Shown one piece after another: positions 1-64,000 of a stretch of DNA of 64,000 nucleotides (positions within the stretch are counted from its first letter, which is position 1; the number at the start of each line of letters is the position of its first letter). Source of the stretch: Candidatus Yanofskybacteria bacterium (GTDB taxonomy: Bacteria; Patescibacteriota; Minisyncoccia; 2-02-FULL-40-12; GWA2-44-9); assembly GCA_903830625.1 (NCBI GenBank), contig CAIKUK010000014.1, forward strand, positions 772 to 64,771. The letters run 5' to 3'. The position numbers were made by a program, and so were the translations under genes. The notes below the pieces were generated by a model. The model was not told where the DNA came from. It ran no database searches and saw nothing but the letters and a program-made list of their open reading frames with translations.

Positions 1-232
1 TGTAACGAATAGTGGCCACACGAGTTTATATGATTTTACAAAAAAAATACTGGAACTTGCGAAACTAAAAAATCAAGTTAATATTAAGGGGGTGAAGTTG
101 GCGGATTTTTCTCAAACAGCAAAACGTCCCCAATATACCATCGCAAGAAGCGTAAAATTGTCCTCGATTGGTATTAAAGCACCACGATCATGGCAAGATG
201 CCTTGTCGGCATATTTGGATGAAATAGGATGA
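1..232 (+). CDS. rmlD: dTDP-4-dehydrorhamnose reductase (RmlD), C-terminal fragment; the 5' end lies outside the window
   Basis: Frame 2 is open from nt 2 to TGA at 230-232 (...TSLYDFTKKILELAK...TAKRPQYTIARSVKLSS...APRSWQDALSAYLDEIG*). The pattern matches the RmlD C-terminal tail (TSW.D.A..I.E...; A.RP.NS.L...K; W...L...L.E). The ORF track missed it because there is no start in the window; its stop overlaps the next ATG (ATGA). Confidence 0.55.
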   Translation, partial: VTNSGHTSLYDFTKKILELAKLKNQVNIKGVKLADFSQTAKRPQYTIARSVKLSSIGIKAPRSWQDALSAYLDEIG

Positions 233-1500
233 ATAGAGTAAAATTAATTTTATTATTTTTTTTAATAACCGGCGTGAGCTCGGCGGTTTTTAATATCGGC
301 CATCCGTTTAATCTGAAGGGAGATGACAGTAATTATAATGATTATGCGACCAATCTAGTCTCGGGCAAGGGATATAGTCTTGATGGCAAGGAATTCAGCG
401 CCTTTCGGGAACCCGGTTATCCAATATTTATCGCAATCATTTACAAAGTGGCCGGAATAAACAATTTTTCAGCCGTGAGAGTTGTTCAAATTATTATTCT
501 AGGTTTAATTGGCTTATTTATCTACTTGAGTTTTGAGCTATATCAAAGAAAAAAATGGGGGACAATAGCGGGTATTACAGTTATTCTGATACCTTACTAC
601 GGTTACTATACGGGACAGCTTTTCTCCGAGCTTTTATTCTCTTTATTGTTAGTCGTCTCCTTCTATCTTTGCCTAAGAATATTAATCCGTAATTCTTCGT
701 CTATATGGTATGTTCTTCTCGGTTTAGTATTTGGGTACGCTGTTTTAGTGAGGACGCAACTATTACTATTCCCGATAGTAATCTGTCTATTTGCTATCTT
801 TATCCGTTCGTTCAGTATAAAAAAAATAGTCATACTCCTGGTAACATTTTTAATGGTCGTGATGAGCTGGGGTTCTTATGTATATCATAAAACGGGCCAT
901 TTTTATTTAACAACGTCCTATAGAACAGGCCTTAATTTCTATAACCGAGCTGACCGGGCGGGCTGGTCTTACGGGCAATTAATTTCTTATTATGGTTATT
1001 GGATATCTCGCAGTTCTAGTAATGGAGATATTGGAGATCGTATTAGCAATTATGAAGATAAACTTAAGGCCGGATATTATAATGAAATTGCTTCCGGCAA
1101 TTTACCAAATGAGATTCAGAATCGGAGTCTTAAAACAATATTTATACATTTTGACAAATACATATTTGGTAGTGGCATCGAACTGTTGAAGCTTAATTAT
1201 ATCGACCATATCTATGCGCCATCCGTGGATACGAGATATCTTCGGGTCGGATTTTATATTGTTTTGTATCTATTGTTTTTATACGGCATTATTAACTTTT
1301 TCAGATTCAAAAATACATCTCTGCAAACCATGGTGGTCCTAGCCGGCATATATTTGGTATATAATCAGTTATTGGTGTCTGCGTTTGATGCCATTCCCAG
1401 ATACAACACTCCGTATCTTGTTTTTTTTCTGCTAGTTGGTTTGGCTGGCCTAAGCTTAGTTTGGCCTCTAAATGAGCCAATAATAAAAAAACAAAAATAA
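229..1500 (+). CDS. GT-C fold membrane glycosyltransferase, family 39/83-like (ArnT/PMT_2-like)
   Basis: 423 aa polytopic membrane protein. The N-terminal pattern D..NY.DYA.NL.SGKGYS......F.REPGYP.F is typical of the PMT_2/ArnT family. Confidence 0.55.
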   Translation: MNRVKLILLFFLITGVSSAVFNIGHPFNLKGDDSNYNDYATNLVSGKGYSLDGKEFSAFREPGYPIFIAIIYKVAGINNFSAVRVVQIIILGLIGLFIYLSFELYQRKKWGTIAGITVILIPYYGYYTGQLFSELLFSLLLVVSFYLCLRILIRNSSSIWYVLLGLVFGYAVLVRTQLLLFPIVICLFAIFIRSFSIKKIVILLVTFLMVVMSWGSYVYHKTGHFYLTTSYRTGLNFYNRADRAGWSYGQLISYYGYWISRSSSNGDIGDRISNYEDKLKAGYYNEIASGNLPNEIQNRSLKTIFIHFDKYIFGSGIELLKLNYIDHIYAPSVDTRYLRVGFYIVLYLLFLYGIINFFRFKNTSLQTMVVLAGIYLVYNQLLVSAFDAIPRYNTPYLVFFLLVGLAGLSLVWPLNEPIIKKQK

Positions 1501-2285
1501 TGTCAATCGAAAGAAAAAAATCCATCTGTGTGATATTGGCCTATAACTGCGCTAATGTTTTGGAATCCACGTACAAACGAATTCCAGTCGGATCGGTTGA
1601 TGAAATTATACTTGTTGATGATTCTTCAACGGACAATACTCTTGAGGTAGCCCGGCGTCTCGGTATTCGGTTCTTTACACATGAACACTTGGGCTATGGC
1701 GGGAACGTCAAATACTCTATTAAAAAAGGGGTTGAGCTTGGGGCGGAGTATATTGTTGACCTGCATGGAGATGGCCAATATGACCCTTCGGCTATTCCCG
1801 CGGCACTTGTTAAAGCCAGCGAAGGCTATGACATGGTTCTCGGCTCCCGTTTTACTGATCTCGGGCAGCCCTTGCGAGACAATATGTCTTTTGCGCGCTA
1901 CTTTGCCAACATAGGACTTAGTGTTATAGCCCGTTTGATTTTAGGCGTGCCGTTGTCAGAATTCCATACCGGCTTTCGGATTTATTCAAAACACTTAGCA
2001 GAAACTATATCTTTTAATAATACGTCCAACGATTTTTTATTTAGCTTTGAAATTATCGCATTAGCTCGTTTTAATAATCTAAATATCGGGGAAGTGCCTA
2101 TTCGTTGTGACTATAAAGAAGAACATACATCCATTTCAATTAAAAAGTCAATTGTTTACTCGTTCCAGATGTTGAAAACTCTAGGTCTCTATCTCTTGGC
2201 AAAATCCGGTTACAGAACTAAGCTATTTATGGGTCAAAGATTGACGACCCAATATTTATATGGGGGCGATCAAAAACATATTTAA
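1500..2285 (+). CDS. Family 2 glycosyltransferase (polyprenyl-phosphate sugar synthase-like)
   Basis: 261 aa with an ILVDDSSTDNT DxD-type motif and GT-A fold hallmarks; its ATG overlaps the previous stop (TAATG). Confidence 0.75.
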   Translation: MSIERKKSICVILAYNCANVLESTYKRIPVGSVDEIILVDDSSTDNTLEVARRLGIRFFTHEHLGYGGNVKYSIKKGVELGAEYIVDLHGDGQYDPSAIPAALVKASEGYDMVLGSRFTDLGQPLRDNMSFARYFANIGLSVIARLILGVPLSEFHTGFRIYSKHLAETISFNNTSNDFLFSFEIIALARFNNLNIGEVPIRCDYKEEHTSISIKKSIVYSFQMLKTLGLYLLAKSGYRTKLFMGQRLTTQYLYGGDQKHI

Positions 2286-4095
2286 ATTGGCTAGATTAAA
2301 CGTAAAATTTTTTATTATTGAACATTGGTTCGCGTTGTTGGTCATGGTAGCCGTTGCCGGCATAGGGGGATTGCCACAAATTATAGCTAGAAATGCCCTT
2401 GGTCCAGCTGATCGAGGCATTCCATTTCTTATTAATACCGACGAAGGGTATTATTTAGGTCGGATTCATGAGATTTTAGATGGTCACACGAGCGTTTCAT
2501 CGCCGGAACTTTATGAATATAAAGATTCTATTATTTTAACCCCCGCGATGGGCGAACTGCTTTTTTATATATTACCAATGAAGCTAACTAGTCTTTCATT
2601 GTCAAACATCGTCTTTTTAAGCAGGTTTATTTTACCGGCCCTCCTTTTTTTCTTTGCCTATCTTTTTATTCTTTCTCTTTCGACTCGCTATGATTTTTGG
2701 GCACGGCTATCAGCCATCGTTGGGGCGCTTCTTATCGTGATTGGCTATGATGCCGTCGATTATCGTAATTTTATCTCAAATATTCTACATAGAACGCCAG
2801 ATTTGACTGGTCTTTTGTGGAATAGATTGGTCAATCCTATCACGGGAGGGGTAATGCTATTTGTTTTTCTATGGCTTCTTTCTCTCATCGTGAAGAGGAA
2901 AGGCCGATGGCCGGCTATTATTATTTCCGGGCTTGTTCTTTCAACTATGTCGGGTTATATTTTTTCGTTTGCCCTTGGATTAACTATTCCAGTTTTTGTG
3001 GGTCTCTATTTCGTATGGCGGAAAAATTGGCCGATGGTCTTAAGAGTTTATATTCCGGTGGCGATGGCGCTCGCCGTAAATATTTTTTATTTTGTCAGCG
3101 TTTTTTTGGCAATGAGTGGCGGAGTGCCCTTAAGTGATCCGCGTAAAGCAGGGATGTTTTTTACTCACATGCCATTAATAAACTTAATTTCACTCATTTC
3201 ACTCATCGGCGTTATTTTATGTTTTATTTTGTATTTCAGAAAAGATACTGCTCTTGAGCCAGAAAAACGCTGGTGGTTCTTTTCCCTTGCTGTAATCGTT
3301 GCCTGCGAGCTTGTCTATAATCAGCAAATTATTACAGGCCGGACTGTTTATCCCCAACATTTCGTTCAATATACAACGCCGCTTTGCATGGCCATAGGGG
3401 TAGTATTTTTGCATAATATAATCCGTCCGCGTTTAAAAAATCTGTGGCGCGTGGTCGTAATCTTTATTTTAATTATATCCGTCCTATTTGGTTGGCGGAC
3501 TCTTGGGTCTGTGCAAGCTACTATTCCGAAATATACTGAATTGCAGTCATTTTCGGGGGTCTTTGATTATCTTAATGCTAATGCTTCGAAGGATTGCGTC
3601 GTGTATGTTAGCTCCGATTATAATAATGAAATAAACCGTTTTATCAATGCGTTGACGAGCTGTAATGTTTATCATTCGTTTTATGTGTACAGTGGCGTTC
3701 CCGCTGAACGAATAATGCACAATTTTTTGGTGGATTTACGTTTGCGTGGTATTAAACCAGAAGACTTAGACAAGTATTTGAATGAAAATTCATTGTATGT
3801 GCGGGGATATTTCTTTCGAGATTGGAGAGATATGTTCGGTGAAGAAAAATGGTTGAGAACAATTGGCGACTGGGAAGAGACTAAAATCTGGCTTGCCTCG
3901 GTGGACAAGGATATAGAAAAAAGATATATAGAATATCTCAAAGGAAATCTTTATTCCGAATTAACGCGATATCGACTCGATTATTTTGTGGTTGACACGG
4001 AAAAACAGCCACAGGTAAATGATAAAAACTTTCCGTTTCTTTCTTTGAGAGGTAAGTTTGGCCAGTTTGTAGTATACGCAATAATTAAATCGTAA
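2260..4095 (+). CDS. Large polytopic membrane protein of unknown function (possible GT-C-like glycan-processing protein)
   Basis: 611 aa with more than 10 predicted TM helices in the N-terminal two-thirds and a soluble C-terminal domain; it sits in the glycan locus. Confidence 0.45.
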   Translation: MGAIKNIFKLARLNVKFFIIEHWFALLVMVAVAGIGGLPQIIARNALGPADRGIPFLINTDEGYYLGRIHEILDGHTSVSSPELYEYKDSIILTPAMGELLFYILPMKLTSLSLSNIVFLSRFILPALLFFFAYLFILSLSTRYDFWARLSAIVGALLIVIGYDAVDYRNFISNILHRTPDLTGLLWNRLVNPITGGVMLFVFLWLLSLIVKRKGRWPAIIISGLVLSTMSGYIFSFALGLTIPVFVGLYFVWRKNWPMVLRVYIPVAMALAVNIFYFVSVFLAMSGGVPLSDPRKAGMFFTHMPLINLISLISLIGVILCFILYFRKDTALEPEKRWWFFSLAVIVACELVYNQQIITGRTVYPQHFVQYTTPLCMAIGVVFLHNIIRPRLKNLWRVVVIFILIISVLFGWRTLGSVQATIPKYTELQSFSGVFDYLNANASKDCVVYVSSDYNNEINRFINALTSCNVYHSFYVYSGVPAERIMHNFLVDLRLRGIKPEDLDKYLNENSLYVRGYFFRDWRDMFGEEKWLRTIGDWEETKIWLASVDKDIEKRYIEYLKGNLYSELTRYRLDYFVVDTEKQPQVNDKNFPFLSLRGKFGQFVVYAIIKS

Positions 4096-4100
4096 AAATC

Positions 4101-5240
4101 ATGTATAAATTAACAAATTTTTATATCATATTTATATCTCTTGTCCGTTTTTTGTTTAGGGGTAAGGCTAATAAAAAACCGCAGGGCGTAAAATCGGTTT
4201 TGGTTATGCAGGCAACTCCCAACCTGGGCGATATGGTTTGTATTACGCCGGTCTTTCGGGCGATTAAGCAGAAATATCCAGACAGCAAGATCTATCTGAT
4301 GAGTAAGGGCAAGGGTGCTGAAATAATAAAAGGCAATCCATATATTGATGAATATATGTCAAGCGCAGAATCACCCTTTAAACTTATAAAAAAATTAAGA
4401 GATAAAAAAATAGATTTTGCCGTGGCCACTAATCCGAGTACTTCCGGTCTCGGTGTACTATATTTGTCCGGGATACCTTGCATAAGCTCATTCGTAATTT
4501 CAGGACCACAGAAAATTTATTCAAGGCTGTATGATATTATGATAAAATTGGTTACGCAAATACCTCTTAAGGCCGGAGTTTATATCCCAGCACAATATCT
4601 CAACCTTCTTAAACCGATTGGCATCCAAACAGATAATATACAGTTTGAGTTATTCTTTTCTAAGGAAGCAGATAAGACGGTTATGGATTTTTTGTCGGAT
4701 AATAATGTAAGTCCAAACCATGATTTCATGGTCGCTATTGCGCCGGGTGGTTCAACTGACATACGCTGGTGGGCCGCCGAAAAATATGCGGCGCTTGCAG
4801 ACTATCTTTTTAAAAAATATCAGGCAAAAATATTTTTTATAGGAGCCGGTTCAGACCGGAAACCCATCGAAGATGTGGTAAGTTTTATGGACAAGCAGAC
4901 AAAATATTTCAACCTTCTCAACCAGCCAATAGAGGAATTCAAGGCCTTTATGTCCAGGGTTAATCTAGTTATTGGCAATGACAGTGGCCCGATGACGATA
5001 GCCAAGGCCTTTAACGCGGCCCAGATGGTATTTATAGGTCCTACCGATGAACGCGAGTACCAGCTTCCTAATGGTCCGTTAAATCGTATTATAAAATCAG
5101 AAACCCGGGGCGAGCCAGTAACTAATTCGACAAATTGGATATCCTACGATGAGAAAGAAGCAAAAAGGCAGATGGCGGAAATCACACTTGAAGACGGAAC
5201 AAATGAACTCGATATTCTAATGAAAAATCTTGGCAAGTGA
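4101..5240 (+). CDS. Glycosyltransferase family 9 (ADP-heptose:LPS heptosyltransferase-like)
   Basis: 379 aa with the N-terminal GT9 signature (VLVMQATPNLGDMVCITPVFRAIKQKYPDSKIYLM) and a C-terminal GT-B half ending in GNDSGPM. Confidence 0.65.
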   Translation: MYKLTNFYIIFISLVRFLFRGKANKKPQGVKSVLVMQATPNLGDMVCITPVFRAIKQKYPDSKIYLMSKGKGAEIIKGNPYIDEYMSSAESPFKLIKKLRDKKIDFAVATNPSTSGLGVLYLSGIPCISSFVISGPQKIYSRLYDIMIKLVTQIPLKAGVYIPAQYLNLLKPIGIQTDNIQFELFFSKEADKTVMDFLSDNNVSPNHDFMVAIAPGGSTDIRWWAAEKYAALADYLFKKYQAKIFFIGAGSDRKPIEDVVSFMDKQTKYFNLLNQPIEEFKAFMSRVNLVIGNDSGPMTIAKAFNAAQMVFIGPTDEREYQLPNGPLNRIIKSETRGEPVTNSTNWISYDEKEAKRQMAEITLEDGTNELDILMKNLGK

Positions 5241-5251
5241 TGTGACGATTC

Positions 5252-5293
5252 TTGACTTTTATATGATTTTCTGGTACATTATTTTCTAGGAGG
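5252..5293 (+). promoter_or_regulatory. Sigma70-like promoter (TTGACT-N17-TACATT) plus AGGAGG Shine-Dalgarno for the Nudix gene
   Basis: ttgact at 5252-5257, tacatt at 5275-5280, aggagg at 5288-5293 lying 6 nt before the ATG at 5300. Confidence 0.45.
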
Positions 5294-5299
5294 TGGTTC

Positions 5300-5851
5300 A
5301 TGTCAGATCGTATGTCGCCTGAGCGGGTGAGGTTGCTCGCAGAATTACTCACGGAAGTATGGGGGGTCAACCAAGGTTTTGTGCCTGATCCGGCATATCG
5401 TCCCCTACAGAAGCTGGTATCGTGGGGTGCCGGGGAGGTCCTGATCGTTCGCAATGATGGACAAGAGATTCTTCTTCGACATCGGGCCGATGATTTCATC
5501 GGTTGGCACGTTCCCGGCGGATATATCCGTCCCCAGGAGTCGATTCAGGCGTTCTGTGATCGAACGGCTCTGGAGGACGCCGGCGTTCGCGGGGGCGTGG
5601 TCAATATTCGCCAGATTGCCACATTGAAGTGGCTAGATCACATATTCTCCTGGCCGTTCTGTGCGCTTTTGGTCTGCCAGACCGTTGAGCGTGTACAGGA
5701 GCGTGAAGACCTTCGTTTTTTCTCCGTTGGAGATCTCCCGTTCGCTAACATGATACATCCCAAGCACGCACTCTACCTGGAGACCTTCATCGAGTACCTC
5801 AAACATCCTGAACGCTCGTGCCCCGTTATCGGGGAGACGCTGGCACACTAG
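5300..5851 (+). CDS. Nudix hydrolase (possibly GDP-mannose mannosyl hydrolase-like, given adjacency to gmd)
   Basis: 183 aa with a Nudix-box-like segment GYIRPQESIQAFCDRTALEDAGV. It is visibly GC-richer than the flanking sequence and carries its own promoter, Shine-Dalgarno site and terminator. Confidence 0.6.
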   Translation: MSDRMSPERVRLLAELLTEVWGVNQGFVPDPAYRPLQKLVSWGAGEVLIVRNDGQEILLRHRADDFIGWHVPGGYIRPQESIQAFCDRTALEDAGVRGGVVNIRQIATLKWLDHIFSWPFCALLVCQTVERVQEREDLRFFSVGDLPFANMIHPKHALYLETFIEYLKHPERSCPVIGETLAH

Positions 5852-5872
5852 TTCAGACCCTCAACCGCCATG

Positions 5873-5915
5873 CCCGCCTGAAATTCATGGAATCTCAGGC
5901 GGGTTTTACTTTTTG
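5873..5915 (+). terminator. Rho-independent terminator
   Basis: Stem cccgcctga / tcaggcggg followed by ttttactttttg. Confidence 0.6.
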
Positions 5916-5944
5916 TGACGGGTAGTATATAATTTAAAACCACT

Positions 5945-6346
5945 ATGATTAATCAAAACTCAAAATTTTTAGTTGAGATTTCACCGGCAGAACTTATTGA
6001 TAAAATTTGTATTCTGGAGATTAAGATTGAAAAAATTACTGACCCGGAGAAGAATAGGAATGTAAAACATGAGCTCAAAGTTCTCATGGACGTCTTCAAT
6101 GCCCTCGTTTTTCCTTCTCGGGAACTCAACCAATTGATTAATAGACTGAGAGCTGCTAGCAAGCGCGGATGGGAAATTGAAGATATAAAGAGAGAGTGCG
6201 AACGAGAGAAGGATTTTGGTGATAAATTTATTGAAGCCGCCCGGGGAGCGTTCAAAAATAATGATGAACGAGCAATGATTTGGAAGGAAATCAATATGCT
6301 TTTGAAATCGAATATTGTTCAGGAAAAATCTTATGAAAAATACTAA
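5945..6346 (+). CDS. Hypothetical protein (133 aa, charged, alpha-helical)
   Basis: Intact ORF between the Nudix and gmd genes with a tataat-like box about 15 nt upstream; no family recognised. Confidence 0.45.
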
Positions 6347-7398
6347 AAAGAATCCGAAACAGAAAACAGCGCTTATTACTGGCGTAACTGGGCAAGACGG
6401 TTCATATCTAGCTGAATTTTTAGTTAAGAAAGGATATAAGGTTTATGGGCTCATGCGAAGAAGTAGTACGGAACCACTGTTGAGGATAGGTGAGCTTGTT
6501 TTTTCAAAAAAAAATAAAGCTTTTGACCGGTAATTTAAGAGACCTAAGCACTATCCGACTCGCCCTTGAAGAATCTAAGCCGGATGAAATATATAATCTG
6601 GCTGCTCAGTCAGATGTGGGCATATCTTTTGAGGCACCTGATGAGACCATGGAGATTAATTATTACGGCCTTGGCAGGATAGTCAACGAAGCCATGAGAA
6701 TTAATCCCGGAGTAAGAATATATCAAGCCTCTACGAGCGAGATGTTTGGAAGAACTAAACCGCCCCAGAATGAAGAGTCGCCTTTCCAGCCGGTCAGTCC
6801 CTATGCCGAAGCTAAGCTTAGAGCTCATAATGATTTTGTCGTCGGCTATAGGAATAAATACGGCTTATTTATTTGTTCCGGAATATTATTTAATCACGAG
6901 TCGCCGAGGCGTGGCAAGCATTTTGTAACTAAGAAAATAACCCACTCTCTTTCTAAAATAAAACATGGTCTTCAGGATGTTCTAACATTGGGCAATTTGG
7001 ACGCAAAAAGAGATTGGGGATATGCCGGAGATTATGTAGAAGCGATGTGGCTGATGCTTCAGCAGGATAAACCGGATGATTACGTGATAGCTACCGGCGA
7101 GAGTCACTCAGTGCGTGAATTTGTAGATGCGGCGGCCAAGGCCTTAAAAATGACTATAAAATGGAAGGGCAAGGGCTTGAAAGAGGTTGGAGTAGACGAT
7201 AAGGGAAAAGTGATTGTAGCCGTGAGCGCTAATTATTATAGACCTAATGAAGTCCATTATCTCTGCGGTGATGCCAGTAAGGCTAGGAGAGAATTTGGAT
7301 GGAAGCCGAAGTTATCTTTTGATGAATTGGTGAAACTTATGGTCGAGACGGACGAGAAAGAAGTGCGCTTCAGTAAGGCCTATAAGGAATTTATATAA
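6333..7398 (+). CDS. gmd: GDP-mannose 4,6-dehydratase, interrupted by a +1 frameshift inside an A9 homopolymer (6506-6514)
   Basis: The N-terminus ([33 protein letters not shown]) is in frame 0 and ends at 6533. The remainder ([10 protein letters not shown]...[11 protein letters not shown]...[10 protein letters not shown]...SPYAEAKL...[12 protein letters not shown]) is in frame +1 from 6490. One fewer A would give a continuous SKKIKLL that aligns with E. coli GMD PKFHLHY. Confidence 0.85.
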
Positions 7399-7416
7399 TT
7401 TAGGCAAATAAAAAAT

Positions 7417-8271
7417 TTGAAAAATATTGGTAGAAAAATAAAAAAAGGGCTCTCTCTGCTTATTAACGATCCCAAGCAATTAGTCAGATATATATCATTG
7501 TACATTATGCCTTCTTGGTTACTTAACCATCTGGGGGGACATATAGGAAAGATTGTCTTTGACTTTGATTTTGCCCTGGATTCAAACGTAAAGAAAATGT
7601 ACGCTGGTTTCTATGAGGAAAAAACGGTCAGGTTTTTTAAGCAAATATTGAAACCAGGAGATACGTTTATAGACGTAGGCAGTAATATCGGATACCTATC
7701 TGCTGTCGGTGCTAGTCTTGTTGGGAGCCAGGGACAAGTTTATTGTTTTGAGCCTGTGCCAATTTTTTTTATGCGTCTGAAACAGATGGCATCCAGAAAT
7801 CCTAGGCATAGAATTGTGGTAAATCAATGTGCTCTGGGAGATAAAGAGGGTTTTGCCAAAATCTCGATTACTAATATTAAAAATATTGGTTGGAATACAA
7901 TGGTTCCCGGTTTTATGAGTAAGGAGACAACGAGAGAGTCGGTTAAGGTGCCCATGCGAAGGTTGGATGCCTATATTAAAAAGGGCGGCATAAAGAATAT
8001 TTCCTTAATAAAAATTGACGTGGAAGGTTTTGAATTCCCGGTCTTGAGGGGACTTAGCAGTTTTTTTGAAAATAAAAACAATCGACCAGTGATTGTATGC
8101 GAGATTATCCCCTTTGCGTATCATTTGCTGGGCTATTCATTGTCTCAACTCAGTGAATATATGGAAGGTTATGGCTATAAGGCTTATGATATGGGCAATA
8201 CAAATAATGAGATAGATATTCTTGCCTTGAGGAATAACAATCATACCGATGTGGCATTTATTTGCCTATAA
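7417..8271 (+). CDS. FkbM family SAM-dependent methyltransferase
   Basis: Motifs FIDVGSNIGY, VYCFEPVP and IKIDVEGFEFPVLRGL. Confidence 0.8.
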   Translation: MKNIGRKIKKGLSLLINDPKQLVRYISLYIMPSWLLNHLGGHIGKIVFDFDFALDSNVKKMYAGFYEEKTVRFFKQILKPGDTFIDVGSNIGYLSAVGASLVGSQGQVYCFEPVPIFFMRLKQMASRNPRHRIVVNQCALGDKEGFAKISITNIKNIGWNTMVPGFMSKETTRESVKVPMRRLDAYIKKGGIKNISLIKIDVEGFEFPVLRGLSSFFENKNNRPVIVCEIIPFAYHLLGYSLSQLSEYMEGYGYKAYDMGNTNNEIDILALRNNNHTDVAFICL

Positions 8272-9529
8272 TTTCAAATTTAGGGCAGGGGACAATGAAT
8301 TTTCCTCCGTGTTGTAAGAATAATGCTTCTCTCTCTTGGAACTCATTTATGAAATGCCAAGGCAGAATTAGCAGGTAATCTGGCTTTTGCTTCCGCATCT
8401 CCTCTTCGGAATATATTGGTATATTAGTGCCGGCAGTTTTGAGCCCAAACTTAGTCGGAGATCTCTCGGCGATACCGTCAATTAATGTATAATCAAGACC
8501 GTACCACTGAAGGAGAGTGTTGCCTTTAGTAGAGGCGCCATAGGCCCAAATACTCTTGCCCTTAGCTTTTTCTTTCTTAATAAAATCTACAGTTTGTTTT
8601 TTAAGGGCCGAGATGGATTTAAAAAACTTAACATATATAGCCGACTTATCTAGGCCTAAGGTTTTCTCATGTTCCAGTAACGACTCTACTCTAAATTCAG
8701 CAACATCGCGATAGGGAGCACTGGCAAATTCAACCGGATTGGCTTTCTTTTTGCGGGCATAGACACGGAATGAGCCACCGTTAATGTCGTTTAATTGGCA
8801 ATCAACGATATTGAATCCATGCTGGTCTAGGAGGTACTTAAAAGATGTGAGACTATAGTATTCAAGATGTTCGTGTAAAATATTGTCAAAGGCGAGCTGT
8901 TTTAACATTAAGGGCATATAACTCATCTGGATAATCCAAACGCCATTATCGTCAAGAATTTGATATACATCTTTAACAAATTTGTGAGGATCTTCCAGGT
9001 CGTAGAACATGGCAATAGACGTTACGACCCGGGCTTTCTTTTTACCGTACTTACTTTTTTTGTAGGCAGTAGCAGTAAAGTAATCCTCAATGATAAGGTT
9101 GGCGTGTTTTCTGGAATGAGTGGCGTAGTCGTTTTTTGCCGGATCAAAACCAATCCGAATCAAATCTTTATCCATGAAACTGAACATCGTGCCGTCATTA
9201 CAGCCAATATCCACAAAAACATCTCCGGACTTCATCTTGGCCAATAATCTCGTAGAGATGGCAATTTGCTCAAGTTCTTGGCGCATGGTATTGCTGATGC
9301 CGGCACGGTACCAGTATTGACGGTACATATCGTCCAATGAAGCGGTATGAGCAAGCTGGACTAACCCTGATTTTGGGGCCAAACACAATTTTAGTTCTAC
9401 TTTTTCTTGCTTTGGAACTGAGTCCTTTGCGATAAAATCGGAAAGGTATAACTCACCCAAAGAGAACAAACTAACCAGTTTTTCACCGGATATTCGACAA
9501 GTTTTTCGTTCGATCACTCTAGGTTTCAT
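8258..9529 (-). CDS. Class I SAM-dependent methyltransferase, sugar C-methyltransferase-like (TylCIII/NovU-like architecture)
   Basis: About 420 aa with a central VFVDIGCNDGTMFSFMD SAM-binding motif flanked by N- and C-terminal extension domains. The ORF-track start at 9568 is probably upstream of the true MKPRV start. Confidence 0.55.
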   Translation of the reverse strand: MKPRVIERKTCRISGEKLVSLFSLGELYLSDFIAKDSVPKQEKVELKLCLAPKSGLVQLAHTASLDDMYRQYWYRAGISNTMRQELEQIAISTRLLAKMKSGDVFVDIGCNDGTMFSFMDKDLIRIGFDPAKNDYATHSRKHANLIIEDYFTATAYKKSKYGKKKARVVTSIAMFYDLEDPHKFVKDVYQILDDNGVWIIQMSYMPLMLKQLAFDNILHEHLEYYSLTSFKYLLDQHGFNIVDCQLNDINGGSFRVYARKKKANPVEFASAPYRDVAEFRVESLLEHEKTLGLDKSAIYVKFFKSISALKKQTVDFIKKEKAKGKSIWAYGASTKGNTLLQWYGLDYTLIDGIAERSPTKFGLKTAGTNIPIYSEEEMRKQKPDYLLILPWHFINEFQEREALFLQHGGKFIVPCPKFEIIGK

Positions 9530-9592
9530 AAGCCTCCATATTATTATACAAAAAAGGAAAATTAGCAATACCTAAAAACCTTGGCGGTACAG

Positions 9593-10603
9593 CTAAGACT
9601 TATGTAAAAATTTATCCCTAAACTTCTTTAGTCGGCGGTGGATTATTGGAAAATGGTATTTGATAAACCACCGTAACCTCTGGCCGAAAAATTGATTAAT
9701 ACCGGTGTAGTATTTATAAGCGAATCCTGCAGCACCCTTATTCGCCTTTATTCCCCGAGGGTGTACTAGGGGAAAGTTTATTGACTGCAATGGTAATTTG
9801 GCGCGGATATCATTTGGGTCTTGGGCATTATGATAAGCATCCCGGTCAAATCCGATATTAGATATCAAATTTTTTGATGGAATTACAGACAAGCCATTAT
9901 TTAACCAGCGGGCTAGATACCATTGTGCATCCCAACCGTCAATTTGTTGCGCATAGTAACGGTCAAAGAGATTCGTATAATGATTCGCCACAGCTGGATC
10001 ATCAATAACGGATGCCAGAAAATTATTCTTTTTTAATTCGGGCCAATTTTTTACATCCAGATCGCACAGACGCCAGGCTCTCCTCCATGTTGCCCATCCA
10101 ATAATCGGACTGAAGTTGGAGAAATAATAACTGTCGGAGCAGTGAAATTTTTTGTCTATAGCCGAAAAATTATATCCGCTTATCTGCATAATTTGCGGGT
10201 TATTACGGAATCTTTCCAAAAGTTCCTGGCAGAAAGGAAAGAAACTCTGATTGGGCAGGCAGTCGTCTTCCAATATGATAGCTTCTTCTGTGTTTTGGAA
10301 AAGCCAATCTAAGCCAGTGGCAAATCTTTGTTTACAGCCTAGATTGTGTTCGGCGTAGTTCTTGAAAACTTGGCATGGCCAGTCGACTTTCTCAACTATA
10401 TTTCTAACTTCCTGGCATTTTGATGCTTCTTCGTTATTTCTTGGTCCATCTGCAATAATAAAAAATTTTTCGGGCTCGGCTTTCCTTATTTCCTCAAAAA
10501 CCAGCCTCGTTTTTTCAGGGCGATTAAAAACCACAATGACTACTGGTGTGGTTAGTTTTTTATTCTCCGAGTAATTCATGGGGAAGGTATTCTTTTTTGG
10601 CAA
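9593..10603 (-). CDS. GT-A fold glycosyltransferase, GnT-I (GT13)-like
   Basis: PVVIVVFNRPEKT...FFIIADGPRNNEE...AIILEDDCLP parallels the GnT-I catalytic core. Confidence 0.5.
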   Translation of the reverse strand: MPKKNTFPMNYSENKKLTTPVVIVVFNRPEKTRLVFEEIRKAEPEKFFIIADGPRNNEEASKCQEVRNIVEKVDWPCQVFKNYAEHNLGCKQRFATGLDWLFQNTEEAIILEDDCLPNQSFFPFCQELLERFRNNPQIMQISGYNFSAIDKKFHCSDSYYFSNFSPIIGWATWRRAWRLCDLDVKNWPELKKNNFLASVIDDPAVANHYTNLFDRYYAQQIDGWDAQWYLARWLNNGLSVIPSKNLISNIGFDRDAYHNAQDPNDIRAKLPLQSINFPLVHPRGIKANKGAAGFAYKYYTGINQFFGQRLRWFIKYHFPIIHRRLKKFRDKFLHKS

Positions 10604-11519
10604 AAAGGATTAGATTTTCGTCTTTCCAATAATCTTTTTGGAGTAATAGAAGATATTTATCGCCTATCAGCTCAACTTTCCAGGGTTGAAGGCCTAGGCC
10701 GGTTAGTAAATTGAATATTTCTTCCGGGCTTGACCCGGCCATCTCAAGTAGTTTTTTACTAATCTCAATAAAAATTTTAATTTGCGGGTTGGTTCTAATA
10801 AGTTTCACAGCCCCCCTTAAAACTTCGGTCTCATAACCCTCAACGTCAATCTTCAGTAAATCTACTTTTTCTCCCATAAGTTCATTATCAAGTTTTATAA
10901 TCGGCACAGTCTCAATCTTCAGGGGGTGGTTTTCAATTGGTTGTGATATTCTGGAACCGGCGCTGCAGGTATCGTCGGCTACATAAATTTTGATTTCTCC
11001 GGTAGTGTTACCACAAGCAACTTTTTCGGGTTTAATATTTTTTAACTCACTGACGTTCTCAAGTAATCTTTGATAGATTGATAAGACTGGTTCAAAGGCA
11101 AATATCTTACCAGCGGATCCTATCCGTGATGCCGCCAGAACGGAATAGTAACCGATATTTGCTCCTACGTCGACCACGCAATCTCCGGGATTCGTGAGTT
11201 TCAAGAATATGCGAGTGGGGTGCTTTTCATAATAACCGTTCCACCATATGATGTTGTCAATATGGTCATCAAGATGAAGGGCAATAGGAAGGCCGGAATA
11301 TATTTTTATGCGTTCAATGTATTGGTGACCACTTATGAAACGATTCAAATCGATGCCCGAGCGATATAAAATTTTCTTGGCTATTTGAACAAGTTTAAAA
11401 CGGCGGTGGCAACGACCTAATAGGTTGAGCCATACCGGTAAGATGTTGTTGTCCGAGATATTAGAAGATAATTCAGGCAAACAATTAAAATTAAAGTTTT
11501 TACGTAAGCAATATAGCAA
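10560..11519 (-). CDS. FkbM family methyltransferase
   Basis: VVDVGANIGYYSVLAA, FAFEPV and LKIDVEGYETEVLRGA; the 3' end overlaps the downstream gene by about 44 nt. Confidence 0.8.
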   Translation of the reverse strand: MLYCLRKNFNFNCLPELSSNISDNNILPVWLNLLGRCHRRFKLVQIAKKILYRSGIDLNRFISGHQYIERIKIYSGLPIALHLDDHIDNIIWWNGYYEKHPTRIFLKLTNPGDCVVDVGANIGYYSVLAASRIGSAGKIFAFEPVLSIYQRLLENVSELKNIKPEKVACGNTTGEIKIYVADDTCSAGSRISQPIENHPLKIETVPIIKLDNELMGEKVDLLKIDVEGYETEVLRGAVKLIRTNPQIKIFIEISKKLLEMAGSSPEEIFNLLTGLGLQPWKVELIGDKYLLLLQKDYWKDENLILFAKKEYLPHELLGE

Positions 11520-11592
11520 TAATATCCAGGTATGGGAAGCCTTTTCGGGACGTATATTTCCCCCGAAGATTACTATATGATATACGTTATAT

Positions 11593-12585
11593 ATGAGAAT
11601 TAAAGTAAAAACATTACTATATCAATACGCCAGAAACCTTAGATCTGTTGTTCAAAAGCCCCTGCTGAGTATTATTGTCGTATTGATAAAGAAAAGAATT
11701 ATTGATCCCGAAGCAGTATATTCCGTATTTTCCAAATACGGCTTCTATTTTCTTAAAAAGAGCCACTATTTACCTATCCCGGATGAAGGTGACCTCACTT
11801 ATGCCTATAGTAAGCAATCCGAACTGGTTGGTCTAGACATGAATGAGAGTTATGCGCTGGACTTGTTAGATAATGTAATTTTGAAATATAAAAGTGAATT
11901 TAATGCTTTTCCTGTCAATAAAACTGATGACGATTCAGTCTATTATTTATTGAACGGAAATTATATGGCCATTGACGGTAATGTCTACTATTCTCTTATA
12001 AGGCATTTAAAACCAAATAAGATTATTGAAATTGGTTCCGGTTTTTCTACTAGGTTAGCCTGCAACGCCATATCTAAAAATATACAAGAATCAAACAGTA
12101 AAACACAGTTAATATGCATCGAACCTCATCCGCGCGAGATGCTAAAAGATAATTTACCCAAATTCTTAGAATTAAAAGTAAGCAAAGTTCAAGATGTCGG
12201 ACTAGATATGTTTGAGTCTTTAAGGGCGGGGGATATCTTATTTATCGATTCATCGCATGCGCTTCGGACCGGAGGCGATGTCTGGTGGGAATATTGCGAG
12301 ATTTTGCCGCGGCTTGCTTCCGGTGTTTATGTCCATATTCACGATATCCATTTACCAAAGCCATATCCAAGGCACTACTTTAACCAGCATACTTACTGGA
12401 ACGAACAGTATTTATTGCAGGCATTTTTGACCTTTAATCCTAAATTTGAAGTAATTTGGCCCGGCAATTATTTAATGACTAAATATCCCGAGAAGATTCG
12501 CAAGGCATTTCTACCGGAGTATGACCTGATGCTATCAAAGTATTCCTTTGCCGAACCGGCAAGTTTTTGGATGAGGGTGCAGTGA
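11593..12585 (+). CDS. Putative class I SAM-dependent methyltransferase (Methyltransf_24/CmcI-like)
   Basis: IIEIGSGFSTR...LFIDSSHALRTGGDVWWEY pattern; the assignment is tentative. Confidence 0.4.
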   Translation: MRIKVKTLLYQYARNLRSVVQKPLLSIIVVLIKKRIIDPEAVYSVFSKYGFYFLKKSHYLPIPDEGDLTYAYSKQSELVGLDMNESYALDLLDNVILKYKSEFNAFPVNKTDDDSVYYLLNGNYMAIDGNVYYSLIRHLKPNKIIEIGSGFSTRLACNAISKNIQESNSKTQLICIEPHPREMLKDNLPKFLELKVSKVQDVGLDMFESLRAGDILFIDSSHALRTGGDVWWEYCEILPRLASGVYVHIHDIHLPKPYPRHYFNQHTYWNEQYLLQAFLTFNPKFEVIWPGNYLMTKYPEKIRKAFLPEYDLMLSKYSFAEPASFWMRVQ

Positions 12586-12593
12586 AGTATTAT

Positions 12594-13502
12594 TTAGAAA
12601 GCTTTAAATACAACATTCTCTCCGATATCTCCCAGTTTTCCACTATAAATAGTGAGGTCGCCATTTATAGTAATTTGATATGGTCTGTATCCTAATTCTG
12701 CTAAAAAATCGACCGCCTTTAAATGGTTTGTATTATCATATCCTTTCCCCCAAATCTCCATGGCGATAATGGGTTTGCATTTCTTAAGTGTTGTTACTGC
12801 TCCCATAAGTACGTTAAATTCAGAACCTTCAACGTCGATTTTTATCAGAGTGGGGCAGATTTTTTTGCTATCACAATAATCATCTAGTGTTATCGCGGGC
12901 ACCGTTATCATTTTAAATTTCTCTTCATTTAGGACGGCAACATTCTTAAAAAAGTCTTTATTAATAGTACTTATTGATCTCCTGCTTTGAAAAAAATTAA
13001 GCTTGCCGGATTCATTTGAAACTGCACACTCGTTCAGGCATATACCGGGTAAGTCCGCATTTTTTTTCAAGATCCTGAAATGTTTTGGTGTCGGCTCGAA
13101 AGCGTGGACTTGTCCCTTGCCCGCTAATATTTTGTGTGCAAGAAGTGTATAGAAGCCATGATGAGAACCAATATCAAAAAACATATCTCCTGGCTGGAGT
13201 TGTTTAATAATAAATTTCGTGAGACATATTTCCGGGACTGAATTCAAGAAACCACCCAACCATAGATCTTGCTCGTAACTATGGATATGAATCGGGTAAC
13301 CAAAAAATGTTTTTGTCTTAACCAAAAAATATAAGCGATGCCCAGGAAACAAAACATCATATTTTCTTATAAAAACCTTGATTGGGTTCCTGGCGAGCCT
13401 AAGGAGCCTTTCCCTCCAATTTCCTTTATATAATTTTCCGTAAAACCGAATAGCTTTTTCTAGGGATTCAGATAAATTATTTGCTAATTCGATTTTATCC
13501 AT
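12594..13502 (-). CDS. FkbM family methyltransferase
   Basis: FFDIGSHHGFYTLLAH, HAFEPTP and IKIDVEGSEFNVLMGA. Confidence 0.8.
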   Translation of the reverse strand: MDKIELANNLSESLEKAIRFYGKLYKGNWRERLLRLARNPIKVFIRKYDVLFPGHRLYFLVKTKTFFGYPIHIHSYEQDLWLGGFLNSVPEICLTKFIIKQLQPGDMFFDIGSHHGFYTLLAHKILAGKGQVHAFEPTPKHFRILKKNADLPGICLNECAVSNESGKLNFFQSRRSISTINKDFFKNVAVLNEEKFKMITVPAITLDDYCDSKKICPTLIKIDVEGSEFNVLMGAVTTLKKCKPIIAMEIWGKGYDNTNHLKAVDFLAELGYRPYQITINGDLTIYSGKLGDIGENVVFKAF

Positions 13503-13640
13503 ATTAAAATAAAAATTATCATATTCTAAGATTAAACGCTAGGGACTAAGGGCATCAGACAAATTGCTTTTACTAAAAAATTATGTTATGGTTTGTCTCA
13601 ACCATTCTGTTCTTTGAAAACTCAAAAAAGGAGCGGAAAA

Positions 13641-15044
13641 GTGAGAATACTGCAAATATTCGTGAAGAATACCGTCTTTGAAAAGCCCATGGCTTTTTTG
13701 CCGCTGGGCCTGGCCTACATTCGTTCTGCCTTGTGCGAGCGTGGGTATGATGTCGATTTCATTGATATGTCCGAATATGACGAGGACAGTCAAGGGAAAC
13801 ACATCGACAGATACCCCGATGTAAGCTACATTCCACTGGATTACGATCTGTACTTGGTTTCCGGAACTTCGCCCCAAGCTAGCGAGATAAGGAAAGTCGG
13901 GAGATATCTAAAAGAGAAAGGCAAGCCGGCGATTGCTGGCGGTCCGCATGTCACTAACTATGCCGGACCAGAAACACCCCGAGGCTCTCTTATGGTTATC
14001 GATGACTCTTTGCCAGTTGACAAAGAGCTCGTCACCAACTACCCCGTCATGGTTAAGTATGAGGGCGAAATCGCCATCTTCGAGGCTGTCGAAAGAATTG
14101 AAGAAGGGATGGGGGCATTAAGACGGCATGGCCGCGGAATCGTTCTTAGGACGCCACTGATAAGCGACTTGGGCAGCATACCAATTCCCGATCGTAGAGA
14201 TGCACACAAGTACGAATGGCATCTCGAGGATAAAAACGGGAAAAAATGCTTGGGCACCAACATGTTCACTTCACGTGGCTGTCCAAAGAGGTGCGCTTTT
14301 TGTGATAGCGGAAATCTCTGGACTCGAGGAGTCAGGTATACTCCCATCGATCGAGTAAGAGAAGAATTTGCGCAGATAAAGGGTTTGGGTTTTGAGGCGA
14401 TACAATTCTATGACGACATTTTCCTTCTTAATCGTAGCCGTATGATTGAGATGTGCAAATCCTTGAAAGAGATGGGATTCGCTTGGAAGTGTTACATAAG
14501 AGTTGATATCGTATCCCACCATCTTTACGGCAAGGAATTTCTGCAGATGATGTACAACGCCGGTCTTATTGAGGTTTTGGTTGGGGTGGAAAGTGGCTCC
14601 CAGCAAATCCTCGATAATATCTATAAAGATACCACCGTTGAACAAAACAGCATTGTCCGTCAGTGGTGCCGGGAAGTGGGTATTAGGTTCAAGGCGGCCA
14701 TCGTTCTCGGACTTCCAGGCGAAACCACGGAAACTTTAGAGGCAACAAGACGTTGGATATTGGAACAACGGCCGGATAAGTGTGCTGTCGCCATATTTAT
14801 TCCGTTCAGCGGCACTCCAATCGTTGATCAGAAGATAAGGAGACGCTACGGGATAGATGATATGCACGATTTTGACATCAAGATAGAGCTTGAGCCTGGT
14901 GAGGCAGCTGACGACCATTTCAACTACGGATCCAGGACTAAGCTTCAGTCGGTAGTTTCAACATCGTCTTTGACCGCCCAGCAGATTACCGATTTCTATC
15001 TTGAATTTTCGGCCGAACTCGATGCTCTGGGCATAACCTACTAG
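13641..15044 (+). CDS. B12-binding domain radical SAM protein (class B radical SAM, methyltransferase-like)
   Basis: CPKRCAFC (CxxxCxxC) cluster; the N-terminal FLPLGLAYI...YDVDFIDMS B12-binding-like domain; a GTG start at 13641 preceded by aaggag. It is GC-richer than its neighbours, and a hairpin terminator follows. Confidence 0.75.
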   Translation: MRILQIFVKNTVFEKPMAFLPLGLAYIRSALCERGYDVDFIDMSEYDEDSQGKHIDRYPDVSYIPLDYDLYLVSGTSPQASEIRKVGRYLKEKGKPAIAGGPHVTNYAGPETPRGSLMVIDDSLPVDKELVTNYPVMVKYEGEIAIFEAVERIEEGMGALRRHGRGIVLRTPLISDLGSIPIPDRRDAHKYEWHLEDKNGKKCLGTNMFTSRGCPKRCAFCDSGNLWTRGVRYTPIDRVREEFAQIKGLGFEAIQFYDDIFLLNRSRMIEMCKSLKEMGFAWKCYIRVDIVSHHLYGKEFLQMMYNAGLIEVLVGVESGSQQILDNIYKDTTVEQNSIVRQWCREVGIRFKAAIVLGLPGETTETLEATRRWILEQRPDKCAVAIFIPFSGTPIVDQKIRRRYGIDDMHDFDIKIELEPGEAADDHFNYGSRTKLQSVVSTSSLTAQQITDFYLEFSAELDALGITY

Positions 15045-15054
15045 GGTAAGTTTC

Positions 15055-15090
15055 GGGCCTCCTCGACGGAGGCCTTTTCTTTTTGTTTGA
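15055..15090 (+). terminator. Rho-independent terminator
   Basis: ggcctcc tcgac ggaggcc followed by ttttctttttg. Confidence 0.6.
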
Positions 15091-15135
15091 AAAATATGCT
15101 ATCGTGATATATCCTATTAATAATTTAAATAACAT

Positions 15136-16173
15136 ATGAAAAATAAAACGGTATTAATTATTGGTGGAGCCGGTTTCATTGGTATCAACAATGCCGATTA
15201 CCTTTTGAGCAGGAAATATAATGTTATCTTGGCCGATAATTTATCTAGAAATGGCTCAGCCCTAAATTTAGAATGGCTTAGAAAAAAATGGGGAGAATCT
15301 TTCGAGTTTATTAAACTGGACATAACAGTTGATAAAGATAAATTAGATGTCCTCGTGGCAAAAGTTGATGCTGTTTATCACTTTGCAAGTCAAATCGCCG
15401 TTACAATTTCAGTTTTAAACCCCATGCACGACTTTATGGTTAATGCCATGGGGACGTTAAATGTTTTAGAATCGATTAGGAATTCGCAGAATAAGCCTAT
15501 GTTGTTATTTTCGTCAACGAACAAAGTTTATGGCAGTATGGAAAATTTAGGCATTAAACCCACAGGAGACGGGTATAGATATGAGTCTTTACAAGGGATA
15601 AATGAAATCCAACTACTCGATTTTCATTCACCTTATGGTTGTAGTAAGGGTGCTGCTGATCAATATGTACGCGACTATGCCAGGGTGTTTGGTCTAAAAA
15701 CCGTAGTTTTTAGACAGTCGTGTATTTACGGGACTCATCAATTTGGAGTTGAGGATCAGGGCTGGGTTGCTTGGTTTGCTATTTCTGCTATTTTGGATAG
15801 GCCGATTACAATTTACGGCGATGGTCATCAGTCGCGAGATGTTCTTTTTGTGGATGACCTGTGCGAACTCTATGAAATGGCGCTAAGAAACATTTCGAAG
15901 CTCAGTGGTAAAACTTATAATATCGGCGGAGGACCAATAAATACTTTGTCGGTTCTAGGAACTATTGGCAGGCTGGAACGAATTTTAGGCAAAAAAATAC
16001 AGGCATCATTCTCTGATTGGCGAGTCGGAGATCAAAAAGTGTTTATCTCGGATGTAGGGCTTATCGCCAAAGACTTAGGCTGGAGACCCACAACAAATAT
16101 TGATGATGGTTTAAAAAAAGTTGTAAACTGGGCGAAGAAAACCAAAGTTATATTTGAAAAACTGCATGGATAG
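15136..16173 (+). CDS. NAD-dependent epimerase/dehydratase (SDR; CDP-paratose 2-epimerase / GDP-4-keto-6-deoxymannose reductase-like)
   Basis: VLIIGGAGFIG Rossmann motif and an YxxxK-type region YGCSKGAADQY. Confidence 0.75.
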   Translation: MKNKTVLIIGGAGFIGINNADYLLSRKYNVILADNLSRNGSALNLEWLRKKWGESFEFIKLDITVDKDKLDVLVAKVDAVYHFASQIAVTISVLNPMHDFMVNAMGTLNVLESIRNSQNKPMLLFSSTNKVYGSMENLGIKPTGDGYRYESLQGINEIQLLDFHSPYGCSKGAADQYVRDYARVFGLKTVVFRQSCIYGTHQFGVEDQGWVAWFAISAILDRPITIYGDGHQSRDVLFVDDLCELYEMALRNISKLSGKTYNIGGGPINTLSVLGTIGRLERILGKKIQASFSDWRVGDQKVFISDVGLIAKDLGWRPTTNIDDGLKKVVNWAKKTKVIFEKLHG

Positions 16174-16184
16174 ATTGTTTTGAA

Positions 16185-17384
16185 TTAGTTAAGCTTTAAT
16201 AGGGAGTCGTAGAAAATTTTGGAGTTAATTCTGGCGTCGTGATTCTCGAAGAATGTCTTTTGCGCGTTTCTTATTAATTCAGTCGTATATTCATTATCGA
16301 TTATCATTTTTTTGATAGCTGATTTTATTTTATTGATATCTTGATCATCGACAACGCAGGCAAATTTATTTTTCCGTCCGTATCTACTTATGTAACTTTC
16401 GCGGGGAGCATGGATTAAAATTGGCGTATTAGAAAGCAGGTAGCCGATTAATTTCGATGGGATCGCGGTATTAACAACATCTTGGCTTTGTGTATTCCAC
16501 GAATAAGGTATAAGAAGGATGTCCGCTTGGTTCATCGCTCTAATCATCGCTGATTTTGTCGCACTTAGAATTTGAATGTTTGGAATGGCAGAATATTTTT
16601 GAATTAGCTTTTTAGAGGGTGCCGGAATATAAAGAAGAATATTTATTTTAAATTCTTTTATCTCCTGACATGCCTCTATTACCTCATCAAGGGCTCCTTC
16701 CGCGAGCCAATAAATAGCGCCACTAAAAAGAATCGTGACCTCATTTCTTCTGTTCGGTTTTACATTTTGTATATCACTGTAGTCTTCAGAAAATCCACCA
16801 TGGAAGGCTGGCCGGAATGTGTTTAATTTGGGATATTGTTTTTTATAAAAATCCATATATCCTTCGCAGCATAGAAAGATTAATGATGCTCCTCTGAATA
16901 AAATAGGTTCAAAGAAAGTAGCAATTATTTTCCAAGGTCCGGGCAAATTATTGTGTTTGTATAGATCCAGAATATATGGACAGTAGGGCTTACCGCTTAA
17001 CTTCGAAAGAATATAAGTAAAAATAAGCATCTGACCACGACCTGTCGTTCCAATTAATACTTCAATTCTTTCCTCTTTTATTATCTTCAGGGCTTTACGT
17101 ATCTTTGTGTAGATTCGGAAAGGCTTACTTACTAGAACATACCATTTAGATAGCATTCTTTTATCATTTCTGTCATCGTCATAAAAAAAATAATGGCAAG
17201 AGAGTGAATAGGCCGGATCGGACCCTTTCTTTTCGAAATTTTTATGGCTAGTGAGAAAGCAGTAGGAGTCGGGATTAAAATTAGAGAAAATATTAAATAG
17301 ACATATTGCGGCGCCATTTATTGCCGGTGGCGTGTAGTTGGCTAATATGAGCGCTTTCTTGGGTAATTTCGGTTTCTCAATCAT
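16185..17384 (-). CDS. GT-B fold glycosyltransferase (GT4-like)
   Basis: 399 aa with two Rossmann-like halves, placed in the glycan locus; weak family signal. Confidence 0.5.
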   Translation of the reverse strand: MIEKPKLPKKALILANYTPPAINGAAICLFNIFSNFNPDSYCFLTSHKNFEKKGSDPAYSLSCHYFFYDDDRNDKRMLSKWYVLVSKPFRIYTKIRKALKIIKEERIEVLIGTTGRGQMLIFTYILSKLSGKPYCPYILDLYKHNNLPGPWKIIATFFEPILFRGASLIFLCCEGYMDFYKKQYPKLNTFRPAFHGGFSEDYSDIQNVKPNRRNEVTILFSGAIYWLAEGALDEVIEACQEIKEFKINILLYIPAPSKKLIQKYSAIPNIQILSATKSAMIRAMNQADILLIPYSWNTQSQDVVNTAIPSKLIGYLLSNTPILIHAPRESYISRYGRKNKFACVVDDQDINKIKSAIKKMIIDNEYTTELIRNAQKTFFENHDARINSKIFYDSLLKLN

Positions 17385-19183
17385 TAAGACGCTATTTTTT
17401 TATCCCCCATATTATATGTTTTATAAAAATAAGAATTTTCATTTTTGAGTAACTCTTGTGGCGAACCTCGTTCAATTATCTTGCCGTTTTCAAGGGCAAT
17501 CAGTCGGTCGCAACTCATGACAGTAGACAGCCGATGAGCGATGATTAAGATTGTCATTTTGTTTTTTAGATTCTCCAAAGTTTTTTGGATTAGAGCTTCC
17601 GATTCGTTATCCAGTGCGCTGGTAGCTTCGTCCAATATCAATATCTTTGGTTTGCGAGCTAATACTCGCGCCAGAACCACCCTCTGCCGTTGGCCAACGG
17701 AAAGCTTAACACCCCTTTCCCCAACGACTGCCAGAAATTTATCAGGTTGTTCCTGAATAACATCATAAATATTTGCCATTTTTGTGGCGTTGATAATATC
17801 TTGATTGGAAATTGATGAATCATAGAATCGAATATTGTTTTCGATAGTATCGCTTAGTAAAAATATATCCTGTGAAACATAGCCGATATTTTTTCGCCAG
17901 TCGTGAGTATTTATTTCTGAAATGTCTCGGTCGTCCAATAGAATTGCACCCAGGGAGGGTTTAAAAAGTTTTAAAATCAAATCAACGATGGTTGTCTTAC
18001 CTGATCCCGAAGAGCCGATAAGTCCTATCATCTCACCCTTGTTAACTTTAAAACTAATTCCAGACAAGACTTCTTTGTGCTTGTCATAACCAAATCTGAC
18101 ATTATTAAATTTAAGATGTTCATTAAAACTAAAATCATATGCACCTGTCGTGTTATCTTCTGTGTTTTGAGTAGTTTGGTCATCGTAACTGATAACCGCT
18201 TTAAGGAAGGGCACAGTTTCATTAATTCCACTTAGTCGGCCCTGGATCGATTGCATAAATGAGAACATTTTTTGAACCAGATAAATGACGGCTAAAAACG
18301 AAGCAAATTGAAAGCTTGGCTTCGAATAGGAAAAAGCGAAGATGCTTACCACTAAAATTAAACTCAGCGGTTCCTGGAAAGATGTTTGCAGGTTGCCATA
18401 GATGGCCAATTTTATTCTTGCCTCACGTAGTTCATTAAAAAATTTCTGGATTTTTGCGAGTACATTATTTTCAACTCCGGCTGTTTTTATTATCTTGGCT
18501 CCGATTGTATATTCAGCCACTTGATTAGCAACTGTTTTTGAATTAAGAGCCCAGCTTTGAGACAGTTTTCTTGTTTTGTATAATAGTGGTTTCAAGATAA
18601 AGAATAAAACAACTCCTAGGGCCAAAGTGATGAAGGTAATGGCGACAGATATGCTAAGGGCGACAATAGAATAAGCCAGTAAACTAGTTGTTATCAAGAT
18701 GGTGCCACTTAATAAATCTAGGACGCCGGCACTTCTACTGACGTCGGTGATTAAAACCGTTTCAAGATGGCCGATTTTTTGTTCAAGAAGGTATGGCCAG
18801 CTGGCAGTAAGCGTTTTTTTAAAAAGTTCGTTTCGTGTTTTTTTCTCATAATCGGCGGTAATTTTGGCGGTAATATAATTCGCAAAATACAAGAAAACAG
18901 CTTTAATAACAAATAAAGCGGTAATCAATAGTACGAGAGTGGTCATGGTGTATTCTAAATGGATAAACGCAAAGAATTTTTCTATGATTCTGGAAATATT
19001 GTTTGTGGTGTTAGTTTGTCCTTTGCCAATAAAAGAGAACAAAGGGACTATGGCGCCAATGCCAATACCTCCCATGAGACCGCCCACAAAACCGGCAGCC
19101 GCCATCGTCAGAATCTTTAGTTTATAGCGGCCGAAAGCCTTACCCATAAGATTCACGGCTAATATAATTTTGGTGAGATTCAT
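17384..19183 (-). CDS. ABC transporter, fused permease/ATPase exporter (MsbA-like)
   Basis: Six TM helices followed by GSSGSGKTT Walker A, the LSVGQRQRVVLAR signature and ILILDEATSALD Walker B. The start is uncertain (ATG at 19183 or 19147); the track start at 19204 is a TTG. Confidence 0.85.
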   Translation of the reverse strand: MNLTKIILAVNLMGKAFGRYKLKILTMAAAGFVGGLMGGIGIGAIVPLFSFIGKGQTNTTNNISRIIEKFFAFIHLEYTMTTLVLLITALFVIKAVFLYFANYITAKITADYEKKTRNELFKKTLTASWPYLLEQKIGHLETVLITDVSRSAGVLDLLSGTILITTSLLAYSIVALSISVAITFITLALGVVLFFILKPLLYKTRKLSQSWALNSKTVANQVAEYTIGAKIIKTAGVENNVLAKIQKFFNELREARIKLAIYGNLQTSFQEPLSLILVVSIFAFSYSKPSFQFASFLAVIYLVQKMFSFMQSIQGRLSGINETVPFLKAVISYDDQTTQNTEDNTTGAYDFSFNEHLKFNNVRFGYDKHKEVLSGISFKVNKGEMIGLIGSSGSGKTTIVDLILKLFKPSLGAILLDDRDISEINTHDWRKNIGYVSQDIFLLSDTIENNIRFYDSSISNQDIINATKMANIYDVIQEQPDKFLAVVGERGVKLSVGQRQRVVLARVLARKPKILILDEATSALDNESEALIQKTLENLKNKMTILIIAHRLSTVMSCDRLIALENGKIIERGSPQELLKNENSYFYKTYNMGDKKIAS

Positions 19184-19276
19184 AAAATTTAAGGTTATAT
19201 TCAACTCTTAAACTACCATGTTTTAGCACATCTGACAAGATAATTAATTGAAGCCTGGAGTAAATAATGATACCTT

Positions 19277-20608
19277 ATGAAAATGAGTACCCAAGTCATA
19301 AAAGACAGAATTACTTATTTTCGACAACATTGGTTTGTAAAGAATCTGGCCATTCTTCAGGTCGGTAATTTTGGGACGACCTTACTGCAGGGTGTGTGCA
19401 GTATTATTATCGCGCGGTTGCTTCAGCCCCAATTATTTGGGGTTTATGCCATTGCGTTTAGTCTTGCCGGTCTCCTTGTTTTGGTGGTCAGTTTTGGTGT
19501 TCAAGACGCAGTGACGACTATTGTAAGCGGCACTTATGCTCGGAACGACCATGCCGGTACCAGGGGAGCGTTTATGTTTTTGGCCAAGATGAGTTTTGTT
19601 ATCGGGTTGTTATCTGTGGTCGTGGCGTTGATTGCGCCATCGCTGGCCTCAAAGATCTACCATAATCCTCAGATCGGCTGGTATGCGGGTATTTTAGTGA
19701 TAGCTTCATTCATCTCCAATACTTTTCTAAATTTTTCGGCTCTGGCCTATCAAGTGGTCGGTAAAATAAAACAAATGACTGCCCTGACATTTACCGACCA
19801 AGCGTTGCGGAATATTCTGGCTCTTTCGTTGGTCGCCAGTGGCCTAGGTATTGCCGGTGCTATGAGCGGGCACCTTATTGGAGCGGTAATTATGTTTTTT
19901 ATCTCAGTGATTGCTTGGGAGCGTCTACGCAAAACTTATCACATGTTTCCTTCCGTCCGAGAGTTTTTTCGTTCATCGCCAGGTGAACATATACGCAAAC
20001 ATGTAAGTTTTAGCGCCTGGATCGCGCTCGATAAAAATATTGCTACATTATACAATCTTTTGCCAATATTGATGGTAGCGCTGTATGTTTCAACAACCGA
20101 GGTGACTTACTTTAAAATTTCTTTGGCGTATATAAATTTAGTTTTGGGGCTTATGGGGCCAATCTCAACCCTTCTTAATGTGGAATTGCCACGGATGCGT
20201 TCGGAAGACCCCGTGATGTTGAAAAAGAATTTTATCCGGGTCTCGCTCTATTCATTGCTTTGTTCAATCGTGCTCACGGCCGGGGCGCTTATCGTTTCAC
20301 CGGTCGCTCTTAAAATCCTATACGGCAATAGTTTTTTGCCAGGCATTAAATATATTCTAGGACTTGGAATTTACGGCGCCCTTCTGGGTATTGGCATCGG
20401 TTTAGGTCCGATGTGGCGAGCATTGCACAAAGTTAAAATATCAATCCTTATCAATACCGTTACTCTGGCCATCGGTATTCCCGGCGGGCTCTATCTTATT
20501 AATCACTTTGGAGTGTGGGGAGCGGTAATCATGATTAGTGCTTGGTTTATTATTTCCCACCTTGTCTCTTTCTTTTATATTTTAAGACACATGCGCAGTA
20601 TGGAATAG
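19277..20608 (+). CDS. Polysaccharide/oligosaccharide flippase (Wzx/MOP superfamily)
   Basis: 443 aa with about 12 TM helices, in a glycan locus next to an O-antigen-ligase-like gene. Confidence 0.65.
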   Translation: MKMSTQVIKDRITYFRQHWFVKNLAILQVGNFGTTLLQGVCSIIIARLLQPQLFGVYAIAFSLAGLLVLVVSFGVQDAVTTIVSGTYARNDHAGTRGAFMFLAKMSFVIGLLSVVVALIAPSLASKIYHNPQIGWYAGILVIASFISNTFLNFSALAYQVVGKIKQMTALTFTDQALRNILALSLVASGLGIAGAMSGHLIGAVIMFFISVIAWERLRKTYHMFPSVREFFRSSPGEHIRKHVSFSAWIALDKNIATLYNLLPILMVALYVSTTEVTYFKISLAYINLVLGLMGPISTLLNVELPRMRSEDPVMLKKNFIRVSLYSLLCSIVLTAGALIVSPVALKILYGNSFLPGIKYILGLGIYGALLGIGIGLGPMWRALHKVKISILINTVTLAIGIPGGLYLINHFGVWGAVIMISAWFIISHLVSFFYILRHMRSME

Positions 20609-20611
20609 TAA

Positions 20612-22900
20612 TTGCCAGTTATCAATCTTTGCGATATTATACCGATAATGAGCATTTCTAAAATATTAAAGTATTGTATTTATGCGGCGGCCTTAATGCC
20701 GCTGGTTATATTTTCGCAGTATCTCTCACCATTTCATTTCGGCAAGGTTATCGTGTTTAGAAGCCTGGTCGAAATTATGCTTGCCCTGTATCTTATCCTA
20801 GTTTGGCGCGATAGGTCTTATTTCCCGCGCCGAGACAAATTATTTTGGGCATTTTTAGGATTTACACTGGCATACACGCTGGCCACTTTTACCAGTGTCA
20901 ATGTTTATCAGAGTTTCTGGGGAACGCTTGAGCGGATGGGTGGAGCCTATAGTTTTTGGCACTATTTTGTCTTTTATATTATTCTCACTTCTGTTCTGCG
21001 TACCAAAAAAGATTGGGCGACATTCTTAAAAATTACTGTTGGCGTAGGCGTTTTATCCGCTTTTTATGGGTTTGGTCAACGGATTCCGGCTTGTCCTTCG
21101 GATAATCCTAATTGTTTTGGTTCATTTTTTATCGGCGGTGGCGGGCGTGATCGTATTTTTGGTACAATCGGTAATCCGGCCCTCTTTGCCGGCTATCAGA
21201 TTTTAAATGTCTTCCTGGCTCTAATTTTAGGTTTCGGAGCCTCTAAAAAAAGTGAGCGTAATTTATTATTTATCTCGGCGGGAATAATGAGCATTGCAGT
21301 ATTTATGACTGCTGTCCGCGGGTCTTTGTTGGGATTAAGTGTTGGTATGCTTACGTTCGCAGGATTATATTTTACACAGACTCATTCAAAACAAGCCCGC
21401 AAAGTATTTATTGGATTAGCGGGTCTTGCCATCGTATTTATTGGGTTCGCCTTTGCATTTAAAAACACCTCATTTGTTAAAGATTCATCATATCTTCGTC
21501 GAGTGACTGATTTTTCTTTATCAAATTACACTGTTCAAACGCGATTCTGGGCCTGGCAGGCCGGCCTGAAGGGTTGGAGCGATGGTCCGAAAACTGTGTT
21601 AGTCGGCTGGGGGCCGGAAAATTTCAATATCCCATTCTCAAAATATTTCAACCCCTTGTTTTTTAGAGGGCCTGGTTCGGAAACATTATTTGATCGTGCC
21701 CATAATATGTTTGTCGAAGTTCTCGTGACAACCGGTCTTCTTGGGTTTATTGCTTATATCGGATTATTTGTCGTGATACTAAGGTCTTTGTGGCAATTGA
21801 AAAATAAACTGGAATACCGCATCGCGGCCACTGGATTCATTGCCATGACTATCGCCTATATGATTCATAATGCTTTTATCTTTGATACTTCGGCGAATTT
21901 ATTAGTGTTCTTCAGTCTTCTTGGTTTCATTTCATTTTTAGGACAAGGAGATCAGTCTGTGTTTACTCCAAATCGTACAAATCGGCTTTCGTCTAATATT
22001 GCTTGGATTGTGGGCATTATTCTAACAATTGGTACCGGTACGCTTATATATCAAACAAATATTAAAACGGCCATTGCTAATTATGCTAGCACTCGGGGTA
22101 TTATCGCCGGCTGGAACAATGATTATAACAGCGCCGTGGCCGAGTACCAAATAGCGGTTTCGTATGATGTTGCCGGTAAATATGATTATCGAAATCGATT
22201 TGTCCAATATTTGCTTGACTATAGTTCATCCAACGGTATTGCTTCGCCGGGAATCGTTGATACGTTAAAACAAGCCATTGTTTTAGAAGAAAAGAATGCT
22301 GCCGAAAATCCTCATGATTACTTACCGGAACTTTACCTTTCACGATTAAATATTATTCTTGGGAAATCCGATCCGAAATCTCCTTATAACGATGAGGCTT
22401 TGAATCATGCCATGAAAGCTTTAAGTTATTCGCAAACGTTTGTCCGCACCTATTATGAGGTTGGTCAGGTATATTTAAACAAGAAAGATTATACGAAAGC
22501 CATAATAGCTTTTCAAAAAGCGGTGGATTTGAACCCGACCGTCGGGACTTCATATTGGTATCTTGGCGCGGTTCAAATGCAAGCCGGCCAGACTGCCAAA
22601 GCCGTAGTTAATATGCAGAAAGCTATGGATTTGGGGTATGTATTAAGTGAAAATGATAATCTTAATATGGCGACCGTCTATATAGCCCAAAATGATTTTC
22701 CGCATTTGGTAACTGTGTATGAAAATCTGGTGAAACTTCAGCCGACTAAAGCTCAATATTTAGCTTCATTGGCAGTTGCCTATGCGCGAGTCGGACGTAT
22801 TGATGACGCGGTGCATACTGCCCATCTAACTGTTCAATTGGATCCTAACTTTGGGCCAGAAGCCAGAAATTTTGTTCAGTCACTCGGTCGCCAGTGGTAA
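20612..22900 (+). CDS. O-antigen ligase/polymerase (Wzy_C)-like membrane domain fused to C-terminal TPR repeats
   Basis: A polytopic N-terminal region with a large periplasmic loop, and C-terminal TPR-like repeats (AIIAFQKAVDLNP...YWYLGAV...). Confidence 0.65.
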   Translation: MPVINLCDIIPIMSISKILKYCIYAAALMPLVIFSQYLSPFHFGKVIVFRSLVEIMLALYLILVWRDRSYFPRRDKLFWAFLGFTLAYTLATFTSVNVYQSFWGTLERMGGAYSFWHYFVFYIILTSVLRTKKDWATFLKITVGVGVLSAFYGFGQRIPACPSDNPNCFGSFFIGGGGRDRIFGTIGNPALFAGYQILNVFLALILGFGASKKSERNLLFISAGIMSIAVFMTAVRGSLLGLSVGMLTFAGLYFTQTHSKQARKVFIGLAGLAIVFIGFAFAFKNTSFVKDSSYLRRVTDFSLSNYTVQTRFWAWQAGLKGWSDGPKTVLVGWGPENFNIPFSKYFNPLFFRGPGSETLFDRAHNMFVEVLVTTGLLGFIAYIGLFVVILRSLWQLKNKLEYRIAATGFIAMTIAYMIHNAFIFDTSANLLVFFSLLGFISFLGQGDQSVFTPNRTNRLSSNIAWIVGIILTIGTGTLIYQTNIKTAIANYASTRGIIAGWNNDYNSAVAEYQIAVSYDVAGKYDYRNRFVQYLLDYSSSNGIASPGIVDTLKQAIVLEEKNAAENPHDYLPELYLSRLNIILGKSDPKSPYNDEALNHAMKALSYSQTFVRTYYEVGQVYLNKKDYTKAIIAFQKAVDLNPTVGTSYWYLGAVQMQAGQTAKAVVNMQKAMDLGYVLSENDNLNMATVYIAQNDFPHLVTVYENLVKLQPTKAQYLASLAVAYARVGRIDDAVHTAHLTVQLDPNFGPEARNFVQSLGRQW

Positions 22901-22903
22901 TAA

Positions 22904-23044
22904 CTAAAAACCGGTCGCCTCTCGGAGAAGTTTCTTGGCCGTGCTTTGTTCGGAGAAGGTTCCGATCGGCCGGGTGTAAGCCCGTTGCCGATAATTGGAA
23001 TCTCTGTAGCCGGCCTGAGAATCTCTGTGGCGACCGGTTTTTAG
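22904..23044. repeat. Large-loop hairpin element (family copy A): 9-bp GC stem ccggtcgcc/ggcgaccgg with A-run and T-run flanks enclosing a conserved interior
   Basis: The interior shares tcggagaagtttct, ccgtgcttt, gccgg and gaatctctgtggc with copy B at 38279-38354. It lies between convergent genes. Confidence 0.6.
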
Positions 23045-23056
23045 TTCGTCTAATAT

Positions 23057-23611
23057 CTATTCAATAAAGATCGCGGCAGCTACCACGGTCGTCCAAAGGC
23101 CATCCTTATTGCCTATAGCTGATTGAGTATAATTTGTTGTTTTGAATATCTGTTCTGATGCTTTGAACTGTTGCGCGCGTTCATCCCATGCTGTATCTGC
23201 GTCAAATTCAATACCCAAGGTGGTAGCAAGCATCTGCGCTGCCAGATCTTCGGCATAATCGCCGGATTTTTCATCGGTTTCTCCGAAGGGATGATGTTCT
23301 GACAGATAACCATATTGGTTTGGGTCTTGAGGGATGGCCACGCCGATCGACGCCGATATTAGTCTGTTAGGTTCATTGGTGGCGTTTCTGGCAATTACGG
23401 CATGGACTATTGAACCGGGTGGCAGTAATTTTATTCCTTCTTCTCGGGTTACCTTTTTAACATTAGGCGGGTAAATACTCGATACTGGCACAAGATTATA
23501 TGGCGCAATCCCAGCGGCCCGCAAGGCAAGTTCGAACGATGCCAGGTATTCTTTGTGGGTTCCGGCGCCTTTGGTAAAAAATATTTTAGTCGGTAACAAC
23601 TTTACAGTCAA
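23057..23611 (-). CDS. pdaD: Pyruvoyl-dependent arginine decarboxylase (PdaD/AaxB family)
   Basis: 184 aa with FFTKGAG...SSIYPP...SASIGVAIP, consistent with the PdaD family pattern. Confidence 0.65.
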
Positions 23612-23735
23612 AACTCAAAATTAAAAATGCAAACTGATGTGCAAATCTTAATGTTGAAATTTTAATTTTAATTTTTCTAGTTTCAGTATAGGCGTAAAGT
23701 CTTTTTTATAAAATATTTTTGTTGATAACTATTCC

Positions 23736-23780
23736 CGAGATAGAAATCCCCGGCTCCAGAGCCGGGGATTTCTATCTCGA
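23736..23780. repeat. Perfect 21-bp inverted repeat hairpin
   Basis: cgagatagaaatccccggctc / gagccggggatttctatctcg; intergenic, downstream of the minus-strand sugar transferase gene. Confidence 0.6.
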
Positions 23781-23863
23781 ACAGGAGAATTATTTTCAAG
23801 AGAGCGAGTGAAGTCAAATTTATTTGTATTTCCGAGCGAGTGCTGAAAATATAAGCAAAGCGA

Positions 23864-25186
23864 TTATTTACCGGCTTGAGAGATGGCGGTCCGGATAGTT
23901 TTTAAAACAATGCCAATGTCTAGAAGAAAAGAGCGGTTCTTTATGTAATACAGGTCGTATTTTAATTTCTCGCCCGCGTCTTTAACAGAGGCTCCGTAGG
24001 AATAATTAATCTGGGCCCAGCCGGAAAGTCCCGGTTTTACCAAATAGCGTTCCTCGTAGAAGGGGATTTCTTTTTTTAATGTCTCGTGAAATTCCGGACG
24101 TTCGGCCCTAGGACCGACGAGTGACATTTCTCCACGGACAATATTCCAGAATTGGGGAATTTCATCCAATCGGGTCTTTCGCAAAAAACGACCGACTTTT
24201 CCGACCCGGGTATCATTATTGGGAGACCACAATGCGCCTGTTTTGGCTTCGGCGTTCAGTATCATGCTTCTGAATTTTATAAGTTTAAATGTTTTTCCGT
24301 GCTGGCCAATTCTGATTTGGGTATAAAAAGCCGGTCCGCGTGAATCCAGTTGCATAGCTAGGATAATAAACGGATAAAACAGAAGAGATAAAACTCCAAA
24401 AATTAATCCGAATACGATATCGCCAATCCGTTTTAGAATTTCGTAAGTTTGTTTTGAGCCTTCGCTCAAGTTTTCTAAAAACCAAATTTGATTGATGGCG
24501 CCGAGCGGGACTCGGCCGGTCAGTCGCTCATAGAATGTCGCCAAACTGTAAAAATTTATTTTCCGGCCCAGAGCTTTGTAGAATGTTTCCGTGACTTTGG
24601 AGATGTGGTATGCGTCAGGGCTAATGACCACTGTATCGAGGTCCGGTGTCGCCAAAGCTTCGGAGAGATGAACAGCTTGTTGAGAGTCGATTATTTCTTT
24701 AAGGTCATAGCCGAGCTGGGGGTTTTCTCTGATGAATTCGGCTAATTCTTGGGCTTGGTCATTGTTGCCGACAATCAGAGTCAATTTTTTAAACTTTGTT
24801 TCCACGATACTGTTGAAAAGGGAACGGATGCCGAATTCAAGCGCGGCGAAAATAATGATGAATAAGGCCAGATTAGTTTTAGGAGCGATGCCGAAAAATG
24901 GAATTAAGTAGAAAAAGCTTGTGGAAACGACCGTGGATACAATAACCGCTTCAAAAAGGCGGGAATAGAAAAAGATACTGTTCCGAAGAGTGCGCGGATC
25001 ATAAAGACCGGCGATATAGAAAACAATCAGCCAAATAACAAAGATAATAGTGAATGGCAGAAGATGGATTTGGTATTCTTCTGAAAAATTGCTTTGGTAA
25101 CGCAAACCGAGCATCGCCACGAGTGAGCCGTAAAGGAGAGCAATATCAATAAGTAAGAGGTTAATTTTACGCATGGGGTACGTCAC
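23864..25186 (-). CDS. Undecaprenyl-phosphate sugar phosphotransferase (WbaP/exopolysaccharide initiating bacterial sugar transferase family)
   Basis: The C-terminal domain (KLIKFRSM...RLDEIPQFWNIVRGEMSLVGPRAERPEF) is diagnostic; TM helices lie at the N-terminus. Confidence 0.85.
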   Translation of the reverse strand: MTYPMRKINLLLIDIALLYGSLVAMLGLRYQSNFSEEYQIHLLPFTIIFVIWLIVFYIAGLYDPRTLRNSIFFYSRLFEAVIVSTVVSTSFFYLIPFFGIAPKTNLALFIIIFAALEFGIRSLFNSIVETKFKKLTLIVGNNDQAQELAEFIRENPQLGYDLKEIIDSQQAVHLSEALATPDLDTVVISPDAYHISKVTETFYKALGRKINFYSLATFYERLTGRVPLGAINQIWFLENLSEGSKQTYEILKRIGDIVFGLIFGVLSLLFYPFIILAMQLDSRGPAFYTQIRIGQHGKTFKLIKFRSMILNAEAKTGALWSPNNDTRVGKVGRFLRKTRLDEIPQFWNIVRGEMSLVGPRAERPEFHETLKKEIPFYEERYLVKPGLSGWAQINYSYGASVKDAGEKLKYDLYYIKNRSFLLDIGIVLKTIRTAISQAGK

Positions 25187-25209
25187 AATAGTACCATATT
25201 TTTAAAATA

Positions 25210-26961
25210 ATGCAACCCATGAGTCTATTCAGTCATGTTACTACGAATAATGATATAATAAAACTGATCCTTGAACGTAAGCCCTACATGAATCACCTGT
25301 CAAAATATATAAGAATCTTTCTTATCATCGTTGCTGTTTTTTTGTTGAGCCAATCAAACGCAAACAGTGTTTGGGCGGATACTATTGGCGAACGCCACAC
25401 ATTTTTTGTGGATTCCTCCTACGATGTTACTGGCCGGACAAGCATTCCGGCTACTCTCGAATATGTGGGCGTCCATTCCTATTTCTATGTCGATGATTTG
25501 TATTTGAGTAGTCTTAATTCCCGAGAGCGTGCCATCTTTAATCAGCAAATCATTGCTTCGGCCCAAGAATTCGACGATAATATTTACCCGAAGGGAACCG
25601 CTTTTTGGGGTTCAGAAACAAATCCGGGCATTGATAACGATCCTAAAGTTACGATTCTCCTTGAGCGTCTAACCACTGGCACGGGAGGCTATTTTGACAG
25701 TGCCAATGGCTATTCAAAATCTCAAACAGATTTTACTAATCAGCGGGAAATGATTACGGCCAATATTTCATCGCTTAATACCGGCTATTTAAAAATATTT
25801 CTGGCTCATGAATTCCAACACCTGATCTCGGCTAATCAGAAAGAAATTTTGCGCAATGTCTTTGAAGATACTTGGCTTAACGAGCTCCGTTCGCAATATG
25901 CGATTACAGTCGCGGGATATAATGATGATTTTCAAAATTCGGATCTTTTACAGCGGGCGCAAACATTTGTAAACAACCCGACCGACAGTCTTACCGAATG
26001 GCCGAACACTAATCTTGATTATGCCTCGGTGACATTGTTTGGCCAGTATCTTGTCGATCGCTTTGGGCCAGGCATTCTTCAGGATACGTTACGTAGTCCG
26101 TTTGTCGGTATCAATTCCATTGATAAGTATCTGTCCGATCATCAGAACTTGGAGCGTTTTAACGACGTCTTCGCGGATTGGGAATGGACGAATTATTTTG
26201 ATAACTGTATCCCGGATATTCGATATTGCTATGTGAATCAAAATCTTCAAGCCATCCATGTTTCGTTGACCGACAATGAACAGCTGACATCCAATAATCC
26301 AAATCCGTATGTTTATTTGCTGAAACCATGGCAATCATCTTGGTATCAATTTAAGATTGATCCATCAGCTCCGGCTGGCCAAAACATAAAGATTAGCTGG
26401 CCAAGCTCCGTTTTTCAAGTTTATTATGCGGACGCATCTGGTGCTGAACGTCGTCTTGGTAATGGAGATGTTATAACTCTACCGCCGGCCGGAAGTTTTA
26501 TATTAATGCCGATCAATAGCTCGAAAACAAGCAGTTTCGGAGCCAGTGAAGCGTCTACTCAATTATCGCTATCCATCGAATATACTACCCAAACATTGAC
26601 ATCATTAGTTACCACTGTCAGCGACGGGTCGCTTATCATGCATGCCGGTACGCCGGATATCTACGTGGTCACGGGAACATATAAACGCTATCTGGCGCCA
26701 GACGTGCTCAAATTTTACGGCTTAGATGCCTCGCAGGCGGTGATGGTGACGGAAGCGGTGTTTCAATCATATATGCCCGCGAATTATATTCGCGCGGTAG
26801 ACGAGAAAAAAGTCTATGCTGTTTGGCCCGATGGCACGAAGCATTGGCTTAATATGACCGCTCAACATTTTACTGATTCTTATCGCGATTGGAATTCGGT
26901 TTTTATCGTGAACAGTCTCGAATCAAATTTTTATAAAATTGGTTCCGATATTACACAGTAA
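25210..26961 (+). CDS. Secreted hypothetical protein with an HExxH motif (putative MA-clan metallopeptidase)
   Basis: The likely true start is ATG 25288 (MNHLSKYIRIFLIIVAVFLLSQSNANSVWA signal peptide); HEFQH at LAHEFQHLI. Confidence 0.45.
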   Translation: MQPMSLFSHVTTNNDIIKLILERKPYMNHLSKYIRIFLIIVAVFLLSQSNANSVWADTIGERHTFFVDSSYDVTGRTSIPATLEYVGVHSYFYVDDLYLSSLNSRERAIFNQQIIASAQEFDDNIYPKGTAFWGSETNPGIDNDPKVTILLERLTTGTGGYFDSANGYSKSQTDFTNQREMITANISSLNTGYLKIFLAHEFQHLISANQKEILRNVFEDTWLNELRSQYAITVAGYNDDFQNSDLLQRAQTFVNNPTDSLTEWPNTNLDYASVTLFGQYLVDRFGPGILQDTLRSPFVGINSIDKYLSDHQNLERFNDVFADWEWTNYFDNCIPDIRYCYVNQNLQAIHVSLTDNEQLTSNNPNPYVYLLKPWQSSWYQFKIDPSAPAGQNIKISWPSSVFQVYYADASGAERRLGNGDVITLPPAGSFILMPINSSKTSSFGASEASTQLSLSIEYTTQTLTSLVTTVSDGSLIMHAGTPDIYVVTGTYKRYLAPDVLKFYGLDASQAVMVTEAVFQSYMPANYIRAVDEKKVYAVWPDGTKHWLNMTAQHFTDSYRDWNSVFIVNSLESNFYKIGSDITQ

Positions 26962-27258
26962 AAATATTTTTAGTTCGATGAGTTATCAACTTTTTTATTA
27001 TCAAAAAAGTTTTTTTAGTTTTAAAATTAATGCAGTGAGTAGGCAGTAGGTCGAACTGTCAAACTAAAATAATTATTTATAAGGAGGAATGGAGAGAATG
27101 ATTCTCGTCATGACGATCATTATCTCCGAAGCAAAAAATACTATGGCAAAGAAAAAGAAAGCAGCAAAGAAGAAGAAGAGAATCTAGTCATCTCAAGAGG
27201 GGCGCTCCTGCGCCCCTCTTCCTTTTTAATAATAGATAGGTAGAATTAAAAGAAACCC

Positions 27259-27585
27259 GTGAAAATAAACATTACCACTAAAAATATCACTCTGGACGAA
27301 CCCTTGCGGGTATTTATAGAACAGAAGATCGGCGGTCTTGAGAAGTTTATTCAAAAAGGCCCTGTTAGTGTGGCGGTTGAAATAGGCAAACCCTCCAAGC
27401 ATCATAAAACCGGGCCGGTATTTTATGCCGAAGCTAATTTAAAAATTGGCGGCATACTTCTGCGGGGGGAATCTACCCACAAGGACTTGCGCACTGCCAT
27501 CGGCGAAGCTCGTGACGAACTTCACGTCCAAATCAAAAAGTTCAAAGAAAAAAGAAAAGACCTTGCTCGCCAGCCCTCAAAATAA
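27259..27585 (+). CDS. hpf: Ribosome hibernation promoting factor (HPF/RaiA/YfiA family, short form)
   Basis: 108 aa with MKINITTKNITLDEPLRVFIEQK...AEANLKIGG...DLRTAIGEARDEL; GTG start. Confidence 0.75.
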   Translation: MKINITTKNITLDEPLRVFIEQKIGGLEKFIQKGPVSVAVEIGKPSKHHKTGPVFYAEANLKIGGILLRGESTHKDLRTAIGEARDELHVQIKKFKEKRKDLARQPSK

Positions 27586-27776
27586 TTTCACTTTACCTTA
27601 AATCACTCTGAAGTCGGCCCAAGATTAACACAAAGCCGACCGTCGCAGGCGGGTAGCCGAGGGCAGAGCGGAAAATTCAGCAGAATTTTAACGCGGGTCG
27701 GCGTGGGTTAGTCTTGGGTCGACTTACGTTACAAACGCTTTAAATTACTTGAAAATAGTGCTAGAATGCTAAAACT

Positions 27777-30464
27777 ATGGCGTTTTTATCCAGTGTCTTC
27801 GGGGATGCAAACAAGCGGTATATTGATTCCCTGAACCCAATAATCCAAAAGATAAATGACCTCGAAAAAGACTTTGCGGGGCTTTCGGTTGAACAATTAA
27901 AAGAAAAAACAGTTGAGTTTAAAAAACGTCTCGCCGAAGGCGAGACGCTGGATGATTTATTGCCTGAAGCCTTTGCGGCGGTCCGCGAAGCAGCCAAGCG
28001 TACGCTGGGTCAGCGCCACTACGATGTTCAACTCGTTGGCGGTATTGCCTTGCATCGTGGCACAATCACGGAAATGAAAACCGGCGAAGGGAAAACGCTT
28101 GTGGCTACTGCGCCGGTGTATTTGAATGCTCTGATAGGTCAAGGCGTGCATATGGTCACAGTCAATGATTACCTGGCTCGTCGCGATGCGGCCTGGATGG
28201 GCCAGATTTATGATGCCCTGGGTTTGACTGTGGCGACCATTAACCATGAAGCCAGCTATCAGTATGATGCTTCTCATGTAACCAAAGCCGAAGATAAAGA
28301 AGAAGACACCGAAGGCAGTTTTAAAATCGTTCACGAACTGCTTCGGCCCATCACCCGTAAGCAAGCCTATGCCTGCGATATCACTTACGGCACGAACAAC
28401 GAATACGGCTTTGATTATCTCCGCGACAACATGGCCTATTCGCCGGAACAGATGTCCCAGCGTTCGGCCACTGAAGGCGGACACAACTTTGCGATCGTTG
28501 ACGAAGTCGACTCTATTTTAATTGATGAAGCCCGAACGCCATTAATTATCTCTGCGCCGGATGAAGATTCGGGCGAATTATATAAAACCTTTGCCGGTAT
28601 CGCTCCGAAATTAAAGGAAGGCGAAGATTATGCCGTCGATATCAAAGAAAAAGCGGTCTCCATCACTGAAGCCGGTATTGAAAAAGTGGAACAAATACTG
28701 GGGGTTAAGAATATCTATGACGAGGGCGGAATGAAATACGTCCACCACCTGGAACAAGCCTTGAAGGCGCAAGTGATTTTTCATTTGGACCAAAATTATG
28801 TTGTTAAAGACGGGGAAGTGATTATTGTGGATGAGTTTACCGGCCGACTGATGCCGGGCCGGCGCTGGTCCGAAGGCTTGCATCAGGCTGTGGAAGCTAA
28901 AGAAGGCGTCAAAATTCAAAAAGAATCCCGCACTTTAGCGACCATTACTTTCCAAAACTACTTCCGTTTATATAAAAAATTGGCCGGCATGACCGGTACT
29001 GCTCAAAGTTCAGCTGAAGAGTTCCATAAAGTCTATGAATTGGAAGCCATTACCGTTCCAACCAACAAACCGAACATCCGCCAAGACTTACCCGATAAGA
29101 TTTTCAAAAATGAAGCCGGTAAATTCCGAGCCATCGTTCAGGAGGTCAAAGCCCGCAATGCCACTGGTCAGCCGGTTCTGGTGGGTACAGTCTCCATCGA
29201 TAAAAATGAATTTTTGTCATTATTGCTTCAGCGCGAAGGCGTACCCCATACTCTATTGAATGCCAAGAATCACGAAAAAGAAGCTGAGCTTCATGCTCAA
29301 GCCGGGCGATACGGTTCGGTGACTATCGCTACTAACATTGCCGGCCGCGGCGTGGACATTATCCTGGGCGGCAATCCGCCGGATTTGGAAATGCAGAAAA
29401 AAGTTTTGGCTACCGGCGGGTTGCATGTTATTGGTACCGAACGTCACGAAGCCCGTCGCATTGATGATCAGTTGCGCGGCCGCGCCGGCCGTCAGGGCGA
29501 TCCGGGTTCATCTCAATTTTTCGTTTCCACCGAAGATGAACTGGTCAAACGATTCGGCGGCGATAGTTTGAAAAATATCATGGAACGTTTGGGTGTGGGT
29601 GAAGACGATGTTATTGAAAACCGATTTGTTTCCAATGCTATCCAGCAGGCCCAGACCCGCATTGAGGGCTACAACTTCGATGCCCGCAAATATATTCTTG
29701 AATATGACGACGTTATGAACAAACAGCGTGAGACCGTTTACGGTTTACGCCGTCAGATCTTGTTCTCCGAAAGCTCCAAACCGATTATTGAGGGGTATTT
29801 GAATGATTATATTGACCGGATGGTTCAATTCCATACCGCCGGCCATGAATGGGATACCAAAGAATTAACAACTTCGTTTGAAGCGGTGACAGGTCCTGAT
29901 TCTGAAATCGCCAAACAAATCACGGCTTTGGCCGAGGCGCGAGACATAGAAGGACTTAAAACTTTCATGCGCGATTATGTCGCCAAGCGTTACGTTAAGC
30001 GCGAAGAAGAATTAAGCGTTGAACAAATGCGGATGCTGGAAAAGCTGGTTCTTTTGCGCACTATTGATGAAATTTGGGTGGAGCACATTTCGGCCATGGA
30101 ATATTTGCGCGGTTCGGTCCGTTTGAGAGCTTATGGCCAGCGCGACCCGCTCGCCGAATACAAAGTGGAAGGCCAACGGATGTTTATTCAGCTTTTGGAT
30201 TCTATTAAAGCTCAGGTGGTGGATGCCATCTTCAAAGTCAGCATGCTTCGCCAGCCCGAAAGAGTAAAAGTGATTGAAGGCCGGGAGAATATAGAAGGGG
30301 AGACCATTGTGGAAAAAGAATCTCAGCGCGCTATGTCCGTCTATAATTCCGGCGATGATAAAATCGGCCGCAACGACCCCTGTCCTTGCGGTTCCGGCAA
30401 GAAATATAAAAAGTGCGGGCTTCTCAACACCGAAGAACATCAGCGGTTGATGATACAAAAGTAA
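27777..30464 (+). CDS. secA: Preprotein translocase ATPase SecA
   Basis: 895 aa with the MKTGEGKTL Walker A, DEVDSILIDEARTPLIIS, and the C-terminal zinc motif CPCGSGKKYKKCG. Confidence 0.97.
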   Translation: MAFLSSVFGDANKRYIDSLNPIIQKINDLEKDFAGLSVEQLKEKTVEFKKRLAEGETLDDLLPEAFAAVREAAKRTLGQRHYDVQLVGGIALHRGTITEMKTGEGKTLVATAPVYLNALIGQGVHMVTVNDYLARRDAAWMGQIYDALGLTVATINHEASYQYDASHVTKAEDKEEDTEGSFKIVHELLRPITRKQAYACDITYGTNNEYGFDYLRDNMAYSPEQMSQRSATEGGHNFAIVDEVDSILIDEARTPLIISAPDEDSGELYKTFAGIAPKLKEGEDYAVDIKEKAVSITEAGIEKVEQILGVKNIYDEGGMKYVHHLEQALKAQVIFHLDQNYVVKDGEVIIVDEFTGRLMPGRRWSEGLHQAVEAKEGVKIQKESRTLATITFQNYFRLYKKLAGMTGTAQSSAEEFHKVYELEAITVPTNKPNIRQDLPDKIFKNEAGKFRAIVQEVKARNATGQPVLVGTVSIDKNEFLSLLLQREGVPHTLLNAKNHEKEAELHAQAGRYGSVTIATNIAGRGVDIILGGNPPDLEMQKKVLATGGLHVIGTERHEARRIDDQLRGRAGRQGDPGSSQFFVSTEDELVKRFGGDSLKNIMERLGVGEDDVIENRFVSNAIQQAQTRIEGYNFDARKYILEYDDVMNKQRETVYGLRRQILFSESSKPIIEGYLNDYIDRMVQFHTAGHEWDTKELTTSFEAVTGPDSEIAKQITALAEARDIEGLKTFMRDYVAKRYVKREEELSVEQMRMLEKLVLLRTIDEIWVEHISAMEYLRGSVRLRAYGQRDPLAEYKVEGQRMFIQLLDSIKAQVVDAIFKVSMLRQPERVKVIEGRENIEGETIVEKESQRAMSVYNSGDDKIGRNDPCPCGSGKKYKKCGLLNTEEHQRLMIQK

Positions 30465-30487
30465 TACTCGCATAGGTTTTTAGTAAA

Positions 30488-32485
30488 ATGAAAAGAATTC
30501 CTAAAACAAAAGAAGATTTTGCGTGGATACAGTGGTTGTCGAAAGACATAGAAAAAGAGGCAGATAAAATACTCTCTCAAAAAAAAGAGAGATACGCTTT
30601 AATTAAATTGATTTTGGCAAATGAAAGAACTTTTGAAAATACAATTTATGGAATCGAATCAGCCAGTGATGTTGCGGCTTCTATTAATTTGATTGATATT
30701 TTATTGAACGTAAGTCCAGATGAAGAAATCAGAAAAACAGCCGAAAAGACGATCAAACATATACAGGAAGAATTGGTTGATATTGAATATGATCCGGGAT
30801 TATATAAAGCCGTTAAAGAGTTTGCCGAGACTGCTGAGGCCAAAAAATTAACAGGCGAAGATAAAAAACTATTTGACGATATGCTTCGTGATTATCGTCG
30901 CATGGGATTTGATTTACCTCAAGAAAAACAAGATACACTAAAGTCTACCGTCAAAAAGCTCCAAAAACTTGAGACCGAATTTACTTTAAATATCAACAAC
31001 TACAAAGATAATATTCTTGTAACCCGAGAAGAGTTAAATGGTTTATCGGAAAATTATATTAAAAGCCTTGAGAAAGATGAGCTGGCGGATAAATATAAGG
31101 TATCTTTGAAGGCTCCGGAATTCTTGCCTTTTGTAGAAAATGCTACCGATGCTTCTAAACGCAAAGAGTTAACCGATAAAAACTTACATAAAGGGGGACA
31201 GGCCAACATAGAGATTCTTAAAGAAGTTCTTCCCCTGCGGCAAGTCCAGGCCGAGCTATTGGGTTATAAAAATTACGTAGATTATGCTGCAGAACCGCGA
31301 ATGGCCAAGAGTGGTAAAATTATAAAAGATTTTCTCAACGACTTAATAGGTAAGGTTGGTCCAATGAAAGATCATGATCTCGCGACTATTAAAGAATTAA
31401 AGCAATCCATGATTGGCAATTCTAAGGCGGAGCTAGAGTATTTTGATATTTGGTATTATATTCGACAGTCGGAAAAGAAACTATTTAATTTTGACAAAGA
31501 AAAGATTAGGGATTATTTTCCGCTTGAAACCGTCAAAAAAGGAATTTTTGGAATCTACGGAAAACTATTTTCTATAAATTTTGAAGAAGTAATTGGGTAT
31601 CCAACCTGGCATCCCGATGCCAGGTTATATGCAGTAAAGAATCAGAATGATCAAAGTGTTGCAGGGTATATATTCATGGATCTTCATCCAAGAGAGGGAA
31701 AATTTAGCCACCCATCAATGTGGCAGCTTATTAATGGACACAGAGATGGTTACAGAAGTGAGAGTTATATTACTCCTCTTGCCATCCTGATTGGGAATTT
31801 TCCTAAATCAACTCCTGATTTACCTTCACTTTTAAGTCATGGTGAAGTGGAAACATTTTTCCATGAGTTCGGCCACATTATGCATGGGGTATTAACAAGT
31901 GCTTCCTATGCTTCCCAATCGGGGACTGCGGTTGCTCGGGATTTTGTAGAAGTTCCCTCCCAAATGCTAGAACATTGGGTTTGGGATAAAGATATGCTCA
32001 ACATTCTTTCCGGGCACTATAAAAATTCGGGTGAAAAATTGCCTCCGGATATTCTCGATAGTATGTTGAGGGCAAAAGATCACATGGTCGGCTATATAAC
32101 CATGAGGCAGTTGGTATTAGGTTTTTATAATCACGTGCTTCATGCCGGTTCCGTTTTCGAAAGTATTACTAAAATTTATAATGATTTGAATTTTAAATAT
32201 TTTGACATCAAGCTTCCGGAAGATAATATTTTTGCCGCCGGCTTCGGCCATCTTTTCGGGTATGCCGGTGCCTATTATGGCTACATGTGGTCTGAAGTGT
32301 ATGAATGCGATCTTTTTACTCGTTTTAAGGCCGAAGGATTATTAAATCCAAAAACAGGAGCTGATTATCGTTCTTGGATTTTAGAAAAAGGTTCAAGCGT
32401 GGAGCCGATTGATTTGATTCGGGGTTTTCTTGGCCGAGAACCCAATAACAAAGCATTTTTGGAAAAAATCGGAGTTAAAGAGTAG
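30488..32485 (+). CDS. M3 family zinc metallopeptidase (oligoendopeptidase/oligopeptidase A-like)
   Basis: HEFGHIMH (HExxH) with a downstream E, about 665 aa, M3 architecture. Confidence 0.8.
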   Translation: MKRIPKTKEDFAWIQWLSKDIEKEADKILSQKKERYALIKLILANERTFENTIYGIESASDVAASINLIDILLNVSPDEEIRKTAEKTIKHIQEELVDIEYDPGLYKAVKEFAETAEAKKLTGEDKKLFDDMLRDYRRMGFDLPQEKQDTLKSTVKKLQKLETEFTLNINNYKDNILVTREELNGLSENYIKSLEKDELADKYKVSLKAPEFLPFVENATDASKRKELTDKNLHKGGQANIEILKEVLPLRQVQAELLGYKNYVDYAAEPRMAKSGKIIKDFLNDLIGKVGPMKDHDLATIKELKQSMIGNSKAELEYFDIWYYIRQSEKKLFNFDKEKIRDYFPLETVKKGIFGIYGKLFSINFEEVIGYPTWHPDARLYAVKNQNDQSVAGYIFMDLHPREGKFSHPSMWQLINGHRDGYRSESYITPLAILIGNFPKSTPDLPSLLSHGEVETFFHEFGHIMHGVLTSASYASQSGTAVARDFVEVPSQMLEHWVWDKDMLNILSGHYKNSGEKLPPDILDSMLRAKDHMVGYITMRQLVLGFYNHVLHAGSVFESITKIYNDLNFKYFDIKLPEDNIFAAGFGHLFGYAGAYYGYMWSEVYECDLFTRFKAEGLLNPKTGADYRSWILEKGSSVEPIDLIRGFLGREPNNKAFLEKIGVKE

Positions 32486-32494
32486 GATTAAACC

Positions 32495-33223
32495 ATGCCA
32501 GCCAAATTTTCAACTATAAAAATATCTCGGTCGGGGCTGAAGCTCTTCCAGGACTGCCCGCGTTGTTTTTGGTTGGATGTGCATCATAAAATCAAACGGC
32601 CGCCGAGTTTCCCATACACGCTATCATCGGCGGTGGATTTTTTGGTCAAACAGGAATTTGATAAGTACCGCAAACAGGGGACGTTGCCGCCGGTCTTGGC
32701 ACGGCACCTAGCCGGCGATGCCAAGCTCTACAATGGCCCTGAATTGCCTGTGTGGCGCGAGAACTTCAAAGGGGTGCAGTATTTCGATGAAGACCTCAAT
32801 GCCATGCTCTACGGGGCGGTGGACGATGTCCTGCAATTAGCCGACGGCTCGCTAGCAGTCATTGATTACAAATCCTCCGGTTCCAGGGAAATAAAAATCT
32901 ACGACGACTATCAGAAGCAGATGGACATCTATACTTATCTTCTGGATCGCAACGGGTTCAAAACCCATACCGAGGCCTACTTCGTCTTTTACCAGGTGGA
33001 TAAAACCGGCGGTGGATTTCAAAATGCTTTACCGTTTATTGAATCATTGAAAGCGGTCAAAGCCGACAAATCATGGGTCGGGGATGTCTTTGAACAAGCG
33101 GTGATGGTAGCCCGCCGAAATACGCCGCCAGAAATTACCATGCCTTGTCCGCATTGCGTCTATGTTCAGCAAGCCGGCAAATTTCCTTTTGCTTCGGAAG
33201 AACAAATCGTGGAAATGGAATAG
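32495..33223 (+). CDS. PD-(D/E)XK nuclease, Cas4-like with Cys cluster
   Basis: N-terminal Cys pair QDCPRCFW, D...IDYK core (AVDDV...AVIDYKSSG), QxxxY-like DIYTYLL, and C-terminal Cys pair CPHCVYV, suggesting four Fe-S cysteines. Confidence 0.6.
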   Translation: MPAKFSTIKISRSGLKLFQDCPRCFWLDVHHKIKRPPSFPYTLSSAVDFLVKQEFDKYRKQGTLPPVLARHLAGDAKLYNGPELPVWRENFKGVQYFDEDLNAMLYGAVDDVLQLADGSLAVIDYKSSGSREIKIYDDYQKQMDIYTYLLDRNGFKTHTEAYFVFYQVDKTGGGFQNALPFIESLKAVKADKSWVGDVFEQAVMVARRNTPPEITMPCPHCVYVQQAGKFPFASEEQIVEME

Positions 33224-33250
33224 CCGGCTAACTTAAGATATACTGCCAAT

Positions 33251-34708
33251 ATGCCCACCGATTCCAACCAGCCGAAGTTTTACGGAGATTATTTTTATAA
33301 ATTTTTCCAGTGTCCGCATTGGATTTGGTACGACATTTACGGCGACGGCCAATATAAGCGGGACATTCCGCCATTGTTGGATTTAATCTATAAAGGCAAG
33401 ACGCTCGATGCTGGCCAGACACTTTCCAATCACAAAAAGTTTGAGCAGATCGATCCTGAACTATTTAAAGATCTCGACGAAGCTTTTTTGGCGACGGTGG
33501 AACTTATGAAGCAGGGCAAAAACATTTATCATGGTGTTTTGATGTCCGAGGATTGGGTCGGTATTCCCGACCTACTGGAAGCCCGGCCGGGAAAATCAAA
33601 CCTCGGCGATTTCTATTATGTCGTCTATGATGTTCAGAATTCTTTGGAGATGCGCGATGAGTATAAGTTCCAGTTAATTTTTTACAGTTTGATATTGGAA
33701 CGGATTCAAGGTGTTCGTCCCGAGCAAGCTTACATTATAGATTCACAGGGTAATGAAGTCGGATTCAAAATTTCCGAATATATCGATCAATTTCATCTCA
33801 CTCGCCAGCAAATCGAAAAAATACTTAACGGTGAAAAACCGGCGCCGTTTTTGAAAGCCGGCTGTAAGCGCACGCCCTGGTACTCGCTGTGTATTTCGGA
33901 AACCCAAGGCTGTAATGATGTCTCGCTCATTTACCGCATCAGTCAGGCCGATCAACGTCGCCTGTATGATATTGGTATTAAGACCGTGGATGCTTTGGCC
34001 GCCGCCGATCCTGACGATCTTCAGGAAAAACTGGAAGATTGGCCATTCGACAAGATTGTCCGTTTTTCCAATCAGGCCAAATCGCTCACGACCGGTGAGC
34101 CGATGATTACCCGTCATCCCAATTTCCCTGATGTTCGCTATGAAGTTTATTTTGATATTGAATCCGACCCGCTGGCGGACATTGATTATCTGCTGGGATT
34201 TATGGTCAAGGACACCAAAACCGGGAAAACAGAGTACAAGTACTTTTTGGCCAGGAACAAAGAAGAAGAACCGGAAGCTTGGCGCAAGTTTTTGGAATAC
34301 CTGGCCGAGCTCGAAGATTTTGTCATCTATCACTATGCTTTTTATGAACGCCAAGTCTTTGAACGCCTGGCCACTCGTTACGGCGCGCCGACCAGTCTTT
34401 TGGAAAAATTCAGAGAGAACACCATTGATTTGCATACCAAACTTATTGATTCAGCCATCCTGCCCATCTACTTCTATTCCCTCAAAGATGTTGGTTCGTA
34501 TCTAAATTTCAAATGGGACGACCCTCATGCCGGCGGCGCCGAATCCATTCTCTGGTACAAAGAATGGCTGGAAAAAGGGGACGAAGCGATTATGAAAAAA
34601 ATCCTCCGCTACAACGAGGACGATGTCCGAGCGACCATGATCATCAAAGACTGGTTAGTCGACCAAAAACCCCACAAGTCCAAAGAAAAAGAATCGCTCG
34701 ACGAATAA
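33251..34708 (+). CDS. TM0106-family putative RecB-like nuclease (N-terminal PD-(D/E)XK-like domain plus C-terminal RNase H-like YFDIE domain)
   Basis: FFQCPHWIWYD N-terminus resembling the Cas4-like neighbour, KFQLIFYSLIL (QhxxY), and YEVYFDIESDP exonuclease-like motif I. Confidence 0.5.
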   Translation: MPTDSNQPKFYGDYFYKFFQCPHWIWYDIYGDGQYKRDIPPLLDLIYKGKTLDAGQTLSNHKKFEQIDPELFKDLDEAFLATVELMKQGKNIYHGVLMSEDWVGIPDLLEARPGKSNLGDFYYVVYDVQNSLEMRDEYKFQLIFYSLILERIQGVRPEQAYIIDSQGNEVGFKISEYIDQFHLTRQQIEKILNGEKPAPFLKAGCKRTPWYSLCISETQGCNDVSLIYRISQADQRRLYDIGIKTVDALAAADPDDLQEKLEDWPFDKIVRFSNQAKSLTTGEPMITRHPNFPDVRYEVYFDIESDPLADIDYLLGFMVKDTKTGKTEYKYFLARNKEEEPEAWRKFLEYLAELEDFVIYHYAFYERQVFERLATRYGAPTSLLEKFRENTIDLHTKLIDSAILPIYFYSLKDVGSYLNFKWDDPHAGGAESILWYKEWLEKGDEAIMKKILRYNEDDVRATMIIKDWLVDQKPHKSKEKESLDE

Positions 34709-34712
34709 AAAC

Positions 34713-34747
34713 AAAGTGCCCGCGTCAGTCGGGCACTTTGTTTTTAT
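34713..34747 (+). terminator. Rho-independent terminator
   Basis: aaagtgccc ... gggcacttt followed by gttttta. Confidence 0.6.
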
Positions 34748-34759
34748 TTAACGAATCTG

Positions 34760-34788
34760 TTGACATAAAAAATGCACTATGTTTAAAT
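34760..34788 (+). promoter_or_regulatory. Sigma70-like promoter TTGACA-N17-TTAAAT upstream of secD
   Basis: ttgaca at 34760-34765 and ttaaat at 34783-34788. Confidence 0.45.
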
Positions 34789-34803
34789 CTAATGGACATA
34801 ATC

Positions 34804-36192
34804 ATGCGGAAAAATTTATTTCTCATCTCAACTATTATCGGCTCGCTTCTTATGTTGGCTTTTGTGGCCCCGCAGGCCATCAACAAAACGGCTCAAAAAC
34901 TCCATATCCCGAAAATTAATCTTTCCACTCCGCCATTCCGTTTAGGGTTGGATCTTTTAGGTGGCACTCATCTTATCTATCAAGCCGACCTCTCAAAGAT
35001 AACCGGTTCGGCCAATGACGCGATGCAAGGCGTGCGTAATGTCGTTGAACGGCGGGTGAATTTGTTCGGCGTTTCGGAACCGGTGGTCCAGATTTCCGGC
35101 AACGACCGTTTGATTGTCGATTTGGCCGGCATCAGTGACGTTAATCAGGCCATCGAGCTTATCGGCCAGACGCCTTTCCTGGAATTTAAAACCATGCTGC
35201 CGACGGCTCAAGGCGACGCCATCATTAAACAAGCGCTCGGCGCTAATACCCAAGGCCTGACCGCGGCCGCTCTTTGTGCGCCAGCCAACATCGTGACGCT
35301 GAATCAATTCTTGCTCAGTTTCGGGACCGATCCTTGTTTCCAGTCATCGGGTCTGAATGGTTCCGGTTTGAAAACGGCCCAAGTCTCTTTTAATAACCAG
35401 TCGCTTAGTCCTCAAGTCAGTCTTGAATTAAATACTGAAGGCGCAAAACTTTTCGGTCAGATTACCCAAGCCAACATCGGCAAGACCGTGGCTATTTATC
35501 TGGATGGCATACCCATTTCCACGCCGACGGTTCAGAGCGCCATTACCGATGGCCACGCGGTCATCAGTGGTAGCTTTACTCCCGAAGAAGCCAAGACACT
35601 GGTGGAGCGTTTGAATTCAGGCGCCTTGCCGGTGCCGATCCAGCTGGTCAGCCAACAAACTATCGGTGCCAGTCTCGGCCAGGATTCGTTGGCTCGCAGT
35701 TTTAAAGCCGGTATTTACGGCCTGATATTCGTTGCCATTTTCATGATTCTATTCTATCGTTTGCCGGGCGTCATTTCGGTGGTGGCTTTGTTGGTCTATA
35801 TCCTGATTGTCCTCTCTCTTTATAAATTTATTCCGGTTACGCTTACTTTGGCCGGTATCGCCGGTTTTATTCTGACGCTGGGTATGGCCGTAGATGCCAA
35901 TATTCTTATCTTCGCGCGCATGAAAGAAGAACTGGCGGCCGGTAAGCCGTTGCAAGTAGCGATGCATGAAGGCTTCTCTCGCGCCTGGTTATCAGTCCGA
36001 GACAGTCACGTCACGACCATCATTGGCGCAGTTGTGCTTTATGCCATGACCAGTTCGATTGTGAAAGGCTTTGCTTTGACTTTGGGTATCGGCGTTCTGA
36101 CCAGTCTGTTTACCGCCACCATGGTTACTCGCACCTTCTTGAATCTGGTGACTTCAAAATGGTTTGAACGCAAACAATGGTTATTCCGATAA
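34804..36192 (+). CDS. secD: Protein translocase subunit SecD
   Basis: The start is ATG 34804 (MRKNLFLISTIIGSLLMLAF); the ORF-track start at 34513 is an in-frame read-through of the upstream gene region. It has a periplasmic domain plus six C-terminal TM helices. Confidence 0.9.
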   Translation: MRKNLFLISTIIGSLLMLAFVAPQAINKTAQKLHIPKINLSTPPFRLGLDLLGGTHLIYQADLSKITGSANDAMQGVRNVVERRVNLFGVSEPVVQISGNDRLIVDLAGISDVNQAIELIGQTPFLEFKTMLPTAQGDAIIKQALGANTQGLTAAALCAPANIVTLNQFLLSFGTDPCFQSSGLNGSGLKTAQVSFNNQSLSPQVSLELNTEGAKLFGQITQANIGKTVAIYLDGIPISTPTVQSAITDGHAVISGSFTPEEAKTLVERLNSGALPVPIQLVSQQTIGASLGQDSLARSFKAGIYGLIFVAIFMILFYRLPGVISVVALLVYILIVLSLYKFIPVTLTLAGIAGFILTLGMAVDANILIFARMKEELAAGKPLQVAMHEGFSRAWLSVRDSHVTTIIGAVVLYAMTSSIVKGFALTLGIGVLTSLFTATMVTRTFLNLVTSKWFERKQWLFR

Positions 36193-36228
36193 ATTCAAAT
36201 TTAAAATTTTAAATTTAAAATTCCCGAA

Positions 36229-37113
36229 ATGCTTCCCCGCGTATACAAATTAATGTTCTGGTTCTCGATTTTCCTAGTAGTGCTGTCGGTGGTCGCCGTC
36301 AGTGTTTTCGGTTTGCGTTTGGGAGTGGATTTTCAAGGAGGAAGTGTTTTGGAACTAAACTTTAAAAATCGGCCCGATATCGGCCAAATTAAAAATATCC
36401 TGACCCCCAAGATTGGCGATGTTGAATTAAGCACCGAGGCAGAGACGGGATTAATTGTCCGAACCCATGAACTGACTGAAGCTCAACACCAGAGCGCATT
36501 GAGTGCGCTCAACACCGCTTTCCCAACCAGCGGTCTGGTGGAAAAACAATTCAGTTCAGTCGGACCGATTATCGGCAATGAATTGAAACAAAGAAGTTTG
36601 TTTGCCATTCTCATGGTCCTTGTTTGCGTGATTATTTATATCGCTTTTGTTTTTCGAAAGCTTGGCCGAACCACTTCTCCTTGGGCCATGGGTTTGGCGG
36701 CTATCGTGGCTCTTATGCATGATGTGGCCATTCCTGTAGGCGTGTTTGCAATTCTCGGTCATTTTTATAATATCGAAATTACGGGTGTCTTTGTTGCCGC
36801 CGCCCTGACTATTCTCGGTTTCTCGGTGTCAGATACAGTGGTTATTTTCGACCGTGTCCGCGAAAATATTATCCGCGGGGGAGGAAACAAAACCCAATTC
36901 GGTTCAGTAGTCCATAAGAGTGTCATGCAAACACTGACCCGTTCTTTAAACACCGTTTTTACCGTGCTTTTATCACTGTTCGCCATTTACTTTTTTGGCG
37001 GCGAGAGTATTAAGTACTTTTCTTTGGCCTTAATCATTGGTATCTTCCTGGGAGCTTACTCATCCATTTTCGTCGCTTCGCCTTTGTTGGTTTGGTGGAC
37101 CAAAAACACTTAA
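36229..37113 (+). CDS. secF: Protein translocase subunit SecF
   Basis: 294 aa with SecF topology; it immediately follows secD. Confidence 0.9.
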   Translation: MLPRVYKLMFWFSIFLVVLSVVAVSVFGLRLGVDFQGGSVLELNFKNRPDIGQIKNILTPKIGDVELSTEAETGLIVRTHELTEAQHQSALSALNTAFPTSGLVEKQFSSVGPIIGNELKQRSLFAILMVLVCVIIYIAFVFRKLGRTTSPWAMGLAAIVALMHDVAIPVGVFAILGHFYNIEITGVFVAAALTILGFSVSDTVVIFDRVRENIIRGGGNKTQFGSVVHKSVMQTLTRSLNTVFTVLLSLFAIYFFGGESIKYFSLALIIGIFLGAYSSIFVASPLLVWWTKNT

Positions 37114-37125
37114 CCCCCATCGGTG

Positions 37126-37154
37126 TTGACGTATTTTTATAAGTAGTATATAAT
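37126..37154 (+). promoter_or_regulatory. Sigma70-like promoter TTGACG-N17-TATAAT
   Basis: ttgacg at 37126-37131 and tataat at 37149-37154, upstream of the gene at 37202. Confidence 0.45.
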
Positions 37155-37201
37155 TAAATAACTACATTCTGGGGTGTCAAAACCTTAGGATAGATCAGAA
37201 T

Positions 37202-38266
37202 ATGACAATCAATACCTCGGTCAATATAAAGAAAACAGTCGCTGATTTGCTTAAAAACATCTCAGCCCGCAATAAGGACATCATTTCCCGTCGTTTTGGC
37301 TTGAAAACGGGCCAGAAAGAGACTTTAGAATCAATCGGCGCTTCTTATAGCATTACCCGCGAACGTGTCCGTCAGATCGAGGAATCGACCCTGTCTCAAC
37401 TCCGCCAGGCTGCAGCCGGCCATTCTGATGTCAAACGTTATATTGTTCTGGCCCGCGATATTTTGAATGAACACGGCGGAGTCATCAAAGAACGCGACCT
37501 CTTCAAATCCTTCAGTGGTCACGATGGCGATAATATCAATAACAGTTCTCTGGTCTTTCTTTTGTCGTTAAGCAACGAAATTGTCCGTTCGCCGGAAAAT
37601 GAAGATTTTAATTCTTTCTGGGCGGTTAGTAATGCCACCTTGGCTTCATTTGCCAACACTGCCAGTTCTTTGATTAAAGTTCTTGAAAAAACTGGCCGAG
37701 TCGTTTCCAATTCCGATTTCGCTTTCTTGGCCCAGAAGCATAGCGTGCCCAGTTTTTCAACCAGCGGTAAACCATTATCGGAAGCGGATATCGCTCTGGT
37801 CATGGCTGTTTCCAAGAATCTCGGTTCCAACATCTTCAACGAAGTCGGTCTGGCTTCATGGTCCGAAATCAAACCTAAAGGTGTCCGCGATAAAGCTTTC
37901 TTGGTGCTTAAGAAATCAACCAAGCCTCAGCATTTCAGCGATATCGCTTCTTTGATTAACGCTTCCGGATTCAACAATAAGAAAGCCAATGTCCAGACGG
38001 TCCATAACGAATTGATCAAAGATGACCGCTTTATCCTGGTCGGCCGAGGCATGTATGCCTTGTCTGAATGGGGCTATCGCGCCGGTACGGTCAAAGACGT
38101 CCTCGTCGACATTCTCAAATCTTCAAACAAGCCGATGGCCAAAGCCACTTTGATGGCCAAAGTCAAAGACGCACGCATGGTCAAAGAAAACACTATTTTG
38201 CTTAATCTCCAGGATTCAAAAACATTCACCAAAAACTCTGACGGCACATACAATCTCAGGAAATAA
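37202..38266 (+). CDS. Sigma-70 region 4-like HTH domain protein with a long C-terminal extension (putative transcription regulator)
   Basis: LESIGASYSITRERVRQIEESTLSQLRQ matches the sigma-70 region 4.2 pattern; no regions 2/3 are recognisable; 354 aa. Confidence 0.55.
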   Translation: MTINTSVNIKKTVADLLKNISARNKDIISRRFGLKTGQKETLESIGASYSITRERVRQIEESTLSQLRQAAAGHSDVKRYIVLARDILNEHGGVIKERDLFKSFSGHDGDNINNSSLVFLLSLSNEIVRSPENEDFNSFWAVSNATLASFANTASSLIKVLEKTGRVVSNSDFAFLAQKHSVPSFSTSGKPLSEADIALVMAVSKNLGSNIFNEVGLASWSEIKPKGVRDKAFLVLKKSTKPQHFSDIASLINASGFNNKKANVQTVHNELIKDDRFILVGRGMYALSEWGYRAGTVKDVLVDILKSSNKPMAKATLMAKVKDARMVKENTILLNLQDSKTFTKNSDGTYNLRK

Positions 38267-38278
38267 TTTCAGAATTAA

Positions 38279-38354
38279 AAGGGCCCCGCCTTTTCGGAGA
38301 AGTTTCTATCCGTGCTTTAGCCGGTTAAGAATCTCTGTGGCGGGGCCCTTTTAA
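38279..38354. repeat. Large-loop hairpin element (family copy B): 10-bp stem gggccccgcc/ggcggggccc with A4/T4 flanks and a conserved 48-nt interior
   Basis: The interior ttttcggagaagtttctatccgtgctttagccggttaagaatctctgt matches the interior motifs of copy A at 22904-23044, while the stems differ but stay complementary. Confidence 0.6.
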
Positions 38355-38387
38355 TGTCATATCAAGAAGTAGTATACTAAGAACATA

Positions 38388-39689
38388 ATGGATTCTATCC
38401 TAAACACCCTGGGTTCTACTTGGACGGCCTTGGGTTTGGTGTTTTCTTACTGGTGGATTTGGGCGCCGCTTATTCTGGTTTTTGTCTATGTGGAAGCTCT
38501 CAAAGAATATAATCAAAAAGTTTACAAGGCCGGATTGAAATGGATAACCTACGAATTAAAAATACCACTTGATGCCCACAAAAGTCTCAAGGCGATGGAA
38601 CAGATTTTTGCCGGCTTGCACGTGGTTGGACAATCAACGCCGCCTAAAAACCTTTGGGAAAAATACAAAAATTGGCGGGATGCGCTTTTCAAAGGCAAGG
38701 TTAAAGATTGGCTCTCATTGGAGATTGTCGGCACGGGCGGAGAGATTCATTTTTACATCAGAATAATAGAGAAGTATAAAAGTTTGGTTGAGGCCCAAAT
38801 TTATGCCCAATATCCCGAATCCGAATTAACTCCGGTCACGGACTACATGTTGAGTTTTCCCGCTTCTTTGTCTTATAGCGACGTAAACGTAAACGCTCTG
38901 GAGCTGGTATTCATCAAAGAAGATATTTATCCTATCAAAACTTATCCCGAATTTGATGAAGAAGGCGCGGGCAAGGATGACGTCAGGCGCATTGATCCAC
39001 TAGCGCCAGTGGCCGAAACATTGAGTGGCCTGGGACTCTCTGAATTTTTCGGTATTCAGATATTGGCCCGTTCAACAGGGGATGCCTGGGTTAAAAAGGA
39101 CCAAGCGGTCATCGATAAACTAATGGGTCGGGAAGAAAAGAAAGGAAAAACAGCCGCTGATTCTGTCTTTGAAGGTATTGAAAGCGGGGCGCATTCAATT
39201 TCTAGCGCTTTTTTCGGTCCAGGCGAGCCAGCCAAAGAAGAAAAGAAAAAAGAAGACAAACCTTTCAATCAATTGAATCCTGGTATTCAGGAAACCATTA
39301 AGACTATAGAAAAGGGCACAGCCAAATTGGCTTTTGAGTCGGGTATCAGAATGGTTTATATTGCTCCACTAGATAAATATGACGACGGCCGGATGCGCAG
39401 TGTCGCCGGCGCTTTCAAGCAATTTTCCACCCAAGCCCTCAATGGTTTTAAGCCGGGACTTTCGACCGACATTACCAAAGGTTTTAATAAATCTGCCCGC
39501 TCGCTAAAAAACAAGAAAAAAATATATAAAAGCTATCGAGGCCGGGACTTCCCCAAGAAGCCTTTGATTTTGAATACCGAAGAGCTGACGACAATTTTCC
39601 ATGTTCCCGATGTCGGCGTGAAGACACCGGCTTTGCCTCGCATTGAAGCCAAGAAAGGCGAAGCGCCGGCCGGAATTCCTACTGTTTAA
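38388..39689 (+). CDS. Hypothetical membrane-anchored protein (N-terminal TM, large extracytoplasmic/cytoplasmic domain), possibly a partner of the downstream T4CP-like ATPase
   Basis: 433 aa with a TALGLVFSYWWIWAPLILVFVYV TM segment; no family recognised; tightly linked to the downstream ATPase. Confidence 0.5.
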   Translation: MDSILNTLGSTWTALGLVFSYWWIWAPLILVFVYVEALKEYNQKVYKAGLKWITYELKIPLDAHKSLKAMEQIFAGLHVVGQSTPPKNLWEKYKNWRDALFKGKVKDWLSLEIVGTGGEIHFYIRIIEKYKSLVEAQIYAQYPESELTPVTDYMLSFPASLSYSDVNVNALELVFIKEDIYPIKTYPEFDEEGAGKDDVRRIDPLAPVAETLSGLGLSEFFGIQILARSTGDAWVKKDQAVIDKLMGREEKKGKTAADSVFEGIESGAHSISSAFFGPGEPAKEEKKKEDKPFNQLNPGIQETIKTIEKGTAKLAFESGIRMVYIAPLDKYDDGRMRSVAGAFKQFSTQALNGFKPGLSTDITKGFNKSARSLKNKKKIYKSYRGRDFPKKPLILNTEELTTIFHVPDVGVKTPALPRIEAKKGEAPAGIPTV

Positions 39690-39699
39690 AAAATTAAGC

Positions 39700-41280
39700 A
39701 TGGCCTTATCTACAGACAACCAGATTCTTATTCTCGGCGAAACAAACTTCCGAAACGAGAAACAGCATTTTGGAATTAAAGCCGATGACCGCCGCCGTCA
39801 CATGTATGTGGTCGGTTCAACTGGTATGGGCAAGTCCGAGTTTTTAAAAAATATGGCCATCCAGGATATTGAAGAAGGCCGGGGTCTGGCCTTTCTGGAT
39901 CCGCACGGCGACGGGGCCCAAGCTTTAATTAACTTTATTCCCAAACATCGCATTAAAGATGTCATCTATTTTGATCCGGCCGACCTGGCTTACCCGATTG
40001 CCTTCAACGTGCTTGAAAAAGTGGATTACGAATATCGCCACTTAATTGCTTCCGGACTTTTGGGCGTGTTTAAAAAACTTTGGGGCGCCGAAGCCTGGTC
40101 CGGCCGGATGGAATACATTTTAAACAACACCATTTTGGCCCTGCTTGAATATCCGGACTCCACGCTTTTGGGTATTAATCGCTTGATGGCTTCCAAAGAA
40201 TACCGCCGAAAAGTCGTTGATAACTTGAAAGACCCGATTGTGAAAGCCTTCTGGACTGATGAATTCGCCAAATATTCCGATAAATTTGCCAGCGAAGCCA
40301 CGGCGGCCATTCAAAACAAAGTCGGCCAGTTTTCATCCAACAATGTCATCCGCAATATTGTCGGTCAGGTGGGTACCAAGCTTGATATCCGCAAAATCAT
40401 GGACGAAGGCAAGATTCTTATTGTCAACCTGTCTAAAGGCGCTATCGGTGAAGATGCTTCGCGGCTCCTCGGCGCTTTATTGATTACCAAAATTCAACTA
40501 GCGGCCATGTCCCGGGTGGATACTCCCGAAACAGAACGCCGCGATTTTTATCTCTATGTTGATGAATTTCAAGCTTTTGCTACCGAATCTTTCGCTAATA
40601 TTTTATCCGAAGCCCGCAAATATCATTTGAACCTGATTGTGGCTCATCAGTACATCACGCAAATGGAAGAAGAAGTTCGTGATGCGGTCTTCGGCAACGC
40701 CGGCACAATCGTGACCTTCCGGGTGGGCGCGGAAGACGCCGAGTTTTTGGAAAAATGGTATGCCCCTGATTTCATGGCGGCCGATATCGTCAACCTCGGC
40801 AAGCGCGAGATGTATCTTAAATTGATGGTTAACGGCATTACCTCTAAAGGTTTTTCGGCGCGAACAAGCGATTCCTTGGCTTCTATGGAAGAATCCCACC
40901 AAGACGAAGTGATTGCTTTTTCGCGCGCGCATTATTCTTCAAACCGCGATGACGTGGAAAAGTCAGTGGCTGAGTGGGCGACACCGATGGAACCGGCCCC
41001 ATTGCCTCCCCGCGACCGCCGTCCTCAAGACAATTATGGCCAGTCTCGCCAGAGGCCTCGTTCGCAAATGTCCCGTCCGCCTTTGCCACCGAGAGAGGAA
41101 ACAAAACGTGTTGTCTCTTTGGATACTCTCAAAGAGAATGATTCTGATGTAAGAACTGTCGATTTTCGGCGTCAGAGAACCAAAGTCCAGCTGGAGAACT
41201 TAGATGAACCCCGCGAACCTAAGAAAAAGATAGATACCGCTGAGTTGAAGAAAATTCTCGAAGAAGCGCTTAAGAAATAG
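39700..41280 (+). CDS. TrwB/VirD4/TraG-type type IV coupling protein-like ATPase lacking the N-terminal transmembrane domain
   Basis: HMYVVGSTGMGKSEFL...LAFLDPHGDG...DVIYFDP...FNVLE parallels TrwB (HLLVNGATGTGKS...VIVDPNGD...IILNP...FNEI). The Walker B FYLYVDEFQAF and RKYHLNLIVAHQYITQM match LFIDELASL and RKAGLRVVAGLQSTSQL; there is a charged, low-complexity C-terminal tail. Confidence 0.7.
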   Translation: MALSTDNQILILGETNFRNEKQHFGIKADDRRRHMYVVGSTGMGKSEFLKNMAIQDIEEGRGLAFLDPHGDGAQALINFIPKHRIKDVIYFDPADLAYPIAFNVLEKVDYEYRHLIASGLLGVFKKLWGAEAWSGRMEYILNNTILALLEYPDSTLLGINRLMASKEYRRKVVDNLKDPIVKAFWTDEFAKYSDKFASEATAAIQNKVGQFSSNNVIRNIVGQVGTKLDIRKIMDEGKILIVNLSKGAIGEDASRLLGALLITKIQLAAMSRVDTPETERRDFYLYVDEFQAFATESFANILSEARKYHLNLIVAHQYITQMEEEVRDAVFGNAGTIVTFRVGAEDAEFLEKWYAPDFMAADIVNLGKREMYLKLMVNGITSKGFSARTSDSLASMEESHQDEVIAFSRAHYSSNRDDVEKSVAEWATPMEPAPLPPRDRRPQDNYGQSRQRPRSQMSRPPLPPREETKRVVSLDTLKENDSDVRTVDFRRQRTKVQLENLDEPREPKKKIDTAELKKILEEALKK

Positions 41281-41282
41281 TC

Positions 41283-41509
41283 GCTCGGCCCAAGCCATTT
41301 GAAAGACCAGCGTCGAATCTTTCCAGCGAAGATTCGCGCCTCTCCCTCGGCCTTTCACCCAGCACCTATCTATGCCAATACTATTTCGCATCAACCGGTC
41401 GCCTAAGGCGACCGGGATAGCTCAATGGCATCTGGCCGGCTATCGCCTTACTGGAATAGCTGAAAGGCCTGCGGGGAGTCTTTCAGATGGCTTGGGTCTC
41501 GCTGTTTTT
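41283..41509 (+). other. Structured intergenic element closed by a long-range roughly 25-bp stem with a T-run; candidate ncRNA or complex terminator
   Basis: 5' gctcggcccaagccatttgaaagac pairs with 3' gtctttcagatggcttgggtctcgc, including + strand G.U wobbles. Internal hairpins include ccggtcgcc taa ggcgaccgg and gatagc...gctatc. It shares tcggcccaag/cttgggtc with the element at 27611-27725. Confidence 0.4.
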
Positions 41510-41515
41510 GCGTAT

Positions 41516-41545
41516 TTGACATTTAGTTATAAGATATGGTATAAT
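41516..41545 (+). promoter_or_regulatory. Consensus sigma70 promoter TTGACA-N18-TATAAT
   Basis: ttgaca at 41516-41521 and tataat at 41540-41545; aaggagg Shine-Dalgarno at 41558-41564; ATG at 41572. Confidence 0.55.
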
Positions 41546-41571
41546 TAAAGTATTCATTAAGGAGGCAGAAC

Positions 41572-41868
41572 ATGGCATGTCTAGTTTGCGGAAAAGAAGT
41601 TCCTGGAGCTTTGTGCGCAGACTGTGAAGCGTTAGCCGAACAAAAGAAACTGGAAGCATACCCGTTTCCGGTGTTCGGCACGCAAGGTGGCGGGCTCGTC
41701 AGAGAAGTGAGCCAAAACCCGTTCGTGTACGGGTTCGTCGAAGCACCGGAAGGATGTCCCAGCTTGCAAGTTGGGGACACGATGCCCTCAGAGTGGGACA
41801 TTGCTCCCGCGAATCAGGCAGCTCGCGATTTGCTCTACGAAGAGCAGTTCGGGGTCAATGCGAACTGA
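41572..41868 (+). CDS. Small GC-rich zinc-ribbon-like protein (two CxxC pairs), hypothetical
   Basis: 98 aa with CLVCGKEVPGALCADCEAL; perfect promoter and Shine-Dalgarno; its own terminator; GC visibly higher than the flanks. Confidence 0.5.
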   Translation: MACLVCGKEVPGALCADCEALAEQKKLEAYPFPVFGTQGGGLVREVSQNPFVYGFVEAPEGCPSLQVGDTMPSEWDIAPANQAARDLLYEEQFGVNAN

Positions 41869-41890
41869 TTGATTCACTCACCGTCCGCCG

Positions 41891-41927
41891 AAGCCGTCCG
41901 TGCTTCCGCGGACGGCTTTTGTTTTTT
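41891..41927 (+). terminator. Rho-independent terminator
   Basis: aagccgtccg tgcttccg cggacggctt followed by ttgtttttt. Confidence 0.6.
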
Positions 41928-41944
41928 ATATAATATGGTAGTTT

Positions 41945-43213
41945 TTGAGGATGGCCAGTAAGTATTACAAAAAATATATCCGGATACCGCCGGAGGAGTC
42001 TATTGATATCAGGCCGATCATGGGTATTATCAACCACCCCAGGTTCCAACGGTTGCGGTATATTTCTCAATTAGGAACGACTTTAGCAGTCTTTCCGGGC
42101 GCTTCACATAATCGGTTTGAGCACGCGCTGGGCGTGTACAGCAAGGCCAAACGATTTTGTGCCAAGATGGCCGAGGAAGGATTTTTAACCAGTCATGAAG
42201 CTAAGAATGTCCCGCTTTTTGGTTTGTTGCATGATATTGGCCACGGTCCGTTCTCGCATATCATTGAAGAGCTGACGCCGTACAATCATGACCAGAACGG
42301 TCTTAATTTAATTGATGAACTTAAAAAAGAAATCAAAAGTTCCGGTGGCGATGTGACACTTATCAAAAAAATGTTTACCCGCCAGAGTCCGCTTTATCGG
42401 ATTATTATGGACAAGAATCTGGGTATGGATAAGCTCGATTACCTGGAGCGTGATGTTTATCACACCGGCTTCGGCCAACAGCCGGACATTGAAAGTGTTT
42501 TTAATTATCTGACCTATTTTAAAAAAGGGATGGTCATTGATAAAAAATCCCTGGAGGCAGCCAAACAAATCCAGCGTTTGTACATTTATATGTACAAAGA
42601 AGTCCATCTGCACAAGTCTTCTCTTATTAGTCAACGCTTCTTGCAGAAGATGGTCAGTATCTGGCTTTCTATCCAGCGTATCGATCCGACCGAACTGTGG
42701 GTCCTTAGCGACCACGAACTGCTGGCTAAAATCTATACCAGCTCGGATGAACGGTTGAAGTTTCTATATAAATCATATGCTCAGCGCATTCTGCCCAGTA
42801 CCGGTTTGGTTTTCCGGCTGAACAACAAACAATCCCGCGAACGGGTGGCAGGCAAGAAAATAAAGGTTATCGGCGAAGATCAAGGATTTTTCGACAAGAT
42901 GACTAAGTATTCTTCACCCAAAGCTTTGGAATTACTTGAATCGAAAATTGCCGAGCTTCTTGAAGTACCGGCTCATACCGTGGTGGTCGTGCCAACATTA
43001 ACTCCTCGGCGCTTTATTCCGGAAGATATTTTGTATCACGACGAGGGTGAAATATTTTCTCTCCGCGCCAGCCAGCCTGAATACTTTGAAAGTTTGAACA
43101 GCGAGGTGGATAGCTATCTGGCTGTACGTGTTTCGATTATTGGCGACCGTCATCTTATCTTTGATAACGCTTCCAAAATCCACGCTCTTATTAAACACCA
43201 CATTTTCGAATAA
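41945..43213 (+). CDS. HD-domain phosphohydrolase, dNTP triphosphohydrolase (Dgt/SAMHD1)-like
   Basis: H..RFEHALGV ... GLLHDIGHGPFSH..E motifs; 422 aa. Confidence 0.7.
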   Translation: MRMASKYYKKYIRIPPEESIDIRPIMGIINHPRFQRLRYISQLGTTLAVFPGASHNRFEHALGVYSKAKRFCAKMAEEGFLTSHEAKNVPLFGLLHDIGHGPFSHIIEELTPYNHDQNGLNLIDELKKEIKSSGGDVTLIKKMFTRQSPLYRIIMDKNLGMDKLDYLERDVYHTGFGQQPDIESVFNYLTYFKKGMVIDKKSLEAAKQIQRLYIYMYKEVHLHKSSLISQRFLQKMVSIWLSIQRIDPTELWVLSDHELLAKIYTSSDERLKFLYKSYAQRILPSTGLVFRLNNKQSRERVAGKKIKVIGEDQGFFDKMTKYSSPKALELLESKIAELLEVPAHTVVVVPTLTPRRFIPEDILYHDEGEIFSLRASQPEYFESLNSEVDSYLAVRVSIIGDRHLIFDNASKIHALIKHHIFE

Positions 43214-43219
43214 AATTGA

Positions 43220-43248
43220 TTGCTAGGCGTCTTTTTTTGTGCTATATT
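43220..43248 (+). promoter_or_regulatory. Promoter for tRNA-Lys (TTGCTA-N17-TATATT)
   Basis: The -10 box ends 9 nt before the mature tRNA 5' end. Confidence 0.45.
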
Positions 43249-43257
43249 ATTAACATT

Positions 43258-43330
43258 GCGCCCGTAGCTCAATTGGTAGAGCAATTCCCTTTTAAGGAAG
43301 AGGTTCTGCGTTCGAGTCGCAGCGGGCGCA
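43258..43330 (+). tRNA. tRNA-Lys (anticodon UUU)
   Basis: Manual cloverleaf: 7-bp acceptor stem GCGCCCG/CGGGCGC, D arm GCTC-AATTGGTA-GAGC, anticodon loop CTTTTAA (U33, UUU, A37), T arm CTGCG-TTCGAGT-CGCAG, discriminator A. CCA is not encoded, and there is one A.G mismatch at 27-43. Confidence 0.85.
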
Positions 43331-43345
43331 CTTTATTTTATTTTC

Positions 43346-43993
43346 ATGAAAAAACTTCTTGTATTTGCTTCGGGTACAAAAGATGGCGGAGGTTCCGGTT
43401 TCCAAAAACTAGTTGAAAGTTCTCGAAATGGCATTCTTGATGCCGAGATTGTGGCGGTGGTTTCAAATCACGAAAACGGGGGAGTTCGTCAAAAAGCGGA
43501 AACACTGGGTGTTCCTTTTGTTTATTTTCCTTTGCCCCGCGAAGCCGAAGATTATCAGAAAATCGTGGCTGACACGCAGGCCGATTTTGTGGCTTTATCC
43601 GGCTGGCTAAAACTGGTCAAAGGTCTTGATCCAGCGAAAACTATCAATATTCATCCCGGACCTTTGCCTCGTTTTGGCGGGCCGGGTATGTATAGCCATT
43701 ATGTCCATGAAGCGGTCATAAAAGCATTCAATGCCGGTGAGATTAAACATTCAGCCGTCACCATGCATTTCGTGACCGAAGAGTATGATAAGGGTCCGAT
43801 TATTTTTCGCCAGCCTGTCGAGATATTAGCTGGTGATACGCCGGAGACGCTGGCCGAAAGAGTTAATAAAGTGGAGCATGAATGGCAACCTCGCATTACT
43901 GACCTGGTGATTAAGGGAGAAATAAGCTGGGATGGCAAAGACCCCGCGACTCTTAAAATTCCGTCCACAGTGCCGATACTTGATATTCTTTGA
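43346..43993 (+). CDS. Formyltransferase, phosphoribosylglycinamide formyltransferase (PurN)-like
   Basis: MKKLLVFASGTKDGGGSGFQ ... INIHPGPLPRFGG pattern of the PurN/formyl transferase fold. Confidence 0.75.
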   Translation: MKKLLVFASGTKDGGGSGFQKLVESSRNGILDAEIVAVVSNHENGGVRQKAETLGVPFVYFPLPREAEDYQKIVADTQADFVALSGWLKLVKGLDPAKTINIHPGPLPRFGGPGMYSHYVHEAVIKAFNAGEIKHSAVTMHFVTEEYDKGPIIFRQPVEILAGDTPETLAERVNKVEHEWQPRITDLVIKGEISWDGKDPATLKIPSTVPILDIL

Positions 43994-44090
43994 AGGTAAT
44001 GAAACTCCACAAGAAAGCTGGTCACAAAAAAGGCCAATAAAGCTATAAAACAAGAGCAAATTCACTAGCCCTTGTTTTATTTTTTATATT

Positions 44091-44099
44091 ATGGTATAA
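44091..44099 (+). promoter_or_regulatory. Extended -10 promoter element TGgTATAAT
   Basis: tggtataat lies about 40 nt upstream of the GC-rich ORF at 44150. Confidence 0.4.
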
Positions 44100-44149
44100 T
44101 ACAGGTACATAAGCTTTAAGTCAGTTCTTCACAAAAAGGATGGTGGCAG

Positions 44150-44650
44150 ATGCCAAAAGGCATGATCGTTTACTCTTTCGCCTGGCGAAAGAAGGGACAC
44201 AGCCCGTGCAATGTTCGGCTGGGGCGGGCGGCCAAACGAATCATCAAGAAGCAGGGCAAGGACGTGGAGATCGTAGTCTTCGCCCAGCGCACGACGGCCG
44301 CAGTTCTCAAGGAACTCGGCGTTGAGTGTCATGTGACCATGAAGAAACCGGGCTACGAAGGTTCGGAAGAACCCACCCGACAGGCGACAGAACTGTTCCG
44401 GGCCCGTGGTATCACAGAAGTGATTCCCGTGGCCAATCCGTTCCTGCACTTGTTCAAGTGCATCCAGCTGGTTCAGAAAGAGGGTTTCAAGACCTTGTCC
44501 TTCTGGGAGCTGGCCGAAATGATCGGCTGGATCGGCTTTGACAAAAAGTCGGAGCAGCCGGGGACTCGCGGGCCTCTCATGTTGGTCTACTACACTGCCC
44601 AGCAAATCCTGTTTGGATACAGGCCGCCTGTAGAACAGTCAGAGCCATGA
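44150..44650 (+). CDS. Hypothetical GC-rich protein (166 aa)
   Basis: Intact ORF with an AGGA-type Shine-Dalgarno, an extended -10 promoter and a hairpin terminator at 44664-44696. Two alternative-frame ORFs in the same GC-rich stretch are judged spurious. Confidence 0.5.
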   Translation: MPKGMIVYSFAWRKKGHSPCNVRLGRAAKRIIKKQGKDVEIVVFAQRTTAAVLKELGVECHVTMKKPGYEGSEEPTRQATELFRARGITEVIPVANPFLHLFKCIQLVQKEGFKTLSFWELAEMIGWIGFDKKSEQPGTRGPLMLVYYTAQQILFGYRPPVEQSEP

Positions 44651-44722
44651 AAGGACATGGGTCGGGGCCGGTGCGTGACGCATCGGCCTTTTTTATTTAT
44701 TAAAATCTGCTAAGATACGTAT

Positions 44723-46132
44723 ATGCAAAGGACTTCTATTGTTGATATTAAAGACTTGGCCGGACAGACGGTTGATGTCTATGGCTGGGTCCATACGCGC
44801 CGAGACCACGGCAAATTAATCTTTATTGATATTCGCGACCGGAGCGGAATCGCTCAAGTTGTTTTTACTCCCGGCAATAAAGAAATTCATGAACTGGCCA
44901 GTCAGCTTCGTTCGGAATGGGTCATTCATTTGAAAGGAAAAATAAACGCCCGTCCGGAAAATATGGTCAATGCCGAAATCCCAACCGGTAAAGTGGAGAT
45001 TGAACCAATTGAACTGGAAATTTTAAATAAATCCGAAACTCCGCCTTTCCCGTTGGATACCGATGGCAAAGAGATTGGCGAAGAGCATCGGATGAAATAT
45101 CGCTATTTGGATCTGCGTCGTGAAAGAATGGCCAAGAATATGGTGGCTCGCTATAAGCTTATTAAGTTTATCCGCGATTTTCTGGATGAAAAAGAATTTC
45201 TTGAAATTGAAACTCCAATCTTGACTAAATCAACACCGGAAGGCGCGCGCGATTATGTCGTGCCTTCTCGATTGTATAGCGGTTCGTTTTACGCCCTGCC
45301 CCAATCACCCCAGCAATACAAGCAGTTGTTGATGGTAGCTGGCTTGGAAAAATATTTCCAGATTGCCCGCTGTTTCCGCGATGAAGATACCCGGGGCGAT
45401 CGTCAGCCGGAATTCACCCAGCTGGATTTAGAAATGAGTTTTGTGGAGCGCGAAGACGTGATGGCTTTAAACGAAGAGCTTTTGGTTTCCATTGTAAAAA
45501 CGCTTTATCCCGAAAAGAAAATTCAAGAAATTCCGTTCCCGCGAATGTCACATGCGGAAGCGATGGCGAAGCATAATACTGATCGGCCAGATTTGCGCGC
45601 CGATAAGGAAGACCCGAACCTTATCGCTTTTTGTTGGGTAATTGATTTCCCATTCTTTTCCGCCGAAGGCGGACCCGCCTCTGGCGGGGAAATAAAGTGG
45701 ACCTTCACGCATAATCCGTTTTCAGCGGCGAAAAAAGAATTTAGCGTTGATTTGTTGGAAGGCAAGAATATTGAAAATATCCTGACCAGTCAGTATGATG
45801 TGGTTTTGAATGGTTCAGAGATCGGCGGGGGCAGTATCCGCAATCATACTCCCGAAGGCTTAAAAGCTGTTTTTAAAGTGATGGGCTTTTCAGAAGAACG
45901 AATAAATCAAAACTTTGGCCACATGCTCGAAGCGTTTTCGTTTGGCGCCCCACCGCATGGCGGAATTGCCTGGGGCATCGATCGCCTGGTGACTTTATTG
46001 AACAACGAAATGAGTATTCGTGAAGTGATTGCCTTCCCGAAGACCGGCGATGCTCGAGACCTGATGATGGAATCGCCGTCACCGCTTGAACCGAAACAGT
46101 TGAAAGAGCTTCATATTGAGATAAAAAAATAA
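44723..46132 (+). CDS. aspS: Aspartate--tRNA ligase (bacterial-type motifs but short, lacking the GAD insertion)
   Basis: N-terminal OB fold (VYGWVHTRRDHGKLIFIDIRD), FRDEDTRGDRQPEFTQLDLEMSF, and C-terminal GGGSIR/GIDR motifs; 469 aa. Confidence 0.9.
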   Translation: MQRTSIVDIKDLAGQTVDVYGWVHTRRDHGKLIFIDIRDRSGIAQVVFTPGNKEIHELASQLRSEWVIHLKGKINARPENMVNAEIPTGKVEIEPIELEILNKSETPPFPLDTDGKEIGEEHRMKYRYLDLRRERMAKNMVARYKLIKFIRDFLDEKEFLEIETPILTKSTPEGARDYVVPSRLYSGSFYALPQSPQQYKQLLMVAGLEKYFQIARCFRDEDTRGDRQPEFTQLDLEMSFVEREDVMALNEELLVSIVKTLYPEKKIQEIPFPRMSHAEAMAKHNTDRPDLRADKEDPNLIAFCWVIDFPFFSAEGGPASGGEIKWTFTHNPFSAAKKEFSVDLLEGKNIENILTSQYDVVLNGSEIGGGSIRNHTPEGLKAVFKVMGFSEERINQNFGHMLEAFSFGAPPHGGIAWGIDRLVTLLNNEMSIREVIAFPKTGDARDLMMESPSPLEPKQLKELHIEIKK

Positions 46133-47058
46133 TGGACAGAAAGTTTGCCGGACTGACAATTGTCGTCGCGATTTTGGTGTTAGCTAACACCTATTTTTTT
46201 ATTACGATTTATCGAACACCGATTAGTGATCCTGGTCAGATTTTTCACGATAATCAAGCCTTTATTTTCCCGCCTAATCCGATTAGTTATTTGCCTGTTC
46301 TAAATACTTCAATGAATGAAATTACTTTAGACGCGAAGTCGGCAATTCTTTATGATACAAAATCAGACCGCAATCTCTTTGAAAAAAATATCAAAGAAAA
46401 ACTGCCCATCGCTTCGCTGACCAAAGTGATGAATGCGGTGGTGGTTTGGGAAAAATTCAGTCCCAACGACGTTGTCACTATTAAATCTTCAGCGGTCGGA
46501 GTCGACGGTCAGCGGAAAGATCTTTATGTCGACGAAACCCTATCGGTCCATAATTTAATGCAGATGATGTTCATTGAATCATCAAACGACGCCGCTTATG
46601 CTTTGCGTGATTATGCCGCCAGTCACAGTGTTGATTTGGTGGCGGAAATGAATAAGAAAGCATCGGAATTGGGAATGAGTGATACCCATTTCGTTGATCC
46701 GGCGGGGCTGGATGATACCGGCTATTCGACGGCCAGCGACCTGGTGAAAGGCGTGGCTTACGCTTTGCGCTACGATGCCATTTGGAGTCTCTCCCGAAAA
46801 TCAACGGCCACAATCATCTCAACTGATGGCAAGATTACCCATGAAATTAAGAGCACAGACCAGCTTTTGGGCGTTCTATCAGACATTGTTGGTGGAAAAA
46901 CAGGGTATACAGACAGTGCTCTCGGGTGTATGATTCTTATTGTTGATGCGCCTGACCAGGGTGATCGTATTATTGCCATCATTCTTGGTTCCCATGATCG
47001 CTTCGGCGACATGAAGAACTTGATTTCTTGGGCCAGGCGGGCATATAGATGGAATTAA
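46132..47058 (+). CDS. D-alanyl-D-alanine carboxypeptidase (serine-type, peptidase S11, DacA-like)
   Basis: SxxK (ASLTKVM), SxN (ESSNDAA), KTG (GKTGYT); N-terminal TM/signal. Confidence 0.8.
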   Translation: MDRKFAGLTIVVAILVLANTYFFITIYRTPISDPGQIFHDNQAFIFPPNPISYLPVLNTSMNEITLDAKSAILYDTKSDRNLFEKNIKEKLPIASLTKVMNAVVVWEKFSPNDVVTIKSSAVGVDGQRKDLYVDETLSVHNLMQMMFIESSNDAAYALRDYAASHSVDLVAEMNKKASELGMSDTHFVDPAGLDDTGYSTASDLVKGVAYALRYDAIWSLSRKSTATIISTDGKITHEIKSTDQLLGVLSDIVGGKTGYTDSALGCMILIVDAPDQGDRIIAIILGSHDRFGDMKNLISWARRAYRWN

Positions 47059-47197
47059 TCCCGCACATAACGAGCACCGGCAATACTACTGCGATACTAT
47101 GCGTATTTAATAATAATTAATCATACAGCACCGATAAGCTTGGCTAATACGAACAATCGTATCGCTAAAGCAGTTAGTGCTTGTTATGTGCGGGATG
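47058..47197 (+). repeat. 140-nt hairpin-ended intercistronic element, copy 1 (spans from the last A of the dacA TAA to the mraY ATG)
   Basis: About 86% identical by eye to copy 2 at 56759-56898. Terminal 19-21 nt inverted repeats atcccgcacataacgagcac / gtgcttgttatgtgcgggat. Confidence 0.8.
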
Positions 47198-48262
47198 ACA
47201 CCTTCTCCTCTCGAAAGTCTTAATATTTTTAATATCGTCCGGTTATTTGTTGTAACGACGACAGCTTTCTTTTTAAATCTCATTATCACTTATTTTTGGA
47301 CTAAGGTTTTGTTCACCCGCTTTAAGCCAGGCAAAGCCGTTGAGCGCCCGGACACGCCGATATTCAACAGTCTTCATCGGAAAAAAGAAGGTACGCCGAC
47401 TATGGGCGGTTTGCCGATTTGGCTGACTGTTTCGATTATCGCTCTGGGATGTTGGGCCTTAGCGACTTTTTTTGATGGCATTTGGGGGAAAATTAATTTT
47501 ATATCCCGAAGCCAAACGTTGTTGCCGTTAGGTTTCCTGATTCTGGCCGGCCTGGTCGGTATGGCCGATGATATGGTCGGTGTTTTAAAACGTGGCGGTC
47601 TCAAACTCGGCAAAAGGTTGCTGTTTTTTATCGGCGTGGCGGTTATCGGCGCGTGGTGGTTCTATTTTAAACTTGATATCAGAACCATCACCGTGCCCTT
47701 TATGGGCGAATATACCATCGGCTGGCTCTATATTCCGTATTTCATTTTTATCATGGTGGCCACGGCGTTTTCCATGAATGAGACCGACGGTCTCGATGGC
47801 TTGTCAGGGGGCGTATTCTTAACAATTTTCGGCGCGCTGGCCGCCATCGCCTTTGACCAAGGCCGTCTGGATCTTGCCATTTTTATCGGTGCCATTATGG
47901 GCGCGCTCATCGGCTTTTTGTGGTTTAACATCTATCCAGCGAAGTTTTTTATGGGCGACACCGGCGTGATGGCGCTTGGTTTCACGGTCGGCGTAGTAGC
48001 TCTACTGACAAACACGGAACTTCTTTTGCCTATCATCGCCATTATCCCGCTGGTAGAATCCGGTTCGGTCATTCTCCAGACTATTTCCAAAAAAGTCCGC
48101 CAGAAAAAAATATTTCCCTCCACGCCGATTCACCATACTTTTGAAGCTATGGGCTGGCCCGAAACCCAAATTACGATGCGTTTTTGGATGATTAACGCCA
48201 TCGGCGCCATCCTCGGTCTCATCATCTTTTTAGTCGACAGCAAACTGCCTCCATTCAAATAG
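47195..48262 (+). CDS. mraY: Phospho-N-acetylmuramoyl-pentapeptide transferase MraY
   Basis: GTPTMGG, DDxxD-like MADDMVGV and other MraY motifs. The start is taken at ATG 47195, which gives an N-terminal length like E. coli MraY; the ORF-track start at 47177 lies inside the repeat element. Confidence 0.9.
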   Translation: MTPSPLESLNIFNIVRLFVVTTTAFFLNLIITYFWTKVLFTRFKPGKAVERPDTPIFNSLHRKKEGTPTMGGLPIWLTVSIIALGCWALATFFDGIWGKINFISRSQTLLPLGFLILAGLVGMADDMVGVLKRGGLKLGKRLLFFIGVAVIGAWWFYFKLDIRTITVPFMGEYTIGWLYIPYFIFIMVATAFSMNETDGLDGLSGGVFLTIFGALAAIAFDQGRLDLAIFIGAIMGALIGFLWFNIYPAKFFMGDTGVMALGFTVGVVALLTNTELLLPIIAIIPLVESGSVILQTISKKVRQKKIFPSTPIHHTFEAMGWPETQITMRFWMINAIGAILGLIIFLVDSKLPPFK

Positions 48263-48265
48263 TCT

Positions 48266-48604
48266 ATGAATTTAAATAAAAACATCTCATTCCATAAAAT
48301 TTTCATACCTATTGGAACTTTAATGCTTGTTTTCGGTTTTATTTTAGGGGTTTATGATTTTGTACAATTAAAAATGGATAAATCAGCTTTTTTGGGACAA
48401 GCTTGGCTTATTTTGATTGTTCTTGGCGTTATATTTTTTATTCTGGGTGTAATTGACCGATCTATTTCAAACAGACGCAATACGTTAGTAGAACCGAAGA
48501 AAGGTTTTATAGAAAATATTGGTTTTTCTTTGCTGTTCGTTGTAATAATTATTGGAGCTTCACTACTCCTATTTATATATGAGCTTGGGGCTAATTGGCG
48601 CTAA
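48266..48604 (+). CDS. Hypothetical small membrane protein (3 TM)
   Basis: 112 aa, hydrophobic, between mraY and ftsW. Confidence 0.4.
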   Translation: MNLNKNISFHKIFIPIGTLMLVFGFILGVYDFVQLKMDKSAFLGQAWLILIVLGVIFFILGVIDRSISNRRNTLVEPKKGFIENIGFSLLFVVIIIGASLLLFIYELGANWR

Positions 48605-48640
48605 ATTACCAATATAGGTTAGTTCTGCTACAATAAAGCC

Positions 48641-49714
48641 ATGAGGAAACGGCTTTTTTGGATTCTGGGGATATTGATAATTTTCGGCTTGGCCGTCTTG
48701 TCCTCGGCTGGAATTGTGGATGCTCAAAAGAAATTTGGGTCGGCGTATTATTATTTCTTTCATCAATTATTGTACGGCATTGTCCCGGGGATGCTGTTGG
48801 CCTACATTCTTTCGAAAATTAATTTCAGATTGTGGCGTAAGCTTTCACTGTTAATTCTCCTCGGCGCGCTGGCCTTGATGACGCTTGTTTTCGTATCTCA
48901 TTTCGGTTTTGCCACCAAAGGCGCGACGCGTTGGCTGAATATCAGCGGCATCGTTTTCCAACCCGCAGAAATACTGAAACTCTCGCTTGTAATCTATCTA
49001 GCGGCGTGGTTCGGTGGTCGTCATGAACGAACAAACCATTGGCTCTATGGTGCCGCGCCATTTTTTATTGTTCTAGGATTTGCCGCTTTGCTGTTGGCTC
49101 TTCAGCCTGACATCGGCACGCTTATTGTTATCGGCTTTATTGCTATCGGTATGTATTTTGTAGCGGGCGTAAATCTAAAACATTTAGCGGTTATTTTGGG
49201 GATTGGAATCGTTATTCTTTCGGGTTTAATATATTTTAAATCGTATCGTCTTGATCGCATCCTTTCTTTTATGGATCAAAACGCTGATACTCGGGGAATT
49301 TCATACCAAGTAAATCAAGCCAAAATAGCCATCGGGTCGGGCGGTGTTTTTGGCGTCGGTTTTGGCCACAGCACCCAAAAGCTGGGGTTTTTACCGGAAC
49401 CGGTCGGGGATTCAATCTTCGCCATTATTGCTGAAGAACTTGGATTGATTGGCGCTTTAGTTACTGTCGGCTTGTTTGTGGCACTCTGCCTGACCCTTAC
49501 TCAAATTGCTGTCGCGACACTGGATCCATTCGGCCGATTATTTGTTAGTGGTATCAATATTTGGATTATGGCCCAGGCTTTTATTAATATTGCCGCTATT
49601 TCCGGCCTGGCTCCGCTCACTGGTATCCCATTGCCTTTTATCAGTTACGGCGGTACGGCCATGATTGCTCTACTGGCAGGATTGGGGATTGTATTTAATG
49701 TAGCCAAGGATTAA
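48641..49714 (+). CDS. ftsW: SEDS family peptidoglycan glycosyltransferase FtsW/RodA
   Basis: 357 aa with 10 TM helices and SEDS conserved segments (RWLNISGIVFQPAEILKLSLVIYLA...). Confidence 0.8.
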   Translation: MRKRLFWILGILIIFGLAVLSSAGIVDAQKKFGSAYYYFFHQLLYGIVPGMLLAYILSKINFRLWRKLSLLILLGALALMTLVFVSHFGFATKGATRWLNISGIVFQPAEILKLSLVIYLAAWFGGRHERTNHWLYGAAPFFIVLGFAALLLALQPDIGTLIVIGFIAIGMYFVAGVNLKHLAVILGIGIVILSGLIYFKSYRLDRILSFMDQNADTRGISYQVNQAKIAIGSGGVFGVGFGHSTQKLGFLPEPVGDSIFAIIAEELGLIGALVTVGLFVALCLTLTQIAVATLDPFGRLFVSGINIWIMAQAFINIAAISGLAPLTGIPLPFISYGGTAMIALLAGLGIVFNVAKD

Positions 49715-49733
49715 GAATCCAAGTGATTTTCTC

Positions 49734-49799
49734 GTTGAATTAACTAACTGCTTTAAAATCTAACATATGTTAGATTTTAAAGCAGTTAGTTAATTCAAC
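49734..49799. repeat. Perfect 66-bp palindrome (33-nt arms, no spacer)
   Basis: gttgaattaactaactgctttaaaatctaacat | atgttagattttaaagcagttagttaattcaac, verified base by base; located between convergent ftsW and rpsT. Confidence 0.9.
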
Positions 49800-49805
49800 A
49801 AACTT

Positions 49806-49831
49806 AAAACCCGCTTGTAAAAGCGGGTTTT
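49806..49831. terminator. Bidirectional rho-independent terminator
   Basis: aaaacccgctt gta aagcgggtttt; A-run and T-run flanks serve both the ftsW (+) and rpsT (-) transcripts. Confidence 0.7.
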
Positions 49832-49842
49832 AAGTTAATGAG

Positions 49843-50106
49843 TTATTTCTTTTTGGCTAGTGAGAGGATGGCGTGAGATTTGAGACGGGCGGCTTTGTTG
49901 GCCTTGATAACGCCGGCTTTGGTAGCCTTATCAAGTGATTGATAAACCTTATCCAAAGTGGCCGCTGCTTCTTTAATCTGGTTAGCCGCAACGAGCTTAT
50001 TGAACTGCTTAACGGCGTTCTTGTAGCCGTTAATGCGCTTTAAATTCCCGACTCGTCGGGATTTGGATTGTCTGAGTGCCTTTTTGGCAGATCTGGTGAT
50101 TGGCAT
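49843..50106 (-). CDS. rpsT: 30S ribosomal protein S20
   Basis: 87 aa: MPITRSAKKALRQSKSRRVGNLKRINGYKNAVK... Confidence 0.9.
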   Translation of the reverse strand: MPITRSAKKALRQSKSRRVGNLKRINGYKNAVKQFNKLVAANQIKEAAATLDKVYQSLDKATKAGVIKANKAARLKSHAILSLAKKK

Positions 50107-50150
50107 GTTTGTTTCTGTATAATACTCTATTTCTTACCTTTACGCAATAC

Positions 50151-52151
50151 CTAAGAATCTAAGCCCTTAAGTTTACGGATTTGTTCTTTGATGCCGATAG
50201 CTTGTTCATAGTTGAATTTGCGGATGGCGGTTTCAAGCATGCGCTGGAGTTGTTTGAGGGCTTTTTGTTTGGTGCCGCCGCCGTAAAAGATGACCTCGTT
50301 TTCACCTTCGCCGTAATGCTGTTCTGATTTGCGGCCTGTAGCCATTTCAAATCCGCCGGTTGAACGGGCGATACTAGTCGGAGTGATACCGTGTTTTTTA
50401 TTGTGCTCGATTTGTTTGGCGCGCCGGCGCTGAGTTTCGCCAATAGAGGCTTCCATCGATTTCGTGATTTTGTCGGCATACATGATGACGTGGCCGTCTT
50501 TATGGCGGGCCGCTCGGCCCATGGTTTGAATCAGAGTGGTGGCATTGCGAAGAAAACCTTCTTTGTCGGCATCAAGAATGGCGATGAGCGACACTTCGGG
50601 CAAATCTAAACCTTCCCGCAAAAGATTTACACCGACGATGACGTTATACAGACCCGAACGCAAGTCTTTGATGATCTTAACTCGGTCGAGAGTTTTAATT
50701 TCGGAATGGAGGTAATTGACTTTAATATCGTTTCGGGCGAGGTGTTCGGATAAATCTTCGGCCATACGTTTGGTCAGGGTGGTCACAATGACTCGCTCAT
50801 TCTTGGTGACGCGTTCTTTGATTCGGCCGATAAGATGTTCCACTTGATTAGTGGTGGGCACGATTTCCACGGTCGGGTCTAGCAAACCTGTCGGCCGGAT
50901 AAGCTGTTCAGCGATATTGTCCGGACCGGCCTCGTCCAACTCAAACTTAGCCGGCGTGGCCGAAACATAAACTACTTTCTGAATGCGTTCTTTGAATTCC
51001 ATAAACTTTAAAGGCCGGTTATCAATCGCCGAGGGCAAGCGAAAACCGTATTCTATCAGGGTTGATTTACGGGAGTGGTCGCCTTTATACATGCTGCGCA
51101 GTTGGGGGATGGTAACATGGGATTCGTCAATGATAGTCAGGAATTCGCCTTTGGATTTAAAGAAGTCCAACAGTGAGAAAGCCGGCTCGCCGGCTTTGCG
51201 GAAATCCAAATGTCGGGAATAGTTTTCAATGCCATGGCAATAGCCAGTCTGGCGCATCATTTCCAAGTCGCGCGTGGTTTTTTCCTGCAAACGCGAAGCT
51301 TCCTGATTCTTGCCGATTTTTTTCAAATGTTTGACGTGCTGTTGCAATTCGCTTTTGATGTTTTCAATTGCCAGCTCGATTTTATGGTCGGTAGTAATCC
51401 AGTATTTGGCAGGAAAGATGACTGTGTGAACTATTTTTTCATAGTTCAAATCCTTTGTTTCTAAATCTTCAGGGTCGTTAAGCAAGGCTCGGTACATTCG
51501 GATAATAGTATCGTTTTTGAAAGTGACTTTAGTCACTTCCTGGCCTGTTGGCGAAATGATTTCAATTTCGGTTTGCGTCTTGCGGAAGGCGCCACGCTTT
51601 AATTCTATGTCTTGGACGTATTGCAACCTTAAAAGACTGCGGATAAAATCTGAGGGCTTGATTTGTTTACCTTCAAATAATTCCAGGCCTAAATTTTTGT
51701 ATTCTTCCGGGTTACCAAGGTTGTAGATACACGAGACCGAAGCCACCACAATAACATCATCATGATTCATCATGGCTTGGGTGGTGGCGTGGCGCAACCG
51801 GTCCAGTTCTTCGTTGATCTTGGAGTCCTTTTCAATATAGGTATCAGTGTGGGGAATGTACGCTTCCGGCTGATAATAATCGTAATAGCTAACAAAGTAG
51901 TGGACGGCATTATTTGGAAAAAATTCTTTCATTTCCTTGTAGAGCTGGGCGGCCAGGGTTTTATTATGAGAAATGATGAGCGTCGGCTTTTGATATTGCT
52001 CAATAACTTTGGCCATGGTGAAGGTCTTACCCGAACCGGTCACACCCAAAAGCACCTGACGCTTTTTGCATTGTCCTAAACCTTTGACCAATTTCTTGAT
52101 GGCCTCTGGTTGGTCACCGGTCGGCTGGAATCTTGAAGTTAGTTTGAACAT
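50151..52151 (-). CDS. uvrB: Excinuclease ABC subunit B (UvrB)
   Basis: FKLTSRFQPTGDQPEAIKKLVKGL N-terminus, GVTGSGKTFTMA Walker A, helicase motifs, and a C-terminal UvrB/UvrC interaction segment. The true start is probably ATG 52151 (MFKL...); the track ORF extends 34 codons upstream. Confidence 0.95.
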   Translation of the reverse strand: MFKLTSRFQPTGDQPEAIKKLVKGLGQCKKRQVLLGVTGSGKTFTMAKVIEQYQKPTLIISHNKTLAAQLYKEMKEFFPNNAVHYFVSYYDYYQPEAYIPHTDTYIEKDSKINEELDRLRHATTQAMMNHDDVIVVASVSCIYNLGNPEEYKNLGLELFEGKQIKPSDFIRSLLRLQYVQDIELKRGAFRKTQTEIEIISPTGQEVTKVTFKNDTIIRMYRALLNDPEDLETKDLNYEKIVHTVIFPAKYWITTDHKIELAIENIKSELQQHVKHLKKIGKNQEASRLQEKTTRDLEMMRQTGYCHGIENYSRHLDFRKAGEPAFSLLDFFKSKGEFLTIIDESHVTIPQLRSMYKGDHSRKSTLIEYGFRLPSAIDNRPLKFMEFKERIQKVVYVSATPAKFELDEAGPDNIAEQLIRPTGLLDPTVEIVPTTNQVEHLIGRIKERVTKNERVIVTTLTKRMAEDLSEHLARNDIKVNYLHSEIKTLDRVKIIKDLRSGLYNVIVGVNLLREGLDLPEVSLIAILDADKEGFLRNATTLIQTMGRAARHKDGHVIMYADKITKSMEASIGETQRRRAKQIEHNKKHGITPTSIARSTGGFEMATGRKSEQHYGEGENEVIFYGGGTKQKALKQLQRMLETAIRKFNYEQAIGIKEQIRKLKGLDS

Positions 52152-52179
52152 TTGATACTTTTGCTCAAAGGAGTTCTTA

Positions 52180-52376
52180 TGAAATTTGCCAACACTGTTT
52201 CGTTTGTTCTTTCGATTTTCTTCATCGGCGTCTACTCTTGGGGCAGTGGCCAACTACTTCTCGTCCCGTTCGTGTATTTTTCGGGGTTTTTGGTGGGAAT
52301 GATTTATGGTATGAAAGTCGAGGGGTGGATACCCAAGATCAGCCGACCTCACTTCAAGGACTGCCAACAGGTGTAA
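52180..52376 (+). CDS. Hypothetical small membrane protein (65 aa), divergent from uvrB
   Basis: aaaggag Shine-Dalgarno 6 nt before ATG 52180; two TM helices; a hairpin terminator follows at 52401-52432. Confidence 0.35.
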
Positions 52377-52617
52377 TGGTCATCCACCCAGGGCCCGCTA
52401 CGCGGGCCTCTTCTTTTTCTTTAAATACCTAAATATCTATGCTACTCTTTGATTAGAGCGTAGCCTGTTGAGTTGAATTCGAGGCAAATCCGAGTACTGG
52501 GCTGAGTCGTACTAAAGGTACGGCGAAGACCAGGCGGAGGATTTAACGAAGAAGTCAGCTCAAAGCGTACTGCCGTATGACCGAAGGTCATGGCAGAGCG
52601 ACAGGCAAGCTATAACT

Positions 52618-53283
52618 ATGATTAGCTTTCTGGAAGGTACAATTGAACATTTGGGAGACAAATACATCGTTTTGAACACCGGGGGTATAGGGTATAAGGT
52701 CACACTATGCCCCAGAGTACTGAATATGTTAGCAAAAAGCGATGGTAAAGTCAACCCCTCACCTTTACGAGGATTAGCGACTTTGTCGCGCTCTGATCAA
52801 TCCTCGAAAGGTGAGGGGTCAAGCCCCCAGCCCACAATTAAGCTATTCGTCCACACCCAGATGAATCTTAGGGAGGGTACTTTTGATATGTACGGCTTTG
52901 ATAAAAAATCCGATCTAGACCTCTTCCATTTGCTGACGACTGTCTCCGGTATCGGTCCTAAAGGCGCCCAAAACATCCTTTCGTCGGTGGAACCGGTCCA
53001 TCTTAAAGCCGCGGTCATCAACCAAGACCCGGACTATCTCAAAAAAGTCTCAACCATTAGTCCCAAGATGGCTAACCGGCTGGTTTTGGAGTTGAAAGGC
53101 AAAGTGGACCAGATGGAAGGCGACACCGAAGGCATTGACTTAAGCCAGGACGGCCAAGCCACTGAAGCGCTCATGGTACTCGGCTATTCTGCGTCTCAAG
53201 CCAAAGTAGCTCTCAAAGATACCAAAGCCGGTACCCTCCAGGAAAGGGTGAGGGAAGCGTTGAAGATTTTGGGGAAGAAATAG
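52618..53283 (+). CDS. ruvA: Holliday junction branch migration complex subunit RuvA (with an insertion between domains I and II)
   Basis: MISFLEGTIEHLGDKYIVLNTGGIGYKV ... LLTTVSGIGPKGAQNIL HhH motifs; an extra roughly 45 aa Ser/Pro-rich segment. Confidence 0.85.
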   Translation: MISFLEGTIEHLGDKYIVLNTGGIGYKVTLCPRVLNMLAKSDGKVNPSPLRGLATLSRSDQSSKGEGSSPQPTIKLFVHTQMNLREGTFDMYGFDKKSDLDLFHLLTTVSGIGPKGAQNILSSVEPVHLKAAVINQDPDYLKKVSTISPKMANRLVLELKGKVDQMEGDTEGIDLSQDGQATEALMVLGYSASQAKVALKDTKAGTLQERVREALKILGKK

Positions 53284-53340
53284 ACCCTCTCTTGATTTTC
53301 GGTCAGTATTATGGGATATTAATCCTGGAAAGGCGGTGTT

Positions 53341-53538
53341 ATGACATTTGAAATTCGGTTTGTGGTGGCCAATCTGAATGGTACGGACCAGGCCTGCCGG
53401 GCCACCGAGTGTATGAGAAGGGAATTGCTCAACGTCTTTGTCGGAACCGAAATGGTGAGCGTGGAAGTACAGGAAGTCAAAAAGGTCGATTTTGCTGGGT
53501 TTCAAGAAAGAGAAAAGGAGTGGCGCCGACCGAGCTGA
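53341..53538 (+). CDS. Hypothetical small protein (65 aa), GC-rich
   Basis: ORF with a weak Shine-Dalgarno, followed by the hairpin terminator gggccgc..gcggccc + T6 at 53559-53590. Confidence 0.3.
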   Translation: MTFEIRFVVANLNGTDQACRATECMRRELLNVFVGTEMVSVEVQEVKKVDFAGFQEREKEWRRPS

Positions 53539-53769
53539 CGAGATGAAAATACCTGCCACCGGGCCGCGTTCTGCGGCCCTCGTTTTTTATTAAAAAAGAT
53601 GTTATTTTATTGATATGAAACAACGTTTATTGTTTGTGGCTTGGCTGGGGTTAGGGGTCATTATCGGCGCGCAGTGGCCGGAGTTTTTCGCGCGCTGGAA
53701 TAATTTAGTCTGGCTGGTGGTCATCCTTGCCGCCGGATTTGCTTTGTATCGCAAGGATTAATTTTGCCG

Positions 53770-54690
53770 ATGAAATCATTTCTACAAAGCAAAGAGTGGC
53801 TTGAATTTCATAAATCTGCCGGACGCAAAACCTGGCGATTTGATGATGGTAAAGTAATTGCCAATATTATTCGGCATGATTTACCCTTGGGGATGAACTA
53901 TTTATACATTCCTCATGGCCCGGAAATTAATTTAGACTATATTACCGGCGGATTAAAAAACGAACTGGAACATTTTATATCCTATCTTAAAAATCTGGCC
54001 CGCGAACAGAAGTCTATTTTTATAAAAATCGAACCTTTGCATGATAGCGCTATTGAATTGCTTTATGGCGCTGGTTTCAAAAAATCATCCAAAAAGGTTC
54101 AGCCCAATCGGTCGGTAATTATTGATTTGGAAAAACCGGAATATGATTTACTAGGCGCGATGCATCATAAGACGCGGTATAACATCAAAGTGGCCGAAAG
54201 GAATGGCTTGAAATTTGTGACCGGCAACAATATCGATGTCTTTTGGGAATTACTAAAACACACGGCTAAGAACGATAATTTCTCCACTCATCCAAAAGAA
54301 TATTATGAAAAATTATGTTCTCCGCCAACTGGCGGAACCGGCCTTAAGACCGAAATGGTGTTTGTCCAACATGAAGGCGTTTCTATCACCGGAGCGGTCC
54401 TCCTGGCTTATGGCGACACTGTCTACTATTTGCATGGCGCGATGGATCGCAGTCCGAAGTATAAACCAATGATGGCCCCATATCTGTTGCATTGGGAAGT
54501 AATGAAATGGGCCAAGGGTTATGGAATTAAATATTATGACCTCTGGGGCATTGATGCCAAAAAATGGCCTGGCGTTACTCGTTTTAAATTGGGCTGGGGC
54601 GGCCGGCAAGTTGAATATCCCGGCGCTTTTGATATGCCTATCCGCAAGTTTTGGTTTTTAATGTATAAAATTATAAGAAAAATATTTTAA
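53770..54690 (+). CDS. FemAB family peptidoglycan interpeptide-bridge aminoacyltransferase (GNAT-fold)
   Basis: N-terminal FLQSKEWLEFHK, similar to the FemAB N-terminal pattern; two GNAT-like halves; adjacent to a Mur ligase. Confidence 0.65.
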   Translation: MKSFLQSKEWLEFHKSAGRKTWRFDDGKVIANIIRHDLPLGMNYLYIPHGPEINLDYITGGLKNELEHFISYLKNLAREQKSIFIKIEPLHDSAIELLYGAGFKKSSKKVQPNRSVIIDLEKPEYDLLGAMHHKTRYNIKVAERNGLKFVTGNNIDVFWELLKHTAKNDNFSTHPKEYYEKLCSPPTGGTGLKTEMVFVQHEGVSITGAVLLAYGDTVYYLHGAMDRSPKYKPMMAPYLLHWEVMKWAKGYGIKYYDLWGIDAKKWPGVTRFKLGWGGRQVEYPGAFDMPIRKFWFLMYKIIRKIF

Positions 54691-55961
54691 TGATCCAGGA
54701 AACAGCGCTGGATAAAATTTTATATCAGGTCAAAAAAATAATTCCTGCGTCGGTCTTTGAATTTTTTCAGCCGGCTTATCACCGGTTGTTGGCTTACGGC
54801 GGGGCGTTGCGATACGGGTTTCCATCTCACAGCATGAAGTTAATCGGCGTGACGGGCACAAAAGGCAAATCGACGACGGTTTTCATGATTACCAAAATTC
54901 TGGAAGCTTCGGGCGCGAATGTGGCGGCGATTGGGTCGCTGGGATTTAAGATTAAAGATAAAGAATGGCCGAATACGCTGAAACAAACCATGCCCGGCCG
55001 CTTCCGATTACAAAGATTTTTAGCCGAAGCTAGAAAAGCGGGCTGTGATTTCGTGGTTTTGGAAGTAACCTCGGAAGGCATTAAACAATACCGTCATCTG
55101 GGGATTAAATTTGATTCGGCGGTGTTCGTGAATATTCATCGCGAGCATTTGGAAAATCACGGCTCATTTGAAAATTACATCAAAGCCAAACAAAAATTGT
55201 TTGAGGCGACGAAACGGGTCCATATCTTAAACGCCGACGAAGCGCGCATCGCTGATTTTGATAAATTTACCGCTGAAAAGAAAATTACCTTTGGCATCAA
55301 TCAGGGCGATATCCGGCCGAGCAATGTTCTGGCCAGTGAAAGCGAATCAGAATTTGACCTGAACGGCCAGCATGTCCATTTGCATGTCGGCGGGATGTTC
55401 AACGTGCTCAATGCTCTCGGCGCCTGGGCCGTGGCTTCGGTTTATGATATTGAACCTTCCATAATCGCGGAAGCGCTTTCCAATTTACAAACTATTCCAG
55501 GCCGTCTGGAATTTGTCCAAAAACAGCCATTTAGTGTGGTGGTAGATTATGCTCACACGCCGGATTCATTGAAGATGGTTTATGAAACCCTTAAGCCGAT
55601 GAATGGCCGATTGATTTGCGTTCTGGGCGCAGCTGGCGGGGGACGAGACAAATGGAAAAGACCGGAATTCGGCGCCATTGCCGACCGGTTGGCCGATGAA
55701 ATTATTTTAACCGACGAAGACCCTTATGAAGAAGATCCGTGCCAGATTGTTTATGATGTTCAGCAAGGCATCAGTCGTACCGATCATGTGGAAGTCATCA
55801 TGGACCGTAAAGAAGCGATTGGCCGAGCTATTGCCATTGCCCGACCTGGTGATACGGTCGTCATTACGGGTAAGGGCTCAGAGGTTTCGATGGCCGTCGC
55901 CGGCAATAAGAAAATTCCCTGGTCGGACCGTGATATTGTCCGGAGCTTTCTTAATAATTAA
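54690..55961 (+). CDS. Mur ligase family protein (MurE/MurT-like, lacking the N-terminal domain)
   Basis: LIGVTGTKGKSTT P-loop, central Mur ligase domain and a C-terminal domain; 423 aa. Confidence 0.7.
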   Translation: MIQETALDKILYQVKKIIPASVFEFFQPAYHRLLAYGGALRYGFPSHSMKLIGVTGTKGKSTTVFMITKILEASGANVAAIGSLGFKIKDKEWPNTLKQTMPGRFRLQRFLAEARKAGCDFVVLEVTSEGIKQYRHLGIKFDSAVFVNIHREHLENHGSFENYIKAKQKLFEATKRVHILNADEARIADFDKFTAEKKITFGINQGDIRPSNVLASESESEFDLNGQHVHLHVGGMFNVLNALGAWAVASVYDIEPSIIAEALSNLQTIPGRLEFVQKQPFSVVVDYAHTPDSLKMVYETLKPMNGRLICVLGAAGGGRDKWKRPEFGAIADRLADEIILTDEDPYEEDPCQIVYDVQQGISRTDHVEVIMDRKEAIGRAIAIARPGDTVVITGKGSEVSMAVAGNKKIPWSDRDIVRSFLNN

Positions 55962-55999
55962 GCTTGTTTTTCTCACACAGAGTCTGCTATTATTAAAGC

Positions 56000-56461
56000 A
56001 TGCCCGAAGAGGTTGAAGTCCAATTAGCCAAAAAAGAAGAGCGTCCATCGTTTAGAACTGCTCACGCGCCAGGCCTATCCTGGCTGGTTGTTATTCTACT
56101 AATGATCCTCGCCGCCTTTTCGGTTATGCATTTCGGTAGTCTTCAACCGGCCGTCAGTCCTCTGCCGTCGGGCTTGGTTGATAGTTCTACACCAACGGTC
56201 CAACCTCGCATCTATACTATCTCTTATGATGTCGGCGTGTTTAGTCCGACTAACCTTCGGATTCATGCTGGTGATACGGTCCGGTTCAAGAATGATAGTA
56301 TTTTCCCCATTAGAATTGTTTCCGAAGATTTGGTCGGTTTTGATAGTATTGGCGACATTCCGCAGGGGAGTTATTTCTCGTTTACTTTTGCAGCCCGAGG
56401 CACATTCAGTTATCATAATAATCATAACAGCGGTCAAGCTGGCGCTATCATTGTCAGGTAA
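56000..56461 (+). CDS. Membrane-anchored cupredoxin-like domain protein (hypothetical)
   Basis: N-terminal TM then LRIHAGDTVRFKNDS...GTFSYHNNHNSGQAGAIIV, a beta-sandwich/cupredoxin-like pattern. Confidence 0.4.
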   Translation: MPEEVEVQLAKKEERPSFRTAHAPGLSWLVVILLMILAAFSVMHFGSLQPAVSPLPSGLVDSSTPTVQPRIYTISYDVGVFSPTNLRIHAGDTVRFKNDSIFPIRIVSEDLVGFDSIGDIPQGSYFSFTFAARGTFSYHNNHNSGQAGAIIVR

Positions 56462-56477
56462 ATTTATTTTTTCACGC

Positions 56478-56759
56478 ATGACCAATCCGCTTACGATGCA
56501 AGTTGAGTCCCGAATGGGGGCTGTATTCATTTCTTTATTGGCGATATTTTTTACGGGTGTTCTTTTCGTGGCTATCAAAAACTACGAGTCTGATCAAATT
56601 GTGCTGGATGCGTCCGTTACTCAAGTTAAATCAATGTCTTCAACTGAGCGTCAGATTATTGCTCAATGGATTAAAGATAATAATATTCCGGTACCCGACG
56701 GCCAAGGTTATCGTTACTTGATTCAGGAATATCCGAATCGGCCGTGGCTTAGTTATTAA
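56478..56759 (+). CDS. Hypothetical small membrane-anchored protein (93 aa)
   Basis: ATG 56478 in the same frame as the longer track ORF 56178 (whose 5' part overlaps the previous gene); one TM helix. Confidence 0.35.
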   Translation: MTNPLTMQVESRMGAVFISLLAIFFTGVLFVAIKNYESDQIVLDASVTQVKSMSSTERQIIAQWIKDNNIPVPDGQGYRYLIQEYPNRPWLSY

Positions 56760-56898
56760 TCCCGCACATAACAAGCACTGGCAATACTACTGCGTCACTA
56801 TGCGGATATAAATAATATTAATCATACAGCACTGATAAGCTTGGATAATACATAAAATCGTATTGCTCAAGCAGTTGGTGCTTGTTATGTGCGGGATG
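56759..56898 (+). repeat. 140-nt hairpin-ended intercistronic element, copy 2 (spans TAA of the upstream ORF to the ATG of the presenilin-like protease gene)
   Basis: Same length and termini as copy 1 at 47058-47197, with about 20 substitutions. Confidence 0.8.
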
Positions 56899-57729
56899 AA
56901 AATTCAGCCCAATCTTTTTCTGAAAGAAGCGTTAATGTTCGGCGGGACTTTCGCTCTGGGTTTGTTTGTGGCTTATCAATATGTGATTCAGCTCCCAAAC
57001 GTAGAAATTATCCAACCCTCGAACATCACTACTGGAGATATAGTTGGTTTTATTCTAATATTCGTGGCAGTTTGGTTGGTTAGTCGTATTCGGCAGTTAT
57101 CAAGTTGGGTGTTCTGGATATTCATTTCTATTTTAATTCTTGCCGGTTCCCAAATTGTGATTGCTTCCGTGGCGCCGTTCCCACTAGATATTATCGGAAG
57201 CCTGCTGATTTTGGCCACTTTTCTTGTTGCCCATACTGTTATTACGCACGATATCGCCATTGCTTTGGGTATCGCCGGTCTTGGCGCTGCTGTCGGCATT
57301 ATTATTACACCTACAGTCGGCGTCGTGGTTCTGGTCCTGATGTCCTTCTATGATATTATTGCCGTATATAAGACCCGGCATATGGTCCGGATTGCTGAAA
57401 GTATGATTCGTTCTGGCGCCGTATTCGGTTTTATTATTCCGCCCAGTACTGAACTTTTTATGGCTTCGCGGCATGAGGCCAAATCTCGAATCGGAACTGA
57501 TTTTATGATTTTGGGTTCGGGTGATATTGGTTTGCCTTTAATTTTTATCAGTTCTTTGGTCCGCCAATCTTTGCCTGAAGCGATTATCGTCGCTTGTTTC
57601 GCCATGCTCGGACTGCTTTTAACTCATATATTGTTTGTCAGCCAGACTAAACGTCAACCGATGGCCGCGTTGCCGCCGATTGCGACGATGACCCTAATCG
57701 GGTATGCCGTGGCATTGGTGATTATATAA
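56896..57729 (+). CDS. Presenilin/signal-peptide-peptidase-like GxGD intramembrane aspartyl protease (A22-like)
   Basis: YD (LMSFYDIIAVY), GxGD (LGSGDIGLP) and PAL (MAALPP) motifs in the canonical order within a roughly 9-TM protein; an alternative start is ATG 56935. Confidence 0.6.
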   Translation: MKIQPNLFLKEALMFGGTFALGLFVAYQYVIQLPNVEIIQPSNITTGDIVGFILIFVAVWLVSRIRQLSSWVFWIFISILILAGSQIVIASVAPFPLDIIGSLLILATFLVAHTVITHDIAIALGIAGLGAAVGIIITPTVGVVVLVLMSFYDIIAVYKTRHMVRIAESMIRSGAVFGFIIPPSTELFMASRHEAKSRIGTDFMILGSGDIGLPLIFISSLVRQSLPEAIIVACFAMLGLLLTHILFVSQTKRQPMAALPPIATMTLIGYAVALVII

Positions 57730-57732
57730 CTT

Positions 57733-59091
57733 ATGGCTAAACTTACTTTTTATGGCGGGGCCCAATCAGTGACAGGGTCAAACTATCTTCTTGAATCGGG
57801 AGGCGTTAAGATTCTTGTTGATTGCGGGATGTTCCAAGGTTCAAGTGATGCTGAAGAGAAGAACTACGGACCGTTTCCTTACAAGCCATCCGAACTTTCA
57901 GCCGTGTTTATCTCTCACAGCCACGCGGACCATACCGGCCGTTTGCCGAAATTGCATAAAGAAGGTTTCCGAGGAAAGCTCTATGCCACTTCTCCGACGC
58001 TGGATATGACCTTTATCGCTTTGCCGGACAATCTTTCTCTTATGGAAGATGCGGCTGCCAGAGCTAATCATTCGCCTTTATTCTCCCAGGAAGACCTGGA
58101 TGGTTTATCGGGTTTGGCTGAAGGTGTTAGCTATGGCCAGGAAATAGAACTTGGCCCTGATTTTTCGGCCGTGTTTCATGACGCCGGCCATATTTTGGGT
58201 TCGTCCATCATTGAATTCAGATTTGAAGGCAAAAAGATTTATTTCTCGGGCGATTTGGGCAATCCGCCGACTCCGCTTTTGAAACCGTTTGAATATCCGC
58301 TCGATGCGGACTATATAATTGTCGAATCTGCCTATGGCGACCGGGTTCATGAAGACCGCTCAACTCGTAAACAAAAACTCCGCTCCATTGTTAAGGACAC
58401 AATAACTAAAGGCGGCACCTTAATGATTCCGTCATTCGCGATGGAACGCACTCAAGAACTGCTTTTTGAATTGAACGATATGCATAACGCAGGAGAAATT
58501 CCTGATGTGCCGATGTTCCTTGATTCGCCGCTAGCTATCCTTTTGACCGAAGTTTATCAAAAGTATCCGGAATATTTTAATAAAGAAGCAGCCTATATCA
58601 TTAAATCGGGCGATGATTTATTTAATTTTCCTGGACTGACATATTGCCGGACCAGCGAAGAATCAAAGAATATTAACGGCATTCTCGGTCCGAAAGTGAT
58701 CATTGCCGGTTCGGGTATGTCGACTGGCGGCCGTATTCTCCACCACGAACGCCGATATCTTTCGGACCCGAATTCCACCCTGCTCTTTATTGGCTTTCAG
58801 GCCGAAGGGACGCTCGGCCGAAAGATATTCGACGGCGCCAAGGAAGTCAAAATTTTTGATGAAAAAGTGCCGATTCATTGTCGGATTGAAGCTATCGGTG
58901 GCTATTCCGCTCACGCCGACCAACCGACATTGCTGAGCTGGATTGCCAAAGGCGCCGAAGCCGGCCATTTAAAAAATGTCTTTGCGGTTCAAGGTGAAAC
59001 GGCTTCATCCGCCACTTTATGCGGTCTGATCACTGCTTCCACCCATGTTCCTGCAACCGTGCCTAATCTAAATCAAACCGTTGAGTTGTAA
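57733..59091 (+). CDS. MBL-fold beta-CASP family ribonuclease (RNase J/CPSF-like)
   Basis: ISHSHADHTG (HxHxDH), GDLGNPPTP, beta-CASP-like middle region, and a C-terminal HADQ motif. Confidence 0.75.
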   Translation: MAKLTFYGGAQSVTGSNYLLESGGVKILVDCGMFQGSSDAEEKNYGPFPYKPSELSAVFISHSHADHTGRLPKLHKEGFRGKLYATSPTLDMTFIALPDNLSLMEDAAARANHSPLFSQEDLDGLSGLAEGVSYGQEIELGPDFSAVFHDAGHILGSSIIEFRFEGKKIYFSGDLGNPPTPLLKPFEYPLDADYIIVESAYGDRVHEDRSTRKQKLRSIVKDTITKGGTLMIPSFAMERTQELLFELNDMHNAGEIPDVPMFLDSPLAILLTEVYQKYPEYFNKEAAYIIKSGDDLFNFPGLTYCRTSEESKNINGILGPKVIIAGSGMSTGGRILHHERRYLSDPNSTLLFIGFQAEGTLGRKIFDGAKEVKIFDEKVPIHCRIEAIGGYSAHADQPTLLSWIAKGAEAGHLKNVFAVQGETASSATLCGLITASTHVPATVPNLNQTVEL

Positions 59092-59136
59092 TAGTTGTCC
59101 TCTTTAATTCCATATTTTTATTTGTATACTTAAATC

Positions 59137-59883
59137 ATGCCTACAGAAGAAACAAAACCAGAAGTAGCTCAAACTCCAAACCAGGGGACGATGAATGTGC
59201 CGGCGTCTAAATTGCCACTTGAACGTGACCCAGGTGATTTTCGGTCATCGTTGCATTGGCGCGTTTTTCGTATTCTAGCCGAGTTTGTTGATGGCTGGCA
59301 GTTTTTGGCCGACTTCAAAAAAACGATTACCTTTTTCGGTTCGGCCCGTTTCCAGCCCGGTGAGAAATGGTATGAAGAAGCCCGTACTCTGGGCAAACTT
59401 CTGGCTGGCGCCGGATTCGGGGTGGTCACCGGTGGCGGCCCGGGCATTATGCAGGCCGGTAACCAAGGCGCAGTCGAGGGCGGCGGCGATTCTATCGGTT
59501 TAAATATTAAATTGCCGACTGAACAGCGTATCAATCCCTATGTCAGAGAATCTTCTGCTTTTCACTATTTCTTTGTCCGAAAACTGATGATGTCGTACGC
59601 TGCCCGAGCCTACGTGTTCTTTCCGGGTGGATTGGGCACGCTTGATGAAGCCTTTGAAATTCTCACGCTTATCCAAACCAAAAAAATCTCCGATAAAATT
59701 CCAGTGGTGCTGGTGGGTAAAGAATTTTGGGACCCAATCAATAAATGGCTGAGCGAGGAAATATTAACCAAGTTGCATGCCATTGATGAAGAGGATTTGA
59801 AACTTTACACCATCGTTGACACGGCTCAAGAAGCCTTTGAACTCCTCAAAAACGCGCCGGCGCGTGAAGACTTCTTCTATTAG
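59137..59883 (+). CDS. LOG family protein (TIGR00730; cytokinin riboside 5'-monophosphate phosphoribohydrolase-like)
   Basis: TFFGSARF ... VVTGGGPGIMQAGNQGA ... PGGLGTLDE motifs; the N-terminal roughly 40 aa may be an extension. Confidence 0.8.
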   Translation: MPTEETKPEVAQTPNQGTMNVPASKLPLERDPGDFRSSLHWRVFRILAEFVDGWQFLADFKKTITFFGSARFQPGEKWYEEARTLGKLLAGAGFGVVTGGGPGIMQAGNQGAVEGGGDSIGLNIKLPTEQRINPYVRESSAFHYFFVRKLMMSYAARAYVFFPGGLGTLDEAFEILTLIQTKKISDKIPVVLVGKEFWDPINKWLSEEILTKLHAIDEEDLKLYTIVDTAQEAFELLKNAPAREDFFY

Positions 59884-59985
59884 CGGTAATAATAAAGACT
59901 GGAATGCGTATTTAAAAACGTCGTCTGGGCTTGATTTTTGTTAAAATAGTAGTAAAATATGGAGTAGTTTCCAGAACCATTAAAC

Positions 59986-62316
59986 ATGAGCGAATTCAAA
60001 ATAAACAATATTATTATCCCCGAGGAATTACCGGTTATTGCTCTCAAAAATACGGTTCTATTTCCGAAACTGGTCATTCCCATTATTATCCAGCGCCCTA
60101 AATCAATCAGTGCGTTGGAGTTTGCGCAGACCCACAATCGGCTCGTTCTCTTTATGACCCAAAAAAACAGCGAAGATGACATCTCCGCGAACGATTTATA
60201 TAAAGTGGGCACTATCGGCCGGATTGTTTCCATTTTCAAACTTCCGGACGGCTCATCGAAAATTGACGTTGAAGGTCTCATCCGAGCTCGGATTACCGAC
60301 TTTGTTACTGAAGAGCCATTCATTCGCGTCAATGCCGAGCCGATGGCGCTGATTATCCGCGATAATCTGGACGAAAAAGCTATTCTTAGGCGAGCCATCG
60401 AACAATTTCGGGTTATCTCCGAGGCCCGTTCTTTCCCGACCATCCTGCCCGAAATTATTTACATGATGTCCCAACTCAAAGACACCGAACACATTGCCAG
60501 CTTGATGACAGTGAATTTAAACTTGGAAGTGGAGAACCAACAACGTATTCTGGAACTGGAAAGCCTGCTTGATATCTTGCGTCAGCTCAATATGTACCTC
60601 TCACGTGAAGTTCAAATTCTTGAAACCGAAAAAGATGTCGTCAAAGAAACCAAAAAGCAAATCGGCAAAATGCAGAAAGAGCTTTTCCTGAGAGAGCAAT
60701 TAAAGAGTATTGAAAAAGAACTGGGCGTGGATGATGAAAAAGACGAACTGGTTTCCGTTCGCGCCAAAATAATGTCCGCCGGTATGCCCAAAGATATCCA
60801 AGAAAAAGCCCTCAAAGAATTAAGCCGTTTGGGCAAGATGCCGGCCTTCAATCCCGAAGGTTCATATATCCGCAGTTACCTCGATCTTTTAAGCGAGTTG
60901 CCGTGGTCTAAAAAAACAAAGGAGAAAATTGATCTGAAAGAAGCCGAAAAGATATTAAATGAAGACCACTACGGCTTGCCTAAAGTTAAGGAACGTATTT
61001 TGGAATATCTGGCGGTTCAAAAACAAGTTGGTAAATTAAAAGGTCCGATTCTATGTTTAGTCGGTCCGCCGGGTACCGGTAAAACTTCAGTCGGCCAGTC
61101 CATTGCTCGGGCGCTGGGCCGTAAATTTGCTCGCATGTCGCTTGGCGGTTTGCGCGACGAAGCGGAAATCAGGGGTCATCGCCGAACCTATGTCGGAGCC
61201 ATGCCGGGCCGCCTGATTCAAGGCATTCAAAACGTCAAAGTTAAAAATCCGGTCTTTATGCTGGACGAGATTGATAAAGTCGGTTCGGATTTTCGCGGCG
61301 ACCCATCTTCTGCTTTATTGGAAGCTTTGGACCCCCAACAGAACCATGCTTTCTCGGACCATTATCTAGAGGTGCCATTTGATTTGTCCGACGTGTTATT
61401 TATTGTCACGGCCAATCGCTTGGATACGATTCCGCCAGCCTTGCGCGACCGCTTGGAAATTATTGAATTTCCGGGCTATACCGAATTGGAAAAATTCCAT
61501 ATCGCCAAAAATTTTCTTCTGCCCAGACTTTTTAAAGATCATGGCTTAAAAAAGCGAAGCTTAGTATTCCAGGATTCGGCCGTGATGGATATTATTCGCA
61601 ATCATACCCGCGAAGCCGGGGTCCGCGAATTGGAACGCCAACTGGCTAATGTTATCCGAAAAGTAACTCGTAAAATCGTCGAATCGTCTTCGACTAAAAC
61701 TATCAGCATTAATCCCAAAGCCGTCGATACTTATCTTGGTCCGATTAAGTATACCTATGATGTGGCTGAGCGGAAGGATGAAATCGGCCGAGCCACTGGT
61801 TTGGCCTGGACGCCGGTTGGCGGAGACTTGATGATGATTGAAGCTATCCGCATGCCTGGGACAGGTAAACTAATCCTGACGGGTCAGTTAGGCATTGTGA
61901 TGAAAGAATCCGCCCAGGCAGCTTTGTCGTGGGCTCGGGCTTATGCTGCCCGCAGTGGCGTCAAAGAAGATTTGCGCAAAGAAGATATTCATTTGCATGC
62001 GCCGTCCGGCGGCGTTAAAAAAGAAGGTCCATCGGCCGGTATTGCCATTACCACCACTTTAGTTTCACTGTTTCTTAAAAAACCTGTCCGGAAAGAAGTG
62101 GCCATGACGGGTGAAATAACACTCCGGGGCAAAGTGCTCGGCATCGGCGGTCTCAAAGAAAAAGTGCTGGCCGCTCATCGGGCGGGTATCAAAATCGTCG
62201 TCGCGCCGTTTGAAAATAAAAAAGACATGATTGATATTCCCAAAGAAATTCAACGTGACATCAAATTTATTTTCGTGAAAACAATGGAGGAAGTACTCAA
62301 GGTGGCGCTCAAATAA
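59986..62316 (+). CDS. lon: ATP-dependent protease Lon
   Basis: N-terminal LON domain, GPPGTGKTS Walker A, and a C-terminal protease domain with PKEGPSAGIAI (catalytic Ser) and K. Confidence 0.95.
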   Translation: MSEFKINNIIIPEELPVIALKNTVLFPKLVIPIIIQRPKSISALEFAQTHNRLVLFMTQKNSEDDISANDLYKVGTIGRIVSIFKLPDGSSKIDVEGLIRARITDFVTEEPFIRVNAEPMALIIRDNLDEKAILRRAIEQFRVISEARSFPTILPEIIYMMSQLKDTEHIASLMTVNLNLEVENQQRILELESLLDILRQLNMYLSREVQILETEKDVVKETKKQIGKMQKELFLREQLKSIEKELGVDDEKDELVSVRAKIMSAGMPKDIQEKALKELSRLGKMPAFNPEGSYIRSYLDLLSELPWSKKTKEKIDLKEAEKILNEDHYGLPKVKERILEYLAVQKQVGKLKGPILCLVGPPGTGKTSVGQSIARALGRKFARMSLGGLRDEAEIRGHRRTYVGAMPGRLIQGIQNVKVKNPVFMLDEIDKVGSDFRGDPSSALLEALDPQQNHAFSDHYLEVPFDLSDVLFIVTANRLDTIPPALRDRLEIIEFPGYTELEKFHIAKNFLLPRLFKDHGLKKRSLVFQDSAVMDIIRNHTREAGVRELERQLANVIRKVTRKIVESSSTKTISINPKAVDTYLGPIKYTYDVAERKDEIGRATGLAWTPVGGDLMMIEAIRMPGTGKLILTGQLGIVMKESAQAALSWARAYAARSGVKEDLRKEDIHLHAPSGGVKKEGPSAGIAITTTLVSLFLKKPVRKEVAMTGEITLRGKVLGIGGLKEKVLAAHRAGIKIVVAPFENKKDMIDIPKEIQRDIKFIFVKTMEEVLKVALK

Positions 62317-62324
62317 TCGCTCGA

Positions 62325-62520
62325 TCTTTCTCATTTTCTTCCGGCTTCCTCTCGGGCTGGCTCTAGAAATAATCTCTCATTTCTCTGACCGTCCGAAGCC
62401 ACTTCTGTCAGGCCATGCGGACTTAGGCCGTTCCTGACATCTTCGGACCGGTACCCAGAGAAATCTCTAGATTATTTCTGATCCAGCTTCCAATCGTGCA
62501 GATGGAAGAAAATGAGAAAG
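62325..62520. repeat. Roughly 196-nt imperfect palindrome (long nested hairpin) immediately downstream of lon
   Basis: Outer arms ctttctcattttcttcc / ggaagaaaatgagaaag; nested pairs tctagaaataatctct~agagaaatctctagattattt and gaccgtccgaag~cttcggaccggt; centre near atgcggacttagg. Confidence 0.6.
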
Positions 62521-62622
62521 ACCTCGCTATCTCAACAAGTTTTTAGGTTTGCTAAAAAACAAGAAGTGTTGTATTGTATTGGCGTCTTGCTTAACAGTGC
62601 TACTTAACAAAGGAGTTCTTTG

Positions 62623-63303
62623 ATGCCGAACATTTTCGTTGGTATTCTCGTTGTTCCATCGGTTTTGATCCTCGGGATATGGCTTCTGACTGCACTGAGA
62701 GCTTTGAAGAAAGCAAGGGGGGTTATTAAAGACAAGGAGGAGCGGAACGGGTGGGTCATGGCGGTGCTCGAAGCGAATTCCAGAATTGTCGCGGAGTTGC
62801 GCAAGCAAGGATTTACCATGGGCGAAGGGGACGATGATATAGATTCGTATCGCTGTTTCCTTCAAACCAGGGAGACTAGGCCTTCCGGTGTCGTGATCAA
62901 CGTTATGGCCGCTTTGAACCGAAGCTTGAAACCCGCGTACTACTATGTCCGTATTTTCGTTGTTTTTCCTCACCAAGGCAGTATGGATGAGGGAATTCCC
63001 GCGCTGAAGAGAGCAATAGCCGAAGAGGTACACAGGAAGTTCTCACCTTTGTCCCAAGAGTATCTGATTGGCCAGATTCCCATGAATTTTGCAGACATCG
63101 CGCGCCGGATTGACGAAGCCGTCAAATTCTACGAACGGGCGCTCGAAAAGGCCAAACCAGAATTCCCCTTTCTGACAAAGCGGGTCCAGGCGGCGGCGAG
63201 CGTGAAGGAAGAACTGGTTGTCGCGAGAAACGACATCCAGATTATGATCAATGGACTCATCGCTTCATTGGCAGACGACAAAGAGTTGTCGGCGACAGGT
63301 TGA
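62623..63303 (+). CDS. Hypothetical GC-rich protein with an N-terminal TM helix (226 aa)
   Basis: aaggag Shine-Dalgarno 8 nt upstream; the terminator hairpin at 63331-63371 follows; no family recognised. Confidence 0.45.
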   Translation: MPNIFVGILVVPSVLILGIWLLTALRALKKARGVIKDKEERNGWVMAVLEANSRIVAELRKQGFTMGEGDDDIDSYRCFLQTRETRPSGVVINVMAALNRSLKPAYYYVRIFVVFPHQGSMDEGIPALKRAIAEEVHRKFSPLSQEYLIGQIPMNFADIARRIDEAVKFYERALEKAKPEFPFLTKRVQAAASVKEELVVARNDIQIMINGLIASLADDKELSATG

Positions 63304-63410
63304 CGGCCGAGCTCGGTTCGTCCCATTAATTCCGCGGGTGGCATGCCACTGCCCGCGGACTTTCGTTTTTATTGATCCGTTCTGTTATACTGGGGCTATA
63401 ATTTATCGGC

Positions 63411-64000
63411 GTGAATAGAAAATTTTTTTATGCGGTGGCGGTGCTGGTGGGGAGCATGGTCGGCGTTGGAATTTTTGCATTGCCGTATGCTTTTGTCCAA
63501 GCCGGTTTTTGGACGGGGATGACCCTCCTTGTTGTCATTGGCCTAATGACACTCCTGACCGATTTTATGTATGGCGAAGTTATTTTACGGACGCACGCCA
63601 AACATCAGTTATTGGGCTATACAAAAACGTATCTTGGCCCGACATTCCAAAAACTGGTTTTCTTTTCGGCGGTGCTGATAAGTTACGTGGGCCTGCTTGC
63701 CTACATTATTATTTCAGGCGATTTTTTAAATACGCTTCTGTCGCCGTTTTTCTTCGCGCCCATTGCCAGTTATAGTATATTGTTCGCCGTTATTCTCTCG
63801 TTGGCAGTGTTGCGGGGCATCAAAACTGTGTCTCATATCGAACTGTTTTTCAGTTTTCTTTTCGTGGCAGTAATGGGACTTATTGTTTTTTCCGGTTGGT
63901 CGCAAATCCAAACTTTAAATTTTACCGGCTTTAATAGTGCTCATGTGGCCTTGCCTTACGGTATTTTGTTGTTCGCCTTTGCGGGATTAGTGGGTGTTCC
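63411..64000 (+). CDS. Amino acid permease (aromatic amino acid/HAAAP-like), 5' fragment running off the window end
   Basis: Open frame from GTG 63411 to the window end: VNRKFFYAVAVLVGSMVGVGIFALPYAFVQAGFW..., a typical N-terminus of Tyr/Trp-type permeases. Missing from the ORF track because there is no stop in the window; the start is uncertain (GTG 63411 or ATG 63456). Confidence 0.5.
   Translation, partial: MNRKFFYAVAVLVGSMVGVGIFALPYAFVQAGFWTGMTLLVVIGLMTLLTDFMYGEVILRTHAKHQLLGYTKTYLGPTFQKLVFFSAVLISYVGLLAYIIISGDFLNTLLSPFFFAPIASYSILFAVILSLAVLRGIKTVSHIELFFSFLFVAVMGLIVFSGWSQIQTLNFTGFNSAHVALPYGILLFAFAGLVGV

Follow-up and report, generated by a model that had tools for sequence, protein, structure and literature searches.

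A type IV coupling protein very probably split between a soluble ATPase and a DUF8128 membrane protein in Patescibacteria

Organisation of the locus

The window, i.e., the whole 64-kb stretch of ‘Candidatus Yanofskybacteria’ DNA that was analysed and to which all positions refer, carries a module of three genes. They encode a protein with a sigma-70 region 4 and a HARE-HTH domain (S4HARE), a protein of the DUF8128 family (PF26449) and an ATPase resembling type IV coupling proteins (T4CPs). We have identified the following features:

37126..37154, plus strand: putative sigma-70-like promoter upstream of the module, TTGACG-17-TATAAT, 11/12 (consensus match only)
37202..38266, plus strand: S4HARE, 354 aa, with sigma-70 region 4 (residues 13-72) and HARE-HTH winged helix (residues 230-290)
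38281..38355, plus strand: long-range inverted repeat GGGCCCCGCC ... GGCGGGGCCC followed by TTTTAAT, between the S4HARE and DUF8128 genes, as read from the sequence
38388..39689, plus strand: DUF8128 (PF26449) protein, 433 aa, probable N-terminal module of a long T4CP, here a separate gene
38424..38492, plus strand: single predicted transmembrane (TM) helix of the DUF8128 protein, residues 13-35, ...LGLVFSYWWIWAPLILVFVYV, hydropathy maximum 1.97
39570..39686, plus strand: conserved C-terminal peptide of the DUF8128 protein, 39 residues, possible docking peptide where the gene is split
39700..41280, plus strand: TrwB/VirD4-like T4CP ATPase, TM-less, 526 aa, probable C-terminal module of the split T4CP
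39814..39837, plus strand: Walker A, GSTGMGKS, residues 39-46, invariant in 39 homologues
40036..40404, plus strand: all-alpha insertion, approximately residues 113-235, between Walker A and Walker B, with eight helices in the AF2 model
40552..40572, plus strand: Walker B, LYVDEFQ, residues 285-291, invariant in 39 homologues
40987..41277, plus strand: P/R/Q-rich low-confidence linker (approximately residues 430-510), then amphipathic helix IDTAELKKILEEALKK (residues 511-526)

The ATPase gene starts with the ATG at 39700, 10 nt after the DUF8128 stop codon, and an exact-sequence look-up returned the identical start in public gene calls. A consensus scan revealed no promoter of like strength between the three module genes. 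The inverted repeat at 38281..38355, where a terminator scan caught short sub-hairpins only, is a possible partial terminator or attenuator. According to Rfam, the 290-nt gap 3′ of the ATPase contains no structured RNA, and a single tRNA was the only hit across the window.

The S4HARE assignment is based on Pfam (Sigma70_r4, 1.2e-11; HARE-HTH, 9.4e-8) and on a match to SigA region 4 in the PDB (E 1e-10, or 8e-20 with a profile), while the RNAP delta model TIGR04567 scored 40.0 bits, below its cut-off of 42. The protein is related to domains binding RNA polymerase and promoter DNA. The idea that it is a diverged replication-relaxation (relaxase-like) protein was rejected (hhalign Prob 2.4 with the Shouchella clausii protein and 0.2 with that of Embleya).

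The ATPase is affiliated with type IV coupling proteins

The initial annotation had described an ATPase that follows TrwB motif by motif and starts without an N-terminal TM anchor, and both statements are borne out. The nucleotide-binding domain of T4CPs is recognised by Walker A G-x4-GK(T/S) and Walker B hhhhDE (PMC7434980). In addition to both Walker motifs, DPHGD (residues 67-71) and ARKYH...AHQY (residues 305-318) are invariant in 39 homologues, and the motifs were aligned to those of TrwB by phmmer as well as by hhalign. The N-terminal transmembrane domain of most T4CP subfamilies is absent from the 526-aa product: no 19-residue Kyte-Doolittle window exceeds 1.18, and the protein therefore has no TM segment. 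It has more than 8,000 homologues, the best 120 of them at 59-87% identity.

The AF2 model of the ATPase is mediocre overall (pLDDT 66). The insertion at residues 113-235, modelled with moderate confidence, is the predicted counterpart of the T4CP all-alpha domain; both the Pfam TrwB_AAD_bind match and the hhalign alignment (TrwB 168-305) run through it. Towards the C-terminus the pLDDT falls below 50 at residues 433-511, followed by a helix at 513-525. Across homologues this linker varies from 80 to 200 aa and the terminal helix is retained.

Three Pfam models, all among those that the initial annotation had proposed for searching, exceeded their gathering cut-offs: DUF87 (35.6 bits), TrwB_AAD_bind (32.9 bits, residues 29-342, cut-off 20.5) and TraG-D_C (25.0 bits, cut-off 22), while none of the NCBIfam T4CP models rose above its own cut-off. 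By hhalign, the ATPase matched TrwB over 285 columns (Prob 96.1, E 3e-9) and pSK41 TrsK, another T4CP, weakly (Prob 2.6); with TrwK/VirB4 the ATPase profile matched at Walker A alone (Prob 0.5). A profile search of PDB sequences ranked TrwB (2.4e-6) and DotL (2.8e-5) far ahead of HerA (0.24) and gave no match to FtsK or VirB4, and a Foldseek search with the model placed DotL first (1.3e-11), followed by HerA, TrwB and Cag-beta. As judged from sequence, the ATPase sides with T4CPs and stands further from their sister families, i.e., VirB4, HerA and FtsK, in agreement with the initial placement.

The same searches bear on the possibility that the protein is a generic translocase of the HerA/FtsK superfamily, either a defence ATPase of the HerA or MADS mad8 type or a protein that takes the place of FtsK in segregating the chromosome. 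DUF87, the central domain of HerA, is the nominal top Pfam match, several HerA models match weakly and HerA comes second in Foldseek. One source labels a homologue ‘FtsK/SpoIIIE-like’, and the P/Q-rich linker together with a DNA-binding partner is reminiscent of FtsK. However, proteins of the HerA type have a HAS-barrel and a NurA, Sir2 or DUF4297 partner, whereas HerA models cover only the P-loop or Walker B stretches of the ATPase, and neither these partners nor other mad genes were found among the window ORFs of at least 150 aa that were scanned. FtsK/SpoIIIE proteins combine a four-TM N-domain, an alpha/beta motor and a gamma winged helix; the FtsK_SpoIIIE match extends over 20 residues with 13.9 bits, under the cut-off of 24. 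The FtsK-substitute idea is further weakened because Southlakia epibionticum, which has a homologue of the ATPase (SEML1_0293), possesses a separate, complete and essential FtsK. We consider a generic translocase highly improbable. As to a defence island, PADLOC reported the mad8/HerA-type ATPase match alone (mad8, 59.7 bits) and no companion genes, the two neighbouring genes having no other MADS match; the stable, vertical housekeeping synteny described below is also unlike a defence island.

DUF8128 is the N-terminal domain of a long coupling protein

The 433-aa partner had been described as having no recognisable family. Local copies of Pfam and NCBIfam indeed left it unmatched, the former lacking a PF26449 model, but an identical database protein (P0121) carries the precomputed assignment PF26449.1, i.e., DUF8128, as do all listed homologues except one 294-aa fragment. 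The family comprises 3,244 clusters at 50% identity, and no mention of it was found in the literature searched.

That the TM segment is supplied by this partner, and not by the ATPase, agrees with the initial annotation. W22, W23 and P27 of its helix are invariant in 62 homologues, and the Lys-rich stretch that follows would, by the positive-inside rule, place the bulk of the protein in the cytoplasm. The AF2 model (pLDDT 81.4, pTM 0.77) has a short strand and helix at residues 393-403 and drops below pLDDT 50 at residues 412-433. The C-terminal peptide contains nine invariant positions (E398, E399, H405, P407, D408, G424, E425, P427 and P431). Its PPxNLP element is doubled in some homologues.

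The initial annotation had treated the partner as an uncharacterised membrane protein; natural fusions show that it is not unrelated to the ATPase. DUF8128 and the ATPase form a single chain of 810-1090 aa in ‘Candidatus Saccharibacteria’, in plasmid-borne T4SS-type clusters of Shouchella (Bacillaceae) and Embleya (Streptomycetaceae), in Bacillus phage G and in PHROG 5156. When metagenomes were scanned for motifs, two ORFs encoding fusions emerged, L134 of 912 aa and L114 of 829+ aa, the latter with a TM helix; the best 120 relatives of L114 all belong to Saccharibacteria, are 838-1091 aa long and carry PF26449. The match to phrog_5156 is co-linear, with DUF8128 at 71-314 and the ATPase at 386-812 (E 8e-58 for the ATPase). 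In the 883-aa protein WP_248290882.1 of an S. clausii plasmid, hhalign aligned the N-terminal part with the DUF8128 profile (Prob 99.0) and residues 318-719 with the ATPase profile (Prob 99.8). DUF8128 was likewise matched in the 812-aa Embleya plasmid T4CP WP_331738717.1 (Prob 94.6), which has an N-terminal TM helix, and in the 825-aa gp156 of phage G (Prob 98.3). In L114 and the Embleya protein a single TM helix precedes DUF8128 in cis.

The plasmid-borne fused homologues are accompanied by T4SS-type genes (VirB4-like, relaxase-like). The S. clausii gene adjoins those for a replication-relaxation protein, conjugal-transfer proteins and a VirB4-like ATPase, the Embleya gene is flanked by VirB4-like/PrgI on one side and relaxase-like/NlpC-P60 on the other, and gp156 is next to the VirB-like gp155. 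The C-terminal motif of DUF8128 is retained directly before the ATPase in fused proteins and is also found in plasmid T4CPs. In the window, the split lies in the inter-domain linker, right after the ...KKGE-PP-x-LP peptide and right before ...LGETNFR.

The separate DUF8128 polypeptide arose by gene fission, and we are confident, as regards identity and architecture, that partner and ATPase are the two halves of one long monoderm-type T4CP.

A Foldseek search with the DUF8128 model against the PDB returned only TrwK/VirB4 chains among the 14 best matches (E 1.1e-5 to 1.9e-3, prob at least 0.96, TM-scores just 0.32-0.35), with the next fold at 7e-3. Comparison by hhalign of two DUF8128 profiles with R388 TrwK (full length and N-terminal 441 aa) and with pSK41 TrsD and TrsE found nothing, and a PDB-sequence profile search revealed no VirB4 link. 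As sequence and profile searches detected no connection, the likeness to the VirB4 N-domain is a matter of the Foldseek result.

One could thus envisage a two-chain VirB4-like assembly ATPase, in which DUF8128 corresponds to the VirB4 N-domain and the ATPase to the VirB4 C-terminal domain, and the pair powers the assembly of a machine or pilus instead of coupling substrates. The joint structured length of about 830 aa, with Walker A about 470 residues in, is close to that of TrwK (823 aa, Walker A at about 450), and MPF-FATA systems are known to encode a VirB4-N-terminal-like protein, TrsD, by a gene of its own (PMC12102498). However, the ATPase profile clearly prefers TrwB to TrwK, the low TM-scores and the missing profile link to TrwK, TrsD and TrsE do not favour such a relationship, and the clusters of plasmids and phage that encode the fused protein also encode a separate VirB4-like ATPase. 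In our view such an assembly ATPase is very unlikely.

Conservation of the module and presence of T4SS

That the gene pair is conserved in related genomes was confirmed: in 75 of 82 related GTDB loci, the ATPase gene is the next one after DUF8128 and has the same orientation. In an ATPase-centred sample, DUF8128 is adjacent or fused in 69 of 97 loci, and 27 ATPase genes are separated from it. The DUF8128-ATPase pairing is far beyond chance. The possibility that ATPase genes without DUF8128 constitute a separate deep paralog was rejected, as in clustering they nest among the DUF8128-linked ones at 73-87% identity; we read those without an upstream DUF8128 as lineage-specific rearrangements.

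The pairing proposed initially is therewith confirmed, but a third conserved member, the sigma4/HARE-HTH gene, had been missed. S4HARE occurs in 81 of the 82 loci, in 77 of them directly upstream of DUF8128 and co-directional, at distances of -22 to 249 nt. The S4HARE-DUF8128-ATPase module is widespread in Patescibacteria, namely in Paceibacteria-type lineages and, in the fused form, in Saccharibacteria. Housekeeping genes (SecD, SecF, HD, AspRS and MraY) make up the synteny both in the window and in relatives.

No VirB4 or relaxase was matched by Pfam in the 42 window ORFs of at least 150 aa, in accordance with the initial annotation. Its ‘orphan’ label describes the window and may not apply to the genome, with VirB4 found in 2,417 of 3,035 Patescibacteria genomes (PMC12102498). 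This goes part of the way towards a T4SS elsewhere in the genome, which had been named at the outset as an argument against the orphan reading. According to the same survey, T4CP homologues are present in 2,918 of the 3,035 genomes (~96%) and only 148 lie near virB4; about 500 genomes have a T4CP homologue and no VirB4; the T4SS of Patescibacteria is of the monoderm MPF-FATA type with relaxases being rare; and exaptation of T4CPs in this phylum is considered possible by the authors (PMC12102498). Few Patescibacteria-enriched proteins are as widespread as the T4CP homologues, whose role was called unknown (PMC12102498, PMC11665869). The nearest named relative of the window was scored VirB4-negative, and other module-carrying Yanofskybacteria VirB4-positive.

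In S. epibionticum, SEML1_0293 is non-essential, with mutant reads down about 4-fold, whereas the T4SS genes and SEML1_0294, the S4HARE ortholog, are essential (Wang et al. 2023). SEML1_0293 (921 aa, TrwB_AAD_bind at 402-719) is encoded directly downstream of the sigma4/HARE-HTH gene SEML1_0294 and, from annotation and synteny, is the apparent ortholog of the window pair. L134 agrees with SEML1_0293 in its domain coordinates, and its N-terminal part is DUF8128. Judging from L114 and its upstream genes, we infer that Saccharibacteria hold a second, essential DUF8128-ATPase paralog of the SEML1_0142 type.

Proposed function

The explanation that we favour overall, albeit by a modest degree of confidence, is a split long T4CP that serves as an accessory coupling motor of a T4SS. 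Its functional part, a membrane-anchored accessory substrate motor for T4SS, is put forward tentatively. DUF8128 would be membrane-anchored via its one helix, its bulk lying in the cytoplasm, and would offer a docking site to the soluble ATPase, probably the conserved DUF8128 tail; the single-chain architecture would thereby be restored. The ATPase may form a ring like TrwB and, driven by ATP, take up a polymer substrate at the membrane and move it on. Its flexible tail with the terminal helix could recruit a partner, in parallel to TraD-TraM and DotL-adaptors, the obvious candidate being the co-encoded DNA-binding protein S4HARE. The pair would then feed a chromosomal Patescibacteria T4SS, usually encoded elsewhere, with DNA or nucleoprotein as a putative, non-essential cargo. 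Plasmid conjugation is not implied, because no relaxase accompanies the pair.

A few observations speak against a link to T4SS. SEML1_0293 is dispensable although the T4SS of S. epibionticum is essential. There are T4CP-positive and VirB4-negative genomes, the nearest named relative among them, and no T4SS match was obtained among the scanned ORFs of the window. The close linkage is with a transcription-type DNA-binding protein and not with T4SS genes, and 60-87% ATPase identity across candidate phyla resembles that of a core cellular function.

The principal alternative is an exapted, T4SS-independent machine, in which the split T4CP and S4HARE would form a housekeeping membrane-anchored nucleic-acid motor, possibly for DNA export or import by another route or, at the membrane, for handling DNA or RNA polymerase. 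It draws on the near-constant company of S4HARE, which also adjoins the fused gene in S. epibionticum, on the housekeeping synteny, on the very high sequence conservation and on the excess of T4CP homologues over VirB4 (2,918 versus 2,417 genomes), exaptation being allowed for by the survey's authors (PMC12102498). A VirB4-negative nearest relative and an ortholog that is dispensable where the T4SS is essential point in the same direction. On the other hand, all non-CPR fused homologues whose context was inspected are situated in a T4SS-type cluster or beside a VirB-like gene, the VirB4-negative MAGs are perhaps just incomplete, more than a quarter of the sampled ATPase genes (27/97) are parted from DUF8128, and no alternative channel was identified. 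Moreover, S4HARE is essential and the ATPase is not, therefore one shared pathway is not required. We regard the exapted motor as possible but rather unlikely.

In its most far-reaching version, Patescibacteria would have turned a conjugation-type coupling protein into a core T4SS-independent machine, which as a whole we judge doubtful and decidedly speculative. S4HARE would then load the membrane-anchored DUF8128-ATPase ring onto DNA or transcription complexes, and DUF8128, with its predicted VirB4-N-terminal-like fold, would mark an architectural intermediate between VirB4 and VirD4. If true, these minimal cells would gain a membrane-linked nucleic-acid translocase, e.g., for DNA exchange with, or scavenging from, the host.

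Returning to the split T4CP with an accessory role in a T4SS, what had appeared as a soluble orphan T4CP next to a membrane protein can now be defined, with the confidence given above, as a split long monoderm-type T4CP, and DUF8128, previously without stated function or relatives, as a T4CP N-domain. For annotation, the DUF8128 gene is best read jointly with the downstream ATPase. The split T4CP is tied to an essential sigma4/HARE-HTH protein, and in Saccharibacteria two paralogous lineages, one apparently essential and one dispensable, were told apart. S. epibionticum being the one genetically tractable Patescibacterium, the findings suggest concrete experiments there.

Comparison with known systems

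In kind, the system is not new. Earlier publications cover the family, how abundant it is and that it is encoded apart from virB4. The T4CP homologues of Patescibacteria reported by Quinonero-Coronel et al. 2025 belong to the same phylum-wide family and are mostly distant from virB4. Neither that study nor Wang et al. 2023 describes DUF8128, the fission or the sigma4/HARE-HTH link. The Saccharibacteria forms are fused, whereas that of the window is split.

With TrwB (plasmid R388, PDB 1E9R), the prototype of VirD4/TrwB proteins and the best PDB sequence match, the window ATPase shares Walker A, DPxGD, Walker B, RK...Q, the all-alpha insertion and the TraG-D_C region. The anchor differs: instead of the two helices and periplasmic loop of VirD4/TrwB, there is one helix and the cytoplasmic DUF8128 of about 380 aa, provided in trans. 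Unlike VirD4/TrwB T4CPs, the ATPase is chromosomal, vertically inherited, highly conserved and not located beside a relaxase or T4SS. The N-terminal domain of VirB4 (TrwK of R388) resembles the predicted DUF8128 in fold, in size and in position relative to the P-loop domain; VirB4 differs in having no detectable sequence kinship to DUF8128, and the ATPase next to DUF8128 is VirD4-like.

One recognised T4CP subfamily has no transmembrane domain and functions together with a membrane protein encoded next to it (PMC7434980). In pIP501 TraJ with TraI and in TraG-TraJ pairs, membrane association is, as predicted here, conferred by a separate adjacent membrane protein (PMC7434980, PMC12857230). From their descriptions, TraI/TraJ-like partners are set apart from DUF8128, being small (at most about 200 aa), polytopic and encoded in tra operons, while the DUF8128 protein, at 433 aa, has a single TM helix, corresponds by homology to the N-domain of fused T4CPs and is encoded outside a tra operon.

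Close architectural counterparts are the DUF8128-T4CP fusions of S. clausii, Embleya, phage G and PHROG 5156. Those of plasmids and phage are known by annotation, and no experimental characterisation was found. They share just 27-30% identity with the window ATPase and consist of one chain with VirB4-like neighbours, in contrast to two genes with none in the window; for the two plasmid fusions, the neighbours further include genes for replication-relaxation proteins, PrgI and cell-wall hydrolases. The S. clausii and Embleya proteins keep the junction peptide TEELA..H.P...PP..LP, of which the phage G alignment covers the first part only, and all these fusions contain both modules in the order seen in the window.

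Gene arrangement and genomic surroundings

The gene for the TrwB/VirD4-like ATPase stands in an operon-like arrangement with two co-directional neighbours:

37126-37154, near-consensus sigma-70-type promoter upstream of the S4HARE gene
37202-38266, + strand, ORF of 354 aa, S4HARE (sigma-70 region 4 and HARE-HTH protein)
38388-39689, + strand, ORF of 433 aa, DUF8128 protein
39700-41280, + strand, ORF of 526 aa, ATPase; the ATG at 39700 is used by public gene calls

Only 10 nt separate the DUF8128 and ATPase genes, and an alternative TTG start at 39643 gives a longer ATPase ORF that overlaps the upstream stop codon. A scan of the window sequence found no promoter of similar strength ahead of either gene. 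The gap between the S4HARE and DUF8128 genes contains a long-range inverted repeat with a T-run behind it.

The best protein hits indicate that the chromosome is a Patescibacteria (CPR) one of Paceibacteria/Yanofskybacteria type. The remaining genes have housekeeping or cell-envelope functions, and include those for SecA, M3 peptidase, SecD, SecF, an HD-domain protein, tRNA-Lys, a PurN-like protein, AspRS, S11 peptidase, MraY, FtsW, UvrB, RuvA, FemAB, Mur ligase and Lon. In agreement with the initial annotation, neither VirB4 nor relaxase domains were detected among the 42 ORFs of at least 150 aa, a size range that lies above pilins.

A PD-(D/E)XK nuclease is paired with an RNase_H_2/DUF2779/Cas4-like protein at 32495-34708 (+), a pair that related genomes also carry ahead of SecDF. 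As listed mechanically, the SecD ORF (34513-36192, +) starts about 100 codons too early, with an Arg-rich stretch overlapping the end of the preceding gene; products of its relatives have approximately 483-485 aa. A large cell-surface glycan synthesis cluster occupies 229-26961. It encodes PMT_2, GT2 and GT9 glycosyltransferases, three FkbM-type methyltransferases, a C-methyltransferase, a B12-binding radical-SAM enzyme, two GDP-mannose-dehydratase-like enzymes, an ABC exporter, a Wzx-like flippase, a Wzy_C-TPR protein and a Bac_transf priming transferase, together with two large ORFs without family (2260-4095 and 25210-26961). The ATPase gene is followed by about 235 nt of non-coding sequence (41281-41515) with GC-rich hairpins (e.g., GGTCGCCTAAGGCGACC), in which Rfam matched nothing and the + strand lacks a clean intrinsic terminator. 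Beyond it, an ORF of 98 aa whose N-terminus is Cys-rich (41572-41868, +; no hit in NCBIfam, the sole library scanned) has a perfect TTGACA-18-TATAAT promoter ahead of it (41516-41545, +) and a strong terminator with a 13-bp stem behind it (41890-41919); 41516-41919 (+) looks like a self-contained small gene.

The ATPase is a coupling protein-like enzyme

The ATPase has no hydrophobic segment (its 19-residue Kyte-Doolittle mean peaks at 1.18). Three Pfam models scored above gathering thresholds, namely DUF87 (35.6 bits), TrwB_AAD_bind (32.9 bits, residues 29-342) and TraG-D_C (25.0 bits); no NCBIfam model reached its cut-off, the best partial matches being TraD- and VirD4-type models. A profile of 39 homologues aligned with TrwB over 285 columns, through its all-alpha domain (E 3e-9, with a high match probability), and the catalytic motifs are intact and invariant among homologues. 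The motif-level likeness to TrwB that had been noticed initially is thus upheld.

Among sequences of solved structures TrwB ranked first and DotL second, HerA was marginal, and VirB4 and FtsK were not among the hits. The AlphaFold2 model is of mediocre overall confidence, with a good core at residues 40-310; it has a RecA-like core with an eight-helix insertion (residues 113-235). DotL came first in Foldseek (1.3e-11), ahead of HerA, TrwB and Cag-beta; VirB4 scored 1e-6. An ATPase of HerA/FtsK or defence type, with which the second place of HerA in the structural ranking would accord, is a minor alternative; with TrwB and DotL leading the sequence comparison, the initial call of a T4CP-like protein rather than a generic HerA/FtsK one stands. 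Besides, PADLOC model mad8 of the MADS defence system matched residues 20-374 with 59.7 bits, outscoring the Pfam T4CP models, which suggests that mad8 is a member of the same T4CP-like ATPase lineage; PADLOC found no further MADS hit in the two neighbouring genes.

Beyond approximately residue 430 the chain continues as a low-confidence P/R/Q-rich linker, 80 to 200 aa long across homologues, and terminates in a conserved amphipathic helix, (V/I)DTxELKKxLEEAxKK.

The DUF8128 protein

The protein encoded upstream has a single TM helix (residues 13-35), so that the division into a soluble ATPase and a membrane-bound partner made in the initial annotation stands. The lysines following this helix imply a probably cytoplasmic location for the bulk of the protein. 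It had no hit in local copies of Pfam and NCBIfam; PF26449 (DUF8128) is assigned to the identical database protein and to all listed relatives except one fragment, and a profile search collected 3,244 clusters at 50% identity (E at most 1e-3). The name DUF8128 was not found in the searchable literature.

The AlphaFold2 model is of good confidence, in both local and global scores, and represents an alpha/beta fold of several subdomains. The last 39 residues are the best-conserved part, the tail from residue 412 is predicted to be disordered, and certain homologues carry a second copy of the terminal PPxNLP element beyond a low-complexity insert. This is the behaviour of a candidate docking peptide.

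The 14 best Foldseek hits of the model in the PDB were all TrwK/VirB4 chains (E 1.1e-5 to 1.9e-3), one of them of 457 residues; because no P-loop-only structure appeared among the hits, the match is argued to be with the VirB4 N-terminal domain. TM-scores were low (0.32-0.35), no profile method connected the DUF8128 protein with TrwK, TrsD or TrsE, and we treat this possible likeness as a lead rather than a result. It would fit another minor alternative, namely that the pair is a split VirB4-like assembly ATPase; the ATPase profile aligned with VirB4 (TrwK) at Walker A only.

The gene pair is a split form of a long single-chain T4CP

JGI metagenomes were scanned for the invariant motif DDRRRHMY..GxTGMGK, which samples loci without ranking them by their likeness to the window. 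Two ORFs, L134 (912 aa) and L114 (829+ aa, with an N-terminal TM helix and truncated by the contig end), have a DUF8128 region running in frame into the ATPase. At the junction of both, ...EELA..H.P...PP..LP is followed by a linker of 25-35 aa and ...LGE..FRG....G..DDRRRHMY; the DUF8128 stop and the ATPase start of the window fall exactly within this linker. The 120 best database relatives of L114 all have 838-1091 aa and all carry PF26449; where the source is named, they are Candidatus Saccharibacteria proteins annotated as TraM-recognition, DUF87 or T4SS DNA-transfer proteins.

The two window proteins match successive parts of a single 824-position profile, PHROG 5156 (DUF8128 protein at 71-314, E 3e-9; ATPase at 386-812, E 8e-58). 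By tblastn, 399 plasmid and 38 phage records were retrieved; plasmids of Streptomyces and Bacillus and phages of Bacillus head the list, and archaeal plasmids are also represented. In an 883-aa protein of an S. clausii plasmid, residues 46-313 match the DUF8128 profile and residues 318-719 the ATPase profile, both with near-certain probability; its gene neighbours encode a replication-relaxation protein, conjugal-transfer proteins and a VirB4-like ATPase. An 812-aa 'T4SS conjugative DNA transfer' protein of an Embleya plasmid has an N-terminal TM helix and a high-probability DUF8128 match; its gene is flanked on one side by those for a PrgI-family protein and a VirB4-like ATPase, and on the other by those for replication-relaxation and NlpC/P60 proteins. 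In phage G, gp156 (825 aa; very high DUF8128 probability) adjoins the VirB-like gp155. In Southlakia epibionticum, SEML1_0293 (921 aa) lies directly downstream of the sigma4/HARE-HTH gene, with TrwB_AAD_bind at 402-719, reported as the same coordinates as in L134 (407-726).

Since these five lines (metagenome fusions, Saccharibacteria, PHROG 5156, annotated plasmids and phages, and S. epibionticum) agree, DUF8128 is the N-terminal domain of a long T4CP of monoderm T4SS clusters, and the gene pair of the window is its gene-fission version, with the single TM helix confined to the DUF8128 half. The partner had initially been taken for a membrane protein of no family; that view is superseded, and its identification as the T4CP's own N-terminal domain is new with respect to the searchable literature. 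Also new is that this domain is common to the T4CP-like proteins inspected on the Shouchella and Embleya plasmids and in phage G.

Saccharibacteria possess a second DUF8128-ATPase fusion paralog (loci L114 and SEML1_0140-0142), with T4SS-DNA_transf and TraG-D_C hits, preceded by a 117-aa gene encoding three TM helices and by a small gene. A stand-alone 395-aa ATPase (L206) on the Sulfitobacter mediterraneus plasmid NZ_CP081110.1 (6980-8167) shares 40.6% identity with the window ATPase, much more than any other hit outside the CPR; it lacks a DUF8128 partner, is flanked by transposases and may reflect horizontal transfer involving Patescibacteria.

Conservation of the module

Scanning one genome per GTDB species with DUF8128 peptide patterns confirmed at least 576 loci, 82 of which were inspected (Yanofsky-, Azam-, Portnoy-, Harrison-, Sung-, Terry-, Magasanik- and Moranii-bacteria, Minisyncoccia and others). 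The ATPase lies directly 3' of DUF8128 on the same strand in 75/82, which answers whether the pair is conserved in related genomes; NusA takes its place in three exceptional loci. S4HARE is even more constant, being present in 81 of the 82 loci, and in 77 of these it is directly upstream and co-directional, at a distance of -22 to 249 nt. Further out the loci differ, with SecDF upstream in 61 and other genes in the rest. In an ATPase-centred metagenome sample, DUF8128 was adjacent or fused in 69 of 97 informative loci.

The 27 remaining metagenome ATPases nest among DUF8128-linked relatives at 73-87% identity, and so have the appearance of rearrangements, not of an old paralog. In several cases a single-TM protein of about 80 aa is encoded directly upstream instead. 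At six loci (L091, L096, L108, L133, L172 and L193), where DUF8128 does not precede the ATPase, a 74-155-aa protein encoded 2-40 nt upstream of the ATPase combines an N-terminal coiled-coil-like region with one TM helix, KWQ(Q/K)IWSxLRxLLIVVPIxLGFxYLP. This small protein may be an alternative membrane anchor.

The N-terminal 60 residues of S4HARE are a clear group-1 sigma region 4 (profile E 8e-20). Winged-helix domains follow, including a HARE-HTH similar to the one in RNA polymerase delta (40.0 bits, just under the cut-off of 42). Comparison with replication-relaxation proteins revealed no relationship. The near-invariant module formed by the pair and the sigma4/HARE-HTH gene is likewise new with respect to the searchable literature; the S4HARE ortholog SEML1_0294 is essential in S. 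epibionticum (Wang et al. 2023, PMC10633639).

Possible function and comparison with known systems

Of 3,035 Patescibacteria genomes, 2,918 carry VirD4-type T4CP homologues; of these homologues, 5,713 in all, only 148 lie near virB4; VirB4 itself is found in 2,417 genomes, forming a clade nested within the monoderm MPF-FATA class, and relaxases are rare (Quinonero-Coronel et al. 2025, PMC12102498). Among named genomes, the closest to the window is Yanofskybacteria RIFCSPHIGHO2_01_FULL_41_21, whose DUF8128 protein is 83% identical. The genome table of that survey scores it VirB4-negative, and four other module-carrying Yanofskybacteria genomes VirB4-positive (PMC12102498).

In S. epibionticum the T4SS (SEML1_0006-0019) is essential and its cluster has no recognisable coupling protein; SEML1_0293 was called non-essential, yet its normalised reads drop from 5,817 through 2,940 to 1,372 (PMC10633639). 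The same genome encodes a second long 'TraM recognition' ATPase, SEML1_0142 (1,019 aa, essential), and a complete, essential FtsK (SEML1_0096); SEML1_0142, SEML1_0293 and SEML1_0294 are all flagged as core and Patescibacteria-enriched (PMC10633639). By its 117-aa upstream gene and the source names, SEML1_0142 appears to correspond to the L114/PF26449 type, with one mismatch in context (the second upstream gene encodes 177 aa in L114 and 139 aa in SEML1_0141); the coupling protein that the essential T4SS actually uses could be this one.

Our tentative reading is that the split T4CP serves as an accessory motor, not an essential one, which couples DNA or nucleoprotein to a channel formed by the chromosomal Patescibacteria T4SS encoded elsewhere. 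The T4SS was chosen because every inspected non-CPR fused homologue lies in a T4SS-type cluster or beside a VirB-like gene. The main rival, which we consider somewhat less likely, is a T4SS-independent, exapted function exerted together with S4HARE; exaptation of T4CPs was explicitly kept possible by the survey authors (PMC12102498). Four observations speak for this rival: the synteny is with housekeeping genes, T4CP-positive genomes outnumber VirB4-positive ones, the ortholog is dispensable in an organism whose T4SS is essential, and the sequences are very highly conserved.

The DUF8128 protein would anchor the ATPase at the cytoplasmic face of the membrane, probably via its conserved tail, and so recreate the single-chain T4CP. 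The ATPase may assemble as a TrwB-like ring, and its flexible tail and terminal helix could recruit a partner, for which S4HARE is the obvious candidate; this parallels the TraD tail that binds TraM and the DotL tail that binds adaptors.

What had been described as an orphan T4CP is the coupling protein of Patescibacteria, whose ubiquity and separation from virB4 were known before; the observation itself was confirmed and its interpretation partly supported. None of the five T4CP architectural subfamilies distinguished in reviews has one TM helix and a cytoplasmic domain of approximately 350 aa before the nucleotide-binding domain; the same reviews describe T4CPs that lack a TM domain and rely on an adjacent membrane protein (TraJ/TraI of pIP501), as well as TraG-TraJ pairs (PMC7434980, PMC12857230).

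Follow-up and report, generated by a model that had tools for sequence, protein, structure and literature searches.

The structured element studied here, el1, lies in a stretch of 64,000 nt (the window, meaning the whole of the DNA that was analysed), between a gene for a T4CP-like ATPase and a small zinc-ribbon gene. The ATPase, a DUF87/TrwB/TraG-like protein of 545 aa, places the window in Candidatus Yanofskybacteria (Patescibacteria), its best relatives being 81-84% identical, and el1 begins 1 nt past the TAG of its gene (stop codon 41278-41280). Together with a DUF8128 gene it forms a pair (38388-41280) whose conservation beside an HD-domain gene extends to hundreds of Patescibacteria, with 583 matches confirmed, and suggests a core chromosomal function rather than a conjugative element. 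On the other side of el1 are a run of five T residues on the + strand (T5, 41505-41509) and, outside the element, a sigma-70 consensus promoter (41516-41545, + strand; TTGACA-18-TATAAT, 12/12, with a TG extension) upstream of the 98-aa zinc-ribbon ORF (41572-41868). Both the T-run and the perfect promoter had been pointed out in an earlier sequence-only reading of this DNA, and both stand. The zinc-ribbon protein is rare (a search of 5.8 billion database proteins gave only 17 homologues with E ≤ 0.001) and occurs in unrelated contexts, such as beside CysRS/CorA or in an ArdC-containing region; its gene looks like a small gene moving between genomes. When these homologues were used as a route to orthologous loci, most again proved to be in unrelated contexts and only one, on the short contig L166, was informative.

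The stretch 3' of the T4CP-like gene is hypervariable among relatives. In L003, the closest syntenic relative (T4CP 84% identical), the order is T4CP, a simple terminator and the HD gene, and L003, L007, L009, L013 and L018 all have either a short terminator or almost nothing between the T4CP and HD-domain genes; el1 is missing at the syntenic site in the first four of these. L005 and L011 have other long hairpins of about 210 nt with the same start, TAG|TCGCTCGG, while L008 and L020 have several nested palindromes at this position. L004 possesses the orthologous zinc-ribbon gene and promoter without el1, the spacer being a different structured one of about 330 nt; with the right flank of el1 the L004 locus has only TCTCGCTGTT in common, and no clean pair of filled and empty sites was found among the loci compared. 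Because the downstream region differs in this way among relatives, el1 is not a conserved feature of the T4CP-like locus. Nor is it an assembly artefact, since an independent ENA assembly has exactly the same element, and its 3' part, from 41456, is found on a Logan contig that begins inside el1.

Predicted structure of el1

Measured from tag to tag, el1 occupies 223 nt (41281-41503, core on the - strand), and the multi-hairpin element of roughly 225 nt that the sequence-only reading had placed after the T4CP-like gene is real, with a fold z-score of about -8. On the + strand, 41281-41512 has a minimum free energy of -110.6 kcal/mol against a dinucleotide-shuffle mean of -72.3 ± 4.7 (z = -8.07), and 0 of 200 shuffles fold as well; the - strand is about equal (-112.8, z = -7.15). 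The closing stem consists of 21 contiguous pairs (G41287-C41307 with G41478-C41498) and, beyond a 2x2 loop, two more G-C pairs (41283-84 with 41501-02), giving a total of 23 where about 25 bp had been proposed. The + strand wobbles noted in it do exist, as G41288.U41497 and U41299.G41486, and at two in number they are statistically not informative. Enclosed by this stem are ~190 nt that form a hairpin at 41310-41339 and a second long stem bearing three hairpins. The interior thus has four terminal hairpins, in place of the five or more first counted, with seven helices in total.

At 41413-41429 (+) is the string GGGATAGCTCAATGG, which resembles the 5' acceptor and D-arm of a tRNA, probably by chance. 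It has in common with the tRNA-Lys at 43258-43331 only TAGCTCAAT, a 9-mer of the D-arm, and ARAGORN calls no tRNA at this string.

A search of the window against Rfam (release 15) returned a tRNA only, and 41100-41700 gave zero matches at E ≤ 10. BLAST of el1 against all loci likewise returned no homologues beyond identical assemblies. Homology emerged only by way of a second element in the window and the junction motifs described below.

A dispersed repeat family with a conserved three-way junction

The second element, el2, lies between HPF and SecA (27607-27723, + strand, 117 nt, fold z = -7.05). Its termini, TCGGCCCAAG...CTTGGGTC, are the same as those of el1, which bears out the claim that el1 has terminal motifs in common with a secA-upstream element. 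A BLAST search seeded with el2 matched parts of it in L007, L008 and L056; these matches are at other loci and occur in either orientation. Four el2 homologues were aligned (alignment A2) and used to build a covariance model, R1. The aligned homologues have a common core of about 60 nt, set within closing stems of unrelated sequence: GAACGU-cCGNAG-GC[GGGUA]GCC-GAG-nnAGAGC-AAAAnnC-AGCA-GnnUUUU-AUGCGG. A metagenome pattern scan combined with R1 then yielded 27 further family matches, 21 of them distinct; among the source metagenomes are Hainich groundwater data sets, from which L128, L131 and L153 come. El2 itself scores 85.8 bits (E = 8e-23) with the family model, as a member with a short P2.

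The family unit is a conserved three-way junction, 5'-CCGNAGGC-[P2]-GCCGAG(R)GAGA-[P3 hairpin with conserved loop]-3', enclosed by a closing stem, P1, of 15-30 bp. P1 is different in sequence in every copy, and four Watson-Crick pair types are seen among the copies at nearly every position; within the main P1 helix, each of the 13 pairs has double changes. Over the whole family alignment 95.2% of pair cells are paired, double changes occur in 30 of 34 pairs, and the covariation score is 0.694 as opposed to 0.169 in shuffles and about 0.1 in slid controls, figures that are somewhat inflated by the alignment having been fitted to the model. On the core-bearing strand there are 24 G.U pairs to 4 A.C, an excess that holds for sense and antisense copies alike.

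Abutting P1 in many copies are short tags, which on the core strand read AGCGA(G) 5' of P1 and (C)GAGCGA 3' of it and amount to direct repeats. Such CGAG/AGCGA direct repeats flank about half of the copies and are constant in sequence and orientation. Constant tags of this kind may be structural, as tandem G.A pairs extending P1, rather than target-site duplications: they could stack on P1 as C-G / G.A / A.G / G-C, and the same CG(N)AG...CGAG arrangement closes P2.

Rfam returned chance matches only for el2 (for instance, a miRNA hairpin scoring 21 bits where the threshold is 75). The phage and plasmid collections contained no match to the family, pattern scans of IMG/VR gave only chance matches, and a literature search found no description of such elements in Patescibacteria. 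The family is therefore treated here as previously undescribed, its nearest described kinds being tagged REPs, MITEs and the Rickettsia palindromic elements. Its occurrence is patchy; the short-P2 model, applied to 80 genomes that were sampled around the T4CP gene, detected copies only in L007, L008 and L056.

Probable assignment of el1 to the long-P2 subfamily

Sequence models detect el1 poorly. With filters off, R1 makes a local match to the 3' half of its minus strand (E = 0.0019 over 401 nt). A further model, R2, reaches 10.7 bits, which is not significant (E = 2.2 over the window), and an nhmmer search with the family profile misses el1; short-P2 copies were the basis of the models, and the P2 of el1 is ~120 nt long. 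A hand-built subfamily model was dropped, as MAFFT/RNAalifold could not reliably align the variable lengths of P1, P2 and P3. The comparison that proved decisive was with a long-P2 subfamily consisting of L008b (11877-12016), L008c, L008d, two L013 copies and L059.

Read on its minus strand, the first half of el1 is ACAGCGAG-[P1 ACCCAAGCCAUCUGAAAGAC]-UCCCCGCAGGCC-[P2, about 120 nt], and the second half, after P2, is GGCCGAGGGAGAG-GCGCGAAUCUU-CGCUGGA-AAGAUUCGACGC-UG-[P1']-CGAGCGA. The 5' tag AGCGAG of the core strand is at 41498-41503 and its 3' partner, CGAGCGA, corresponds to 41281-41287 on the +; the termini of el1 read TCGCTCGG...CTCGCT. These tags flank at least 12 further copies, in core orientation every time. 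The P1 arms are GGCCCAAGCCATTTGAAAGAC (41287-41307) and GTCTTTCAGATGGCTTGGGTC (41478-41498) as written on the +; the two G.U pairs of the + strand are A.C mismatches on the core strand. Next to the 5' arm of the core strand is the junction motif UCCCCGCAGGCC (41466-41477, -), which by direct sequence reading comprises J1/2, P2a and a GNA internal loop. The expanded P2 interior (41353-41465, -) was delimited by fold and motif comparison; its P2b stem pairs 41349-41362 with about 41456-41469 and encloses hairpins at 41372-41391, 41395-41415 and 41416-41444, the middle one of which, GGUCGCC-NNN-GGCGACC, is found again in L013 and L059. There follow the second junction motif, GGCCGAGGGAGAG (41340-41352, -; the 3' side of P2 and J2/3), which lies in the R1 local match and recurs in L008b, L059 and L166, and the P3 hairpin (41310-41339, -; GCGCGAAUCUU-CGCUGGA-AAGAUUCGACGC).

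This order, UCCCCGCAGGCC...GGCCGAGGGAGAG, P3, P1', is the P1-P2-P3 junction order of the family. El1 also carries the P3 loop CGCUGGR, which is diagnostic for the long-P2 subfamily, together with the AGCGA(G)/(C)GAGCGA tags in core orientation. The loop and tags, along with CCGCAGGC and GCCGAGGGAGA, are common to el1, L008b, L008d, the two L013 copies and L059; GCCGAG(R)GAGA is likewise common to el1 and the long-P2 subfamily, and some long-P2 relatives have the same P2 sub-hairpin, GUCGCC-NNN-GGCGAC. An ordered regular expression of three motifs, run over 1.9 Mb, gave 11 matches as compared with 1-7 in shuffles. They were el1 (in the window and in its duplicate, L001), five clear relatives (two in L008, two in L013 and one in L059), one doubtful (L033) and three probable chance matches at viral or metagenome loci. 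The closest relative of el1 is in L166, where an element in the same position and orientation lies upstream of a 72%-identical zinc-ribbon homologue; its P1 is related to that of el1, P2b shows a compensatory C-G to A-U change, and the P2 interior is different.

Taken together, about 30 nt of motif matches and the shared architecture, which extend to L008b, L059, L013 and L166, make it most likely that el1 is a member of the long-P2 subfamily with its core on the minus strand. It is accordingly antisense to both neighbouring genes. The sequence-only reading had inferred a + strand RNA from the wobble pairs; this finds no support, and the conserved core motifs and flanking tags that el1 has in common with its relatives read on the - strand.

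Distribution, nesting and other repeats in the window

Family copies are found between unrelated housekeeping genes, including RecR/DnaB, RNase III/S16, formyltransferase, HPF/SecA and Lon, and often abut a stop codon. Between co-directional genes about seven are sense and eight antisense. Around the family copies, neither a promoter nor a terminator keeps a consistent distance from the core strand, and most antisense copies have no adjacent T-run. A bias towards A-rich upstream and T-rich downstream sequence is weak and confounded by coding sequence. One copy, in L129 (4136-4253, -), is located inside an ORF (3627-4826) for a GT4 glycosyltransferase and is read through in frame, so that the linker joining the Glyco_transf_4 domain to the Glycos_transf_1 domain is about 39 residues longer. 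In the recR-dnaB interval of L145, two copies of different subfamilies stand head to head 1 nt apart (5724-5840, -; 5842-5961, +). Neither a transposase nor any other protein that would mobilise the units was identified among the ORFs scanned, those of the 64-kb window and of loci of 21 kb or less.

One genome carries two nearly identical paralogues, L008b and L008c, separated by 7.8 kb. What distinguishes their P1 stems is one compensatory change, G-C to A-U, and two single changes, both of which create U.G on the core strand. L008c additionally has a 53-nt palindromic insertion exactly in its P3 loop (TCCCGATT...AATCGGGA, L008 4128-4180), which is direct evidence of nesting. A shell palindrome (TCYATGCATGCGGAGGGAGACRCC...GGYGTCTCCCTCCGCCGGTTG; …ATGCATGCGGAGGGAGACRCC…) is present three times in the same 21-kb locus, at 7664-7752, 11715-11855 and 15868-15972, once around a three-way-junction unit, once around a short AT-rich loop and once as a diverged form of the shell itself, with a different interior each time. 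Because this shell occurs both with and without a core, the units sit within palindromes that are independent of them.

Nesting of this sort explains the termini common to el1 and el2. The outer part of el1 (41282-41294, CGGCCCAAG and neighbours) is common to the secA-upstream element, and the shell GGCCCAAG/CTTGGGTC is identical in the two on the + strand, including the G.U position, with the cores pointing in opposite directions; the shared termini are best explained as a common outer shell palindrome. On this reading, el1 is made up of a shell palindrome, an inner closing stem (P1), a minus-strand three-way-junction core and an expanded P2. The comparative search for a bracketed family that the sequence-only reading had proposed was successful only by another route: among 80 related loci the bracket GGCCCAAG/CTTGGGYC was found only in the window, and homologues came instead from the el2 core and the junction motifs. 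The bracket is neither widespread nor an uptake-sequence-like word, and is marginally enriched in the window.

A third tag-bearing element, of ~215 nt (62316-62530, -; z = -8.6), follows the stop codon of Lon. It is rod-like, AGCGAG[GTCTTTCTC...GAGAAAGAT]CGAGCGA, with no recognisable three-way-junction core. AGCGAG shows no enrichment over the whole window and is therefore not a genome-wide word.

The window also harbours a separate MITE-like family of ~145 nt (47054-47198 and 56755-56899), with 20-24 bp terminal inverted repeats (ATCCCGCACATAACRAGCAC) and small hairpins inside. Identity is 88-89% between the two copies in the window and 92% for a copy in L003 (15649-15791); this family is of the classical type and unrelated to el1. 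Two further palindromes were observed. One, at 49734-49799, is a perfect AT-rich palindrome of 33+33 nt with no spacer, between convergent ORFs (48641-49714, +; 50151-52253, -), and may be a bidirectional terminator or another type of repeat. The other, at 23736-23779 and 23803-23840, has perfect 21-nt arms (CGAGATAGAAATCCCCGGCTC), is followed by two + strand AGCGAG tags within 100 nt, and may be another member of a tagged-palindrome superfamily.

Interpretation of el1 and alternative explanations

A covarying family, dispersed in many copies at sites that are polymorphic between relatives, with nesting and with near-identical paralogues inside one genome, is the setting in which el1 has to be explained. 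In our reading, to which we assign a probability of roughly 0.6, el1 is a composite, nested copy of this family of scattered, structured palindromes. It would be mobile DNA of the REP/MITE kind, non-autonomous, and would provide a 3' hairpin in a passive way. The units would spread through a folded single-stranded intermediate. Stems that are unconserved and yet paired, a conserved junction and oriented direct tags point to recognition of the folded strand, so that an enzyme acting in trans might identify the intermediate by junction and tags and not by the sequence of terminal inverted repeats. Fresh insertions would favour hairpins or palindromes already present near gene ends. At the present locus, such a unit would have come to lie within the outer shell GGCCCAAG/CTTGGGTC, its P2 would have been expanded to ~120 nt by three further hairpin modules, and the whole would have taken the place of the plain terminator seen in relatives. 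Among the observations that pull the other way, P1 is unconserved between copies, unlike the terminal inverted repeats of classical MITEs, which counts against a MITE-type reading, and the strong conservation of the core across metagenomes would fit a host function too.

Such a function is the basis of the alternative that survives best, namely that the family is a host-functional structured RNA and el1 one of its gene copies. Here the RNA would be protein-binding or catalytic, junction and tandem G.A pairs would be the functional parts, and the long P1 would serve processing or stability. The very strong covariation, the conservation of junction and loops, the preference for G.U on one strand (also between recent paralogues) and the coexistence of two or three subfamilies in single genomes are all in its favour. 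CGNAG...CGAG tandem G.A motifs are, moreover, akin to known protein-recognition motifs. Against this, presence of copies varies between close relatives, copies run both ways relative to flanking transcription with one inside a coding region, and nested insertions break P2 and P3 loops without loss of the copy. The core strand has no consistent promoter or terminator and promoter prediction finds none on the - strand next to el1, for which reason we do not take el1 to be an independent sRNA gene. We consider a host RNA unlikely on balance. The suggestion of an sRNA gene or riboregulator in the sequence-only reading fares no better, given the lack of an Rfam match, the random orientation of copies and the absence of el1 from L003, an absence from close syntenic relatives being part of what that reading had itself looked to for a decision.

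A more radical proposal can be made. The family might represent a new class of structured single-stranded replicator or functional RNA in the ultra-small Patescibacteria, in which junction and tandem G.A tags would form a recognition or catalytic module for an enzyme acting in trans, or would act as a self-processing ribozyme, and in which units homing into the apices of existing hairpins would generate Russian-doll palindromes such as el1. This we put forward tentatively, as an improbable reading.

Alternatively, el1 could be a cis element specific to this locus, acting on the T4CP-like or zinc-ribbon genes as an oversized terminator, a 3'-UTR stabiliser or a + strand riboregulator. It starts 1 nt past a stop codon, its P1 has G.U pairs on the + strand and is followed by UGUUUUUG, relatives have a simple terminator at the same position, and related elements are 3' of the T4CP gene in L008 and L059. 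Four of the elements from the T4CP-centred data sit just 3' of the T4CP-like gene and might point to a role tied to this locus. The conserved motifs are, however, on the - strand in el1 and on the + strand in L008b and L059, so that no consistent sense-strand RNA results; the same family occurs at many unrelated loci and is missing here in the closest syntenic relatives, and two wobble pairs carry no statistical information. A dedicated cis element thus appears quite doubtful. Under the mobile-element reading, a passive role as terminator, 3' stabiliser or insulator is nevertheless plausible from the sequence. With the T-run, P1 forms a possible intrinsic terminator for the T4CP-like gene; together they would probably end or stabilise the transcript of that gene and shield it from the strong promoter of the zinc-ribbon gene. 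This predicted role would be a by-product and not that of a dedicated regulator, nor is it a general property of the family. A terminator scanner did not call el1 on the + strand, its stem and loop exceeding the limits of the scanner.

Finally, el1 might derive from a larger mobile element associated with the T4CP-like ATPase, as its remnant end, its attachment site or an oriT- or ssi-like origin, but this is highly improbable: el1 does adjoin a TrwB/TraG-like ATPase, the neighbouring zinc-ribbon gene is rare and of varied context, and hairpins with conserved loops are akin to HUH nick sites, but the T4CP-like gene and its DUF8128 neighbour are chromosomal, among housekeeping genes, in hundreds of Patescibacteria, the family is multi-copy and mostly far from T4CP-like genes, no integrase, relaxase or second end is nearby, and plasmids and phages are without a match. 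Of the suggestion that el1 is the remnant end of a mobile element, it is the mobile direction that we retain; in place of a remnant we propose a complete small non-autonomous element with nested palindromic modules.

Significance and comparison with known systems

With genomes of about 1 Mb, Patescibacteria are considered streamlined organisms with little mobile DNA, so that one would not expect in them a dispersed, multi-layered repeat family that fills intergenic spaces, occasionally enters genes and shows textbook covariation. In practical terms, the family could be used as a marker for strain-level variation, and it probably causes assemblies of such genomes to break and structured ncRNAs to be called falsely in them. 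With stems free to vary and a conserved junction, it also makes selection on a folded single strand tractable to study. Should a dedicated enzyme or an RNA function be involved, a major lineage without cultivated members would have a mobility system, or an RNA-protein system, of a new kind.

Several known structured elements were compared with el1 and set aside. A retron msr-msd ncRNA does not agree with the neighbours (a T4CP-like ATPase, a zinc-ribbon protein and an HD protein, with no RT) or with the multi-copy nature of el1. Integron attC sites (57-141 nt, RYYYAAC...GTTRRRY) differ from el1 in their termini, and neither a cassette array nor an integrase is present. For the hammerhead, twister, pistol, retron, attC, 6S, SRP and Y-RNA classes, defining motifs or partner genes are missing.

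Like a Rho-independent terminator, el1 has a G+C-rich stem directly past a stop codon, and then a T-run. By definition, though, an intrinsic terminator has a loop of 3-8 nt and then a U-run, whereas el1 has a stem of 21+2 bp that encloses ~190 nt and seven helices before UGUUUUUG; what is conserved has no connection with termination, and half the copies run antisense. The PATEs derived from IS200/IS605 (HUH/Y1) resemble the family in having a strand-asymmetric structure tolerant of G.T, a recognition based on structure, as is proposed here for the family, and a constant short sequence abutting the ends. They have separate left-end and right-end hairpins, unlike the end-to-end stem of the present family, for which no TnpA was found among the ORFs scanned, and copies of the latter point both ways within one locus, unlike replication-strand-biased elements. 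The Rickettsia palindromic elements are likewise palindromic repeats able to sit in frame within protein-coding genes, but the two are unrelated in sequence, and in the present family a single intragenic copy was seen, most copies being intergenic.

REPs are short, non-coding, multi-copy palindromes with a short unpaired tag by the stem, mostly located just 3' of genes, and they occur as several families per genome, in larger folded structures and, for some copies, within genes (PMC3733652). The REP, BIME and REPIN elements of Proteobacteria, with their RAYT transposases, have these traits in common with the family. REPs, however, are 20-40 nt long with GTAG or CGTC tags, whereas the present units are 100-225 nt with AGCGA tags that are direct and not inverted; the REP/REPIN-RAYT definition (20-40 nt, GTAG/CGTC head, inverted doublets) was rejected for this reason. 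The present family also differs in that its stem sequence is unconserved and its internal three-way junction conserved, and no RAYT was identified among the ORFs scanned.

Bacterial MITEs, such as the Neisseria Correia elements, ERIC/IRU and RUP, are similar to the family in their size of 100-250 bp, long inverted repeats, intergenic location and occurrence in both orientations; they, too, are insertion-polymorphic between relatives and can act as terminators or RNA hairpins (PMC10969869). The terminal inverted repeats of MITEs are conserved because a transposase binds them; the classical MITE-like family in the window also has conserved terminal repeats and behaves differently from the el1 family. 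In the el1 family, by contrast, P1 differs from copy to copy and covaries, which does not fit a classical DDE-type MITE, and the direct repeat that flanks it is constant in sequence, with an orientation fixed to the core.

Follow-up and report, generated by a model that had tools for sequence, protein, structure and literature searches.

Hairpin-ended miniature elements at start codons in Candidatus Yanofskybacteria and related CPR genomes, and small GIY-YIG nuclease elements with the same ends

Two hairpin-ended copies between neighbouring genes

The analysed stretch of DNA (the window) comprises 64,000 nucleotides of contig CAIKUK010000014.1 from a Candidatus Yanofskybacteria bacterium and carries two copies of a short hairpin-ended element, both located between genes of the forward strand. 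Copy 1 (47059..47195, + strand) is preceded by a dacA-like Peptidase_S11 gene (46132-47058), the TAA stop codon of which (47056..47058) contributes its last A to the pairing at the stem base, and is followed by mraY (Glycos_transf_4/MraY ORF, 47195-48262), whose ATG (47195..47197) is composed of the terminal A of the element and TG of the target. Copy 2 (56760..56896, + strand) is enclosed by an ORF of roughly 90 amino acids without family match (ending in ...RPWLSY; TAA at 56757..56759) and the gene encoding an SPP/presenilin-type protease (signal-peptide-peptidase, 56896-57729; ATG at 56896..56898). Both copies are delimited here by the outermost T..A pair, giving a length of about 137-140 nt; the spans in the preliminary description, 47058-47197 and 56759-56898, additionally include one base of the stop codon (its final A) and two of the start codon (TG). 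The exact fit from stop to start codon claimed there was reproduced for both copies: TAA (47056-47058), T, CCCGC...GCGGG (47060-47194) and ATG (47195-47197) follow each other in copy 1, and TAA (56757-56759), T, CCCGC...GCGGG (56761-56895) and ATG (56896-56898) in copy 2.

The copies are 88% identical over 176 aligned columns including flanks and 89% identical over the element alone, close to the earlier estimate of about 86%. Terminal inverted repeats of approximately 20 nt, likewise proposed earlier, are represented by the arm ATCCCGCACATAACRAGCAC, which occurs exactly four times in the window, twice per copy, as compared to 0.00 occurrences expected from 100 shuffles. On the + strand, the 20-nt arms of copy 1 are ATCCCGCACATAACGAGCAC (left, 47058..47077) and GTGCTTGTTATGTGCGGGAT (right, 47177..47196), and those of copy 2 extend over 56759..56778 and 56878..56897. 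Complementarity of the arms is perfect in copy 2 and includes one G.T pair, at arm position 15, in copy 1. The predicted folding energies of both strands lie between -53 and -60 kcal/mol, far below those of shuffles (z between -5.9 and -10). Furthermore, the 13-mer TAAAGCAGTTAGT, previously noticed in copy 1 and in the perfect 66-nt palindrome at 49734-49799, was found with three matches at an expectation of 0.04.

Application of a covariance model to the window recovered copy 1 (47058-47196) with 139.5 bits on the + strand and 66 bits on the - strand and copy 2 with 145.7 bits on the + strand, and no further copies. A match at 54617-54713 (14 bits, E 0.49), consisting of coding sequence across a TAATG junction, was treated as chance. 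Promoter-like or terminator-like sites were not found inside either copy. Rfam searches at the gathering threshold yielded only a tRNA in the window, and those at permissive E-values returned a single chance-level sRNA match for copy 1.

The ATG at each right end represents the native start; element-free MraY homologues start at the same aligned residue (MLTPPLES..., MISSPLDT...). The ATG of mraY is preceded in the right arm of copy 1 by an in-frame GTG (47177) and an in-frame ATG (47186), and the call of an mraY-type gene in P0002 runs into the right arm (N-terminus MCGM...). Gene callers prolong mraY-type genes into the arm in this way and may overlook the elements entirely. The reported absence of a Shine-Dalgarno (SD) sequence is correct but not special to these genes, since no more than 9 of the window's 45 long ORFs are preceded by even a loose SD-like motif.

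Distribution, insertion rule and conserved fold of the family

Searches with the exact ends, requiring 12 intact nucleotides and thus sampling undecayed copies, revealed 66 copies beyond the two in the window, in genomes of Candidatus Yanofskybacteria and of related ultra-small (CPR) bacteria. The genome collection contributed 24 copies at 23 loci, 12 of these copies residing in one Yanofskybacteria MAG (PLYL01), and metagenomes contributed 42 loci. The same scan of viral contigs gave 0 matches and therefore no evidence for a phage origin. The 68 copies comprise 55 different sequences and occupy 49 sites with distinct flanks, located before unrelated genes. The elements are 126-146 nt in length, contain ORFs no more often than expected by chance and share the ends (T/C)CCCGCAC...GTGCGGG(A/G).

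At 40 of the 49 sites, GCGGG is directly followed by an ATG opening an ORF of at least 30 amino acids. At only 13 of them does a TAA at position -4 terminate an ORF that is 60 amino acids or longer. According to the preliminary description, further copies at arbitrary positions would have reduced the element to an ordinary MITE; of the relationship it proposed, the link to the start codon holds for the family, but the link to the stop codon does not and is a consequence of compact gene junctions. The element is therefore mobile, yet differs from an ordinary MITE. Accordingly, the stop-to-start fit of the two window copies is attributed to insertion at A|TG (the joint within the start codon) of compact TAATG junctions.

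At the left junction, 23 sites show no duplication of target bases; 4 nt are duplicated at 21 further sites, 5 nt at four and 3 nt at one. The duplicated bases are, for example, ATGAA, and the variable fourth base is identical on both sides in every case. Where ATG is duplicated, a short upstream ORF of 9-24 codons (MNPAHN...) is present. A single fixed duplication length was also considered, and the boundaries CCCGC..GCGGG, T..G, AT..AT and T..A all failed across sites. Orientation relative to the downstream gene agrees in 152 of 152 informative copy pairs. Since a third subfamily scores slightly better in reverse with a covariance model derived from two others, the orientation rule is proven within subfamilies only.

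Comparison of orthologous junctions revealed insertion polymorphism. The dacA-mraY junction is empty at the loci L066, L067 and L068. An association with mraY across phyla was considered for L004, located on a contig that encodes MraY, and rejected as a case of the same site, the element lying about 350 nt from the mraY start. For copy 2, the ortholog of the upstream ORF of approximately 90 amino acids terminates in a TAATG junction in L068. Between a small ORF and a beta-CASP gene, L068 reads TAT TAATG AAA, whereas L056 and L059 read TAC TAAT, element, ATG AGA. The infA-rpmJ junction is ACTAATATGAAAGTC in L048 (empty) versus TAATATGAA-T[..]ATGAAAGTG in L005 (filled). From these comparisons, the ATGAA duplication at infA-rpmJ is genuine, and no duplication occurred at TAATG. 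Moreover, the junction at a gene of 48 codons is empty in the window and in L068 and filled in L030 and L055. The earlier suggestion of a MITE that inserted into compact TAATG junctions is thus supported, including by the empty/filled pair of L068 and L056/L059: the elements are short and non-coding, possess terminal inverted repeats and are dispersed in multiple copies with presence/absence polymorphism.

The 20-bp terminal stem is backed by covariation. Among the 55 unique copies, arm positions 15-20 are paired in 96-100% of cases with 3-6 pair types, as compared to 53-92% for shuffled partners, and terminal pairing ends at position 21. Two interior helices, a and b, also covary, their strands being arranged in crossed order. 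In copy 1, strands a (GCAATAC, 47080-47086) and b (ACTGC, 47088-47092) face a' (GTATCGC, 47159-47165, one mismatch) and b' (GCAGT, 47170-47174); in copy 2, a (GCAATAC, 56781-56787) and b (ACTGC, 56789-56793) face a' (GTATTGC, 56860-56866) and b' (GCAGT, 56871-56875), all on the + strand. This structure of terminal stem and helices a and b is compatible with RNA and with single-stranded DNA alike. The proposal that the predicted stem would place the upstream stop beside the downstream start and hide the initiation region is geometrically correct.

The dacA-mraY copy is 92-93% identical among three genomes, interior included, versus 73-80% for the flanking genes. Copies at different sites reach 89-90%, and a single pair from one sample (L051 and L056) compared by eye about 96%. 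Conservation above that of the flanking genes, together with the crossed helices, suggests a constraint beyond that on a passive relic, namely a function of RNA or single-stranded DNA at the level of the host or of the element, or gene conversion.

Small GIY-YIG nuclease elements with the same ends

Elements of approximately 290 nt were identified that have the same ends, follow the same insertion rule and enclose only a gene for a GIY-YIG nuclease of 84 amino acids. They were reached by searching the fetched loci for unpaired arms, in which the arms of L060 at 8396/8673 were the sole useful case; the remaining matches, with two mismatches, were mostly chance. In L060, the family ends surround an 84-codon ORF at 8394-8686 whose product matches PF01541 (E 2.4e-12). 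Six further sites with the same junction types were found (L069/70, L071, L072, L073, L083/84, L085). At every site with a downstream gene, the nuclease ORF reads in the same direction as that gene; in L085, the contig stops in the right arm. At seven of seven sampled sites of the CATAA/CTTAA type, this ORF occupies the whole space between the ends: its ATG immediately follows the left arm, and its stop codon falls within the right arm or immediately ahead of it.

The inner arm sequence of L083, AACAAGCAC, matches the type found in the window, and that of L085, AACAGCTAC, closely resembles the AACAGCCAT type. More distant GIY-YIG genes, with 46-53% identity, are bordered by ends that have diverged yet are still related (CCCCGCACCTTT), and by a 4-bp target site duplication. 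Protein subfamily and ends diverge together, MFHVY-type proteins being associated with CATAAC and MYYIYILKS-type proteins with CCTTT.

The 84-aa protein represents a bare catalytic domain without a DNA-binding domain. Among solved structures, that of the UPF0213 protein 1zg2 is nearest to it. Its small relatives number more than 6,600 and are encoded in Patescibacteria as well as in MAGs that carry the annotation Omnitrophica or Phycisphaerae. The elements reside at many unrelated loci with short duplications; a DNA-binding domain of the homing type and a single cognate locus were not encountered. The 64-kb window itself was found to contain no GIY-YIG gene. Derivation of the MITE from the nuclease gene by deletion was rejected: local alignments of MITE interiors with the GIY-YIG elements did not exceed the level of shuffles (best score 13, shuffle maximum 11.5), and only the ends are common to both. 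An apparent RNase P gene beside the L082 element was a sequence impression that Rfam did not confirm.

Proposed nature of the elements and alternative explanations

Based on these results, the two window copies are interpreted as non-autonomous MITEs of a mobile CPR family that inserts at A|TG, with the ~290-nt GIY-YIG elements as probable autonomous partners; a probability of about 0.75 is assigned to this reading. The element would enter in one orientation, its right end being joined exactly at A|TG of a start codon, so that its terminal A and the TG of the target restore the ATG. Insertion into a TAATG overlap would yield TAA-T[...]A-TG, and the element would then seem to span the interval from stop to start. 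At other start codons, 3-5 target bases (ATGAA, ATGGA) would be copied at the left end and give rise to the short upstream ORF. The GIY-YIG protein may cut element ends, targets or both, and thereby mobilise both types of element. GIY-YIG enzymes are nucleases and none is known as a strand-transferase or as catalysing integration, which would therefore have to be provided by host repair or an unknown factor. The inserted element is presumably co-transcribed with its neighbours and may be tolerated if the terminal stem positions the downstream ATG beside the upstream stop or beside the duplicated ATG; ribosomes terminating at or translating into the left arm could then unwind the stem and re-initiate. 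RNase III could instead cut the 20-bp stem and leave a near-leaderless mRNA in a genome mostly devoid of SD sequences.

That the copies primarily constitute a cis-regulatory RNA (thermometer, riboswitch or attenuator) evolved for envelope genes, with the start codon hidden in the stem, had been offered as the alternative to a MITE. The very stable hairpin with AT of the ATG inside the stem, covariation of the terminal stem and interior helices, fixed orientation relative to the gene and conservation of orthologous copies beyond that of the flanking genes would agree with this explanation. It is nevertheless very improbable, since the downstream genes are unrelated (among them rpmJ, the gene of a beta-CASP RNase type and the 48-aa ORF), the orthologous junctions of close relatives (L066-L068, L048) are empty, targets are duplicated, the ends are shared with nuclease-bearing elements, and Rfam offers no match, whether the gathering threshold or permissive E-values are applied. 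The same conservation (92-93% across three genomes versus 73-80% for flanking genes) and the conserved crossed helices could also mean that the dacA-mraY and protease copies have been domesticated as spacers, kept by selection because they set the expression ratio of their neighbours through coupling, RNase III processing or mRNA stability; moreover, most genes have no SD sequence, so that structure near the ATG should matter. Such domestication is considered unlikely, as non-orthologous copies are almost equally similar (89-90%), which fits recent spread or gene conversion too, and relatives do without the element at the same junctions.

Two further explanations concern the machinery. An ordinary MITE could owe its movement to a conventional transposase acting in trans (DDE, HUH or other), the GIY-YIG genes being passengers or invading homing endonuclease genes. 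GIY-YIG proteins are not known to catalyse integration, the 84-aa protein is a catalytic domain lacking a DNA-binding domain, the MITE interiors are unlike the nuclease gene, and most genomes were inspected as 8-kb pieces, in which a transposase could be missed. Against these points stand the nuclease ORF that fills the space between the ends at 7/7 CATAA/CTTAA-type sites, the co-divergence of protein subfamily and end sequence, and the inner arms that match between nuclease elements and MITE subfamilies, so that this explanation is regarded as quite unlikely. A site-specific recombination site similar to integron attC sites or to REP/REPIN sequences, folded into a hairpin for a tyrosine recombinase or a RAYT, would account for an imperfect hairpin-forming palindrome of attC-like size, and the arm sequences ACATAAC and GTTATGT are each one mismatch from RYYYAAC/GTTRRRY, the attC core consensus. 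This is scarcely credible, however, given flanking housekeeping genes in conserved synteny rather than cassette arrays, a stem reaching 7-9 bp outside the core-like boxes, arms without the GTAG head of REPs and no integrase or RAYT seen at the inspected loci.

Among known systems, the Correia elements (CREE/NEMIS) of Neisseria are MITEs of 100-155 bp with long terminal inverted repeats that are dispersed beside genes and co-transcribed with them, and the hairpin in their transcripts can be processed by RNase III, altering expression of the neighbour. The CPR element resembles them in size, in its long terminal inverted repeats and in its position beside genes. In contrast to Correia elements, which duplicate TA and have no start-codon or orientation rule and no known partner gene, it has unrelated ends, the A|TG joint, a duplication of 0 or 3-5 nt and ends shared with GIY-YIG elements. 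Free-standing GIY-YIG homing genes (phage T4 seg genes, fungal mitochondrial ORFs) occupy gaps between host genes, share their orientation and depend on host transcription, and some mobile mitochondrial GIY-YIG ORFs duplicate the end of the neighbouring gene. The small, co-oriented GIY-YIG gene between host genes is a common feature. Homing endonucleases, however, possess DNA-binding domains and move by repair into the same locus of naive genomes, and their genes have no inverted-repeat ends, short target duplications or miniature derivatives, whereas the CPR element places a bare 84-aa catalytic domain between inverted repeats of 18-20 nt at many loci.

IS200/IS605 elements with their PATEs and the REPIN/RAYT system are similar in their very small size, hairpin-dependent recognition, orientation-specific and precise insertion beside a short target and non-autonomous hairpin derivatives. 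They differ in using HUH (Y1) transposases, subterminal hairpins and no target duplication, as opposed to one long terminal stem, no HUH gene and a duplication of 3-5 nt at half of the sites. Mycobacterial MIRUs are intra-operon repeats oriented with translation, whose ends overlap the neighbouring stop and start codons, and have been read as preserving translational coupling. Their ends and orientation thus correspond to those described here, but MIRUs are tandem direct repeats with small ORFs, are not palindromic and have no nuclease. Rickettsia palindromic elements likewise are palindromic mobile repeats of reduced genomes that survive where coding capacity is spared; they reside in frame inside ORFs and are translated, whereas the CPR element lies outside ORFs at the start codon. 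Full-text literature searches, with thin coverage of subscription journals, found no description of such elements, and the family of GIY-YIG genes within inverted repeats appears to be undescribed so far.

A broader reading, to which slightly less than even odds are given, is that the elements belong to a new superfamily of minimal transposable elements outside the recognised transposase classes. Its autonomous form of ~290 bp, a bare GIY-YIG gene of 84-86 codons between inverted repeats of 18-20 nt ((T/C)CCCGCAC...), would undercut the smallest known insertion sequences. Lineages of the superfamily would target expression signals, one of them A|TG of start codons, restoring the start and, at TAATG, also the stop, and another TTGA|C within the -35 box of promoters, so that transcription and translation signals would be common to element and host gene. 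The conserved pseudoknot-like fold of the MITEs would possibly be needed for mobilisation or for translatability of the downstream gene.

Should the preferred reading of mobile MITEs with GIY-YIG partners be true, a selfish element persists in CPR genomes that have almost no spare intergenic DNA, and the start codon would be the one position at which inserted DNA does no harm, stop and start being rebuilt. A bare GIY-YIG domain combined with inverted repeats would then represent a candidate for a new mobility module. Furthermore, the fixed geometry of stop codon, 20-bp stem and start codon would lend itself naturally to tests of termination-reinitiation, or of expression that depends on RNase III, in organisms whose genes are mostly without SD sequences.

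Stop and start codons at the element borders

Both window copies were confirmed to extend from a stop to a start codon, as the preliminary description had stated. In copy 1, TAA (47056-47058) and one T precede CCCGC...GCGGG (47060-47194) and ATG (47195-47197); in copy 2, the same succession comprises TAA 56757-56759, T, CCCGC...GCGGG 56761-56895 and ATG 56896-56898. The copies are 88-89% identical and lie between a Peptidase_S11 gene and mraY (Glycos_transf_4; copy 1) and between a ~90-aa ORF without assigned family and a gene encoding a signal-peptide-peptidase/presenilin-type protein (SPP; copy 2). Four occurrences of the 20-nt arm were counted in the window against none expected by chance, and folding energies amount to -53 to -60 kcal/mol on either strand (z -5.9 to -10). 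No Rfam family matched the element, and a covariance model built from the element family detected no third copy in the window. Judged from alignments, the right-end ATG is the native start in both cases, since MraY and protease homologues in element-free genomes start at the same aligned residues.

Further copies were searched by their ends alone (CCCGCACATAAC, a gap of ~92-126 nt, GTTATGTGCGGG). Bacterial genomes, one per species, yielded 24 further copies, nearly all from Candidatus Yanofskybacteria or other CPR MAGs and 12 of them from the Yanofskybacteria MAG PLYL01; metagenomes added 42, and viral contigs none. Since the scans accepted only copies whose 12-nt ends were intact and spaced by 92-126 nt, decayed or longer copies are under-sampled in these numbers. 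By its MraY homologues, the window itself belongs to Yanofskybacteria. In total, 68 copies represent 55 unique sequences and 49 flank-distinct sites, orthologous sites of different genomes sometimes being scored separately; most genomes were represented by pieces of 8 kb or less, and gene calls were ORF-based. At 40 of the 49 sites, an ATG immediately after GCGGG opens an ORF of at least 30 aa, and at one further site only a short ORF. The remaining eight have no ATG there; in two of these, L004 and L031, it follows two bases later, within a duplicated TATG. A TAA one base ahead of CCCGC, ending an ORF of at least 60 aa, was found at 13/49 sites. Placement at a start codon is thus the rule, of which the stop-codon relation forms a subset, so that the proposed stop-to-start placement held for further copies as regards the start and only in part as regards the stop. 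Genes located 3' of the element are mutually unrelated (rpmJ, a beta-CASP nuclease-type gene, a 48-aa ORF, a 988-aa ORF and others).

A third MITE type with ends ATCCCGTACGAAGTAGC was observed at the start of a 211-aa ORF in L028 (11383-11495; ATGA-AT[..]AT-GAAT, [..] denoting the element), and the start-codon rule thus reaches beyond CATAAC ends. Moreover, L022 (4485-4709) contains a nested pair, a CCCCGCACCTTTT-type MITE within a second MITE of the same type.

Orthologous junctions with and without the element

Empty counterparts were identified for several filled junctions. Between dacA and mraY, L066 (TAAATATG), L067 (TAATATG) and L068 (TAAAACAAATG) are empty, and the window, L010 and L051 read TAAT[..]ATG. 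The junction between a small ORF (...RPWL.Y*) and the beta-CASP gene is TAT TAATG AAA in L068 and TAC TAAT[..]ATG AGA in L056/L059. The infA-rpmJ junction is empty in L048 (ACTAAT ATGAAAGTC) and filled in L005 and four others (TAAT ATGAA-T[..]ATGAAAGTG), and the 48-aa gene is preceded by no element in the window and L068, and by ATGAAA-T[..]ATGAAAAAT in L030 and L055. Of the two possibilities raised initially, insertion of a MITE into a TAATG junction is directly supported by the L068 and L056/L059 pair, and a gene-specific regulatory RNA as the element's primary nature was excluded, since orthologous junctions without the element exist. The window feature is rated as a MITE.

For junction scoring, the outermost T..A pair was counted as element. 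The right junction then invariably reads ...GCGGGA|TG, and the left side shows duplications of 0 nt (23 sites), 4 nt (21), 5 nt (4) or 3 nt (1); no choice of element boundary gives a single duplication length. The variable duplication base (ATGA vs ATGG, also ATGTGT) is identical on both sides in every case and is therefore target-derived. A subfamily with an outermost C..G pair exhibits 4-nt duplications TATG or TCAA, and where such an element entered an ATG, the rebuilt start is GTG (L083). At zero-duplication sites, an upstream ORF mostly ends at the junction or just within the left arm, where CATAA supplies a stop in one frame. The family to which the non-autonomous window copies belong inserts in a single orientation at A|TG, restoring the start codon and, where the target is TAATG, also the stop.

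Gene order around copy 2 (window 56000-59091) differs among relatives: the window and L002 show small ORF, element, SPP and beta-CASP; L056/L059 small ORF, element and beta-CASP; L068 small ORF directly followed by beta-CASP; and L067 has SPP and no small ORF. Recombination between copies could have caused loss or relocation of the SPP gene.

Orientation, covarying helices and sequence conservation

Interiors were co-oriented in 152/152 informative copy pairs, with orientation set by the downstream gene. This holds inside each of four subfamilies; between subfamilies, interiors are too diverged, and a model from two subfamilies gives a third one a slightly higher score in reverse. The terminal stem comprises exactly 20 bp. 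Arm positions 15-20, left free by the search pattern, are 96-100% paired with 3-6 pair types (3-4 Watson-Crick), compared with 53-92% for shuffled partners, and pairing drops to ~25% at positions 21-22. G.T and A.C intermediates are roughly equally frequent, and stem data therefore do not decide on strand or on RNA versus DNA.

The interior contains two additional covarying helices. Helix a is represented by GCAATAC/GTATTGC, GCAGTAC/GTACTGC, GCGGTAC/GTACCGC, GCAATAG/CTATTGC, GTCTC/GAGAC and GTTTC/GAAAC, helix b by ACTGC/GCAGT, GTTGC/GCAAC, AGTGC/GCACT and TATTGC/GCAATA. They cross between 47080-47092 and 47159-47174 in copy 1 and between 56781-56793 and 56860-56875 in copy 2. The strand order a, b, a', b' implies predicted folds that are pseudoknot-type or mutually exclusive; it is not attainable by a plain DNA palindrome. 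By position-anchored scanning, full pairing was found in 38% (a) and 42% (b) of copies, as against 5% with segments from other copies. In the minimum-energy prediction, the partner of a' is instead ATAATAC, a local sequence closely resembling a.

As the preliminary description had observed, copy 1 shares the 13-mer TAAAGCAGTTAGT with a palindrome at 49734-49799. Helix strand b' (GCAGT) is part of this 13-mer. The perfect 66-nt palindrome directly follows ftsW, ahead of a terminator-like hairpin. It looks like another small insertion, since the orthologous ftsW-rpsT spacers (L067, L068) hold the terminator only.

The dacA-mraY copies of three genomes (window 47058-47197; L010 6477-6615; L051 3052-3190) are 92-93% identical, versus 73-80% for adjacent coding sequences, and copies at different sites in one sample (L051, L056) are ~96% identical by eye. 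This excess of identity and the crossed helices do not fit a passive relic. Together they point to a host-level role, to selection for competence in mobilisation, or to continuing turnover or gene conversion; domestication by the host has a modest probability.

Probable GIY-YIG partner elements and possible consequences for host genes

Looking for unpaired arms led to an element in L060 (8394-8686) with the same ends (TCCCGCACATAAAC...GTTTATGTGCGGGA) 290 nt apart, located as TAAT[..]ATG between two co-oriented genes. It encloses an 84-aa ORF corresponding to a GIY-YIG catalytic domain (PF01541, E 2.4e-12; closest solved structure 1zg2, UPF0213 protein). Homologues at six further sites (L069/70, L071, L072, L073, L083/84, L085) share this architecture: the ORF starts just past the left arm and stops in or just before the right arm, ~14 nt ahead of the host start. 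Junctions are of the MITE types, either unduplicated (TAA|, TAG|, AAA|) or duplicated (TGTG, TGGA, TGAA). Furthermore, the inner, subfamily-specific arm sequence agrees between nuclease elements and MITEs (L083 CCCCGCACTTAACAAGCAC and window TCCCGCACATAACAAGCAC; L085 TCCCGCACATAACAGCTAC and the ...AACAGCCAT MITE subfamily). No resemblance to the nuclease gene was seen in MITE interiors, and the 64-kb window contains no GIY-YIG gene.

More distant GIY-YIG genes (46-53% identical) have related, diverged ends, CCCCGCACCTTT...AAAGGTGCGGGG, with a 4-nt TTGA duplication (L020 6206-6503; L074 1172-1472), as does a MITE (L020 1720-1850). In both nuclease elements, the right flank starts with a TTGAC(-35)-N16/17-TATAAT-like promoter, in L074 upstream of rpsL; these may represent a sister lineage targeting promoters instead of start codons. 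A profile search retrieved >6,600 small GIY-YIG proteins (E below 1e-8) from Patescibacteria and from MAGs annotated as Omnitrophica and Phycisphaerae. The tRNA-Gln of L018 (380-452) is adjoined at its 5' end by a small GIY-YIG gene (region 380-820, minus strand), and upstream of this gene there is a partial copy of the tRNA 5' end; in sequence, the acceptor stem (TGCGGGA/TCCCGCA) equals the element's outermost 7 bp. A 99-aa GIY-YIG gene in L054, devoid of CCCGCAC-type ends, is preceded by a ~37-nt tandem direct repeat (GCTAAAGCTACGGAATAGCAAGTTATCCATATGCTAT; 2600-2660, minus strand).

In behaviour, the element resembles Correia elements as a hairpin MITE presumably co-transcribed with genes, MIRUs as a repeat fitted between stop and start, and IS200/IS605-type hairpin elements in orientation specificity and precise junction, and its probable partner recalls free-standing GIY-YIG homing endonuclease genes, but defining features of each are lacking. 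The part of the full-text literature covered describes neither inverted-repeat-flanked GIY-YIG mini-elements nor start-codon-seeking MITEs. A new minimal transposon class is tentatively proposed, with a probability of about 0.45.

The GIY-YIG protein presumably mobilises both forms. As the protein consists of the catalytic domain alone, the folded ends, instead of a DNA-binding domain, may provide recognition. Integration may rely on host repair or microhomology, which, speculatively, might generate the variable left junction. As to how the host may tolerate the element, it is probably transcribed through, since it contains no promoter-like or terminator-like site. Through the 20-bp stem, the downstream ATG would come to lie beside the preceding stop codon or, elsewhere, beside the duplicated ATG, which retains the sequence that originally preceded it. 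Ribosomes terminating at the stem base, or translating a short MNPAHN... ORF into the left arm, could open the stem and re-initiate. Alternatively, RNase III would cut the stem and leave a short-leader mRNA, which fits this genome because an SD-like motif accompanies only 9/45 long ORFs in the window. A TATAAT-like box lies within ~10-30 nt upstream of many window starts, which suggests frequent short-leader or leaderless mRNAs in this genome.

The nuclease-bearing form, too, seems designed for this translational coupling. Gene calls for mraY begin within the right arm, either as MCGM... (protein P0002, MAG PLYL01) or at a GTG at 47177 (window 47177-47197), since the reading frame of the arm always coincides with that of the host ATG. 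Systematic errors in start annotation are thus likely for element-bearing genes wherever the element is present.
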